Assembly: GCF_000143415.4 (NCBI RefSeq) | Contig: NW_003314263.1 | Location: forward strand, 124,001-188,000 | Origin: Selaginella moellendorffii | Lineage: Eukaryota > Plantae > Lycopodiophyta | Direction of reading: 5' to 3' | Length of the DNA stretch: 64,000 bases | Shown here: piece after piece, positions 1 to 64,000 of the stretch | How positions within the stretch are numbered: the first letter of the stretch is position 1 | Layout: the number at the start of each line of letters is the position of its first letter | The notes under the pieces: model-generated | What the model was told of the DNA's origin: nothing | The model's input: the letters and a program-made list of their open reading frames with translations, nothing else | Database searches by the model: none | Translations under genes and position numbers: made by a program

Positions 1-1048
1 AGCTTTGGTTCGGGTTCCTCATGCTTGTGATTTCCTGGAGGATATACAGGACAAGCTTGAGCTGGCAAAATTGAACATGAGGCAAGCTCAAGAACGAGAC
101 AAAAGATTGGCTGATGAGCATCGTCATCATCAAGAGTACAAAGTTGGTGTTTTTGAGTTTTGGTTATAACTTGGATGACATTCCTGAAGAAGGGGAGAAT
201 TGAGTTCTATAGCTGTATTGCTATATGATTTGAGCCGTTTGTTCTATTCTCATTCTCTTGTTTTCCATGACTGTATTGTCATGTGAGAAAGCTGTATTGC
301 TTTCTTTCTTTCATGACCGTTTGTTATGACGTTAGTGTTGTTGTTTGCACATCTTTTCTCCATAGCCGTATTGCCTTGGACTCCCTTCATTTGAGGCTCA
401 TTTAGCTTCTCGAGGCTATCATATGTGGCTGGGTCATGAAGGAGGGGAGAATGACACGAACCACAGGAATATTCTGAGAATATTCCATGGCCTATGGGAT
501 TTAAAGCCGTAACGCCTTAAGGGTTGGGAGATTGGCCTAGGGTTCGCTCTCTTGTTCGTTTCATTCCTCCAAGTGCCATCTAAGGTGGATTAAGTAGAAG
601 GATCTCAGCATTGTATCTCCTCCTCGTGCTACTGCTGGGGGACTTCCAGAGCCATGTCGGACCTGATGGGCCATCCTTGCCGAACATCGGACACCGTTGG
701 TGTCCAATGTTCAGCATGGAGCCCTAGTTGGGGTAATTCTATGTACATTTCTTCATCATCCCCTAGGGACCATACAAATATTGGGCCCACAGCACAACCT
801 ACCATAGCAGATCGCATGATCCAACTCCGTGTCACCACGTTGTGCTGCTGGGTCAGGGGGCTTTTGGACTTGTACATCTGGCTTTCCCTTTGCCTTCAGC
901 ATGGCATGCTAGAGTCTGACCACTCGGAGCACTCTGAGACAATCTAGCAGGTTTATTGTTAAACCTGGGCCAGTTGCGTGTTTCCCAACCGCGGTAGCTT
1001 GGAGCACTGCCCAGCGTGTGTCCCCCAAGACTTTCGGACATAGTGACA
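1..1048 (+). mobile_element. 3' end of a Ty3/gypsy-like LTR retrotransposon: integrase C-terminal remnant, PPT and 3' LTR (452-1048)
   Basis: About 50-150 reads KLELAKLNMRQAQERDKRLADEHRHHQEYKVG, typical of a gypsy integrase tail. Purine tract GAAGGAGGGGAGAA (438-451) is followed directly by TGACAC, and the segment ends GTGACA at 1048. Confidence 0.6.
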
Positions 1049-1120
1049 TATTAAAACTATCATCACCTTTAAAATTATTTCGATTAGGATATTTATATTT
1101 CCATTAAGTAATTTACCATT

Positions 1121-3721
1121 ATGTTTCTATCTTTAATGTTGAAAACAGACAGGGAAGGCCTAGCAAGACTGGTAAGAGCTTGTGGCCACTCAAGAGACCT
1201 TGCTCAAGCCAAACTACTCCATGCAGCCATCCTTGACAGCAGCGAGCACAATCAAGACAGGTACTTAGGTAATTTGCTTGTCCAAATGTATGGTAAGTGT
1301 GGTAGTGTGGCCAAAGCCCGTGAGGTCTTCGACTCAATTGAGCCCAAGAATCAGTTCTCATGGGGAATCATGCTGGAAGCATACGTCCATAACGGGTATC
1401 TCCAGGAATCGAAGTGGATCTTCAGCCAGATGCCCGATAAAAACGTTGTCTCCTACACCGCGATGATCGTGGTGCTCGTCAAATTCGGATGTTTGGAGGA
1501 AGCAAAATCTACGTTTGATGCCATGAGCCAAAGGGATGTTCTTCCTTGGAACGCAATGGTTTCTGCATATGCCCAAAGTGGGCATTTGCTAGAGGCAAAG
1601 AAACTCTTCGATAGCATGCCACAGTGGAACTGCTCGTCGTGGAACGCGCTGCTCGCTGGCTACGCAAGCCAAGGCCTGGCGGCGCAATCTCAAGAAATTT
1701 TTGCCATGATGCCCGAGAGAGATACCGTGTCTTGGAACAGCCTCGGGCAGGCCTACTGCACGGCGGAGGATCTGGCGGGCGCGAAGTGGGCGTTCGATCG
1801 CAACCCAGCTCGCGATGTCATCTCCTGGACGGCGATGGTGGGCGCGCTCGCGCAGGGAGGGGAGACCCGCCATGCGAAGCTCGCGTTCGATCGCATGCCG
1901 CAGTGGAACTTAGTCGCGTGGAACGTGATGATCACGGGGTATGCGCACAGCGGAGACGACGATCAATTTCAATCCAGGTTTGGGCTGCGCCAGATCGCGG
2001 AGCCGGACGTGGGCACCAGCCGCGCGATCGGGGACGCGTATGATTCGTGCGAGAGCTCGATCGAGGAGGTGAAAGAGCTCTTCGACGGCATGAGCGAGAG
2101 GAATCGCTCGTCGTGGAACGCGATGATCTCGGCCTGTGCTCGAGGTGGGCGAGTGGAGGAAGCCGCCCAGATCTTCCACTCCATGCCCGAGTGGGATTCC
2201 ATCTCCTGGAACGCGATGCTGAGAGCTCTGGCCGACAATGCCCGGCTCAAGCAGCTAGAGATCTTCTTCTTCCGTGACATGCCCGTCACCAACGTTGTCT
2301 CGTGGACGGTGCTCATCACGGCGTATGCGCAGGCCGGGTTTGTGGACGAGGCGAGGGTTTTCTTCGAGGAAACGCGAGAGAGGAACGAGGTAACTTGGAG
2401 CGCAATGGTGGCGGCGTATGCTCGGAATGGGTATATGGAGGAAGCCGCGTGTTTGTTTGAAACTATGCCCGGCTGGAACTTGATCTCCTACAACGTCATG
2501 GTCCAGGGGTACGCTCAAGCCGGATCAATCGAGGAATCAAAGCGAGTCTTCGACCGGATGCCCGAGTATAACGTGGTTTCATGCACGTCTTTGCTCGATG
2601 GATATGCCCAGCGCGGCCGTATCGATGAAGCATGGAGGGTTTTCAGTGAAATGGTGGAGAGAGATATCATCTCCTGGAATGCCCTCTTCACGGCTTTGGC
2701 TCAGAACGGGCGGATCGAGCACGCGAAGCTGGCGTTTGAAAAGATGCCAATGAGAAGCATGGTCTCGTGGGCGTCTATGATTGTGGCTTACGCTCAAAAC
2801 GAGAGATTTAGCGAGGCCGAGAAGATGCTGGAGAGCGTGCCCGAGGCACGGAAGTCCTTGTCCTGGATTGCTTTGATCGGGGCTTACTCACAGAGCAGTG
2901 ATCTTCAAGGAGCCGAGGCTGCGTTTCGCAAGATTCCCAACAGAGATGTTGCGTCCTGGAACGTGATGATCGTAGTTCTGGGACAGCGGAAGCATCTCTC
3001 TCGAGCAAAACGCTACTTCGACAGGATGTCTCACTGGAACTTGGTCTCGTGGACGGCCTTGATCGTGGCATTCGCTCAAATTGGGGATGTGAAAGAAGCA
3101 AGGATGGCATTCGACAACCTACCCGAGGAGCCCAACACTGTGACATGGACCGCTCTACTGGCGGCGTATGCCCAAAACGGGCACACCATCCAGGCAAAGG
3201 CTGTGTTTGACGAGATGCCCGAAAGAAATGAGGTCTCCTGGAGTGCAATGAATGCGGCATATGCCCAGGCAGGGCATTTTGATTGCGCCATCAATCTCTT
3301 TCAGGAGATGAACCTCGATGGAGTGAAGCCAAGTGAGATCACCTTTATAAGCGCACTCATCGCTTGCAGCCACAAGGGCATGGTGGAAAAGGCCGTGGAG
3401 TTGTTTGTTTCGATGGTTGGCGATCACGGGTTGAGAGCTGCCAGGGATCACTACTGTTGCATGGTGGATGTTCTTGGGAGAGCTGGGCAGCTCAGGGATG
3501 CGGAGGAGCTGATCGAGAGCATGCCTTTCATGGGCGATGGTGTTGCTTGGGGAACTCTGCTGGGATCTTGCAAGCTTTACAAGGATCCTGACCGAGCCAA
3601 GCGCGTTGCAAAAGAGATGGTGGAAATGAATCCGGGGGATGGTGCTCCGTACGTTCTCCTCACAAGCATTTACTCCGAAGCTGGTAAACAGGATGAGATG
3701 GCTGCTCTTGGAGAAACTTAA
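1121..3721 (+). CDS. PLS-class pentatricopeptide repeat protein with C-terminal E domain and no DYW domain; likely organellar RNA-editing specificity factor, 866 aa, intronless
   Basis: Long run of ~31-aa repeats (A..F..MP..N.VSW.AM..AYAQ.G). L2/S2/E signature ITFISALIACSHKG...HYCCMVDVLGRAGQL..AEELI..MPF...W..LLG.C...PYVLL. Confidence 0.95.
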   Translation: MFLSLMLKTDREGLARLVRACGHSRDLAQAKLLHAAILDSSEHNQDRYLGNLLVQMYGKCGSVAKAREVFDSIEPKNQFSWGIMLEAYVHNGYLQESKWIFSQMPDKNVVSYTAMIVVLVKFGCLEEAKSTFDAMSQRDVLPWNAMVSAYAQSGHLLEAKKLFDSMPQWNCSSWNALLAGYASQGLAAQSQEIFAMMPERDTVSWNSLGQAYCTAEDLAGAKWAFDRNPARDVISWTAMVGALAQGGETRHAKLAFDRMPQWNLVAWNVMITGYAHSGDDDQFQSRFGLRQIAEPDVGTSRAIGDAYDSCESSIEEVKELFDGMSERNRSSWNAMISACARGGRVEEAAQIFHSMPEWDSISWNAMLRALADNARLKQLEIFFFRDMPVTNVVSWTVLITAYAQAGFVDEARVFFEETRERNEVTWSAMVAAYARNGYMEEAACLFETMPGWNLISYNVMVQGYAQAGSIEESKRVFDRMPEYNVVSCTSLLDGYAQRGRIDEAWRVFSEMVERDIISWNALFTALAQNGRIEHAKLAFEKMPMRSMVSWASMIVAYAQNERFSEAEKMLESVPEARKSLSWIALIGAYSQSSDLQGAEAAFRKIPNRDVASWNVMIVVLGQRKHLSRAKRYFDRMSHWNLVSWTALIVAFAQIGDVKEARMAFDNLPEEPNTVTWTALLAAYAQNGHTIQAKAVFDEMPERNEVSWSAMNAAYAQAGHFDCAINLFQEMNLDGVKPSEITFISALIACSHKGMVEKAVELFVSMVGDHGLRAARDHYCCMVDVLGRAGQLRDAEELIESMPFMGDGVAWGTLLGSCKLYKDPDRAKRVAKEMVEMNPGDGAPYVLLTSIYSEAGKQDEMAALGET

Positions 3722-5391
3722 GGGGAGGTAATGATGCACTTGCTTGGCTTACTGTGCACAGCCTCCACAGATTTAACTCTTCCAGGTTGGAGGAAGGTAA
3801 CATAAACTTAGAAATGCTATCCATGATTCTTGCACTTCATGCAATTGGCAAATGTCCATTTGAACGTTCAGTAACATTATAAAGATAAAATGTCATAGAA
3901 GGTGTGTGGTATTCTCTCTTGTACATGCCAAGTTTCACAGATTGTGAATTGAATTGAATCACTTAAAAAAGAGGAGATAACATACATGTAGCATGCCCTT
4001 AACATATGGCATGTCCCATACAAGCACACAATCATGTTTAAATTACAATTATAGCAATTGAAATGTGATAAAAAAAAATGCATCCACACATATGTAAATA
4101 AGACATGCAGCTATATGCAATTATATATTGTTTGTCATATTTTTTTCCATCATAAAATCTATTCCTCTTATATATAACATGTAATTTGTCCATGAGTATC
4201 AACATATGCAGCAAATACTTCAATTAAAGCAAATTGATCAAGTTTGTCTATCAAATTTTACAATTGCCACAAATTTACGACATCTACTACAGAAACTTTA
4301 GAAATTGTACAATTTTCATTGTTAAATTCTACAATCTTGTAGATATACAGCCATATGGCATAATGTAATTCATTTTTAATTTTGTAATATTTGAATGGGC
4401 ATGGAATGGGCATAGTATGACCTATACCCATCCCATGCCCCATTCACTAGACAAGGTTGACAGTAGAGGGTGAATGGCTAGCCCATGAGCTATCTCCTTC
4501 GCCTGTCCTCCTCACAAGCCCTCAAGGGTGCAGTGATCTTGGAAGAAGCACAAGCAAGGGGGGTCAAAAGGTTATATTAACTTAACCTATTTTAAAGACT
4601 CACAGTAGCAATGGTGATTGGTGAGGAACTTCAAGTGAGGTGTAATATAGTTTAAGTGAGGCTAGACTTCTTATCTTTGTTGTTTAGAGTTGAGGATTGC
4701 TCCAAAAGCTAAGAACATGAGACTAGAATGCAAGATAAATTTAGTCTAAGATTGGTGTTGATTCAAATCAAAGATTTGTACAAAGAGTTTAGCTTTTATA
4801 CTAAACTTTTGCCACCATCGGTAGAAATAGTTTATACCCTCTCTGGCTAACATACCCATAGATAACTAAATAAAAAATCTGTGATTAGACTACTACCTAG
4901 TTGACATGTCTACAAGCTTATCGCATAAGCCCAACCTGCCATCTGTACCTACCATGTCACCAGCCTGGCTTGTGTGTAACCTAAGCCCAAGCCACAGTCC
5001 TTGACCCTAAAAGGACGAGTGTACAAGGCCACTAGGATTATATTCGAGCACATGATAGGAAGGAAGAAGAACGTGAAGAACAAGGATAAGAAAACTAAGA
5101 AGGATTAAAAGATGCTTATGAAAACCTTAAAGCATGATTTGTTGTAAAAAACAAAAGTTTCTAAATATATATTTAAAAACCTATATATAAATGAGTATGG
5201 CCATGCTATATAGATTAAGATGGTTAGCATCTTGGTTTTTATTTTCTTTTTTAGTAGCCAATAATGTTTAGTAGCACTTGCTGTGACAATTTTGCCCTAT
5301 TTATTCTCAAAGTTTATGGATATTATGCATTTTATGTACTTTTTTAAGCCATATGCTCAAACCACCCTTGATGACATTCTTTAATTAACAC

Positions 5392-6279
5392 TGTCATAAT
5401 GTGATTGTGGGTATCGAAAGGTCTTATGGATACTCTTTTCTTATTGTCACAACGGCAGAAGGTTGGTATTGCTAGACCTTTTTTCAATCTCCATCCAAGC
5501 TAATTGAGAAATTAACCTTTATATGTGCACTTGATTAGAAGAGTATAAAGACAGTAAGTGTTATTAATTAAGCATACTAGTTAAAGAAAATCATTTGTTA
5601 ATTTGCACTTGTTAGTGTTAGGAACCTCTGCAATATTGAGTTTGGTCCCTCAATATTTGCTAAATGATAGCTTATTGTGTGCGCCAAGATACCCTTGCTA
5701 TCATGCCCCTTGTGTTGGTCTCGTTTGGTTCCATTAGTTATTTATGGAAAATGTCTAGATTTGCTAATTTGACATATCTATAAAATGTAGAGATTGTTCT
5801 ATATATGATGGTGTTAATCTTGTGTCTAAATTCACAATTTAATGCCATTTTATACTTAGTAAATTTCACACTTCCTAGAGACTAGCTCCTGGTACTAAGG
5901 GTGATTAGGGGTGCCTAAAGGGAGGGGTGGGGGGAGTATGGATTGTGGGGGTAGTGGGTAGGTTAGGCATGGTTGATTAATTTGAGATATAATTTAACTC
6001 CTACTTGTATGTTTGTTCTTCTTCTTTACCTGGCTTGGGTCTAAGCCTAAATTTTATACCATTAACTAGTGAAATACCCATACCTTTGTGTTAGGTTATT
6101 AATATGCCAAAATAACACCATATTTCATTTATCTCCATTTTCCACTTTGATACCCTATGCCCATAAGGCTCTTGGGTAGCTGGGATTAAATTGCAGTTGC
6201 CCAGCTCTGCTTCCTATACAAACGAGAGTTGGCTCACTTGCTAGGGTCATGTTGTGGTGGGTTTAAGTTCCATTCTATA
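5392..6279 (+). mobile_element. Degenerate LTR remnant related to the LTR of the gypsy element at 54679-63962
   Basis: TGTCATAATGTGATTGTGGGTATCGAAAG resembles the LTR start TGTCGC.AATGTGACTT.GGGTATC.AAAG. 5690-5900 aligns with 55090-55300, and CTGGCTTGGGTCTAAGCC at ~6030 matches the LTR interior. The right boundary is approximate. Confidence 0.55.
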
Positions 6280-7759
6280 GTTATCTTATGGTAAATCACC
6301 ATAGGTAAAAGGTGAAAATCACATGCATTATAAACACAATATTATAAGATATTGCCTCTCTCATTTGTAATTATATATGCTTCAACTCCACTTCCTATGA
6401 AGGATGATCCTATTCTAATAGAAGTTGAGTTACTACTATTTATATTCAAATATAAGGATGAAGACATATTTGTGACTGAGATGTTTGTTGCTATATGTTT
6501 AATGAGGTTAACCACACATATCAGTATTGTTAGCATTTATTGAATTGATATCCTCCATTTCTTGGATGGATGCTTTGATGTAGCGCATGTGATCATGGGA
6601 TGAGATTTGGATATACTATCACCGTGGATCCTTGGAACCTTGGGGGATAAATGGGGATAAAATAGCCACTAAGGGCTCTCTCATCAAGCAATTGCCCCTT
6701 TTCTAGTTGGCTTAAGGGGAGAGAGATAAGGTGTGCTATAGTTGGTATCGGAGCAAATGGCACGGTGTAAGTGACTAATTTTTCCATTTTACTTTAGTCA
6801 CTTAACCACACTTCCAACCACTTGGAGGAGTCTCATTCACAACCTCCACAAGTCCCAGTTAGGACTTGGGGCATGCTAGCCCCGAGAATGGCATCCATGC
6901 CACTCAACCTTTGCACTTGGTCTAAGTGCTCCACATGTCCAATCCCATGATCGACACCCCAAGGTACCACCGACATATCGGCCCGTTACGCTGAGGCTAT
7001 ACCTATTCACCTTGGTCACACCGGTGGTCCAACACCACCTACATTGCAATCCCGTCTCTCATAGACTAGGCCATCCATCGATGAGTGATCATCCCAGATC
7101 CACTCCTTAGCATCCTTAGGATGCTCGCAAACTTAGGGAATAACTTTCCCCAATATCTCTTTTTCGGTCCCCACCAAGTCCCTCTCTGTCGATGGCCGTG
7201 TTCACCAACACTGCCACTGGATCAAGGCCCGCAGGCCCGACCTCTAAGTCCAACTGTCCTCTGGGACTTCCTCACTGGGTGACCATGTCCTTTGTCACCA
7301 CACGAGAGGCTACTCCTCTTCCTTTCCACAGTCTGGGATTTTGGGACAACATTTCGGAACACCGTGGCCTTACGCAAGCCTCATGGGTACTTTCCCCGCC
7401 TTTCGCCTTTAGGTGCTTTAGCCATAGGCTTAGAGCGAGGTTCCGTTGAGCCACGACAGGTATCCAAGTAGGTAGTGCCACCCACACTTGGACTGGGAGC
7501 ATCGGCCAGTCGATCTCCCGGGGGAACTAGAGCCGGCTCTTGAACACTTCACCAAGCTACCCCGCTTGTCGGTTTGTGTTCACTTTAGTCTTGGACTTCC
7601 TAGTGGGCAGCTCATCACCCAACACTGTCCGGCCTTCCTGGGCCAAACTGGCCTTTCCTGGCCAAACTGGCTCCATTGCAGTCCTCCCCCTACTATACTT
7701 TTGGAGCTCACCAAACCCCCAGGGTCTGGGAGACGAACGCTTTGGGCTTTCACCCTCTC

Positions 7760-8420
7760 AGACTCGACTCGGACTCGGCCTCGGACTCGGACTCGGACTT
7801 AGTCTCGGACTCGGACTCGGATTCGGACTCGGACTCGGACTCGGCCTCGGTCTCGGTCTCGGTCTCGGTCCTGATCTCGGTCTCGGTCTCGGTCCCGGTC
7901 TCGGTCTTGGTCCTGGTCTCGACTTCGGACTCCATCTCGGGTCCATCTCGGACTTCATCTCGGACTCCATCTCGGGTCCATCTCGGGTCCATCTCGAACT
8001 CCATCTCGGACTCCATCTCGGACTCCACCTCGGACTCCATCTCGGGTCCTTCTCGGACTCCATCTTGGACTCCATCTCGGGTCCATCTCGGGTCCATCTC
8101 GGACTCCATCTCGGACTCCATCTCGGGTCCATCTCGGACTCCATCTCGGACTCCATCTCGGGTACATCTCGGTTCCATCTCGGACTCCATCTCGGGTACA
8201 TCTCGGTTCCATCTCAGACTCCATCTTGGACTCCACCTCGGACTCCATCTCAGGTCCTTCTCGGACTCCATCTTGGACTCCATCTCGGGTCCATCTCGGG
8301 TCCCATCTCGGGTCCATCTCGGGTCCATCTCGGACTCCATCTCGGACTCCATCTCGGGTCCATCTCGAACTCCATCTCGGACTCCATCTCGGGTCCATCT
8401 TGGACTCCATTTCAGACTCC
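7760..8420. repeat. Tandem array inside the family A LTR: (GGACTC)n, (GGTCTC)n, then 11-12-mer CCATCTCGG(ACT/GT) units
   Basis: Directly visible; it produces the stop-free SDSD/GLGL/WSPR pseudo-ORFs. Confidence 0.95.
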
Positions 8421-11400
8421 CACGTGTCATGTGTTGGTCCTTTTGGGTCCCTTTTTGGAGCCTCGCTTATTGCTCTCTTTGTGCTTGTTCCTCGAGCACT
8501 TTGTTGGGAGTTCCACTCCCGCTCTCAACCTTTCAAGGCGGAGCTTTTAGTCCAAACGTGTTACGCTCGTTTAGCTTTCGCTTCGGCCACTACCACATGG
8601 CGCCCCTCCGGCTCCACTTTGGGGCCTAGGGATTTTGTGTCTCACAACTCCACCACCCACAGACGAAGTTTGATGTCCTCATCGAACGGTAAACCCTTTC
8701 ATAAAGTAACACCCACACGTGTTACCATTTCCATCCTTGGCATCTAGCTAATATTTGTCTATGGTTTGACACTAAAGGCTCACCATGCCTTGTCCATCCT
8801 CTAAGGAGCATAGCCCCTCCAACTTAGAGGCTCATTTGACCACTTGTGGTGGTTCTCTCCTTTTATTGATTTAGTTCTCACTAAACCTGTTAGAGACACC
8901 TTCTCTAACTCAACCCCACTACTCATTCTCGAATGATCTCACTTTTCATCGATATAACCCTTGCATTTTGGAACTTTTAATTCTGACTTCTTGAAGTCAA
9001 TTTCCTGGGTGTCTCCGACACCTTGCATTGCACATATTGTGCAACTCCACTTCCCCCTCTTAAGAAGTCCTCTACTCGAGGGCAACATCATCCTCTCTTC
9101 GATTTCGCGCCACCTTTAGCACTAAGTTCCGGTTATCATAATTTGTGCTAGGGCTGTCCACGACTCTATCATTTGGCTACTTTGCCACTCCTTCACTTGG
9201 AGCTTTTACTTCGCCAAATTGGAGCACTTAGGAATCCATCTTTGGAAGTCCACTTCCTTTCCCACAAGCCGTTAGCATTAAACACATTAGTGTTCCTTGG
9301 CTAACTTTGCCATTTGGATCCCTTCCATTAAATTCCATGGCCCAAACTTGGCCACTAGTCCTTTGCTCCTATCCTTGATTGTTGCCCCCAGCAACACAGG
9401 ATCGCTACCTCCATTTTCGAGGTATCCCTTCGGTTCCATAGCAAAGACTCTTCTTTGCCAAGTCTGGAGGATGTTCACTCCTAGTATGTCTCTTTAGCAT
9501 CTTCTGCTATGGGCTCTATCCACGGCCCAACTTCGTGACCCTTCCATGGGTCTTTTATAGAGACTACTTTCCTCGGACTCACTATGCCATCGCACGGACA
9601 CAGCTTATTTCCCTTAGGTGCTCTTCCCACTTGATCACTTTGACCAAGCCACACCATCTTAAATAGTTCAAATCAACATTTTGAACCAGGAACTTCCTTC
9701 CTTAGCCAACCAAGGACCTTGTCCTTATTTGGCCATAAGATCACCTAGTGATCTCACCTTGGCACCTTACCAGAGTTGCCAAGAGGTACTTAGTCTTCTA
9801 GACCTTCAAGTTGTTGACCATAACCCCGAGGGCATCCCCCACACTTGGCGGTGCACCCAAGCTAGCCCTTACGGCCAAGGGTTCATAGCAACTGAGATTA
9901 GGTGTCCCCATCTCATTCACCACGTTCTTGGTGCCCCTTGCACCAAAGCGTTCAAGTTAGATATGCTGAGCTTTCACACTAAGCAATCTAACCGTGCATC
10001 ACGACTCCGAGGCATCCCTCGCTTGGCGGTGTGCCCAAACCAGTCTCCCCACTGAGAGTCCATGACCACCGAGTCATATGAGTGTCCTCATATTCCAAAC
10101 CATCACCACGCCCTAGTGAGTTGGGACTCGAACCCAAGCACTAGAGGGTCGGGACTCAAACCCAACCTCCGTATATGCATCTACGGATGGCATCACACCG
10201 GATGTCTGGCGTGACTCCCCACGCTGGTGCACCAACTTATACTTAAAGCGCGCTACAGATCACAGCTTAGGAACCCAGTTCTTCTGCACTACCAAGTCCT
10301 CTCTTGACATGTCTGTAATCATGCATGGACTCCTCCATGCTCGGCCTCCTAGGCCCCCCTTTGAAGTTGGCTCCTTCAACTAGGGTATTCGTTCCCCCTG
10401 GCTTGCCAATCTCACTTAGCAAGTCATTTGGCCACCGTAACATGGTTCATGCATAAGCGTGAAAGTCCTTAACCATCGACTTTCGTTCAAAGCCCTCTCT
10501 TTGAACACTCGGGAACTACTTCCCTAACCTTGATAGCCTCGCCTCTTGGCAAGCTTCAAAACCACGCTTCTGCTGCGCCACTTTAATTTCGCGCACTCTA
10601 TAAACCATTTACACTTGGACGTCTAAGTACTTATTTACCTAGGAGGAATGTTCAAGGAACTCTGTTCCTTAGCTTGCTAAGGTCTCTCCTTTCACAAGCT
10701 TTCCAATTGCCATATAGTCTAACATGGACAATCCCATGCTTTAGATTCTTCATGGCATCCCAGCTGCTAGTAACAACATGCTTGAGCACCCACTTGATTC
10801 TCCACTCCCAACTTGCATAACCACCTTTGGTCATGCCTGTCAATTCCTATGGTTCGGTTCTATCCTTATATTACTTGCTTTTTGGCCTCATACATTTCCT
10901 TCGGTTATTCTCCTCCAGACTAGGAAGATAGCTTTGCACTTTCTACCATACCTTGGCAAGTATTCATAAGGATGAACCTACTCGACCGCCTAGGGAGTGG
11001 TTCCTCAATTCGGGTTTGCTCACCTTGTAATCTCCTATATTAGGATTACCGTTGCTACTTATGGGCCTTCTTATGCCCATCACTGGCCCCACCAAAATCC
11101 CGTCTTTGGCTTTGTCCGATTTGGGTAGACGGACTTCTCTCGTCACCGCAACCTTGGACATTTGGATAACACCTTCTATCCATCATTTGCTAGGGACTTT
11201 GTCCCTTGGGCATTATCTGTTGCCCTCATGCCACCAAACACCACCTTTTGGTGTTCTAGAGTGTTTGGGTGTCTCAATGATGGTCTCTTTGACAATGAGC
11301 ATTCTCCTTTCGACATTGACTTACTATATCGCAACATAAGCAATTTATCCCCCATAAGGGTATATCTAACATCTTTATCCCAATAAGAAGTCTTAGGTAG

Positions 11401-13693
11401 TTGCCTTTTACCAATTTAACGACTTATTTTGCACCTTTTGCTTAATTGCTTCATAGTTGTCAAGTCTTACAACTCATTGCTGGTGCTTCCACACCTCCAT
11501 CATTATCTGGGTCACCACACTCTAACCGCATGCCTTCCAGCATAGGCTATGCTATTCCCATTTCCATTGGGATTCCTTTAGAATGGGTTCTCATAAACTC
11601 GCCAACTTGACCTCAAGGCAGCATGCCTTGGCACATTCGGTGTCTCCACACCATCGGCTCCACGAGCCTACCTTTATGACACTTCTTACTGGTGTCTAGG
11701 TCTTTTTGCCAAGACCAATATGGTTGTCTCTTATGTTAATTATCCATTAGCACTGCACCATAGAGTTCACACACAACTTTGCGTCAAAGTTGTTTTCTTC
11801 TGGGAAACTCCTTCCCACGACTTTAGCATGGCACCTTCTGCCATCAATGAGATACACACTGCTCTCATGCTTGGATCTCAAGATCCTCCCCATCCTTCGT
11901 GGGGCACCACACACCTCAGTCCAAAAGCTTTCCTCAAGCCCTTAGGATTATACCTTGACTCTATTGGAGTCATTCAACTTTTTGGACTTTGTTAATTTGA
12001 TGACCCATGAGGTCCTACTTTTGAGGTGCTAGCTCATTGGAATACAACTCCTTGTATTCATGTCCTACTCCAAGGACCATCTTTTGCAAGTGTTACTCCG
12101 ATACTTGATTTGGTCTCTTGGGGCAACCTTTTGCCCCTTAGGACCACTTGTTCATGTGATGAGAATACCAACTCATCCTCTGAGTACACCCCTAACTCCT
12201 TGGGTTGTTCCAGCATTTATTAGAGGTAGCCCCGGCTACCATTTCAAGGACTTGTGTCCTCTTCCGTATTTGACCTCCCACGGTCATCAATTCCAATCTC
12301 AAATTTATGAGCACTTGCCTCAACTATGTGAGGATAATCTTATGACTCCTTTATTGTTTTGGAGTCTCTATCTTTCCCGTGATCCCAACTATAGTTGTTT
12401 ACCACAACTACCTTAGTCAATTGGATGAGCCAAATGCTCATCTGGATCACATCCTCAACTCAATGAGGAAAACCTTGCACCGTTCCCAAGATCCCAAAGT
12501 TGTTCCATTAATGGCCCTTTTCTATCCACCACGTTGTCTACAAGTTCACACATGAACTGTAATGGAGAGCCATGTCTTCCCAACCTGCTACTCCTCAAGG
12601 ATAGGCCCACTCCTCGGACCTTTCGATGCCAACACCAATGGTGATATACTTAAGCATCAATAAAAGTCGGACTAAGGAACAGCTCCGATACCAAGTTGTA
12701 AACGACTAATTTTTCCATTTTACTTTAGTCACTTAACCACACCTCCGACCACTTGGAGGAGTCTCATTCACAACCTCCACAAGTCCCAATTAGGACTTGG
12801 GGCATGCTAGCCCCGAGAATGGCATCTATGCCACTCAACCTTTGCACTTGGTCTAAGTGCTCCACGTGTCCGATCCCATGATCGATACCCCAAGGTACCA
12901 CTGATATATCGGCCTGTTACGCTGAGGCCATACCTATTCACCTTGGTCACACCGGTGGTCCAACACCACCTACATTGCAATCCCGTCTCTCATAGACTAG
13001 GCCATCCATCGATGAGTGATCATCCCAGATCCACTCCTTAGCATCCTTAGGATGCTCGCAAACTTAGGGAATAACCTTCCCCAATATCTCTTTTCCGGAC
13101 CCCACCAAGTCCCTCTCTGTCGATGGCCGTGTTCACCAACACTGCCACTGGATCAAGGCCCGCAGGCCCGACCTCTAAGTCCAACTGTCCTCTGGGACTT
13201 CCTCACTAGGTGACCGTGTCCTTTGTCACCACACCAGAGGCTACTCCTCTTCCTTTCCACAATCTGGGATTTTGGGACAACATTTCGGAACACCGTGGCT
13301 TTACGCAAGCCTCATGGGTACTTTCCCCACCTTTCGCCTTTAGGTGCTCTAGCCATGGGCTTAGAGCGAGGTTCCGTTGAGCCACAATAGGTATCCAAGT
13401 AGGTAGTGCCACCCACACTTGGACTAGGAGCATCGGACAGTCGATCTCCCGGGGGAACTAGAGCCGGCTCTTGAACACTTCACCAAGCTACCCCGCTTGT
13501 CGGTTTGTGTTCACTTTAGTCTTGGACTTCCTAGTGGGCAGCTCATCACCCAACACTGGGTCCGGCCTTCCTGGGCCAAACTGGCCTTTCCTGGCCAAAC
13601 TGGTTCCACTGCAGTCCTCCCCCTACTATACTTTTGGAGCTTACCAAACCCCCTAGGGTCTGGGAGACGAACGCTTTGGGCTTTCACCCTCTC

Positions 13694-14378
13694 AGACTCG
13701 AACTCGAACTCGGCCTCGGACTCGGACTCGGACTCGGACTCGGACTCGGACTCGGATTCGGACTCGGACTCGGACTCGGCCTCGGTCTCGGTCTCGGTCT
13801 CGGTCCCGATCTCGGTCTCGGTCTCGGTCCCGGTCTCGGTCTTGGTCCCGGTCTCGACTTCGGACTCCATCTTGGGTCCATCTCAGACTTCATCTCGGAC
13901 TCCATCTCGGGTCCATCTCGGGTCCATCTCGGACTCCATCTCGGACTCCACCTCGGACTCCATCTCGGGTCCTTCTCGGACTCCATCTCGGACTCCATCT
14001 CGGGTCCATCTCGGGTCCCATCTCGGGTCCATCTCGGGTCCATCTCGGACTCCATCTCGGGTCCCATCTCGGGTCCATCTCGGGTCCATCTCGGACTCCA
14101 TCTCGGGTCTATCTCAGACTCTATCTCGGACTCCATCTCGGGTCCATCTCGGACTCCATCTCGGGTACATCTCGGTTCTATCTCGGACTCCATCTCAGAC
14201 TCCACCTTGGACTCCATCTCAGGTCCTTCTCGGACTCCATCTTGGACTCCATCTCAGGTCCATCTCGGGTCCCATCTCGGGTCCATCTCGGGTCCATCTC
14301 GGACTCCATCTCGGACTCCATCTCGGACTCCATCTCGGACTCCATCTTGGGTCCATCTTGGACTCCATTTCAGACTCC
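13694..14378. repeat. Same tandem array in the second family A LTR
   Basis: Directly visible; unit order differs from 7760-8420. Confidence 0.95.
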
Positions 14379-15471
14379 CACGTGTCATGTGTTAGTCCTT
14401 TTGGGTCCCTTTTTGGAGCCTCGCTTATTGCTCTCTTTGTGCTTGTTCCTCGAGCACTTTGTTGGGAGTTCCACTCCCGCTCTCGACCTTTCAAGGCGAA
14501 GCTTTTAGTCCAAATGTGTTACGCTCGTTTGGCTTTCGCTTCGGCCACTACCACGTGGCGCCCTTCTGGCTCCACTTTGGGGCCTAGGGATTTTGTGTCT
14601 CACACACGGGTTCGATTCCCAATGATTAGTGGCTACTTAAAAGTATAATATACCCTTGAGCAAGGTATATTCCTACCCCTAAAATTTGAAATCGTATGTA
14701 TTGGGCATCCGTGCATACATCCTTCCTCTTGTGTGGAGTATCCATGGACGAAAGTATCCATCGTGGGAGTGCAGTACGGGTGGATGACTAGTTGCCTCAC
14801 ATGGAATAACTAGTCTACACAATGGAAGGATTGGTAGATTTAGTGCGGAAATGGAGGTGTTGGTTCCCCTTGGCTCAGTAGGGGTTGTTAGTCAATAGTC
14901 AATGAGGACATTGACATCTCTAAAGGGGGGGTGAGTGTAGCGCATGTGATCATGGGATGAGATTTGGATATACTGTCACCGTGGATCCTTGGAACCTTGG
15001 GGGATAAATGGGGATAAAATAGCCACTAAAAGCTCTATTTCGTTAAAGTGGGAATTGTCATTATCCCACTTGTAAAATAAGGTTTCCAAACCTTTATATA
15101 GTATATAAATATAACAAAATTCAACTGCATTAAGGCACATGCCATTTTATTTTAAACAAGGAAATGTCTACTTAATCACTTCTCCTCCCCCTGCCACTGC
15201 TTCACCTCTCTCTTCTCCTTGTCATCGTCGTCCAATTTCTTTCCATCCTTTTAATATTGGCTCAGTTGCTCCGAGTCTAGGTGGAGCCCAAGTCCCCATT
15301 CAATCTTTACTTTCCCCTTATTAATAAAACAACTTCGCAGACTTCCAATAACATGCTGTAACACTTCTAGTATAATGCAAATCCTCTCAAAGAATTGTCT
15401 TTTAATATTAATACAATGGCATGGAACCCCATGCCATAATAAGTTACATTTTTAAATAAATACATGCCATC

Positions 15472-18400
15472 TCAGACTGTTATTTTTTGCCTCCAACGCC
15501 TATACAATAATCTTGGAATTTCATCACTCTCCACACTATCAGGATTTAAACCCAATAGTAATGCCATCTCTTCTCTAATACGTCCACGCTCATGTTCAGT
15601 GGTCGAAGAACCCATCCGGTTGAGCAGATTATGGAGATGCGGATAGTGCTTGGCTAGACAATATACATGCCATAAATGATGACTGGTGTCTGTCCGATCA
15701 AATGGCTTCTGATATACCGTTCCATCTGCCATTTGGTTGATTTCTGCAGCCACCTCCTGGACTGGCCGGTTCTCTATCACCATCGCTTCAAGCCGTTTTG
15801 CAAGGTCCCCCAGAACATACGGTTTCTTCTCCCTAGTTTCCATACTGCAAGAGATGGGGTGCACTGCATATGTGTGCGTGTTCGCTGCAGTTTTAATCGG
15901 CGAGTCATCGATGATGAGGATTTCACTTGACCTAGCAGTCCGGTTCAGCACTACAGCCTCTGCCTTGACGAAGATGGGCTTGCTACCCCTCACATGGACC
16001 ATAGTCAAGCAATCCTCCTACGTTAGGAGAAAGTCAAATGGTAATATTACTCGCGTCTGATCGTGCATCATCTGTAGCAACGTTAATGCATTGTGGCGCA
16101 TCATGGATGTCCAAACTCCCAATTGCAAATTGAACCCGGCCCTATGTTTTAAGTGTCGCATGGTCATTATTAGATCCCGCAGTTTCTCCCGTGTGATTAA
16201 TGTGAATCTGTCTCTTTTGACCAACTTGCGACCGCAGGCTTTGGAGGGTGCAGTGACATTCGAGGACGAGCCACGCTCATGGGAGAAAAGGACACCGTTC
16301 AGATCAAAAACGATACAGTACTTTCGCCGTGACTCTGAAATGAAATGCGTCAGCATAAAAAATGGTACAAGTCAATTTTACCATCTACAATATTAGCGAA
16401 TGGTGCTCCCGATGGTCGTTCAGAGGGTTTTGGTCGAGGAAACGTGAAGGGCGGAAATACTCTCCTCTGCAATGTGGGGTCAATCGCATCCGATGGCGTG
16501 TGGGCACATGCCATTTCAGCTGTAGACTCTGGTACAACTGGCTCAACAGTGGCATGGGGTGGTTCCGATGGCGTGTGATCACACGCCATTTCAGCTGGTG
16601 CCTCCGTTGGCAAAGTGGACATGACTGAACAGGCAGCAGGGGCGGTGTAGGGAGGTTCCAACGGCGCGTAGTCAGACGATTGGGCACACGTTGGAAATGA
16701 GGATACGACCGGCTCGGCGGCTGGGGCGGCCTCATGCGGGTCCAATGGCGCCTGGTCACCGTCAGTTGGATACGTGGACAAGATTGACTCAGTGGTATGG
16801 GCAGCATCAAGTGGAGCGTGGTCAGCTTGCTTGGCGTTGATATGGATAGTAGCCTCCACCAGCTCTGATGACTCTTGCAGGCAAGTAGAGTCCACTGGCT
16901 GATCCATATGCATGTCCAAATATCTCCCTTCGATTGAGATGGTATCCTCCCGTGCTACTAAAAACAAACTCATTAGCACATTGAATCGACTATACTGTAT
17001 TTACCATCAACTGCTATTGAGGAACTAGGACCGATATCACTTGGGCGCACTGCTGATTCTGAAGGATTGGACATACATTTCGACCCTTGCTTGGCACTAT
17101 CCTTCCTCGACACTAAAGGCTAGAGTTTGTATCTTAATTCAACTGAATAATCTCTACTTACCATTTCTTCTGCGACCTACATGGACAATGTTAGAAATGG
17201 TAAAAGGTTAGGAATGGATGTACTATTATTTACCTAATGGTTTGTCTTGTATGACCTTCCTCCGCTGCTCTTTGGCCACCTCAGACTGGCCATCGTCGTC
17301 ATCATCGTCATCGTCGTTATTGTGATCATCACCATTGTGAGGACCATCCAAGTCCTCTTCATCCTCCTTTTCTTCATCCTCCTCTTCTTCGTCCTCCTCT
17401 TCTTTGTCCTCCTCTTCGTCCTTCTGCTCTTCCTGCTCATTATCTTTCTCTGGCTCCTCATCCCCCTCCTGCATTTCTTCCATAGGCTGCTCAGGCTGGA
17501 TGGCTTGTTCTTCCAGGACCATCTTGGGAAAATCATCTGGCCGAGTCTCCATCTCAAAATACAAGACATCCATAGCCTGTTTTAGTGCGTGACCTAGGAC
17601 CGTATCCTCACCCGACTGTCTTAACATGGTTTCTGCACGTTCTTGCACCCTTCGAAGACGACGAGATGAGAAAAACGTGGCCCTGACTTGAAAAGCATCC
17701 CTCATCCATTGTACCTCTCCATTGAGATTGGGGAAGGGGAGTCCGCCATAGGAATCTGAGTCAGAAGGTGGTGACTGGCTCCTTTCACTCAGCCCTTGAT
17801 CTGCAATGAATGGCATGAGCACACACGCCATAACCGCGAGGCATTACCTATCATCTTTTCGTTGCCCTTCTTCCTTTTCGAATCAAACGCCTCTGATCCC
17901 GACGACTGTCCAACGTGCTTTCGCTTTTTATGACCACTGTCAGTTTGAGCTTGGCTGGTGCTTGCCTGTTTTGCCTTTGAAGAAGTGTCTCCTGCAAGGA
18001 ATGGCATGAGACCACACGCCATTGTAAATATAATTTGTACCTCCTTTTTTCCTATTGCTTGTCTGTTTGTCCTTGTTCGACGCGCCACCAGTGCGTTTTT
18101 CAGTCCTCGTGTCTGAATATTCACAACGATCTATAATCAAAATGGCGTGAGGCCTCATGTGACCTTACCTTGTGCAGGTTGTGAGCTCGGCCTAACATCA
18201 GTAGCTGTTAACGCCGTTTCAGCATTTGGGGGTGGCCACGCTCCTGCATACAGAGCTTGTGAGATAACATTTAAACTTAAAGTGCGTACTCACCAGGTTC
18301 GTAGAGAAGATACTGTTTTTCTTTGGCAACTGTAATTATATGCTCCATTGAAGTCACCTCTTCAATGGAGTTTGTCACCGCAACACACGGGACACCCTTG

Positions 18401-21077
18401 AGTAGTGCGGCTCGAAAGAATAGTCCGCCGCAGTTGTACTCGACAACGCATTTGCCCTTGGAGTCACCCGCTATTGCGTTGAAGACCCAGCTGAGCATTT
18501 CCCATGCTGCACCTGGAGCTTTCTTTGGATTCGAAAGCTCCATAGCCGTCTTCAGTTCCTCAGGCACAGGTAAATTGACCTCCCTCAGATCAATTCGATC
18601 GGCTTTGTTGAACGAAGCTGGGAAGTCACTCCAGTCCCACTCTGCTGCAGGACCAATAACAAGGGCGAGTGTGAAGATGCGGACATTCGTCGGTATCTTC
18701 TTCTTAGCCATTATCCCATGGATCTCCCGCATCTCCTTGCCTTTCAACCGAGCCTTCACCTTGTTCAAGGCCTTCCAGAACTTGTGATAGGATTCGGAGT
18801 CGTAGATCATATAGTGGACTGAAGATTCCACCTCCGCAAGTCCCACCATTAAGTCAATGATGGAGCTGACTTCGTCTGCATGAGTGATCTCCTCATTTGT
18901 GAAGTCCATCACACAAAAGATGTTCTTGACCTGCTCATCTCCGCGGGAAACGATGCTCCTCCACCTTTGATCCTCATCCGAATTCACGTATACCCGGTAA
19001 GGTTCTCGATAGGCCTCTGCTGCGGGGTCGAGCTGTTTCTGAAGCCGGCAGTCGACATCCCTCTTAATGAAATTTGGATACTGATCCAACTTCTCAGCTT
19101 TACTTTTCGTGGCATCCCGCAACAGATCGATGAACTTGGGGGCCCCCTTCACGTAGTCGTCGATGTCTTCATTTGACAAGTCCAGCTCTTCCATCATCTC
19201 TTGCGTGGTGTCGATGCTCACCCTCGCCACGGCCACTTGCTCGAAGATCCAATCCTTCAATAGCGCACGAGCTCTCAGAGTCGTGCACAAGTCCTCGTAT
19301 GTCACAATATGGCCGGGAGTCATTTTGGTCTTGTTGAAGACTACCTCACCACGTAGAAGAGCATTAGCCACTGTCAGAAGGTCGTCGTCGTCTAGAGACC
19401 GCGAGAAACGCAAGGCGTTGAGCTTCAAATCATTGGGCTTCCGGCCGTCCTCCACACCCATTGAGTTTAGCAACTCCCCGTCATGGTACCTCCTCAGCAC
19501 ATCTACCCATTTGTCAAAAACAACTTTTGTCGCGAGTAGAATGTTATGGATGCTGAGTGTGTCATTGACCCCCAGTGTTTTCGAGAGAAGACTCGAGAAT
19601 TCCTGCAATGGAAATGGCGTGAGGCCACATGCTATGCCACATGCAACGAGGCTTACCTGCCAGGCGCTACTTGCTAGTGCACGTCCTTGTCCTAGTTTTT
19701 GTGGCTTCTTCAGTTGAACCCGGAGCTTCCGTGTTCGTGCCAATGTCTCGTGCAGACCCGATTTGTAGCACGTTTCTTGCTTGACATTCTGCGCGTGGGA
19801 GATGTATATGATAGATCGGAGGGGCGAGTTGCCTTTTATCAGACGGACAACTCTTGTCTTGAAGACTTTCTTCACCTCCTCGCCCACCATAATATCCACA
19901 ACTATCTGTTGCATCGCCAAGCTAGAATGCTGCCCGGAGACGGCATAGAACCGGATGTTCTGATCGTCCAACACCTTCCTATTGATCAAGTCTGGAAACC
20001 TCGTCTCGCCCTTCATTGTTCGGTAGTAGGGGATCACGTCTGCGATGTCGGGTGTTACTGGACTTGCCAGCATCTTCTGCTTCAGTTTCTCCACCCACTC
20101 ATCAGATACTAGCCTGTGGTTGTATTTGCTTTGGATCTCGATACGGCTCACGTCGATTGTATATACTTTGTTGGAATAGTAACAAGTACTATTATCTGCG
20201 ACGATTTTTGCTGCCTCTTCTTGCTCTTTCTGCTCTTTGCGGCTCTTCTTTTTGGTGGGTGTAGTGTTCGAACCCGAGGCAATGGCATCACCGAGTAGCT
20301 TCTTTTTTGGAGCAGCAGAGTCGGACGTCGGCTTGAGCTTGACCACCCTTTTCTGCTTCGGGGTAGTTTCCAGATCGACCCCCTTCCCCTTCGCTTCGCA
20401 AACTGGAGGCACTCTCAACGGCTCAATGTTGGAATATAGTTTTTGAACATCGCCGTAGGTGAGGTCCATGGATTCCATGTGATCTTCATAGACCCGCAGC
20501 GTCTTTGAAATTGTGGGCCTCCTGGACAACCTCTCCCTAGCTCCCTCTAGGAATTCCTCATAGCCGCTGCCCCCCTCCGGGAAGCCGCTAGGATGTGCAA
20601 GGTGGATCTTGAAGGCGGACGCTGTCTCTACCACAAGTGCCAGTCCATATTCTTGCATGGAACTGCATGGAGTGTCTGTCACTTGGATGAGGATCCCCAT
20701 GCATTCTTTTCTCCCACCATCTGTGTTGTACAGCATCAGATCCTCGCCTTCCATCCCGAAAGTCCAACTGGTGAGCTCCTCCCCCTTCTCTGCATCCACA
20801 TTGACAGTGGCTGGAAGAAGAACGCAATTCCTCGCCTGTTCAGAAATGCACAACAATTAGAGCTGACAGATGAAAAGCTAGCAGCTGGAAATAACGTGAG
20901 GCCACACGCCATTCACCACTGCATCAGATGTCTTGAGGCTGCATCCTAAGATGGCGTGAGGCTACACGCCATCTGTAACCGGACTGCACTCGAGAGCCCA
21001 ATCGGTGCATGCCAATGTTGCTACTGAATGGCATGTGGCCTCATGCCATTTTCTACTTGGCCTAAAAGACTTACCAT
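15472..21077 (-). CDS. Transposon cargo gene, 11 exons, ~1636 aa: ParB/Srx-like domain + degenerate amino-methyltransferase-like fold + basic/acidic/Pro-rich linkers + FCP1/NIF-type HAD domain; one premature stop at 16018-16020 in this copy
   Basis: Hand-spliced GT-AG introns at 20836-21074, 19603-19656, 18244-18293, 18113-18168, 17992-18040, 17801-17847, 17177-17233, 17113-17161, 16958-17004 and 16335-16381. They join the separate ORF-track pieces into one 4911-nt frame. Motifs: FYAVSGQHSSLA; NPKKAP...KCVVEYNCGG.FFRAALLKG; IVFDLNGVL...GVWTS...ILIIDDSPIK. The first exon (ATG only) is the least certain part. Confidence 0.8.
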
Positions 21078-24038
21078 TTGAAGCCGAATGGAGGCCGTGA
21101 CAATCGAGGCTGGACTCGCTGGCGAATGTGCACTGTGTGTGCAGCGGATCGTAGCAGCAAGGCTACTCTGCCACTTACAGTTGGAGAGTGGTGCTGAAAT
21201 CTCCCGGGACGCCAAGTGGGCTGCGTGTGGGTGGCGGAGTGGGCGGCGGAGTTGGCGGCGGAGTTACAAACTGGGTGTGTCTTGAAGTGGACGACGATGC
21301 ACACGAGCGCGATGCGAGCGCGAGTGTGATGCAAGCGCGAGTGGACGCCGATGCACACGAGAAACCTGTAGAGAAGTGAGCGTGATCGCGAGTGGGAGCG
21401 CAATGCGAGCGGGAGCGCGAGTGTGATGCGAGCGCGAGCGCGAGTGTGCGAGCGCGAGTACAAAGCAAAATGCAAAACCTAACCTCACACGCGCGAAATG
21501 TCACAATGGTTGGTAATCCCGCCACGTCATCATTCCTTGGACTTGGGCGCCACCATTAATTTCTGGATTGCCGCGCGCATGCAAGCACGCAAAATCCAAA
21601 AGATATCCGCAACGTCATCATTCCTCGGACTGCATGCATGCGAAATCCAAAAGAAAGATCATGATTGGGATATCATTTAATACCCTCGCTATATTTATAC
21701 CATGCATGATTGGATATTCCAAAGCATCTTGTATTTCCAAAAATGGCAGATGTTCAGCTAAATAAAGAAATTCTATCTGTTTCTATTTTTCTCTCAAATC
21801 AATATTATAGCGTGTGGGCTCATGCAATTTTGAACCAAAGAAACCCAAAAAACGTTGGACCCAAAATATTTTGAAAAAACCCAAAAAACCCTAAACATTT
21901 TAAACCCAAAAATCCAGGCGTCCTGTGGCGTTATTCCTTGAATGGCGTGTGGGTGCATGCCATTTTCAGGGCCAAATGCTGAATGGAGAAAAATTCCCTT
22001 TCAGTGCAAATGCTGCAAGAGGCAGATGCCGAGCACAACGGACTGTAACTACCTCACATGACACAGATAAACTTTTCTCTATTTGGCAAAGATAAACTTT
22101 ATAGCGTGTGGGCTCATGCAATTTTGAACCCAAAAAATGCACCAAAAAATTCTCGGCGTCATCTGGCGTTATCTCTTGAATGGCGTGGGGCCGCATGCCA
22201 TTTTCAGGGGCACATAGGAGTATATTCCTAGGATATTCTGACACGCGCGAGATTTTTTTGAGTTTTCTGGAGATCCAACCGTTAGATCGCAACTAGATTT
22301 TACAGAATGGTATACAATGTCTTTCTTGATGACCTTGCAAAGAAGCATCTCGATCGGACACCACATGAGACCACACGAGCCTTACAATGTTTCAGGGGCA
22401 TTTGCCATAGATCCGACCGTTATTTTGCTCCAAGATTTTACAGTTTGGTGTGCATTGACCTTTCCATCAACACTGCAAAGGGACATCACAATCAGATGCG
22501 GGATCACAAGAAACTAACTTCACTAACTCTGGTTTCACCAAGATCTACGTAAGGAGTTATGAAATGAAAGGACCCTCTCTATTGAAATGTGTTTATGGTC
22601 CTAGGGGCATTGTGACATATCAAAGGATTTTGCATCAAGTTCTGTATTTGCATGTTTATCAAGCTACTGAATTGCTAAACCCTAAACCCTAAACCCTAAA
22701 CCCTAAACATGTGGCAAATGCTGCGTGAAGAAAGATGCCCTTTCTGGGCAAATGCTGTAAGAGGCAGATGCCGAGCATATGTATCTCAGGCTAGCGAAGG
22801 GGACAAATGAAAGCTAGCTATAAACATGACGGGATGCAAATAGATTACTAGGCTGGTCCTGCGAAAATCAAAAACCATAATTGAAAACATTGAAAATGCA
22901 AAAAGAAAGGTTTATAATATTTTTGAATTTTAAGCAACCAATGGAATGTAAGTAGGGCATGTGTTTGTAAGTTTAAAAATGCCTCAACCACTTAAATTCC
23001 CAAGTAAATAAAGCTGTTTCTATTTTTGGTACAGGTAAACTTTATAGCGTGTGGGCTCATGTAATTTTGAACCAAAAAATGCACCAAAAAATGCTCGACT
23101 AGCATTATTCTTTGAATGGCGTGTGGCCTTATGTCGAGCATTATTCTTTGAATGGCGTGTGGCCTTATATTGCCATAAATGGACGTACACACACAGCATA
23201 ATTATTCCTTTACACGGCGAATAATCTTGGCGCGGATCGCTGACATGGCATGGCAAAGTTTGAATCACTGACATGGCACAGCTGGATCGAGGCAAGGACA
23301 TGATGTGACAAAGTTCAACCTCCGACAGCAAAGTCTAGAAGCTACTCAGTTTGAAATTTGTCAGAGGAATCATAAGATTTGGTTTGTCAGAGGATTTGAT
23401 GTGACGTTCAAGCGTGTGTTATTTTTGAATTCTCGAACTCATTCCTAGGTCTATCATTTTTGTGCGCCGTGTTCTTGGTTCTGCTGAGCGCAGTGAGCGC
23501 TGCTTGTGTAAGCGGCGTTGTGGGCTATGGTTTATGCGTCTACGAGCGGTTGCGGCATTGCGAGTGCCATTGCGAGCGGCAGTTTATGCGAGTGGCAGTT
23601 TGTGTGAGCGGCGCTACGAGCAGTTGCGGTGTTGCGAGCGGCGCTACGAGTAGTTGCGGTGTTGCGAGCGGCACTGTCTTTGGTGTGGCTACCGCTTCCT
23701 CTTGATATTTGGCACTTGTGCTTCCTGGTATGTTCACCATGGAATGGCTTAGGACCACATTTAGAAATGGCATGAGGCCACATGCCATCTTGGGCCCTTG
23801 CAATTTCATGGCTAGCGTATTGTCATGTATGTTTTTACTTGTCTGCAGCTGTGTGTATATCAAGATGGCATGAGGGCTCATGCCAATTTTGTGAATGCGA
23901 AATTTCACGTGGGTGTCAATAGCATGTTTGAATAATGGCATGTGGCCTCATGCTATTGAGGTTGTTTGGTATGTTATGATTTAGGCCATTCTCCAATCAT
24001 TTTTTTTATGGTCTTAACTTCTTTTCTGCACTTTCAGA
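21078..24038. promoter_or_regulatory. Divergent intergenic/promoter region between the cargo gene and the transposase
   Basis: Lies between two head-to-head genes. Contains CpG-rich GCGAGCG clusters (21300-21460, 23540-23672), duplicated blocks with paired palindromes, and a central telomere-repeat tract. Confidence 0.6.
22675..22708. repeat. Short plant telomere-type tract (AAACCCT)4 inside the transposon
   Basis: CTAAACCCTAAACCCTAAACCCTAAACCCTAAAC; homologous tracts at ~44740 (3 units) and ~47884 (4 units). Confidence 0.9.
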
Positions 24039-27000
24039 ATGGCCTTCAGGGTTGGGGAAAAGGTTTACATTTTGAATGGTGGGAAGAGAGTTGCAAAAGG
24101 GACCCTTGTATCTATGGATCGGAACTTTGTTATACACTGTCAAAGGCTTGGGGAAGGCAATGCTGCTGTATCAGTAGAGACTGTCTTCGATGGGAATGTG
24201 GTCGCTATTGAACGAGGAGAGATGGTCGTCGGGGTAAATGTTGTTGTTGCCTTGAAAAATCTTCAGAAGAAAGCAGATGTTGGGGACAGCGCAAGTGCGA
24301 CGCATGTTCCCTCCGTGGATCTTAAGAACCGTGCTACATGGATTCAGGCAAAGGTGTTTCTAAACAACCCCGAGGGGGAGGTGGTAGGTGAGGGCTTAGC
24401 CACAGTTGTCGATCCAAGAGATGCAGTTGCTAATCAAGAATTGGGCTGGGATGATATTGGAGTTGCGATTTTAGAGGTTGTTGACACAGAAGAAAACAGT
24501 CTGACTATTGGAAGCATTGTGCGGTGGAAATTGAGGCACTTAGTGTTTGAGAATGTGAAGGATTCACAATCAAACACCACTACAACTGATGACAGAACAT
24601 CTCTTCATGGGAAAAGAAAGTACACCTTCCTAAAGCGCAGCCAAAGGGATCGGAGCAACGAACCGAAAAGGCAGAAAATGGCGATGGAGGTTCGAATGGT
24701 CTCGACAATTGCTTGTTGCAAGAGGAGGTGCTGTCAACATGCTGATTGGGATGCTATTGAAGAGGAGAGAGCAAGATACAAGACATTGTCCTGGAAGGCA
24801 GCTCGCAATTTTGTGTATGAGGCATTACGGTCATCTGTTGATGCTTCAGAACATCAGGTGGGGGGCATGGTCTTCCAGAGGGGTTTGGTCTGCATGAAGG
24901 CATGGAGAATCATTTATGGAGTCCCTCGAACCACATTCTACAGAATCAAAACTGAGTTCGAGGAACAAAGGGTTCAACAGGCAGTCCATGGGAACGACGG
25001 TACGCACAAAACCAGGGGTCATGTTGTATATGGAGAGGCAATCTTCAAGAGGTTTGTCGAGACATGTAGCGAGCAGCAACCACATAAAACCTGCCTCTTG
25101 GAAGATGGAACACGAGACACCCAACGAGTTCTCCCTTCCATGTATACCAAGGGGGCCATATTGGAAGATGTGAATCGGGAACTCCAGAGTAATGGCTATA
25201 GGAAGCTGAGCCAATCTAGATTTAGTAGATTGTGGAGCAACAGGTTCAGGGATGTGAGTATAGGAAAGTACTCCAGCTTTTCAAAGTGTGACAAGTGCAC
25301 TGCTATCAAAATGGCTTTGTCGAAGAATTCTTGCAGCGCTCAAGAGCGAGAGACGTTGGTTAGAAGGCGGCTCGACCACAACATCGAGCAGAGAAGCTGC
25401 AGGACTGCATATTATCATAACAGGATTCTCTCCATGGAGAGACCTGACTCTTACCTCTGCATCATCCACGACAAAATGGACCAGAAAAAGACGTGCTTAC
25501 CTCGACTCAATCCTGCCCCCAAGGCAATCTCTTCATCCATGCAGCTGCCTGTGTCTCTGTTTGGCATAATCGCTCATGGGCATGGTGCCCAGAACTATGG
25601 GAACTTCTTTGTACCTCTATGGGGTGGCGGGGGTGCAAACATGATGATTGCGTCCCTAGCAAAACACTTAAGGTCTCTGCAAAGTGCGCAGACTGAGCTG
25701 AACGGCCAACCCTTGCATAAGGCCCTTGTCGATCGAACCCCATACAGGGTTCAGCTGGAGGAGGAGCAAAGGCTTGCAGTATCGTGTGGGGCCCCATGCC
25801 ATCCCAGTGAATATGTTGGCCGTCAGATTGTAGGGTTATCACGTGAGGCCTCATGCCATTCCGACGAGGCTGGTCGCCCGGTGAATGCACAGCCTCATCC
25901 AAACGAAGAAGAATCTCAAAAAAGTTCTTGCGGCCGATGTGGCCTTCCACCCCATCTTCTGCTCCAAACAGACAATGCTGGCAGTGAGAACAAAAACATG
26001 TACGTCTTCGCGTACTTGGCGATGCTTGTTGCCAAAGGCATATTTGAAACGGTTACACTTGGCTTTCTCATGGTTGGGCACACTCATGAAGATGTCGATG
26101 CCATGTTCAGTCACCTGGCAGAGTCCCTCCGGCGATCCAATGTCCTCACCCTCCCACAACTCTACGATGAATTCCAAAATTGCATCAAAGGCACTGTTGA
26201 AGCTGCATTTCTGACAGAGGTTCCAGACTTTAAGGGGTTTGTAAGAGGCTACATCAGGGACGGATCCGAAACGCTGATTGGCCACTCCAAGCCTCTTCAG
26301 TTTCATTTCAGCATGTGTGACGGTGCTCCAGTGATGAGGTACAAGATGAGAGAATGGGACACAGTGTGGCTGCCAGTGGACGGCATTGAACTCTTCAAGA
26401 GAGATCCCATAACTGGGGAACCTATGATTCCTCAGGGTTCCCCACGGCCGATGCACTCGGATGGACTCAAAGACCAGGAAAGTATAGTGGCCGGGATTAG
26501 ACAGCATATTGCCTTCTGGAAGAGGGGGTTGGTGTTTGGTGGAGAATCCTATTTTCAGAGGTGCAAGCCTTTGCTCGAATACTGGGAGAAGATTATATCT
26601 GCTATCCAAAATGGGCCGGTTGTATATGAAGAATTGGAAGAGTCCTTTTGGCCAGAACCCAGAGCACCAGATAGTAGCGGAACAATGTCCTCTGGAAATG
26701 CAGTGACAGATAACGATGTTGAGGATCACTATTGTGGGTCGAGGAACAAGAAGCCGGATTCAGCATTCAATCTAGTACAGGTCTGCAAAGGAATGGTCGT
26801 GCTTGTCAGACCCAGTAATAAAAAACAAATGATATGGGTGGGGCGCTGCATCACTGATGCAGAGGAGGACGCGGAAACTAACTCCTTCAATGTAACTGTG
26901 GAGTGGTTCAAGCCAAGTTCCGGATATACGAACGATTGCCTAGAAAAGAGATGGGTGCTAAATCCAAGGGATCCCAGCATGAGCATATCGGTGGATAATG

Positions 27001-27180
27001 TTGTGCATGGTTGGATGCGGAAGCAGAGTGCCACCATCACCTTGCCAGACCATGCAAGAGATGCAGCAAGAGCATTCATAACTCGGGTTCAAGGTGAGAT
27101 TCATGAATATTCCTTTACTAAGTTTCTAATGTATTTTATTTCAAGGTGAACAATCCGAATCTGAATCAGAGGAGGCGTGA
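24039..27180 (+). CDS. Sola-like DDD transposase, intact (ORF 24039-27149; probably spliced via intron 27094-27145 to end ...VQGEQSESESEEA*, ~1029 aa)
   Basis: Motifs CDKC, IIHDKMDQKK, LLLQTDNAGSENKN and FLMVGHTHEDVDAMFS. Two N-terminal VA.G...D....LG....V.V repeats and a C-terminal beta-barrel-like module. It lies inside TIRs. Confidence 0.9.
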
Positions 27181-27817
27181 TGGCATGTGGCCTTACGCCA
27201 TTCCTAGGTGAGATGATATAAATAACAAGTATAAATTCTTAGTTGTTCTAGCAAATCTTACTTAAAGTTCAAGGTGAACAAGCCGAATATGAATTCATCG
27301 GATTGTTATAACAAATTGCGAGGTGATGGCATGAGGCGATACGCCATTTGAGAGTGGTAGCCATTCCTATATGTGGTGAGTGAAGTATTTATTAGAAATA
27401 CCTCATTCAATTGTGCACTTCTAAGTCTTGGTCCACTTAGTACTGTTTGCATGTTTTTATTTTAATTCTTTCTCTAAAATGTTATTTAGCATGTGGCTTC
27501 ATGCCATTGCTCTCCACAATCGTGCATTGAATTTCTATCCTTGCATAATACTTCTCCATATATATAGCATGTGCGCACATGTGATATGGTTCATTAGGCC
27601 TGATATAGTGTGTGAGGTAAAACAAAGATGATGTGACATATGCATTTACCAATCACACGTGCATAAATCTAATAATATGGCGTGTGGCCCATATTAATGG
27701 CACATAAACCCATATTGTGGGCTTACGTGCTTTATGTACCATCATTCCTTTGCAGCGTGTGTGTTGTTTTCCTTTTATAACACAACGAACTCCATATTTT
27801 AGGGTGAAGAGCGTTCT

Positions 27818-28076
27818 CATGGCAAGCACAAAATCTGTAAGTGAGGCAGAAAAGGAGACGGAGAAGAAGATAGGTGAAGATGTAGAATATATAAGTCTTC
27901 CAAACTCCCCGTACTATACTCCAGGTGATCATTTTTCTGAACAAACGGCAACATTAATAACTATCGAGAACGCCCCAGTAACGTTAGAGACAACAATCCA
28001 AAGCAAAACAACTAACCCGGAGAAGGATGATAGTACCGCTGAGAGTACCAAAAAGGAGGTGTCCACTAGCGCTTAG
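27818..28076 (+). other. Short low-complexity E/T/K-rich ORF (MASTKSVSEAEKE...) in the transposon 3' region; possible exon or small gene
   Basis: Open in copies 1 and 3 and preceded by TTTTAG. Copy 2 has a deletion near 53447. No recognisable domain. Confidence 0.25.
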
Positions 28077-29789
28077 GCTTATAATGGCGTGTGCCCTCAT
28101 GCCATTTACTTGATCACCAAATACCTTTTTCCCTTTGCACTAGTATATCTTAATACCGGTCTGAGAAATAGAATGGCATGTGCCCTCAGGCCTTTTACTA
28201 AATCACCTTTGAAAGAAATGCAAGCCTCTATGTCGTAAAAAAAAGGTACTAGAGAAATTCCTTAATAATATGAATGTTATTTAGTTTCATGAAAATACAC
28301 TAAGGGTCAAATGAGTTAAATGACTTCTCCAGACTAGCAATGCCTCTTGCTACACCTTCACAATTAGATTCGTTAGAAAAAGATAACATTGAATAATATC
28401 TAAATGTTCTCACCATTAAGTTATATGTCTGGCTAATAGGAATGATGTTCATCTTGGAAAGCTCACCACACGCTCAATGAACAAACAAATAGTGTGTGCG
28501 CGCATGCCATCGCTCTTCTTTAGCTTCAGATTCGGCTTGTTCACCTTGACAATGAGATTTATTATACAACCAGATGGACTCAGTCTGGACATAAAGTCAC
28601 CGCGCTAGTCACCATGCCCTAGATATGTCTAGCCCCTGGACAAAAAACATATAATTTCACGTCATTTTCAAATACTTGAAAATTTGTACCTAGTCCCATT
28701 TTACTGAATAAATCCCACTTTAACGAAATAGAGCATCTAAGGGCTCTCTCATCAAGCAATTGCCCCTTTTCCAGTTAGCTTAAGAGGAGAGAGATAAGGT
28801 GTGCTACATTTGACATCAATTACATCATATTAGTATTGGTGCAACAAAAATTCTTGACACAAAGATTTTTCTTGGAAATAAAGGCAATGGAGGGTTTTTG
28901 TGCAAATACATCAATGACCCCTTTATCCTTCTTTCAAGAGTATCATCAAAAGGTTTACTTAGTAATAATTCATTTTATATTCACTTTTTAATCTTGTTTT
29001 ATAATAAAAGGTCCTTTGTTATCCTCATTGTGCTAGTTGAAATGGGTTTGAGTTTATCTTCTATTGCTTGGCTTATTGAGATAAGACAAATTTAGTTGTG
29101 CATGGGTAATCTTGAGCTTGAGCTTCAATTATTCCGGGTGGAGCTAAATCAAGCTTTTGACATCATTCTTAATATGGATTAATTGTATTGCGATCATGCC
29201 AAATATGACTTTAAAGTTTCCCCCCTTTGTCTCATACTCTTTATATCTCTTTGACAAGGTACATGGGAGGATCTAAGTTCTTAGGCAAACGCCCAAGAGG
29301 CTGGACATGGTGGTCATTTTATCCCTTTATTTTACCTCTACATCCATCACTTTAATCTTTTCATCACTATTTATTATGTTTCCTTTTTATTTTTCTATTC
29401 CCTCTTATAATCTCTCGGATGATCTTTATTTTATAGCAAGTAACAACTCAAGAATGAATATGTTAATCTATTTGACTTTGACCTTTTATTAAGCTAAGAT
29501 TGCAACAGTGACTCATCCTATTTCAACTAAAGATGCTTATCTAATCAAAATTTCTATTGAGCATTTGTTACAAAATGAGAAAAAGATTTTATGACAAATG
29601 TTAAAGAGATATTAAAGAAGGGTCTTGAATATCAAAGTTTAGAAATGTGAATTTCATCTTATGACAAAGCTTAATGAAAGTATTTATTTGCATAAATTAT
29701 TACCCATTAAACTACATAGATATGTACCTTCTACTTCACTCTACTAGATATTGGTTGCATTTCATATTAAATTTCACTTCTGAGTACTA

Positions 29790-29880
29790 ATAGGTGTTAA
29801 TGACCAAGGAGGATATTCCCAAGATTGCTTTCCATACTATGTTTGGTTTGTATAAGTTCTTGGTGATGCCATTCAATTTC
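29790..29880 (+). pseudogene. Highly decayed gypsy reverse-transcriptase fragment in an AT-rich spacer
   Basis: Translates as KEDIPKIAFHTMFGLYKFLVMPF. Confidence 0.65.
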
Positions 29881-30251
29881 ATTTTATTTACATGGTTTCA
29901 ATTGAATAAAAACATCTTACCAAGAGATCATACACATTTTGATGTTATTTATACTTTGTGGCTATTTTTGTGAAATTCTTTACTCCAAAGGGTGTGAATG
30001 ATGTGCAACACTTTCTTAGCAACCATAAAAATCTATATGGTCATAATCCTATATTGCTAATAGTTAAATTTACATTTATGATTACCATAAGCAGTTGATG
30101 CTAGTTCCTAAGATTAATATTTAATGAGCATTCTTCTATTGGTTTGAGTGGAGTGTACTTAACACTTGAGTTGCATACAAGTGAGATAACAATAACACTA
30201 CAAGCTTCATCATTGTCTAATTGGAAGGTATAAAATAGATAACTTGGTATT

Positions 30252-32273
30252 GATGTTGAGGATCACTATTGTGGGCCGAGGAACAAGAAGCTGGATTCAG
30301 CATTCAATTTAGTACAGGTCTGCAAAGGAATGGTCGTGCTTGTCAGACCCAGTAATAAAAAACAAATGATATGGGTGGGGCGCTGCATCACTGATGCAGA
30401 GGAGGACGCGGAAACTAACTCCTTCAATGTAACTGTGGAGTGGTTCAAGCCAAGTTCCGGATATACGAAGGATTGCCTAGAAAAGAGATGGGTGCTGAAT
30501 CCAAGGGATCCCAGCATGAGCATATCGGTGGATAATGTTGTGCATGGTTGGATGCGGAAGCAGAGTGCCACCATCACCTTGCCAGACCATGCAAGAGATG
30601 CAGCAAGAGCATTCATAACCCGGGTTCAAGGTGAGATTCATGAATATTCCTTTACTAAGTTTCTAATGTATTTTATTTCAAGGTGAACAATCCGAATCTG
30701 AATCAAAGGAGGCGTGATGGCATGTGGCCTTACGCCATTCCTAGGTGAGATGATACAAATAACAAGTATAAATTCTTAGTTGTTCTAGCAAATCTTACTT
30801 AAAGTTCAAGGTGAACAAACCGAATATGAATTCATCGGATTGTTATAACAAATTGCGAGGTGATGGCATAAGGCGATACGCCATTTGAGAGTGGTAGCCA
30901 TTCCTATATGAGGTGAGTGAAGTATTTATTAGAAATACCTCATTCAATTGTGCATTTCTAAGTCTTGGTCCACTTAGTACTGTTTGCATGTTTTTATTTT
31001 AATTCTTTCTCTAAAATGTTATTTAGCATGTGGCTTCATGCCATTGCTCTCCACAATCATGCATTGAATTTCTATCCTTGCATAATACTTCTCCATATAT
31101 ATAGCATGTGCGCACATGTGATATGGTTCATTAGGCCTGATATAGTGTGTGAGGTAAAACAAAGATGATGTGACATATGCATTTACCAATCACACGTGCA
31201 TAAATCTAATAATATGGCATGTGGCCCATATTAATGGCACATAAACCCATATTGTGGGCTTACGTACTTTATGTACCATCATTCCCTTGCAGCGTGTGTG
31301 TTGGTTTCCTTTTATAACACAACGAACTCCATATTTTAGGGTGAAGAGCGTTCTCATGGCAAGCACAAAATCTATAAGTGAGGCAGAAAAGGAGACGGAG
31401 AAGGAGATAGGTGAAGATGTAGAATATATAAGTCTTCCAAACTCCCCATACTATACTCCAGGTGATCATTTTTCTGAACAAACGGCAACATTAACAACTA
31501 TCGAGAACGCCCCAGTAACGTCAGAGACAACAATCCAAAGCAAAACAACTGACCCGGAGAAGGATGATAGTACCGCTGAGAGTACCAAAAAGGAGGTGTC
31601 CACTAGCGCTTAGGCTTATAATGGTGTGTGCCCTCATGCCATTTACTTGATCACCAAATACCTTTTTCCCTTTGCACTAGTATATCTTAATACCGGTCTG
31701 AGAAATAGAATGGCATGTGCCCTCAGGCCTTTTACTAAATCACCTTTGAAAGAAATGCAAGCCTCTATGTCGTAAAAAAAAGGTACTAGAGAAATTCCTT
31801 AATAATATGAATGTTATTTAGTTTCATGAAAATACACTAAGGGTCAAATGAGTTAAATGACTTCTCCAGACTAGCAATGCCTCTTGCTACACCTTCACAA
31901 TTAGATTCGTTAGAAAAAGATAACATTGAATAATATCTAAATGTTCTCACCATTAAGTTATATGTCTGGCTAATAGGAATGACGTTCATCTTAGAAAGCT
32001 CACCACACGCTCAATGAACAAACAAATAGTGTGTGCGCGCATGCCATCGCTCTTCTTTAGCTTCAGATTCGGCTTGTTCACCTTGACAATGAGATTTATT
32101 ATACAACCAGATGGACTCAGTCTGGACATAAAGTCACCGCGCTAGTCACCATGCCCCAGATATGTCTAGCCCCTGGATAAAAAACATATAATTTCACGTC
32201 ATTTTCAAATACTTGAAAATTTGTACCTAGTCCCATTTTACTGAATAAATCCCACTTTAACGAAATAGAGCAT
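30252..32273 (+). mobile_element. 5'-truncated right-end fragment of the Sola-like transposon (copy 3)
   Basis: Colinear with 26715-28736. Includes the transposase C-terminus (30330-30686) and the right TIR ending GAGCAT at 32273. Confidence 0.93.
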
Positions 32274-33505
32274 ATTTGCAGTTTTTCACTTTTTCTTCCG
32301 CTTCTCGTCACACTTTAGCTTGCGTATGAGAGTCTCCAGCAGGGCATTGGTCTGTGCCAATTGTCCTTTTAGAACGTCCAATTAAGCTTTGGACGACCGA
32401 ACCTCGCCATCGGACTCCTGTTTGGAAGTTTCCTCACTGGAGACCTCCTTATGCAAGGATTCCTCATCCATAGCCTCTTGTTCGACCGAAGACTCCAGCT
32501 TTGGAGGAGGTTTCGTCTCCGCCTTCGTTTATTTCTGCCTTGCCTTTGTTATCTCCCAGCAATCCGCCTCTATCCTTTGCTAGAACTGAGGAAAAGGCTC
32601 CGATACTAAATTGTAAGCCACAAATTTTTCTTTTCCAATTTGCCAGCTTACCTCGTCTATCCGACTAACACTGCCTTGGCTTTTGCTAAGTTCCCTCGCT
32701 AAGGTCCCTGCCTATTGTACCAGCTTCTACTTGGTCTTACTTGGTTTCAGCTACTTACTGCACAAGCAACGAAGCGTTAGCCATCCATCCACAAATTCCC
32801 AAATCTCTCCCAATCCCCCTCCCCGGGTTAAACTGGACTTAAGGTTCGGCTACACTCCCCGTAGGCACAAGCAGCCAAGCACACCAAGCCTCTAGGTTCC
32901 TAACATCCCTTGGTACAACAAGACTTGATCATGGGACCCTCTAAATCCCAAGCCTTGGGTGCAACACTTACTTCGGGACACTGGGGCGAAACACTGTGGC
33001 CTAACGGCCCGGTATGGGTACTTCTACCCCCCCACCTCTATCCCGAAGGGAAGGCCCAAGCCTCTAGAAAGGGCGAGGACCAATGAGCCACAAGGTACTC
33101 AAGTTGGCCACCACTCCACATGAGCCGGGAGCACCGCAGTCTATTTCCTTTTCGGGAGTGGAAGCTGCTCTTGAGCACTTCCTTGGGTGGCTCCTCCGAC
33201 ACCACCCAAGTCCATGCTCACTCCCACCCAAGGCCCCTCGGCCCCAGTCTTAACCTCAAGTCAGTTTGGAAGCACCACTAGAGAGTTCTTTCAAGACTGG
33301 TTCCTAGACCTCACTATCCTTACTATACTTTTGGAACCCCCTGCAAAACCCCCACCCCCCCATGGGAGACGCATGCTTTGGGCTTTCACCCCTTGACCCG
33401 TATTAGTACTCGGACTCGGTCTCGGACTTGGTCTTGGACTTGACTTCGGACTTGGACTAAGACTCAATCTCAGACTCGATCTCGGACTCGATCTCGGACC
33501 CAACT
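32274..33505 (-). mobile_element. Fragment of another LTR element: leader, PBS and truncated LTR (from 32612) with short GGACTC array
   Basis: GCTCCGATACTA (reverse PBS, ~32597-32608) is followed by TGTAAG at 32612. Shares the GCTTTGGGCTTTCACCC motif and GGACTC-type repeats (33410-33500) with family A. Confidence 0.6.
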
Positions 33506-34502
33506 CTATGCCAAAGTTACTTTCTTTTGGGGAACACCTTTCTCACAACTTTAGTATGGCACATTCTGCTATTGATGAGATACCCTCTATTCTCATACTT
33601 GGATCCTATAATCCCCCCATCCTTCGTGGGGTACAACACACCTTAATCCAAATGCTTCCATCAATCCCTTAGGATTATTTTTTGACTCATCTAGCTTTTT
33701 GAACTTTGTTAATTCGATGATTCGTGAGGTCCTACCTTTGAGGTGCCAGCTCACTGGAAGACAACTTTTTGTATTCAGGTCCTACTCACAAGGACCATCT
33801 TTGCAAGTGTTATTCCAACACTTGATTTTGTTCTCTAGGGGAAACCTTTTGCCCCTTAGGACATTTGTCCATATGATGAGAATACCAACTTATCCTCTAA
33901 ATACACCCCCAACTCCTTGGGTTGTTCCAACATCTATTAAAGGTAGACCCAGCTACCATTTCAAGGACTTGTGTCCTCTTCCATATTTGACTTCTCACGG
34001 TCATTAATTCCAGTCTCAAATTTATGAGCACCAGCCTCAACTATATGAGGGTAATCTTGTGAAGCTCTATTTCGTTAAAGTGGGAATTGTCATTATCCCA
34101 CTGTAAAATAAAGTTTCCAAACCTTTATATAGTATATAAATATAACAAAATTCAACTGCATTGAGGCACATGCCATTTTATTTTAAACAAGGAAATGTCT
34201 ACTCAATCACTTCTCCTCCCCCTACCACTGCTTCACCTCTCTCTTCTCCTTGTCATCGTCGTCCAATTTCTTTCCATCCTTTTAATATTGGCTCAGTTGC
34301 TCCGAGTCTAGGTGGAGCCCAAGTCCCCATTCAATCTTTACTTTCCCCTTATTAATAAAACAACTTCGTAGACTTCCAATAACATGCTGTAACACTTCTA
34401 GTATAATGTAAATCCTCTCAAAGAATTGTCTTTTAACATTAATACAATGGCATGGAACCCCATGCCATAATAAGTTACATTTTTAAATAAATACATGCCA
34501 TC

Positions 34503-37500
34503 TCAGACTGTTATTTTTTGCCTCCAACGCCTATACAATAATCTTGGAATTTCATCACTCTCCACACTATTAGGATTTAAACCCAATAGAAATGCCATCT
34601 CTTCTCTAATACGTCCACGCTCACGTTCAGTGGTCGAAGAACCCATCCGGTTGAGCAGATTATGGAGATGCGGATAGTGCTTGGCTAGACAATATACATG
34701 CCATAAATGATGACTGGTGTCTGTCCGATCAAATGGCTTCTGATATACCGTTCCATCTGTCATTTGGTTGATTTCTGCAGCCACCTCCTGGACTGGCCGG
34801 TTCTCTATCACCATCGCTCCAAGCCGTTTTGCAAGGTCCCCCAGAACATACGGTTTCTTCTCCCTAGTTTCCATACTGCAAGAGATGGGGTGCACTGCAT
34901 ATGTGTGCGTGTTTGCTGCAGTTTTAATCGGCGAGTCATCGATGATGAGGATTTCACTTGACCTAGCAGTCCGGTTCATAACTACAGCCTCTGGCTTGAC
35001 GAAGATGGGCTTGCTACCCCTCACATGGACCATAGTCAAGCAATCCTCCTGCGTTAGGAGAAAGTCAAATGGTAATATTACTCGCGTTTGATCGTGCATC
35101 ATCTGTAGCAACGTTAATGCATTGTGGCGCATCATGGATGTCCAAACTCCCAATTGCAAATTGAACCCGGCCCTCTGTTTTAAGTGTCGCATGGTCATTA
35201 TTAGATCCCGCGGTTTCTCCTGTGTGATTAATGTGAATCTGTCTCTTTTGACCAACTTGCGACTGCAGGCTTTGGAGGGTGCAGTGACATTCGAGGACGA
35301 GCCACGCTCATGGGAGAAAAGGACACTGTTCAGATCAAAAACGATACAGTACTTTCACCGTGACTTTGAAATGAAATGCGTCAGCATAAAAAATGGTACA
35401 AGTCAATTTTACCATCTACAATATTAGCGAATGGTGCTCCCGATGGTCATTCAGAGGGTTTTGGTCAAGGAAACGTGAAGGGCGGAAATACTCTCCTCTG
35501 CAATATGGGGTCAATCGCATCCGATGGCGTGTGGGCACATGCCATTTCAGCTGTAGACTCTGGTACAACTGGCTCAACAGTGGCATGGGGTGGTTCTGAT
35601 GGCGTGTGATCACACGCCATTTCAGCTGGTGCCTCCGTTGGCAAAGTGGACATGACCGAACAGGCAGCAGGGGCGGTGTAGGGAGGTTCCAACGGCGCAT
35701 AGTCAGACGATTGGGCACACATTGAGTCCGTTGGAAATGAGGGTACGACCGGCTCGGCGGCTGGGGCGGCCTCATGCGGGTCCAATGGCGCCTGGTCACT
35801 GTCAGTTGGATACGTGGACAAGATTGACTTAGTGGTATGGGCAGCATCAAGTGGAGCGTGGTCAGCTTGCTTGGCGTTGATATGGATAGTAGCCTCCACC
35901 AGCTCTGATGACTCTTGCAGGCAAGTAGAGTCCACTGGCGGATCCATATGCATGTCCAAATATCTCCCTTCGATTGAGATGGTATCCTCCCTACTGGCTA
36001 CTAAAAACAAACTCATTAGCACATTGAATCAACTATACTGTATTTACCATCAACTGCTATTGAGGAACTAGGACCGATATCACTTGGGCGCACTACTGAT
36101 TCTGAAGGATTGGACATACGTTTCGACCCTTGCTTGGCACTATCCTTCCTCGACACTAAAGGCTAGAGTTTGTATCTTAATTCAACTGAATAATCTCTAC
36201 TTACCATTTCTTCTGCGACCTACATGGACAATGTTAGAAATGGTAAAAGGTTAGGAATGGATGTACTATTATTTACCTGATGGTTTGTCTTGTATGACCT
36301 TCCTCCGCTGCTCTTTGGCCACCTCAGGCTGGCCATCGTCGTCATCATCGTTATTGTCGTTAGTGTGATCGTCACCATTGTGAGGACCATCCAAGTCCTC
36401 TTCGTCCTCCTCTTCTTCGTCCTCCTCTTCTTTGTCCTCCTCTTCTTTGTCCTCCTCTTCGTCCTTCTGCTCTTCCTGCTCATTATCTTTCTCTGGCTCC
36501 TCATCCCCCTCTTGCATTTCTTCCATAGGCTGCTCAGGCTGGATGGCTTGTTTTTCCAGGACCATCTTGGGAAAATCATCTGGCCGAGTCTCCATCTCAA
36601 AATACAAGACATCCATAGCCTGTTTTAGTGCTTGACCTAGAACCGTATCCTCACCCGACTGTCTTAACATGGTTTTTGCACGTTGCACCCTTCAAAGACG
36701 ACGAGATGAGAAAAACGTGGCCCTGACTTGAAAAGCATCCCTCATCCATTGTACCTCTCCATTGAGATTGGGGAAGGGGAGTCCGCCATAGGAATCTGAG
36801 TCAGGAGGTGGTGACTGGCTCCTTTCACTCAGCCCTTGATCTGCAATGAATGGCATGAGCACACACGCCATAACCGCGAGGCATTACCTATCATCTTTTC
36901 GTTGCCCTTCTTCCTTTTCGAATCAAACGCCTCTGATCCCAATGACTGTCCAACGTGCTTTCGCTTTTTATGACCACTGTCAGTTTGAGCTTGGCTGGTG
37001 CTTGCCTGTTTTGCCTTTGAAGAAGTGTCTCCTGCAAGGAATGGCATGAGACCACACGCCATTGCAAATATAATTTGTACCTCCTTTTTTCCTATTGCTT
37101 GTTTGTTTGTCCTTCTTCGACGCGCCACCAGTGCGCTTTTCAGTCCTCGTGTCTGAATATTCACAACGATCTATAATCAAAATGGCATGAGGCCTCACGT
37201 GACCTTACCTTGTGCAGGTTGTGAGCTCGGCCTAACATCAGTAGCTGTTAACGCCGTTTCAGCATCTGGGGGTGGCCACGCTCCTGCATACAGAGCTTGT
37301 GAGATAACATTTAAACTTCAAGTGCGTACTCACCAGGTTCATAGAGAAGATATTGTTTTTCTTTGGCAACTGTAATTATATGCTCCATTGAAGTCACCTC
37401 TTCAATGGAGTTTGTCACCGCAACACACGGGACACCCTTGAGTAGTGCGGCTCGAAAGAATAGTCCGCCGCAGTTGTACTCGACAACGCATTTGCCCTTG

Positions 37501-40098
37501 GAGTCACCCGCTATTGCGTTGAAGACCCAGCTGAGCATTTCCCATGCTGCACCTGGAGCTTTCTTTGGATTCGAAAGCTCCATAGCCGTCTTCAGTTCCT
37601 CAGGCACGGGTAAATTGACCTCCCTTAGATCAATTCGATCAGCCTTGTCGAACGAAGCTGGGAAGTCACTCCAGTCCCACTCTGCTGCAGGACCAATAAC
37701 AAGGGCGAGTGTGAAGATGCGGACATTCGTCGGTATCTTCTTCTTAGCCATTATCCCATGGATCTCCCGCATCTCCTTGCCTTTCAACCGAGCCTTCATC
37801 TTGTTCAAGGCCTTCCAGAACTTGTGATAGGATTCGGAGTCGTAGATCATATAGTGGACTGAAGATTCCACCTCCGCAAGTCCCACCATTAAGTCAATGA
37901 TAAAGCTGACTTCGTCTGCATGAGTGATCTCCTCGTTTGTGAAGTCCATCACACAAAAGATGTTCTTGACCTGCTCATCTCCGCGGGAAACGATGCTCCT
38001 CCACCTTTGATCCTCATCCGAATTCACGTATACCCGGTAAGGTTCTCGATAGGCCTCTGTTGCGGGGTCGAGCTGTTTCTGAAGCCGGCGGTCAACATCC
38101 CTCTTAATGAAATTTGGATACTGATCCAACTTTTCAGCTTTACTTTTCATGGCATCCCGCAGCAGATCGATGAACTTGGGGGCCCCCTTCACGTACTCGT
38201 CGATGTCTTCATTTGACAAGTCCAGCTCTTCCATCATCTCTTGCGTGGTGTCGATGCTCACCCTCGCCACGGCCACTTGCTCGAAGATCCAATCCTTCAA
38301 TAGCGCACGAGCTCTCAGAGTCGTGCACAAGTCCTCGTATGTCACAATATGGCCGGGAGTCATTTTGGTCTTGTTGAAGACTACCTCACCACGTAGAAGA
38401 GCATTAGCCACTGTCAGAAGGTCGTCGTCGTCTAGAGACCGCGAGAAACGCAAGGCGTTGAGCTTCAAATCATTGGGCTTCCGGCCGTCCTCCACACCCA
38501 TTGAGTTTAGCAACTCCCCGTCATGGTACCTCCTCAGCACATCTACCCATTTGTCAAAAACAACTTTTGTCGCGAGTAGAATGTTATGGATGCTGAGTGT
38601 GTCATTGACCCCCAGTGTTTTCGAGAGAAGACTCGAGAATTCCTGCAATGGAAATGGCGTGAGGCCACGAGGCTTACCTGCCAGGCGCTAGTTGCTAGTG
38701 CACGTCCTTGTCCTGGTTTTTGTGGCTTCTTCAGTTGAACCCAGAGCTTCCGTGTTCGTGCCAATGTCTCGTGCAGACCCGATTTGTAGCACGTTTCTTG
38801 CTTGACATTCTGCGCGTGGGAGATGTATATGATAGATCGGAGGGGCGAGTTGCCTTTTATCAGGCGGACAACTCTTGTCTTGAAGACTTTCTTCACCTCC
38901 TCGCCCACCATAATATCCACAACTATCTGTTGCATCGCCAAGCTAGAATGCTGCCCGGAGACGGCATAGAACCGGATGTTCTGATCGTCCAACACCTTCC
39001 TATTGATCAAGTCTGGAAACCTCATCTCGCCCTTCATTGTTCGGTAGTAGGGGATCACGTCTGCGATGTCGGGTGTTACTGGACTTGCCAGCATCTTCTG
39101 CTTCAGTTTCTCCACCCACTCATCAGATACTAGCCTGTGGTTGTATTTGCTTTGGATCTCGATACGGCTCACGTCGATTGTATATACTTTGTTGGAATAG
39201 TAACAAGTACTATTATCTGCGACGATTTTTGCTGCCTCTTCTTGCTCTTTCTGCTCTTTGCGGCTCTTCTTTTTGGTGGGTGTAGTGTTCGAACCCGAGG
39301 CAATGGCATCACCGAGTAGCTTCTTTTTTGGAGCAGCAGAGTCGGACGTCGGCTTGAGCTTGACCACCCTTTTCTGCTTCGGGGTAGTTTCCAGATCGAC
39401 CCCCTTCCCCTTCGCTTCGCGAACTGGAGGCCCTCTCAACGGCTCAATGTTGGAATATAGTTTTTGAACATCGCCGTAGGTGAGGTCCGTGGATTCCATG
39501 TGATCTTCATAGACCCGCAACGTCTTTGAAATTGTGGGCCTCCTGGACAACCTCTCCCTAGCTCCCTCTAGGAGTTCCTCATAGCCGCTGCCCCCCTCCG
39601 GGAAGCCACTAGGATGTGCAAGGTGGATCTTGAAGGCGGACGCTGTCTCTACCACAAGTGCCAGTCCATATTCTTGCATGGAACTGCATGGAGTGTCTGT
39701 CACTTGGATGAGGATCCCCATGCATTCTTTTCTCCCACCATCTGTGTTGTACAGCATCAGATCCTCGCCTTCCATCCCGAAAGTCCAACTGGTGAGCTCC
39801 TCCCCCTTCTTTGCATCCACATTAACAGTGGCTGGAAGAAGAAGGCAATTCCTCGCCTGTTCAGAAATGCACAACAATTAGAGTTGATAGATGAAAAGCT
39901 AGCAGTTGGAAATAACGTGAGGCCACACGCCATTCACCACTGCATCAGATGTCTTGAGGCTGCATCCTAAGATGGCGTGAGGCTACACGCCATCTATAAC
40001 CGGACTGCACTCGAGAGCCCAATCGGTGCATGCCAATGTTGCTACTGAATGGCATGTGGCCTCATGCCATTTTCTACTTGGCCTAAAAGACTTACCAT
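34503..40098 (-). pseudogene. Cargo gene of copy 2 (ParB-like / MTase-like / HAD), damaged
   Basis: Colinear with 15472-21077. The last acceptor is changed AG>AA, with a CGA>TGA stop near 35357. The 54-nt intron is shortened to 35 nt near 38665. The HAD codon that is TAG in copy 1 is CAG here. Confidence 0.8.
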
Positions 40099-41556
40099 TT
40101 AAAGCCGAATGGAGGCCGTGACAATCGAGGCTGGACTCGCTGGCGAATGTGCACTGTGTGTGCAGCGGATCGTAGCAGCAAGGCTACTCTGCCACTTATA
40201 GTTGAAGAGTGGCGCTGAAATCTCCCGGGACGCCAAGTGGGCTGCGTGTGGGTGGCGGAGTGGGCGGCGGAGTTGGCGGCGAAGTTACAAACTGGGTGTG
40301 TCTTGAAGTGGACGCCGATGCACACGAGCTCGATGCGAGCGCGAGTGTGATGCAAGCGCGAGTGGACGCCGATGCACACGAGAAACCTGTAGAGAAGGTA
40401 GATGAGCGCGAATGTGAGCGTGATCGCGAGTGGGAGCACGATGCGAGCGCGAGTGTGCGAGCGTGAGTACAAAGCAAAATGCAAAACCTAACCTCACACG
40501 CGCGAAATGTCACAACGGTTGGTAATCCCGCCACGTCATCATTCCTCGGACTTGGGCGCCACCATTAATTTCTGGATTGCCGCGCGCATGCAAGCACGCA
40601 AAATCCAAAAGAAATCCGCAACGTCATCATTCATCGGACTGCATGCACGCGAAATCCAAAAGAAAGATCATGATTGGGATATCATTTAATACCCTCGCTA
40701 TATTTATACCATGCATGATTGGATATTCCAAAGCATCTTGTATTTCCAAAAATGGCAGATGTTCAGCTAAATAAAGAAATTTTATCTGTTTCTATTTTTC
40801 TCTCAAATCAATATTATAGTGTGTGGGCTCATGCAATTTTGAACCAAAGAAACCCAACAAACGTTGGACCCAAAATATTTTGAAAAAACCCAAAAAACCC
40901 TAAACATTTTAAACCCAAAAATCCAGGCGTCCTGTGGCGTTATTCCTTGAATGGCATGTGGGCGCATGCCATTTTCAGGGCCAAATGCTGAATGGAGAAA
41001 AATTCCCTTTCAGTGCAAATGCTGCAAGAAGCAGATGCCGAGCACAAAGGACTGTAACTACCTCACATGACACAGATAAACTTTTCTCTATTTGGCAAAG
41101 ATAAACTTTATAGCGTGTGGGCTCATGCAATTTTGAACCCAAAAAATGCACCAAAAAATTCTCGGCGTCATCTGGTGTTATCTCTTGAATGGCGTGGGGC
41201 CGCATGCCATTTTCAGGGGCACATAGAAGTATATTCCTAGAATATTCTGACACGCGCAAGATTTTTTTGAGTTTTCTGGAGATCCAACCGTTAGATCGCA
41301 ACTAGATTTTACAGAATGGTATACAATGTCTTTCTTGATGACCCTGCAAAGAAGCATCTCGATCGGACACCACATGAGACCACACGAGCCTTACAATGTT
41401 TCAGGGGCATTTGCCATAGATCCGACCGTTATTTTGCTCCAAGATTTTACAGTTTGGTGTGCATTGACCTTTCCATCGACACTGCAAAGGGACATCACAA
41501 TCAGATGCGGGATCACAAGAAACTAACTTCACTAACTCTGGTTTCACCAAGATCTA

Positions 41557-44500
41557 TGGAGAAAGAGTCTATGGAAAAAGAGACAAAAGAATCGAGAAGT
41601 GAAAAAGGAAGAGATAGAAAAAGAGAAACTAGAACAACAACAGCAACAAATTTTAGAAACAATATTAGAGAAGTACGACAAGGAGGATAAAGAAATTCAA
41701 GTTGCCGAGTCGAGCAACTTAGCCAAAGATAACAAAGAACTAAATAGTGAAGATGCCCCAAAGTTTGAGGCATTTGAAGAAGCCAAATACATAGCACTAA
41801 AGTTTTACTCCAATCCAGACTCACCAGAACAACAACTTCACCAACAAAGTCTACAATTTCAAATGGCAATCATTAACCCAGCGACAGCCATAGGGAACAT
41901 GATTTCCTATCCCATTTTTACTGGTGGAAAAACCAAAGATGCGAACCAGCATCTTAAACAATTTGATCAAATTGTAAAGATGAACAAACAGGAAATGCAT
42001 TGAGAAATACTTTTCCCATACACACTTAAAGGAAAAGCACTCGATTGGCATAATACACTCGATGATGCTTTGACCCATGATGAAAAGGTCACACAATTCA
42101 AGAAGCAATTCCAGACCGGTGGAACTCCAAAAGAACACTATGAGATCATCAAAAACTTCAAGCAAAAATCACGTGAAGGAATTCAAGATTACACTCGAAG
42201 ATTTAAGTTTCATGCAAAGCGCTGCAAGGATTTGATAACAGATAAAGGAAAGAGCTTATCCTATATCCAAGGACTAAAAGAAATCTATAGAAACATGGTA
42301 GCAATTGCTGCTGCAACAGAGAATCCAGACGATGAAAGTGTTGATACACTCTCCAAAGAAATCCTCACATTGGAAAAGAGATTCAAGCAATTCACAAAAG
42401 CTATACCTTCACAAACTGATGACGGTTCAGATGATGAAGAAGAGGAAGAAATACGCATTAAGACAAAGAAGAAAACACCAAAAGACCAAAACTTGAAGGA
42501 TATAATCAGGAAAATCTCACAAACCGAACTCAAAGCAGGAGTGTGGTGTACAAAGTGTAAAAACGAGGGACATACATATTTGGAATGCAAATTACAGCTT
42601 CCAAAGTGTCAGATTTGTGAAAGAGAAGGCCATACAGCCAAGAAATGCCGATACAGGAATACAATGGAAGGTTCAAGAATCGAGAATGCTCCTCAACAAG
42701 AGCCTAATCCTCAATATCAAGGAAACTGGAATCAAAACGCGCAACCACCACGAAATCAACCTCCAAGATATAACAATTATTATCAACGTGATGATAATTC
42801 GTATAATCAAAGACAAAACTATTACCAGCGAGACAATAGCAACTACAATAGAATACCCCCTCAAGATCAAAGACCAAACAACTATACTGGAAATTATGGA
42901 AGAAACTACAATACATATCAGCAACGTGATGGACCTCAGGACAACTATCAATGTCCTCCCCCACGAAATTACAATTATGATCAAGAACCATATCGGAATT
43001 ATAATCAAAGACCACCCCAGGCTCAAGGTTACAATTACAACCAGCAACCTGCACTGCAGCAAGATAATCGTCCTCGACAACTTTACCAAAATGCAAATCG
43101 CGAAAATAACCAAGGAGTAAACAATCAGGCTCCGAGGCCAAGACCACCAGCAGCACGGAATGTTGAGGTGGAAATTGACGAACCACAAACTTTTGAAGAA
43201 CCAGCAATACGAACTATCACGAGACAACAATACAAGTCTCAACAACCAGATAATTTGGAAGAACAAGATCATGATGATGAACTGGAAATTATCCCAGAAA
43301 CCGAATGGAAGAAAAGCAAGAAAATACTACAAGCAATTCAAGCTGAATTGCAAGCACAAGATCCAGAAACAATCAAAGAACACGACAAACAATCAAACAA
43401 TCAAGAAACAAGAAGTTTTACCCAAGAGGAGCTGGCACCTGTTCAGCAGAAAGAAAAGTTTCATGTGGAAGAGCAAGCTGAAGCAAGGTTGAAGCAAAAC
43501 CTGGTGGAAGATGAACAGCCTGATCAGATTGAGCAACCAGCAGACGAAGATGAAGACCTGCAGTGGATAAAGGAGTTTCAGACGCAGGAACTTGAGGTGG
43601 TGCTTCCGAAGTTTTGTGAGCAGACGGAGCAGAAGAAAAATTCAGTGCCAGAGTTTGACGTGGAACAGGCAGCAGTTGGTCAAGCTGGCTTGGAGCAGAA
43701 AGCTGTTGTGAAGAAGAAAGAAGAAGATGTTAGACAACAAAGAGGTGTAGAAGTTCAGAACCTTGTGGAGCAGCCATCAAGAGGAGCCGTATACCCAGGC
43801 CAAAGTTTGAACTTGAAGGTGGCTGGTGTGAAGTTGGTGAAGAGACGAGGAAGTGTGTTTCTCAGGTTCTGGTGGGACAGAGGCAAGCTGGTTTCATCCT
43901 TTGTAGCTCTGTAGGAGTAGAGGAAGTAAGTAGTAAAGCAGCAAAACTGAAAGCCGTCCAGGAGAAGTCATGGCTGTTTCAAGTCGGATGTTTAAAGTTT
44001 CGCAAAGAGGCGTGTGTGCAACTGATCTCAGGAAGAAGCTGGTCAAATTCAGATCACAAGACTTTGAGGAAGCAGCTCAGACTTATGAAGAGGAGGAAGA
44101 GGAGGAGGAGCCACATGAGGGAGCAGCTACCCACGATGCAGCAATGGAGTAGTGACTGCGGGACGCAGCACAAGGCAGTCATGGGAGAGTGGAGAAGGGA
44201 GAAAAAGACAAGCTCGAGGATTCAAGCTTAGGAAAGTAAACTTGAGAGGTTCAAGGTTAGCACTGTGTTCCTAACCTTGACGTGAGTAGTAGCGACTATA
44301 AAAGTAGGACTTAGAATGTTTTTAGACTCATCCCTAATACAAAATACATTGCAATACATAATCATTCTGCCTATCTCTTTGGCTTTTCATGGCAATGTCT
44401 TACTTACCCACCGCCTTCAAGGGATCAAAGGCGTGGGACTAGCACCTTCAAGCAGTTGTTCACATTCTCTACTTAGCTTGGCACAAGCAGGTAAGTGCAC

Positions 44501-44607
44501 TCTTCTTGTAGTGTAGTTTTAGTTTTAGGGACTAGATTAGATTTGAAACTCCTAGGAAGATCTCGTGTGGATGTTTCCTCCCAGTTTAGAGATTCGAGGA
44601 GTTTTCA
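41557..44607 (+). mobile_element. 3.05 kb retroelement-derived insertion with frameshifted gag and two CCHC knuckles, no pol and no paired LTRs
   Basis: TG...CA ends. 5-bp TSD ATCTA at 41552-41556 and 44608-44612. Empty sites at ~22545 and ~47752. Motifs PIFTG...HLKQF, FSHTLKGKALDW, CTKCKNEGHTYLEC and CQICEREGHTAKKC. Confidence 0.88.
42070..43914 (+). pseudogene. gag-like ORF (N-terminal part in ~41860-42000 in another frame)
   Basis: Retrotransposon gag core, zinc knuckles and a Q/N/Y-rich region; frameshift near 42000. Confidence 0.75.
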
Positions 44608-46240
44608 ATCTACATAAGGAGTTATGAAATGAAAGGACCCTCTCTATTGAAATGTGTTTATGGTCCTAGGGGCATTGTGACATATGAAAGGATTTTGCAT
44701 CAAGTTCTGTATTTGCATGTTTATCAAGCTACTGAATTGCTAAACCCTAAACCCTAAACCCTAAACATGTGGCAAATTCTGCGTGAAGAAAGATGCCCTT
44801 TCTGGGCAAATGCTGTAAGAGGCAGATGCCGAGCAGATGTATCTCAGGCTAGCGAAGGGGACAAACGAAAGCTAGCTATAAACATGACAGGATGCAAATA
44901 GATTACTAGGCTGGTCCTATGAAAATCAAAAACCATAATTGAAAACATTGAAAATGCAAAAAGAAAGGTTTATAATATTTTTGAATTTTAAGCAACCAAA
45001 GGAATGTAAGTAGGGCATGTGTTTGTAAGTTTAAAAATGCCTCAACCACTTAAATTCCCAAGTAAATAAAGCTGTTTCTATTTTTGGTACAGGTAAACTT
45101 TATAGCGTATGGGCTCATGCAATTTTGAACCCAAAAATGCACCAAAAAATGCTCGACTAGGATTATTCTTTGAATGGCGTGTGGCCTTATATTGCCATAA
45201 ATGGACGTACACACACAGCATAATTATTCCTTTACACGGCGAATAATCTTGGTGCGGATCGCTGACATGGCATGGCAAAGTTTGAATCACTGACATGGCA
45301 CAGCTGGATCGAGGCAAGGACATGATGTGACAAAGTTCAACCTCCGACAGCAAAGTCTAGAAGCTACTCAGTTTGAAATTTGTCAGAGGAATCATAAAAT
45401 CTGGTTTGTCAGAGGATTTGATGTGACGTTCAAGCGTGTGTTATTTTTGAATTCTCAAACTCATTCCTAGGTCTATCATTTTTGTGCGCCATATTCTTGG
45501 TTCCGCTGAGTGCAGTGAGCGCTGCTTGTGTAAGCGGCGTTGTGGGCTGTGGTTTATGCGTCTACGAGCAGTTGCGGCATTGCGAGCGCCATTGCGAGCG
45601 GCAGTTTATGCGAGTGGCAGTTTGTGCGAGCGGCGCTACGAGCAGTTGTGGTGTTGCGAGCGGCGCTACGAGTAGTTGCGGTGTTGCGAGCGGCACTGTC
45701 TTTGGTGTGGCTACCGCTTCCTCTTGATATTTGGCACTTGTGCTTCCTGGTATGTTCACCATGGAATGGCTTAGGACCACATTTAGAAATGGCATTAGGC
45801 CACATGCCAATTTTGGGCCTTTGCAATTTCATGGCTAACGTATTGTCATGTATGTTTTTACTTGCCTGCAGCTGTGTGTATATCAAGATGGCATGAGGCC
45901 TCATGCCATCTTTGGCCCCTGCTAGCCTATTGCCATATTCATTTTGCTTTGTGACTACTGGAATGATTTTTCATGTTATTGAGGTTGTTTGGCATGTTAT
46001 TATTTACGCCATTCTCCAATCATTTTTTTTATGGTCTTAGCTTCTTATCTGCACTTTAAAAATGGCCTTCACGTGTGATGAAAAGGCTTACATTTTGAAT
46101 GGGGTTAACACAGTTGCAAAAGGGACCCTTGTTTCTATGGATCGGAACTTTGTTATACACTGTCAAAGGCTTGTCTTATGATTTAGGCCATTCTCCAATC
46201 ATTTTTTTTATGGTCTTAACTTCTTTTCTGCACTTTCAGA

Positions 46241-47566
46241 ATGGCCTTCAGGGTTGGGGAAAAGGTTTACATTTTGAATGGTGGGAAGAGAGTTGCAAAA
46301 GGGACCCTTGTGTCTATGGATCGGAACTTTGTTATACACTGTCAAAGGCTTGGGGAAGGCAATGCTGCTGTATCAGTAGAGATTGTCTTCGATGGGAATG
46401 TGGTCGCTATTGAACGAGGAGAGATGGTCGTCGGGGTAAATGTTGTTGTTGCCTTGAAAAATCTTCAGAAGAAAGCAGATGTTAGGGACAGCGCAAGTGC
46501 GACGCATGTTCCCTCCGTGGATCTTAAAAACCGTGCTACATGGATTCAGGCGAAGGTGTTTCTAAACAACCCCGAGGGGGAGGTGGTAGCTGAGGGCTTA
46601 GCCACAATTGTCGATCCAAGAGATGCGGTTGCTAATCAAGAATTGGGCTGGGATGATATTGGAGTTGCGATTTTAGAGGTTGTTGACACAGAAGAAAATA
46701 GTCTGACTATTGGAAGCATTGTGCGGTGGAAATTGAGGCACTTAGTGTTTGAGAATGTGAAGGATTCACAATCAAACACCACTACAACTGATGACAGAAC
46801 ATCTCTTCATGGGAAAAGAAAGCACACCTTCCTAAAGCGCAGCGAAAGGGATCTGAGCAATGAACCGAAAATGCAGAAAATGGCGATGGAGGTTCGAATG
46901 GTCTCGACAGTTGCTTCTTGCAAGAGGAGGTGCTGTCAACATGCTGATTGGGATGCTATTGAAGAGGAGAGAGCAAGATACAAGACATTGTCCTGGAAGG
47001 CAGCTCGCAATTTTGTGTATGAGGCATTACGGTCATCTGTTGATGCTTCAGAACATCAGGTGGGGGGCATGGTCTTCCATAGGGGTTTGGTCTGCATGAA
47101 GGCATGGAGAATCATTTATGGAGTCCCTCGAACCACATTCTACAGAATCAAAACTGAGTTCGAGGAACAAAGGGTTCAACAGGCAATCCATGGGAACGAC
47201 GGTACGCACAAAACCAAGGGTCATGTTGTATATGGAGAGGCAATCTTCAAGAGGTTTGTCGAGACATGTAGCGAGCAGCAACCACATAAAACCCGCCTCT
47301 TGGAAGATGGAACACGAGACACCCAACGAGTTCTCCCTTCCATGTATACCAAGGGGGCCATATTGGAAGATGTGAATCGGGAACTCCAGAGTAATGGCTA
47401 CAGGAAGTTGAGCCAATCTAGATTTAGTAGATTGTGGAGCAACAGGTTCAGGGATGTGAGTATAGGAAAGTACTCCAACTTTTCAAAGTGTGACGAGTGC
47501 ACTGCTATTAAAATGGCTTTGTCGAAGAATTCTTGCAGCGCTCAAGAGCGAGAGACGTTGGTTAGA
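46241..47566 (+). pseudogene. Truncated transposase (N-terminal ~442 aa, lacks the catalytic triad)
   Basis: Near-identical to 24039-25364, then breaks at GGTTAGA|CACCAC into intergenic sequence. Confidence 0.9.
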
Positions 47567-49072
47567 CACCACATGAGACCACACGAGCCTTACAATGTTT
47601 CAGGGGCATTTGCCATAGATCCGACCGTTATTTTGCTCCAAGATTTTACAGTTTGGTGTGCATTGACCTTTCCATCAACACTGCAAAGGGACATCACAAT
47701 CAGATGCGGGATCACAAGAAACTAACTTCACTAACTCTGGTTTCACCAAGATCTACGTAAGGAGTTATGAAATGAAAGGACCCTCTCTATTGAAATGTGT
47801 TTATGGTCCTAGGGGCATTGTGACATATCAAAGGATTTTGCATCAAGTTCTGTATTTGCATGTTTATCAAGCTACTGAATTGCTAAACCCTAAACCCTAA
47901 ACCCTAAACCCTAAACATGTGGCAAATGCTGCGTGAAGAAAGATGCCCTTTCTGGGCAAATGCTGTAAGAGGCAGATGCCGAGCAGATGTATCTCAGGCT
48001 AGCGAAGGGGACAAATGAAAGCTAGCTATAAACATGACGGGATGCAAATAGATTACTAGGCTGGTCCTACGAAAATCAAAAACCATAATTGAAAACATTG
48101 AAAATGCAAAAAGAAAGGTTTATAATATTTTTGAATTTTAAGCAACCAATGGAATGTAAGTAGGGCATGTGTTTGTAAGTTTAAAAATGCCTCAACCACT
48201 TAAATTCCCAAGTAAATAAAGCTGTTTCTATTTTTGGTACAGGTAAACTTTATAGCGTGTGGGCTCATGTAATTTTGAACCAAAAAATGCACCAAAAAAT
48301 GCTCGACTAGCATTATTCTTTGAATGGCGTGTGGCCTTATGTCGAGCATTATTCTTTGAATGGCGTGTGGCCTTATATTGCCATAAATGGACGTACACAC
48401 ACAGCATAATTATTCCTTTACACGGCGAATAATCTTGGCGCGGATCGCTGACATGGCATGGCAAAGTTTGAATCACTGACATGGCACAGCTGGATCGAGG
48501 CAAGGACATGATGTGACAAAGTTCAACCTCCGACAGCAAAGTCTAGAAGCTACTCAGTTTGAAATTTGTCAGAGGAATCATAAGATTTGGTTTGTCAGAG
48601 GATTTGATGTGACGTTCAAGCGTGTGTTATTTTTGAATTCTCGAACTCATTCCTAGGTCTATCATTTTTGTGCGCCGTGTTCTTGGTTCTGCTGAGCGCA
48701 GTGAGCGCTGCTTGTGTAAGCGGCGTTGTGGGCTATGGTTTATGCGTCTACGAGCGGTTGCGGCATTGCGAGTGCCATTGCGAGCGACAGTTTATGCGAG
48801 TGGCAGTTTGTGTGAGCGGCGCTACGAGCAGTTGCGGTGTTGCGAGCGGCGCTACGAGTAGTTGCGGTGTTGCGAGCGGCACTGTCTTTGGTGTGGCTAC
48901 CGCTTCCTCTTGATATTTGGCACTTGTGCTTCCTGGTATGTTCACCATGGAATGGCTTAGGACCACATTTAGAAATGGCATGAGGCCACATGCCATCTTG
49001 GGCCCTTGCAATTTCATGGCTAGCGTATTGTCATGTATGTTTTTACTTGTCTGCAGCTGTGTGTATATCAAG

Positions 49073-49300
49073 ATGGCATGAGGCCTCATGCCATCTTTGG
49101 CCCCTCCTAGCCTATTGCCATATTCCTTTTGCCTTGCTGCAACTGTATATATTTTTGTATGGGTGACTAGTCATGCACACAAAAATATATACAGTTGCAG
49201 CAAGGCAAAAGGAATATAGCAACAGGCTAGCAGGGGCCAAAGATAGTGTGAGGCCTCATGCCATTAGTGGTACCACTAATGGCATGAGGGCTCATGCCAA
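49073..49300. repeat. 192-bp fold-back (49073-49264) plus a second palindrome centred on GGTACC, delimited by three 22-bp motifs
   Basis: Arms pair around TGACTAGTCA (49164-49173). ATGCCATTAGTGGTACCACTAATGGCAT follows. Confidence 0.93.
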
Positions 49301-49452
49301 TTTTGTGAATGCGAAATTTCACGTGGGTGTCAATAGCATGTTTGAATAATGGCATGTGGCCTCATGCTATTGAGGTTGTTTGGTATGTTATGATTTAGGC
49401 CATTCTCCAATCATTTTTTTTATGGTCTTAACTTCTTTTCTGCACTTTCAGA

Positions 49453-52400
49453 ATGGCCTTCAGGGTTGGGGAAAAGGTTTACATTTTGAATGGTGGGAAG
49501 AGAGTTGCAAAAGGGACCTTTGTATCTATGGATCGGAACTTTGTTATACACTGTCAAAGGCTTGGGGAAGGCAATGCTGCTGTATCAGTAGAGACTGTCT
49601 TCGATGGGAATGTGGTCGCTATTGAACGAGGAGAGATGGTCGTCGGGGTAAATGTTGTTGTTGCCTTGAAAAATCTTCAGAAGAAAGCAGATGTTGGGGA
49701 CAGCGCAAGTGCGACGCATGTTCCCTCCGTGGATCTTAAGAACCGTGCTACATGGATTCAGGCAAAGGTGTTTCTAAACAACCCCGAGGGGGAGGTGGTA
49801 GGTGAGGGCTTAGCCACAGTTGTCGATCCAAGAGATGCGGTTGCTAATCAAGAATTGGGCTGGGATGATATTGGAGTTGCGATTTTAGAGGTTGTTGACA
49901 CAGAAGAAAACAGTCTGACTATTGGAAGCATTGTGCGGTGGAAATTGAGGCACTTAGTGTTTGAGAATGTGAAGGATTCACAATCAAACACCACTACAAC
50001 TGATGACAGAACATCTCTTCATGGGAAAAGAAAGTACACCTTCCTAAAGCGCAGCCAATGGGATCGGAGCAACGAACCGAAAAGGCAGAAAATGGCGATG
50101 GAGGTTCGAATGGTCTCGACAATTGCTTGTTGCAAGAGGAGGTGCTGTCAACATGCTGATTGGGATGCTATTGAAGAGGAGAGAGCAAGATACAAGACAT
50201 TGTCCTGGAAGGCAGCTCGCAATTTTGTGTATGAGGCATTACGGTCATCTGTTGATGCTTCAGAACATCAGGTGGGGGGCATGGTCTTCCAGAGGGGTTT
50301 GGTCTGCATGAAGGCATGGAGAATCATTTATGGAGTCCCTCGAACCACATTCTACAGAATCAAAACTGAGTTCGAGGAACAAAGGGTTCAACAGGCAGTC
50401 CATGGGAACGACGGTACGCACAAAACCAGGGGTCATGTTGTATATGGAGAGGCAATCTTCAAGAGGTTTGTCGAGACATGTAGCGAGCAGCAACCACATA
50501 AAACCTGCCTCTTGGAAGATGGAACACGAGACACCCAACGAGTTCTCCCTTCCATGTATACCAAGGGGGCCATATTGGAAGATGTGAATCGGGAACTCCA
50601 GAGTAATGGCTATAGGAAGCTGAGCCAATCTAGATTTAGTAGATTGTGGAGCAACAGGTTCAGGGATGTGAGTATAGGAAAGTACTCCAGCTTTTCAAAG
50701 TGTGACAAGTGCACTGCTATCAAAATGGCTTTGTCGAAGAATTCTTGCAGCGCTCAAGAGCGAGAGACGTTGGTTAGAAGGCGGCTCGACCACAACATCG
50801 AGCAGAGAAGCTGCAGGACTGCATATTATCATAACAGGATTCTCTCCATGGAGAGACCTGACTCTTACCTCTGCATCATCCACGACAAAATGGACCAGAA
50901 AAAGACGTGCTTACCTCGACTCAATCCTGCCCCCAAGGCAATCTCTTCATCCATGCAGCTGCCTGTGTCTCTGTTTGGCATAATCGCTCATGGGCATGGT
51001 GCCCAGAACTATGGGAACTTCTTTGTACCTCTATGGGGTGGCGGGGGTGCAAACATGATGATTGCGTCCCTAGCAAAACACTTAAAGTCTCTGCAAAGTG
51101 CGCAGACTGAGCTGAACGGCCAACCCTTGCATAAGGCCCTTGTCGATCGAACCCCATACAAGGTTCAGCTGGAGGAGGAGCAAAGGCTTGCAGTATCGTG
51201 TGGGGCCCCATGCCATCCCAGTGAATATGTTGGCCGTCAGATTGTAGGGTTATCACGTGAGGCCTCATGCCATTCCGACGAGGCTGGTCACTCGGTGAAT
51301 GCACAGCCTCATCCAAACGAAGCAGAATCTCAAGGAAGTTCTTGCAGCCGATGTGGCCTTCCACCCCATCTTCTGCTCCAAACAGACAATGCTGGCAGTG
51401 AGAACAAAAACATGTACGTCTTTGCGTGCTTGGCGATGCTTGTTGCCAAAGGCATATTTGAAACGGTTACACTTGGCTTTCTCATGGTTGGGCACACTCA
51501 TGAAGACGTCGATGCCATGTTCAGTCACCTGGCAGAGTCCCTCCGGCGATCCAATGTCCTCACCCTCCCACAACTCTACGATGAATTCCAAAATTGCATC
51601 AAAGGCACTGTTGAAGCTGCACTTCTGACAGAGGTTCCAGACTTTAAGGGGTTTGTAAGAGGCTACATCAGGGACGGATCCGAAACGCTGATTGGCCACT
51701 CCAAGCCTCTTCAGTTTCATTTCAGCATGTGTGACGGTGTTCCAGTGATGAGGTACAAGATGAGAGAATGGGACACAGTGTGGCTGCCAGTGGACGGCAT
51801 TGAACTCTTCAAGAGAGATCCCATAACTGGGGAACCTATGATTCCTCAGGGTTCCCCACGGCCGATGCACCCGGATGGACTCAAAGACCAGGAAAGTATA
51901 GTGGCCGGGATTAGACAGCATATTGCCTTCTGGAAGAGGGGGTTGGTGTTTGGTGGAGAATCCTATTTTCAGAGGTGCAAGCCTTTGCTCGAATACTGGG
52001 AGAAGATTATATCTGCTATCCAAAATAGGCCGGTTGTATATGAAGAATTGGAAGAGTCCTTTTGGCCAGAACCCAGAGCACCAGATAGTAGCGGAACAAT
52101 GTCCTCTGGAAATGCAGTGACAGATAACGATGTTGAGGATCACTATTGTGGGCCGAGGAACAAGAAGCTGGATTCAGCATTCAATCCAGTACAGGTCTGC
52201 AAAGGAATGGTCGTGCTTGTCAGACCCAGTAATAAAAAACAAATGATATGGGTGGGGCGCTGCATCATTGATGCAGAGGAGGACGCGGAAACTAACTCCT
52301 TCAATGTAACTGTGGAGTGGTTCAAGCCAAGTTCTGGATATACGAAGGATTGCCTAGAAAAGAGATGGGTGCTGAATCCAAGGGATCCCAGCATGAGCAT

Positions 52401-52594
52401 ATCGGTGGATAATGTTGTGCATGGTTGGATGCGGAAGCAGAGTGCCACCATCACCTTGCCAGACCATGCAAGAGATGCAGCAAGAGCATTCATAACCCGG
52501 GTTCAAGGTGAGATTCATGAATATTCCTTTACTAAGTTTCTAATGTATTTTATTTCAAGGTGAACAATCCGAATCTGAATCAAAGGAGGCGTGA
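49453..52594 (+). CDS. Sola-like DDD transposase, second intact copy
   Basis: 1036-aa ORF (49453-52563) near-identical to copy 1, with all catalytic motifs retained and the same terminal intron. Confidence 0.9.
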
Positions 52595-55482
52595 TGGCAT
52601 GTGGCCTTACGCCATTCCTAGGTGAGATGATACAAATAACAAGTATAAATTCTTAGTTGTTCTAGCAAATCTTACTTAAAGTTCAAGGTGAACAAGCCGA
52701 ATATGAATTCATCGGATTGTTATAACAAATTGCGAGGTGATGGCATGAGGCGATACGCCATTTAAGAGTGGTAGCCATTCCTATATGAGGTGAGTGAAGT
52801 ATTTATTAGAAATACCTCATTCAATTGTGCACTTCTAAGTCTTGGTCCACTTAGTACTGTTTGCATGTTTTTATTTTAATTCTTTCTCTAAAATGTTATT
52901 TAGCATGTGGCTTCATGCCATTGCTCTCCACAATCATGCATTGAATTTCTATCCTTGCATAATACTTCTCCATATATATAGCATGTGCGCACATGTGATA
53001 TGGTTCATTAGGCCTGATATAGTGTGTGAGGTAAAACAAAGATGATGTGACATATGCATTTACCAATCACACGTGCATAAATCTAATAATATGGCATGTG
53101 GCCCATATTAATGGCACATAAACCCATATTCTGGGCTTACGTGCTTTATGTACCATCATTCCCTTGCAGCATGTGTGTTGGTTTCCTTTTATAACACAAC
53201 GAACTCCATATTTTAGGGTGAAGAGCATTCTCATGGCAAGCACAAAATCTGTAAGTGCGGCAGAAAAGGAGACGGAGAAGGAGATAGGTGAAGATGTAGA
53301 ATATATAAGTCTTCCAAACTCCCCGTACTATACTCCAGGTGATCATTTTTCTGAACAAATGGCAACATTAACAACTATCAAGAACGCCCCAGTAACGTTA
53401 GAGACAACAATCCAAAGCAAAACAACTGACCTGGAGAAGGATGATACGCTTAGGCTTATAATGGCGTGTGCCCTCATGCCATTTACTTGATCACCAAATA
53501 CCTTTTTCCCTTTGCACTAGTATATCTTAATACCGGTCTGAGAAATAGAATGGCATGTGCCCTCAGGCCTTTTACTAAATCACCTTTGAAAGAAATGCAA
53601 GCCTCTATATCGTAAAAAAAAGGTACTAGAGAAATTCCTTAATAATATGAATGTTATTTAGTTTCATGAAAATACACTAAGGGTCAAATGAGTTAAATGA
53701 CTTCTCCAGACTAGCAATGCCTCTTGCTACACCTTCACAATTAGATTCGTTAGAAAAAGATAACATTCAATAATATCTAAATGTTCTCACCATTAAGTTA
53801 TATGTCTGGCTAATAGGAATGACGTTCATCTTGGAAAGCTCACCACACGCTCAATGAACAAACAAATAGTGTGTGCGCGCATGCCATCGCTCTTCTTTAG
53901 CTTCAGATTCGGCTTGTTCACCTTGACAATGAGATTTATTATACAACCAGATGGACTCAGTCTGGACATAAAGTCACCGCGCTAGTCACCATGCCCCAGA
54001 TATGTCTAGCCCTTGGACAAAAAACATATAATTTCACGTCATTTTCAAATACATGAAAATTTGTACCTAGTCCCATTTTACTGCATAAATCCCACTTTAA
54101 CGAAATAGAGCTTTGTGACTCCTTTATTGTTTTGGAGTCTGCATCTTTCTTATGATCCCAATTATAGTTGTTTACCACAACTACATTAGCCCGTTTGCTG
54201 TGTCAAACGCTCATCTGGATCACATCCTCAATTCTCTGAGAAAACCCTTATACTGTTCCCAAGATCCCAAAGTCGTTCCCTTACTTGGCCCTTTTTCCAT
54301 CCACCACATTGCACACAAGGTCATGTATGAACTTGAGTGGAGAGCCATATCCTCTCGACATGCTCCTCCTCGAGAATAAGTCCATATCTAGGACCTTCCA
54401 AATCCAATACAAGTGGTGATATACTTAGCCACCAATAAGAGTCGGACTAAGGAATAGCTCTAATACCAAATTGTAAGCGACTAATTTTTCCATTCTACTT
54501 TAGTCACTTAACTATACCTCCAACCACTTGGAGGAGTTTCATTCACAACCTCCATAAGTCTAATTCAAGACTTGGGGCCTGCTCACCCTGAGAAGGGCAT
54601 CTATGCCACTCAACCTTTGCACTTGGTTCAAGTGCTCCACGTGTCCAATCCCATGATCGACACCCCAAGGTACCACCGTGTAGCGCACCTGAATTTGGAG
54701 CCAAACTCCAAGCCTGTTGTGCTATGAAACGAGGGTCTGGTACAATCCCACGAGCACTAGCTCCCCATATCTAGCACTTGCACGCAAAATGGTGTCAGAC
54801 GAAGTCTGGCACAATTTTGGCATACCGGTGGCCTAACACGAGGAGGAGGGTACCCCACCGACTAGAGCAGCGTGGGGCTTAGGCTTTGAAGTGTTAGTTT
54901 ACTGGGCTTAGCATTTGTACTCAGCCAGATGGACATAAGGTAGGAACTCCTATGTGTTTCTAGCTGAGCATTCTCAGCCTGGCTCTTAGTTCTCTTTTGC
55001 TCTGTCTTGCACTGGCTTGGCAAGAACCCTCGCATATTGAGACTAGTCCCTCAATATCGTTGGATGATAGCTTACCGTGTCTGCCAAACACCCTCGCTAT
55101 CACGCCCTTTGTGTTGGTCTCATTTCTGTCCCAAATGCTATTTATGGAAAGTGTCTAGATTAGCTCATTTGGCATATCTACGGAATGTAGAGATTGGCCT
55201 GAACACAATGGTGTTCGTCCTGTGTCCAAATGCACAATCTAAGGACATTTCATATTTAGTAAATTTCGAGCTTGTCCCAGAGACTAACTCCTGGTACTAA
55301 GGGAGGCTTGGGGTGAAAGCCCAAAGCGTGTGTTCCTCAAGGGGGGGGGGGGGGGGGTGGGGCTATGGGGGGTTCCAAATGTATAGTAAGGATAGTGGTT
55401 GGAATGCATGTTCGACTACCTGAGACATTAGTTTGGCTCCCACTGGGCTGTGTCGCTCCTTGTTCTGCATCCGGCTTGGGTC

Positions 55483-55941
55483 GATCGGCATCGTCGGGAT
55501 GTATCCTATCAAGTGGGAGATCAAGTGTGGCTATCTTCCCGGAACTTGAACATTAAGGGTTCTTTGTCTCGGAAGCTCTTGCTGAGATATGTTGGACCCT
55601 ATCGGGTGCTAAAACGTATTGGTGATGTATCCTATAAGTTGGATCTTCCAGATGAGTTATCTCAGCTATATGATGTGTTTCATGTTAGTTTACTGGCACC
55701 ATATTTTCCTGCTGTGGAACTCTCTACGGATATGCGTCCTTCGCCAATAATCATGGATGGTGAACCTGAGTATGAAGCTGAATCTATCCTAGATTCTCGG
55801 GTTCGGAGACAGGCTCATGCGAAGGAATATCTAGTTAAGTGGAAAGGTTACTCGACTTGTGAATCAACTTGGGAACCTCTTAGGAATCTTACACATGCTC
55901 GTGAGTTTGTCACGGAGTATGAGAATAGTAATAAAACATAG
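55483..55941 (+). pseudogene. Integrase C-terminus (GPY/F module) and chromodomain of element D, inverted relative to the rest of pol
   Basis: RYVGPYRVLKRIGDVSYKLDLP...VFHVSLL; EYEAESILDSR...EYLVKWKGYSTCESTWEP. Confidence 0.9.
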
Positions 55942-56591
55942 CTTTTGTAAACCTTGTAATAAATCTTGCAAATTAATAAGGTCATATATTTCTATAAATC
56001 AAAGTGTCATTTCTCTCATTCGATAGTACTTGGGTCAGTTTTGGCAGGCTGACTTCGGCACTTCGGTGCATGGGTCCAATCCATAACCATGGGGATAACT
56101 ATTATAGACTAATCACAAGTCCCCACCTCTCTCTTGATGTCTCATTTTTGAAAAAGGGCGTGGTCGTGTAAACAACTTAATCTGCTAGTTTATAATAGTT
56201 CTCTAAATCTTCCCGACAGGGTTGATTTCTTGCTTAGGGGAAGTTGGGCCTCTGGCCTTCTCCCTATGTCCCTACGGGCAGGGATGTATCATTCCTTTGT
56301 AAGCCGAGTGGTACTCGGAGCAGCAAGGGTGGCTAACTTCGTTAGTCATTTCCTTGTCGGCAACAGCCGGAGGGTGTCTGAGTCTTAACGTCTTTGGACG
56401 TAGAGGAGAGGTTGTTCCATCACTCATTTAAGTCGGTGTGTTTCCCATATAGTGTGCTTTCCATTAACTTTCAGAGTTGTTTCCTTGATGGTTTGCTAGA
56501 CTCGGGTATGCATCGACGAGGACGTCGATCTTCCCCAAGGGGGGAGAGTGTCGCGAATGTGACTTTGGGTATCAAAAGATACTGTCGATAC

Positions 56592-59500
56592 CTATCCTGA
56601 GCTTTTGCCCATCGCCTCAGTAGCTCTAGACCAACCTTGGCGTAGCTGCTCCGCATAAGTCTCAACGGCTGGGACCAACACTTCGGTCATTGGTTTTGGT
56701 ACAACAATCTGTTGAGGAACCCCACGAGCATTCCCTTGCAGCATCTCCCATGGAGAACAGCCTATAGCGCTGTGAAATGTGTTGTTATAACATATTTCTG
56801 CTGTATCCAAATGCTCAACCCAATCGCGTTGGTCCGCCGCGACATAGTACCGCAGATAATCCTCAACTTGAGCATTCACACGTTCGGTCTGCCCATCAGT
56901 CTGAGGATGATAAGCCGTACTAAACTTTAACTTGGTACCAAACAACTGGAACAGTGTGCCCCAAAACTTCCCCGTAAACCTCGAATCTCTATCCGAGATC
57001 ATCTCTTCAGGAAGACCACAAACCCGCACTACTTCATGGAAAAAGAGCTTTGCTGCTTGTTTCGCATTCACTGTTCCCACAGTTGGAATGAAGTGTGCAA
57101 TCTTTGACAACCGATCCACAACCACCATCAAAGTATCATAACCCTTAGACTTCGGCAAGCAAGTGACGAAATCAAGTGTCACACTTTGAAATGGCCATGC
57201 CGGTGCTGGAATGCACTGCAACTTCCCAGCCTGCTTCTTAGTTTTGCGCTTACATTGCTGGCATATAGGGTAGGAATGGACATAGTCTGCTACATCACCT
57301 TCCATACCAGACCAGAAAAATCCCTTTTTCAATGAAGCCAGAGTCTTTCGCTGTCCACCATGTCCCGCTGCTGGAACATCATGATGTTCCCGCATAAATA
57401 ACTGCTGCAAATCCTTAGAGGGAAGATACAATCTTTCTTGCTTATAGAATATAAGCCCATCCCGAACTGAGAAGTGAAGCTTCGCATTAGTGTGACTAGC
57501 AACTTTCGCTGCTTCGCTACCAAGGCTCTGCTTCAACAACCCCGCACGGCATAAGATTGCCTTCGCTAATGGATCACTTCCATACCAAGCCCAAACGTCC
57601 TCCAACCAGTCTGAACTGATTACTGATATTGCCCGGAATTGAGCTTGACAACTCCACGCATCCGGAACAATATTGTCTTTACTAGGTTTATATATGATTT
57701 CAATATCATATCTAGCAAGCTTCTCTTGCCAACGAGCTTGCTTTGGCATTAGCTTAGGCTGCATTGCAAAGTAGCTTAGTGTGTTACTATCCATATAAAC
57801 CTTGGTTTGTCCACCCAAGTAGTGTCTCCAGTGTTCCAGGGCCGACACTATAGCAAACATCTCTTTCTCATGCGTTGGCCATCTTCGTTGGGTCTCATCC
57901 AATTTCTTGGAATAGAACGCAACAGGACAACCATGTTGCCTTAGCGTAACATCAACCTCTTTGTCACAATCTTGCTGCAACATGGCACCGATAGCATAGC
58001 CAGATGCATCACAGTGCACTTCAAAGAGTTTATCAAGATTTGGGATCCTGAGAACAAGAACCGTAGTCAAGATGTCCTTCAACTGTACAAAAGCATGCTG
58101 ACAAGCTGGTGTTCAATGAAACAGAATACTACTCTTCGTCAACTCAGTCAACAGAAGAGCAATTCTTGCAAAATTGCGGACAAACTTGCGATAGTATCCC
58201 GCCAAACCGAGAAAGGAACGAACATCTGATACAATGGTCAGGACTTCCCAGAACTTCACCGCTTCCACCTTCTTTGGATCAACTTCAATCACGCCACCAT
58301 CAACTATATGTCTGAGAAAGTTTACGCGCAGTTGACCAAAAGCGCATTTACTTTCCCTAGCATACAGTTTGTGTTCGCGCAACTTCTGAAACACCAGCTC
58401 CAAGTGTTTCAAATGATCCTCTAATGTTTTGCTGAAGACTAGAACATCGTTGATATATAGGACAACAAATGTGTCCAGATAATCTCCAAATATTCTATCC
58501 ATCATAGTGTTGAACGTTGCCGGAGCATTGCATAACCCGAACGGCATGACAAGGAACTCATAAGATCCGTACCGAGTCTTAAAGGCTGTCTTCTCCACAT
58601 CCTGATCCATCACCCGTATCTGATGATACCCGGATCGCAAATCAAATTGCGTAAAATACTTAGCCTTTAAGAGTTGGTCAAACAAGTCATCAATGCGAGG
58701 CAAAGGATAATTGTTTTTAACCGTGATCTTGTTGAGTGCCCGATAGTTAATACACATCCTCATGGTTCCATCCTTTTTTATAACAAAAAGGACTAGCGCT
58801 CTATAAGGTGACTTGCTTGGTCGGATATGACCTTTGTCAAGAATCCCCGTGAGTTGCTTCTTGAGTTCAGCCATCTCCTTGATGTTCAACCGATATGGAG
58901 CTTTCGTAGGTGGTTTAGAACCCGGAATAACCTCAATCCGATGATCAACTTCATGGCTAGAAGGTAGCCCTGGTGGCAAATCCTTTGGGAAGATATCCTG
59001 ATTCTACACCAACAACTTCAATATCTTCTTTGGTACAAGATCAACCCCGTCACCAATTTGAACTGAGTCACCAACACTCTCAGCTTCCATCACTTGAACC
59101 CAGAAGGTCTGACATCCCCTTTTAGCTGCTTTTTGAGCGGCCCTCGCAGTTAGGAACTTTGCATCCCAATCCTTTGAGGAACGCTTTTGCAACTGAAAGG
59201 ATACATCAGGAAGTCCTTCTGACTTCAACGTGATACAACTTTGTCCAGCACCATAAATCCCTTTTATATACTTGTTGAAGAAATCCATACTAAACACCAT
59301 CTGAAAATTTGGTATCTTCAACACTACCAAGTCCACTCTTTCTTTCCACTTGGATATCTTTAATGGAACATCACTCACAAACTTTTTGGCTACTTGCCCA
59401 CCTTCCGCAAACCGGAAGTGCATAGGTGACATTTGCTTAGCATTCAATCCTAACAACTTAACTAAGTCTTCGGATATCACGTTGTGCGTAGCTCTCGTGT

Positions 59501-60900
59501 CAATCATCAATTGGATTCGGTGTCCATGGACAAAGCCTATCAGATACATCAACGGATCAATGTTTGCATTGACTGTAAGAAAAGCTTAAGGAAAGAAACG
59601 AAAGTTACTCACCTCTTCTTCCTCATAGTCTACATTGACCAACTCGTCAACCCCTTCAGCTTCACCACCACCGTCTTCCCTCATGACATTAACCCGAGAT
59701 CTTATCTTATGCTTGTTGGGACATTCCGAGGACCTATGTCCCGACTCTCCACAATGGAAGCAATGACCCACACTACTGTTCCGCTAGGAGCAGGTTTTGC
59801 AGGTTGCTGCTGCTTGTACCCACAAGGAAGAAGAAGCAATGACCCACACTACCTGTTCCGCTAGGAGCAAGTTTTGCAGGTTGCTACTGCTTGTACCCAC
59901 CAGGAAGAAGAACCGAGGGCCTAGGACCAGAAGAAGCTGCTGGTGGTCTCCAACCACCACCACCTTTGTTAACCGTTGTTTGTGAGCCTCTAGGGCGAAA
60001 CCTACTTTCAACCCTCTGTTTCCGATTCTAGGAATAAAAATTCCTAGAATTTTTATTCTTATCCGAGTTACTAGCATACAATTGCTGATATTGTTCCATG
60101 AGCGAGTGACTAAAGGCAACTTGTTGCGCTGCCTCCTTACACTCCAGGTATGCCTTTGGCTTAAACTTCAAAATTTTATTGTGAGAAAGTGAACTTAAAC
60201 CCTCTAGAAAATAACTCCGAGCATCTTCGTCACTCATATTTGCGATCATAATGCGCTTCTGAGCAAACGCATTAACGTAATGCATGAGATCCCCTCGCTA
60301 CTTTAACTGCCGCAGCTCCGCGTGAAGTTTCAGACCAAGATCATCTAGCAAGTATTCCTTACGGATACGAGACTGCATCTTGGTCCAACTTCTAGTCTGC
60401 CCTTTTTCAGCACACACTTGGCGCCACCAAGTTTTGGCATGATCGGTGAGAAAGGATTGCACGCACGCAACTTTCGTACGATCATCTACGTCTGCCACTA
60501 TGAAGTAGTTTTCCATATCGTAAACCCAGTCTTCCAAAACCTGATAGTCCCGCATGCCTCTGAAGTTGGGTGGCTTCGGAGGCTTGAACTTTGAAACTCG
60601 TGCAACTGGGGGTGGCTGCAAAACTTCATCGTCCTCAGAACTTGAAGAGGAGTCTGGTTTAGTTGCCTCAGCCTCTTTCTTCCTCTTCTTGTTTTACTTT
60701 TTCAATTTGCGAATCTCCCTTCGCAAATTCTCGATCTCAACTTCCTGAGCCGTACGCTGCAGCGCCGCAGCATCTGGTTCTTTCTCTTCTGACTCAGCCT
60801 TAGCCTTTTCCACAGCATCTCTAGCAGGAGTTTCCTCCTCTCGATTTGCCCGTCTAGAGGTTTCATCGTCATCAACACGGTTCCTCTTCACCATCCTGCT
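56592..60900 (-). pseudogene. gag-pol of element D with stops and frameshifts
   Basis: gag (KPPKPPNFRG..., CFHCGESGHRSSEC); protease with DTG>DTR; RT ([23 protein letters not shown]>YIND); RNase H (CDASGYAIG); integrase (ISDRDSRF, HPQTDGQTER). Confidence 0.92.
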
Positions 60901-61708
60901 AGCTGCATGTATGTCGCTATCAGTAACTGAACATGCATACAATGTTCTTACCAAATGGTGCAATCCAACTAATCCTACACAGGTCGCTTCAGATCTACTA
61001 GAAAAGTCTCTGCGCATGCAACTTGAGTCAGAAAATCTGACAAAAGTTGGATAGGAATCGCTGAGAAAATTCCTCGGATACCAAATGTAGCGCACTTGAA
61101 CTTGGAGCCAAACTCCAAGCCCGTTATGCTACGAAACAAAGGTCCGGTACAATCCCACTAACACCAGCTCCCCGTATCCAGCACTTGCACGCCAAATGGT
61201 GTCAGACGGAGTCTGGCACAATTTTAGCATACCGGTGGCCTAACGCGAGGAGGAGGGTACCTTACCAACTAGAGCAGCATGGAGCTTGGGCTTAGACCCA
61301 AGTCGGATGCAGAACAAGGAGCGACACAGCCCAGCGGGAGCCAAACTAATGTCTCAGGTAGTCGAACATGCATTCTAACCAGTATCCCTACTATACATTT
61401 GGAACCCCCCCATAGCCCCCCCCCCCCCCCCCCCGCCGCCCTTGAGGAACACATGCTTTGGGCTTTCACCCCAAGCCTCCCTTAGTACCAGGAGTTAGTC
61501 TCTGGGACAAGCTCGAAATTTACTAAATATGAAATGTCTTTAGATTGCGCATTTGGACACAAGACGAACACCATTGTGTTCAAGCCAATCTCTACATTCC
61601 ATAGATATGCCAAATGAGCTAATCTAGACACTTTTCATAAATAGCATTTGGGACAGAAACGAGACCAACACAAAAGGCGTGATAGCGAGGGTGTTTGGCA
61701 GACACGGT

Positions 61709-63647
61709 TGTGAGACACAAAATCACTAGGCCCCAAAGTGGAACTGGAGGGGCGCCACGTGGTAGTGGCCGAAGCAAAAGCCAAACAAGCGTAACACGTT
61801 TGGACTAAAAGCTCCACCTTGAAAGGTCGAGAGCGGGAGTGGAACTCCCAACGAAGTGCTCGAGGAACAAGCACAAAGAGAGCAATAAGCGAGGCTCCAA
61901 AAAGGGACCCAAAAGGACCAACACATGACACATGGAAGTGTCCGAGATGGACCTGAGATGGAGTCCGAGATGGAGTCCGAGATGGAGTCTGAGATGGACC
62001 CGAGATGGGACCCAAGATGGACCCGAGATGGAGTCCAAGATGGAGTCCGAGAAGGACCCAAAATGGAGTTCGAGGTGGAGTCCGAGATGGAGTCCGAGAT
62101 GGAGTCCGAGATGGACCCGAGATGGAGTCCGAGATGGAGTCCGAGGTGGAGTTTGAGATGGAGTCCGAGATGGACCCAAGATGGGACCCAAGATGGACCC
62201 GAGATGGAGTCCGAGGTGGAGTCCGAGATGGAGTCCGAGATGGAGTCCGAGATGGATCCGAGATGGAGTCCGAGATGGAGTTTGAGATGGAGTCCGAGAT
62301 GGACCCAAGATGGGACCCAAGATGGACCCGAGATGGAGTCCAAGATGGAGTCCGAGAAGGACCTGAGATGGAGTCCGAGGTGGAGTCCGAGATGGAGTCT
62401 GAGATGGACCCGAGATGGAGTCCAAGATGGAGTCCGAGATGGACCCGAGATGGAGTCCGAAGTCGAGACCGGGACTAAGACCGAGACCGGGACCAAGACC
62501 GAGACCGGGACCGAGACTGAGACCGAGATCGGGACCGAGACCGAGACCGAGGCCGAGACCGAGGCCGAGTCCGAGTCCGAGTCCAAATCCGAGTGTGAGT
62601 GCGAGTGCGAGTGCGAGTCCGAGTCCGAGGCCGAGTCCGAGTTCGAGTCTGAGAGGGTGAAAGCCCAAAGTGTTCGTCTCCCAGACCCTGGGGGGTTTGG
62701 TGAGCTCCAAAAGTATAGCAGGGGGAGGACTGTAGTGGAGCCAGTTTGGCCAGAAAAGGCCAGTTTGGCCCAGGAAGGCCAGACCCAGTGTTGGGTGATG
62801 AGCTGCCCACTAGGAAGTCCAAGACTAGAGTGAACACGGACCGACAAGCGGGGTAGCTTGGTGAAGTGTTCAAGAGCCGACTCTAGTTCCCCTGGGAGAT
62901 CGACTGGCTGATGCTCCCAGTCCAAGTGTGGATGGCACTACCTACTTGGATACCTGGTGTGGCTCAACGGAACCTCGCTCTAAGCCCATGGCTAGAGCAC
63001 CCAAGGGCAGAAGGCGAGGAGAGTACCCACGAGGCCCGCGTAGGGCCACAGTGTTCCGAAACGTTGCCCCAAAGTCCCAGACTGTGGAAAGGAAGAGGAG
63101 AAGCCCTCTAGTGTGGTGACAAGGGACACAGCCACACAGTAAGGAAGTCCTAGAGGATAGTTGGACTTAGTGGTCGGGCCTGTGGGCCTTGATCCAGTGG
63201 CAGTGTTGGCAAACACGGCCATGGACAGAAAGGGACTTGGTGGGGACCAGAAAGGAGATATTGGGGAAGGCTATTTCCCATGTCTGTGGGCATCCTAAGG
63301 ATGCTAAGGAGTGGATCTGGGATGACCACTCTTGGACAGATAGCCCAGTCTTGGAGAGACGGGATTGCAATGCAGGTGGTGTTGGACCACCGATGTGACC
63401 AAGATGATTGGGCATGGCCTAGCGTAACGGGCGGGTATGTTGGTGGTGCCTTGGGGTGTCGGTCAAGGGATCGGACACGTGGAGCACTTGGACCAAGTGC
63501 AAAAGTTGGATAGCATGGATGCCATTCGCGGGGCTAGCAAGCCCCAAGTTCTGAATGGGACTTATGGAGGTTGTGAATGAGACTCCTCCAAGTGGTCGGA
63601 GGTGCGGTTAAGTGACTAAAGTAGAATGGAAAAATTAATCGCTTACA
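61709..63647 (+). mobile_element. Family A solo LTR inserted in the 5' LTR of element D
   Basis: Reverse complement of 6766-8646, with TG...CA ends. TSD ACGGT/ACAGT. The empty site is visible at ~55075. Confidence 0.93.
61940..62650. repeat. GAGATGGAGTCC / GAGACC / GAGTCC tandem array in the solo LTR
   Basis: Directly visible. Confidence 0.95.
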
Positions 63648-64000
63648 ACAGTAAGCTATCATCCAGCGATATTGAGGGACTAGTCTCAATATGCGAGGGT
63701 TTTTGCTAAGCTAGTGCAAGACAGAGTAAAAGAGAACTAAGAGCCAGGCCGAGAATGCTTAGCTAAAAACACATAGGAGTTCCTACCTTATGTCCATTTG
63801 GCTAAGTACAGATGCTAAGCCCAGTAAACTAACACTTGGATAAAAGGGGCTATTGAAGGGAATCAGCAGTACTGACCTCCTGCCGTCATGGCAGTAAGGA
63901 AAGAGTGCCCGTAAGGACTGGTCGACAAGTATCTTTCGATACCCGAAGTCACATTTGCGACACACCGACATATCAACTCGTTACACTAGGCCATGCCCAT

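What the first reader, a model, noticed from the sequence alone, without database searches (positions are those of the whole stretch)
15030..28736. Candidate new system: a large Sola-like DNA transposon encoding a ParB-like multidomain protein and carrying ~30 palindromic cis sites
Seen: a TIR/TSD-bounded 13.7 kb element with two head-to-head genes, and a 22-bp palindrome repeated along its entire length but not noticed in flanking DNA. Known: bacterial ParB proteins load at clustered palindromic parS sites, and Arabidopsis VANDAL transposons encode VANC proteins that bind short motifs in their own non-coding regions to escape silencing. Inference: the cargo protein recognises the palindrome and marks, protects or compacts its own element, making a self-targeting protein-plus-site module in a eukaryotic transposon. 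I cannot tell whether this family has already been described.
Basis: partly seen in the sequence, partly recalled or inferred. Interest (0 to 1): 0.92.

Follow-up and report, generated by a model that had tools for sequence, protein, structure and literature searches.

The report
Giant plant transposon with ParB-like gene
This is an intact, recently active 13.7-kb Sola-1 DNA transposon in a land-plant genome that carries a ParB-like accessory gene and about 25 copies of its own 22-bp palindrome; the element is real and tidy, this kind of element was first noted in algae in 2025, and it is not shown which of its proteins reads the palindromes.

Summary
Window 15030-28736 is bounded by 23-bp inverted ends and a 4-bp duplication (CTAA). 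It carries two divergent genes and 24-28 copies of the palindrome AATGGCRTG-N6-CAYGCCATT, where 0.06 are expected by chance. All 56 sites in the window lie inside these three copies.

The transposase is Sola-1: 45% identity to the catalytic block of the published Ectocarpus Sola1-1 transposase. The accessory protein has a ParB/Srx-fold domain (predicted structure, then a Foldseek structure search). It also has a decayed relic of a DNA methyltransferase and probably an NIF-like phosphatase domain.

The idea is not new. A Sola-1 element with a ParB-methyltransferase gene was reported in Ectocarpus in 2025. ParB-like accessory genes next to inverted-repeat arrays were reported in red-algal Plavaka elements in 2025, with the same self-binding hypothesis.

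The two arms of the palindrome vary independently, which fits protein half-sites and not hairpins. Relatives that lack the cargo gene carry their own lineage-specific palindrome arrays just upstream of the transposase. This weakens the claim that the cargo reads the palindromes. The binder is unresolved, and I lean slightly towards the transposase.

The parts
15026..15029 (.). Left copy of the 4-bp target-site duplication (CTAA)
   Evidence: Read directly from the sequence. The matching CTAA is at 28737-28740.
15030..15052 (+). 5' terminal inverted repeat, AAGCTCTATTTCGTTAAAGTGGG
   Evidence: 22 of 23 bases complementary to 28714-28736 (inverted repeat I2). Copy C has perfect ends, AAGCTC...GAGCTT.
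15472..16356 (-). Two adjacent ORFs (16018-16356 and 15472-16008) that carry the two halves of an NIF/FCP1-like HAD phosphatase-like domain (motifs VFDLNGVL and ILIIDDSP). This is either the 3' part of the accessory gene or a third gene.
   Evidence: Pfam NIF, E 0.026, for 16021-16356. Both pieces align to the NIF domain of P0046, E 0.003 each. P0046 combines a cargo-like middle domain with NIF. The exon joins were not determined.
16350..18124 (-). Other minus-strand ORFs downstream of the main cargo ORF: a Pro-rich one (16350-16979), an acidic one (17226-17831), and one with a weak DUF7039 match (17789-18124). It is uncertain whether they are coding. Several of them begin inside palindromes.
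   Evidence: The palindromes translate as MAC..MP, which creates spurious ATG starts.
18277..20856 (-). Main ORF of the accessory ('cargo') gene, 859 codons. The first Met is at 20754. It is intact in copy A.
   Evidence: No Pfam family. Only 13 weak relatives among 1.84 billion representative proteins.
19657..20184 (-). ParB/Srx-fold domain of the cargo (about residues 225-400), with the motif AVSGQHS whose S-G-Q-H-S core is invariant across the family
   Evidence: AlphaFold2 on a 7-sequence alignment, pLDDT 72. The top 39 Foldseek PDB hits are all of the ParB/Srx superfamily: best E 1.3e-4, probability 1.0, sulfiredoxin aligned at rmsd about 4 A over 112 columns. The motif is seen in alignments A1 and A6.
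18997..19599 (-). Middle domain of the cargo (about residues 420-620), shared with P0035 (Selaginella), P0038, P0042, P0043 and P0046. Its fold was not determined.
18307..18939 (-). C-terminal region of the cargo (about residues 640-850). It looks like a decayed relic of a beta-class N6/N4 DNA methyltransferase. A motif I-like stretch survives (VVEYNCGGLFFRAALLKG). DFTN stands where the catalytic DPPY motif would be.
   Evidence: The cargo aligns (E 0.002) to L008:2849-4327 at exactly the stretch that hits Pfam N6_N4_Mtase (E 2.4e-4) and five PADLOC Type II methyltransferase models. The cargo itself gives no family hit and its single-sequence fold failed. The assignment is tentative.
20857..24038 (.). 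Region between the two divergent genes. It has the highest site density (13 sites). A three-site cluster lies 35-172 bp upstream of the cargo ORF and another lies 104-272 bp upstream of the transposase ATG. Site-bearing segments here are internally duplicated.
   Evidence: (repeat families D12, D13, D17-D19).
24039..27149 (+). Sola-1 transposase ORF, 1036 aa, intact. Candidate catalytic residues lie in IIHDKMDQ (D478/D481), LQTDN..ENKN (D645) and GHTHEDVD (E684/D685/D687).
   Evidence: Pfam DUF7869, E 6e-42. Relatives at 27-36% identity, with the invariant residues listed. 45% identity, E 3e-20, to the catalytic block of Sola1-1_Ec32.
15416..15437 (.). Palindrome cluster 1 (1 site). Exact half-sites also at 15138, 15463 and 15666.
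16493..16589 (.). Palindrome cluster 2 (2 sites)
17810..18163 (.). Palindrome cluster 3 (2 full sites and 1 degenerate site)
19614..19635 (.). Palindrome cluster 4: a single site inside the cargo ORF, in the linker between the ParB-like and middle domains (residues about 406-413)
   Evidence: In copy C a 19-bp deletion (copy A positions 19627-19645) removes the right arm of this site and shifts the cargo reading frame.
20891..21049 (.). Palindrome cluster 5 (3 sites), just upstream of the cargo gene
21807..22201 (.). Palindrome cluster 6 (4 sites)
23044..23173 (.). Palindrome cluster 7 (3 degenerate sites)
23767..23956 (.). Palindrome cluster 8 (3 sites), just upstream of the transposase ATG
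25781..25859 (.). Palindrome cluster 9 (2 sites) inside the transposase ORF. They lie in the hypervariable linker (residues about 555-632) between the first and second catalytic Asp.
27180..27507 (.). Palindrome cluster 10 (3 sites)
28084..28194 (.). Palindrome cluster 11 (2 sites)
28489..28510 (.). Palindrome cluster 12 (1 site), 226 bp from the 3' end
28714..28736 (-). 3' terminal inverted repeat
28737..28740 (.). Right copy of the target-site duplication (CTAA)
30252..32273 (+). Copy B: a 5'-truncated fragment holding the last 2 kb of the element, 98.6% identical to copy A, with 6 palindromes
34062..54111 (+). Copy C: a second full element, 92.7-99.7% identical to copy A (most segments 96.6-99.7%), flanked by the duplication TGTG. 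It carries a 3-kb insertion with a gag-like ORF (41557-44607) and an internal duplication of about 3 kb. Its cargo gene is frameshifted, its transposase ORF (49453-52563) is intact, and it holds 26 palindromes.

Best explanation
Window 15030-28736 is an intact, recently mobile, autonomous giant cut-and-paste transposon of the Sola-1 superfamily in a land-plant genome.

Its plus strand encodes a 1036-aa DDE/D transposase. A divergently transcribed accessory gene encodes a ParB/Srx-fold domain, a middle domain of undetermined fold and a catalytically decayed relic of a beta-class N6/N4 DNA methyltransferase. It probably also encodes an NIF/FCP1-like phosphatase-like domain.

The 22-24-bp palindromes (AATGGCRTG-WGGCCW-CAYGCCATT) are pairs of independently constrained half-sites. 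That makes them binding sites for a symmetric dimer of an element-encoded protein. They are not hairpins.

Three-site clusters lie roughly 35-270 bp upstream of both long ORFs, which suggests operator-like control of the two divergent promoters. Twelve clusters spaced about 1-2 kb apart tile the whole element, even inside coding linkers. This suggests that the element is coated, marked or bridged along its length.

Cargo-less Sola-1 relatives carry their own lineage-specific palindrome arrays immediately upstream of the transposase ORF. Such sites therefore look like an ancestral attribute of the transposase lineage. The most parsimonious primary reader is the transposase, through its conserved N-terminal CCxxxCC, HTH-like and Cys-rich region. 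The ParB-like protein would then act on the same sites or on DNA already marked through them.

Shown here: the anatomy of the element, its Sola-1 membership, the ParB/Srx fold, the specificity of the sites, the independence of the half-sites, and the arrays in cargo-less relatives. Inferred: who binds the sites, and what binding achieves.
For: Recent activity:
- Three copies lie within 40 kb, mostly 96.6-99.7% identical (one segment 92.7%).
- Both ORFs are intact in copy A.
- The two complete copies have different 4-bp target duplications.

Identity of the element:
- Sola-1 transposase.
- ParB/Srx fold in the cargo.
- Methyltransferase relic.
- NIF-like pieces.

Specificity of the sites:
- 56 sites against 0.06 expected, all inside element copies.
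- None in the 91 other loci.

Protein half-sites and not a base-paired structure:
- The two arms do not co-vary. The covariation score is 0.140 against 0.152 for shuffles, and 382 of 500 shuffles score at least as high.
- The variable CpG changes almost only at positions 6 and 17, 31 times by my tally of alignment A7. The mirror positions 5 and 18 change 3 times, although neutral CpG decay should hit both equally.

Even tiling:
- The gaps between the 12 clusters have a coefficient of variation of 0.48, against 0.90 for random placement, P about 0.005. The cluster definition was chosen after seeing the data.

Link to the transposase lineage:
- None of the 85 loci carrying transposase relatives encodes a ParB-like protein.
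- L001 has 18 palindromes, L002 8, L009 10, L012 6, L010 4, L013 3, L022 4, L027 5 and L030 10. Each family has its own sequence, and most arrays lie 0.1-2 kb upstream of the transposase ORF.
- L012 and L013 come from one assembly yet carry different palindromes. This argues for an element-encoded reader and against a host factor.
- L009, among the closest transposase relatives (35% identity), shares the half-site core ATGGC with the window's element.
Against: - No binding data exist.
- Contigs that carry only cargo relatives also hold long palindromes next to the ParB-like gene: L005 has 3, and L008 and L003 have 1 each.
- Red-algal Plavaka families place inverted-repeat arrays next to their ParB-like gene PAG3 (bioRxiv 10.1101/2025.02.11.637652). 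A link between ParB-like genes and palindromes therefore recurs in a second transposon superfamily.
- In most cargo-less relatives the arrays lie on one side of the transposase gene only. In the window they cover the whole element, and that spread could be a cargo-specific feature.
- The terminal inverted repeat contains no half-site, so the transposase would need a second DNA specificity.
- Only three of the cargo-less loci with arrays (L001, L002, L022) have about 10 kb of flank. The short contigs cannot exclude a cargo gene further out.
Confidence: 0.45

Rival explanations
1. The first reader's model, which is also the published hypothesis for red-algal Plavaka PAG3. The ParB-like accessory protein itself recognises the palindromes as parS-like loading sites. 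It then spreads, bridges or recruits effector domains, so that it marks, protects or compacts its own element.
For: - The cargo has a ParB/Srx fold, and bacterial ParB, Noc and KorB bind palindromes (established knowledge).
- Cargo relatives on contigs L005, L008 and L003 are flanked by 24-29-bp palindromes with a different sequence.
- Clusters spaced evenly every 1-2 kb, including sites forced into coding linkers, fit a reader with a limited spreading range.
- ParB-like accessory genes are associated with inverted-repeat arrays in a different superfamily as well (bioRxiv 10.1101/2025.02.11.637652).
Against: - Analogous arrays exist in Sola-1 relatives that have no detectable ParB-like gene, three of them with about 10 kb of upstream flank.
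- In ParB the sequence-specific module is the HTH domain and not the ParB/Srx domain. No HTH could be shown in the cargo.
- The family motif is SGQHS, which lacks the Arg of the GxxR nucleotide-binding motif.
- No Pfam ParBc match at the sequence level.
Confidence: 0.35
2. The palindromes are binding sites for a host transcription factor, or other cis-regulatory modules that drive the two divergent promoters. No element-encoded reader is involved.
For: - Site density is highest in the region between the genes, with three-site clusters just upstream of both genes.
- The spacers often contain TGGGCC/TGGGCT-like cores, which I recall as resembling the plant 'site II' promoter motif.
Against: - Sites also lie in introns, in coding linkers and near both ends, far from the promoters.
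- Within the window the motif occurs only inside the element copies.
- Related families differ in palindrome sequence even within one assembly (L012 against L013).
- The spacer is the least conserved part of the site.
Confidence: 0.1
3. The repeats are a by-product of repeated internal segmental duplication of site-bearing segments, or of a tiny palindromic insertion sequence spreading within the element. They have no present function.
For: - Segments that carry sites are duplicated in the region between the genes (repeat families D12, D13 and D17-D19).
- Copy C has a further 3-kb internal duplication.
- After insertion the sites are not better conserved between copies than other DNA: 2.4% against 1.7% substitutions.
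Against: - Most sites sit in unrelated local contexts.
- The changes at the CpG are strongly asymmetric, 31 against 3, which shows long-term constraint on site sequence.
- Analogous arrays recur in many related families.
- The spacing of the clusters is more even than random.
Confidence: 0.05
4. The palindromes act as DNA cruciforms or RNA hairpins, for example as processing, replication or recombination signals.
For: Perfect 8-10-bp arms could pair, and palindromes would form hairpins in transcripts from either strand.
Against: - There is no covariation between the arms. The percentage of paired cells and the covariation score do not exceed shuffles.
- At pair 6-17 the counts are GU 10, AU 8, GC 3 and non-pairing 5, as expected if the arms vary independently.
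- The mismatches do not follow the transcribed strand.
Confidence: 0.03

Closest known systems
Sola1-1_Ec32 of the brown alga Ectocarpus (Genome Biol 2025, PMC12477816)
   Same: - A giant Sola-1 element (21.5 kb) with 4-bp target duplications.
- An accessory gene on the strand opposite the transposase, encoding a ParB-like domain plus an N4C/N6A DNA methyltransferase domain.
- The authors suggest that such proteins bind and epigenetically modify their own transposon.
- Its transposase catalytic block is 45% identical to the window's transposase.
   Different: - The host here is a land plant.
- The ends differ: 23 bp here against 282-bp imperfect inverted repeats there.
- The methyltransferase part here is reduced to a weak motif I relic with no DPPY motif.
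- An NIF-like domain seems to have been added here.
- That paper does not mention palindromes or binding sites.
PAG3 accessory gene of giant Plavaka (CMC/EnSpm) transposons in the red alga Bostrychia moritziana (bioRxiv 10.1101/2025.02.11.637652; Curr Biol 2025)
   Same: A ParB-like N-terminal domain sits in a transposon accessory protein, with arrays of inverted repeats next to the gene. The authors propose explicitly that the protein binds and modifies its own transposon.
   Different: - The transposon superfamily differs.
- The partner domain there is a 2OG-dependent oxygenase.
- The repeats there are tandem arrays next to the gene. Here the clusters are dispersed over the whole element.
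Bacterial ParB/Noc/KorB with parS, NBS or OB sites, and prokaryotic ParB-methyltransferase fusions
   Same: A ParB/Srx-fold domain and palindromic sites of 14-16 bp or more, present in several copies. ParB fused to a beta-class N6/N4 methyltransferase is a common architecture on phages and plasmids (Iyer, Abhiman and Aravind 2011, as cited in PMC12477816; otherwise from my own knowledge).
   Different: - No ParA partner.
- No match to the ParBc profile at the sequence level.
- SGQHS in place of the GxxR motif.
- An HTH domain was not demonstrated.
- The host is eukaryotic and the sites span 13.7 kb.
En/Spm TnpA with its 12-bp subterminal motifs, the Harbinger Myb-like protein, and VANDAL VANC (from my own knowledge of the literature)
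   Same: In each case an element-encoded protein other than the catalytic transposase binds short motifs repeated in its own element. It thereby controls the promoter, brings the ends together or counteracts silencing.
   Different: No sequence or fold relationship is known. The motifs in those systems are subterminal or non-coding and are mostly not long perfect palindromes. No test against these families was run here.

Membership tests
Sola-1 superfamily of DNA transposons | Transposase homologous to Sola-1 DDD/E transposases | tested here: met
   A 75-aa catalytic block of the published Sola1-1_Ec32 transposase aligns to residues 642-712 at 45% identity, E 3e-20. The Cys motifs (CC...C and F..C..C...K) and the stretch around the first Asp also match, by my reading. 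Pfam assigns only DUF7869.
Sola-1 superfamily of DNA transposons | 4-bp target-site duplication | tested here: met
   CTAA flanks copy A and TGTG flanks copy C.
Sola-1 superfamily of DNA transposons | Target preference AWWT, called a hallmark of Sola1 in PMC3845634, citing Bao et al. 2009 | tested here: inconclusive
   Neither of the two target duplications fits AWWT, but there are only two. Sola1-1_Ec32 is described only as 'biased towards ending in A'.
Sola-1 superfamily of DNA transposons | Conserved acidic catalytic residues | tested here: met
   D478, D481, D645, E684, D685 and D687 are invariant in 9 relatives. Which of them form the catalytic triad is inferred.
ParB/Srx superfamily | ParB/Srx fold | tested here: met
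   AlphaFold2 model with pLDDT 72. The top 39 Foldseek PDB hits all belong to this superfamily, with probability up to 1.0 and TM-score (normalised to the target) of 0.45-0.60 for sulfiredoxin at rmsd about 4 A. E-values are modest, 1e-4 to 1e-1.
ParB/Srx superfamily | Sequence-profile match (Pfam ParBc or similar) | tested here: not met
   No hit in Pfam, NCBIfam or PADLOC for the cargo or for six relatives, even at E up to 10. A profile search against PDB sequences also found nothing.
ParB/Srx superfamily | Nucleotide-binding GxxR-type motif with its Arg | tested here: not met
   The family-invariant motif is S-G-Q-H-S, with Ser where the Arg would be. From memory, it most resembles the DGQHR variant of DndB/DUF262-type members.
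ParB/Srx superfamily | HTH domain that binds a palindromic parS-type site | not testable with these tools
Binding needs an experiment.
Bacterial ParABS partition system | Partner ParA ATPase | tested here: not met
   None of the seven larger element ORFs scanned against Pfam matches a ParA or Walker ATPase family. The smaller ORFs were not scanned.
ParB-like plus DNA methyltransferase accessory proteins of transposons (Iyer et al. 2011; PMC12477816) | Accessory gene with a ParB-like domain, on the strand opposite the transposase in a giant element | tested here: met
ParB-like plus DNA methyltransferase accessory proteins of transposons (Iyer et al. 2011; PMC12477816) | N6A/N4C DNA methyltransferase domain with catalytic motif IV (DPPY) and the SAM-binding motif I | tested here: inconclusive
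   The cargo has no methyltransferase family hit, and the profile search against PDB and the single-sequence fold both failed. The relative L008 hits PF01555 (E 2.4e-4, below the curated cut-off) and five PADLOC MTase_II models at motif I, and the cargo aligns there. By my reading, motif IV is replaced by DFTN, DAAH, DATT or DLRR, so the domain is probably inactive.
Plavaka PAG3-type accessory proteins (bioRxiv 10.1101/2025.02.11.637652) | ParB-like N-terminal domain plus a 2OG-dependent oxygenase domain, with inverted-repeat arrays adjacent to the gene | tested here: not met
   The ParB-like domain and the inverted repeats are present. No oxygenase domain was found, and the transposase is Sola-1 and not Plavaka. 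The resemblance is in how the system may work, and the element is not a member of that family.
VANDAL/VANC anti-silencing system | Homology to VANC or a VANDAL (Mutator-type) transposase | not tested
   No VANC reference sequence was available. The transposase is Sola-1 and not Mutator-like, so membership is excluded on that ground.

The most novel reading that the evidence does not exclude
The ParB-like accessory protein loads at the palindromes and spreads or bridges over a limited range of about 1-2 kb. Selection therefore keeps site clusters tiled at that spacing across the whole 13.7-kb element, even inside coding linkers. The protein would deliver its pseudo-methyltransferase and NIF/FCP1-like (Pol II CTD-phosphatase family) modules to its own chromatin. 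That would make it a eukaryotic, transposon-borne analogue of ParB-parS that marks 'self' DNA to control transcription or silencing.
Probability: 0.2. Interest if true: 0.85.

Novelty: new variant of a known kind. Interest (0 to 1): 0.55.

Why it matters
Accessory proteins that let a transposon recognise and modify its own DNA are known in only a few cases, such as En/Spm TnpA and VANDAL VANC. ParB-like accessory genes in giant algal transposons were noticed only recently, and their cis sites were not defined.

This locus offers a land-plant example that is intact and recently active. Its sites are sharply defined and numerous, which makes the hypothesis directly testable by DAP-seq or EMSA with two candidate proteins and one 24-bp probe.

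The survey made here adds a caution and a lead. Lineage-specific palindrome arrays upstream of the transposase appear in a subset of Sola-1 relatives (at least 10 of 85 loci) even without the ParB-like gene. The arrays may therefore belong to transposase biology, and the ParB-like module may have been added later.

Tried and rejected
1. Word-indexed homologue searches for the cargo, with the single sequence and with a 12-sequence alignment, found nothing. Only the exhaustive HMMER search gave 13 weak relatives, and I set two of them aside (P0034, an RTX-repeat protein, and P0036).
2. Sequence and profile searches of the ParB-like region against PDB, Pfam, NCBIfam and PADLOC found nothing. The fold assignment rests on AlphaFold2 plus Foldseek.
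3. A single-sequence AlphaFold2 run on the C-terminal 260 residues gave pLDDT 39, which is unusable, so I did not submit it to Foldseek. A profile of the C-terminal domain against PDB matched only a generic glycine-rich loop in cysteine synthases.
4. I thought the cargo and the transposase might share an N-terminal domain that aims both at the same sites. BLASTP shows no similarity, so I dropped the idea.
5. The hairpin or cruciform reading is rejected, because the arms do not co-vary.
6. Comparing substitutions between copies inside and outside the sites gave 2.4% against 1.7%. This says nothing about function, because decay after insertion is neutral.
7. I could not find the ends of the related elements, so I cannot say whether their arrays are subterminal.
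8. A metagenome search with the ParB-domain alignment found no confirmed relatives.
9. I could not name the host species. The evidence for a land plant is a flanking PLS-class PPR gene with an E motif and a cargo relative in Selaginella scaffold GL377575.1.

Full report
OBSERVATION

Its left end (15030-15052, AAGCTCTATTTCGTTAAAGTGGG) is the inverse of 28714-28736 at 22 of 23 positions. CTAA flanks both sides.

Two long ORFs point away from each other. One is 18277-20856 on the minus strand (859 codons). The other is 24039-27149 on the plus strand (1036 aa). More minus-strand ORFs follow the first one, down to 15472.

The palindrome ATGGCRTG-N6-CAYGCCAT, allowing up to 2 mismatches, occurs 24 times inside the element. 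A looser repeat search gives 27 copies. The full consensus is a 24-bp palindrome, AATGGCRTG-WGGCCW-CAYGCCATT.

The window holds 56 sites where 0.06 are expected. The other 32 lie in two further copies of the same element. One is a 2-kb 3' fragment at 30252-32273, 98.6% identical to copy A. The other is a rearranged full copy at 34062-54111, flanked by its own 4-bp duplication, TGTG. The 28.2 kb of non-element DNA holds no full site and only 2 exact half-sites, about the chance number by my calculation. The element holds 41.

HOST AND ACTIVITY

A flanking intronless PLS-class PPR gene with an E motif (1121-3721) and Ty3-type retroelement genes point to a land plant. I could not determine the species.

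Three copies lie within 40 kb, and most aligned segments are 96.6-99.7% identical (one is 92.7%). Both ORFs are intact in copy A, and the two complete copies have different target duplications. All this indicates recent transposition.

Copy C has a 3-kb insertion with a gag-like ORF, an internal duplication of about 3 kb, and an intact transposase ORF. It also has a 19-bp deletion that removes the right arm of the palindrome lying inside the cargo ORF, and this shifts the cargo reading frame.

THE TRANSPOSASE

Pfam assigns only DUF7869, E 6e-42. Relatives at 27-36% identity share invariant IIHDKMD, LQxDN..NKN and GHTHEDxD blocks and N-terminal Cys-rich and HTH-like motifs.

The supplement of the Ectocarpus transposon paper (PMC12477816) prints the Sola1-1_Ec32 transposase. 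Its catalytic block aligns to residues 642-712 of the window's transposase at 45% identity, E 3e-20. That family is described there as a 21,549-bp element with a 4-bp target duplication and a best BLASTP hit to Sola1-1_PPa. 'Sola-like' is therefore correct, and more precisely the element is Sola-1.

The AWWT target preference quoted for Sola1 (PMC3845634) is not seen in the two duplications available. Two is too few to decide.

THE ACCESSORY GENE

The 859-aa ORF matches no Pfam family. It has no close relatives: 13 weak hits among 1.84 billion representative proteins, the best credible one at E 5.5e-9. I found four regions in it.

1. ParB/Srx-fold domain. Six relatives align over residues about 225-400 and share an invariant S-G-Q-H-S motif. 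An AlphaFold2 model built from that alignment has pLDDT 72. Its top 39 Foldseek PDB hits are all ParB, Noc, KorB, PadC, sulfiredoxin, SbnI or Atu1540. The best E-value is 1.3e-4, probability reaches 1.0, and sulfiredoxin superposes at about 4 A over 112 columns. Sequence profiles do not detect this relationship, and the Arg of the GxxR motif is replaced by Ser. I accept the ParB/Srx fold with about 0.8 confidence.

2. Middle domain. Residues about 420-620 are shared with other relatives, including a Selaginella gene. Its fold was not determined.

3. Methyltransferase relic. The C-terminal region resembles the end of a beta-class N6/N4 DNA methyltransferase. The relative on contig L008 hits Pfam N6_N4_Mtase (E 2.4e-4, below the curated cut-off) and five PADLOC Type II methyltransferase models at motif I. 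The cargo aligns to that stretch: VVEYNCGGLFFRAALLKG against ILDFFSGGQVLKTALFCG, E 0.002. By my reading, no family member has DPPY where motif IV should be. They have DFTN, DAAH, DATT or DLRR. The cargo itself gives no family hit and its single-sequence fold failed. I read this as a decayed, probably inactive relic, with about 0.5 confidence.

4. NIF-like domain. ORFs 16018-16356 and 15472-16008 carry the two halves of an NIF/FCP1-like HAD domain. The evidence is Pfam NIF at E 0.026 and pairwise E 0.003 for each piece against P0046, which combines the cargo middle domain with NIF. It is unknown whether this is the 3' part of the same gene.

WHAT THE LITERATURE ALREADY SAYS

PMC12477816 (2025) reports that the 21.5-kb Sola1-1_Ec32 carries, on the strand opposite its transposase, a 1104-aa protein with a ParB-like domain and an N4C/N6A DNA methyltransferase domain. 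[quoted passage not shown] 2011 and Petroll et al. 2025). It suggests that these proteins bind and modify their own transposon. That paper does not mention palindromes.

The Bostrychia paper (bioRxiv 10.1101/2025.02.11.637652) describes PAG3 of giant Plavaka elements, a ParB-like domain joined to a 2OG-dependent oxygenase. [quoted passage not shown] It proposes that PAG3 binds and modifies its own transposon.

It has not been tested experimentally.

WHAT THE PALINDROMES ARE

The two arms vary independently. On 26 distinct sites, the percentage of paired cells (86.9 against 87.6 for shuffles) and the covariation score (0.140 against 0.152; 382 of 500 shuffles at least as high) show no selection for base pairing. 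This argues against hairpins or cruciforms and for two half-sites read by a symmetric dimer.

The variable R/Y position is the CpG of ATGGCGTG. By my tally of alignment A7, it changes at positions 6 and 17 in 31 cases, but at the mirror positions 5 and 18 in only 3, although CpG decay should hit both equally. The sites share descent, so this is not a formal probability. It still shows constraint at the sequence level.

The differences between copies A, B and C inside the sites are largely transitions at this CpG. That would fit methylation of the element, which is an inference.

The sites form 12 clusters. Gaps between clusters run from 0.36 to 1.95 kb and are mostly 0.75-1.95 kb. Their coefficient of variation is 0.48, against 0.90 for random placement, P about 0.005, with a cluster definition chosen after seeing the data.

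Three-site clusters lie 35-172 bp upstream of the cargo ORF and 104-272 bp upstream of the transposase ATG. The three sites inside ORFs all lie in poorly conserved linkers.

WHO READS THEM

I fetched 80 metagenome loci and 5 assembly contigs that encode relatives of the transposase. None encodes a ParB-like protein, whether tested by tblastn or by profile search of six-frame ORFs.

At least ten of these loci carry their own recurrent palindromes:
- TATCGTCG-N3-CGACGATA: 18 copies in L001 and 8 in L002.
- CCTATGGCC-N4-GGCCATAGG: 10 copies in L009.
- TTGGCCATATGGCCAA: 6 copies in L012.
- A GCTCAAAC core: L010 and L013.
- Other sequences: L022, L027, L030 and L046.

Where the flanks allow a judgement, most of these arrays lie 0.1-2 kb upstream of the transposase ORF, though L046's array lies downstream of its transposase match. 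L001, L002 and L022 have about 10 kb of upstream flank and no cargo gene. L012 and L013 come from one assembly but differ in palindrome, which points to an element-encoded reader. L009, among the closest transposase relatives, shares the ATGGC half-site core with the window's element. In these relatives the transposase is the obvious candidate reader.

There is evidence on the other side too. Contigs that carry only cargo relatives also show long palindromes next to the ParB-like exon. L005 has three copies of GGAGCAAGCGATATCGCTTGCTCC, L008 has a related one, and L003 has a 29-bp one. The red-algal observation links ParB-like genes with inverted-repeat arrays in a different superfamily.

I therefore leave the binder unresolved. 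My estimates are 0.45 for the transposase as primary reader, 0.35 for the ParB-like protein, 0.10 for a host factor, and the remainder for no function or a structural role.

VERDICT

The finding is a real, cleanly bounded, recently active giant Sola-1 transposon with a ParB-like accessory gene and a family-specific palindrome.

It is a new variant of a kind first noticed in algae. What is new is the land-plant host, the decayed methyltransferase plus NIF-like module, and the dispersed tiling of sites.

The mechanistic claim that the cargo reads the sites is unproven, and cargo-less relatives weaken it. The locus is a good experimental entry point.

Noticed in passing
window 30252-32273 and 34062-54111: Two more copies of the same element lie in the window: a 3' fragment of 2 kb, and a full copy with a 3-kb insertion carrying a gag-like ORF (41557-44607) and a tandem internal duplication of about 3 kb. 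Three insertions within 40 kb suggest local hopping or a transposon-rich region.
   Followed up: yes
window 38666/38667 (copy C), corresponding to 19627-19645 in copy A: A 19-bp deletion between short direct repeats (CCACATGC) removes the right arm of the palindrome inside the cargo ORF and shifts the cargo reading frame in copy C. The transposase ORF of copy C stays intact.
   Followed up: yes
L001 8212-9514; L002 7847-8461; L009 16-1497; L012 642-1583; L030 50-690 and 2835-2937: Cargo-less relatives of the transposase carry lineage-specific arrays of 16-26-bp palindromes, often in tandem units of 34-59 bp, mostly just upstream of the transposase ORF. I found no description of this for Sola elements in the papers I searched.
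   Followed up: partly
L005 31-54, 1753-1776, 1802-1825; L008 114-141; L003 1567-1595: Contigs encoding ParB-like cargo relatives have long perfect palindromes upstream of the gene and just after the ParB-domain exon. The palindromes of L005 and L008 share the core AGCAAGC..GCTTGCT.
   Followed up: partly
window 24087-24197 (transposase residues 17-53): The N-terminus of the transposase weakly matches Pfam Transposase_23 (TNP1/EN/SPM), E 0.005. The relative P0011 does so too (E 0.021), and DUF8039 is precomputed for some relatives. This is a small domain of unknown role that is shared with CACTA-type elements.
   Followed up: no
window 17789-18124, minus strand: This ORF has a weak match to DUF7039 (E 3.7e-4) and contains a palindrome. 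Several short ORFs in the element start at the ATG of a palindrome (translated as MAC..MP) and are probably spurious.
   Followed up: no
window 14000-14390: A tandem array of an 11-12-bp unit (TCGGGTCCATC and variants, about 30 units) lies just left of the element, inside a long ORF (13497-14648). It is unrelated to the palindrome.
   Followed up: no
window 1121-3721, plus strand: An intronless PLS-class pentatricopeptide-repeat gene with an E motif (866 aa). This is the main clue that the host is a land plant.
   Followed up: partly
window 56592-58979, minus strand: Reverse transcriptase, RNase H and integrase ORFs of a Ty3/gypsy-type retrotransposon lie to the right of copy C.
   Followed up: no
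L004 10001-11425 (Selaginella moellendorffii scaffold GL377575.1): A stand-alone gene (P0035, 451 aa) is homologous to the middle and C-terminal domains of the cargo, including the motif IVEYGCGGQIFKA, but lacks the ParB-like domain. It lies among ordinary host genes and may be a domesticated or decayed copy.
   Followed up: no
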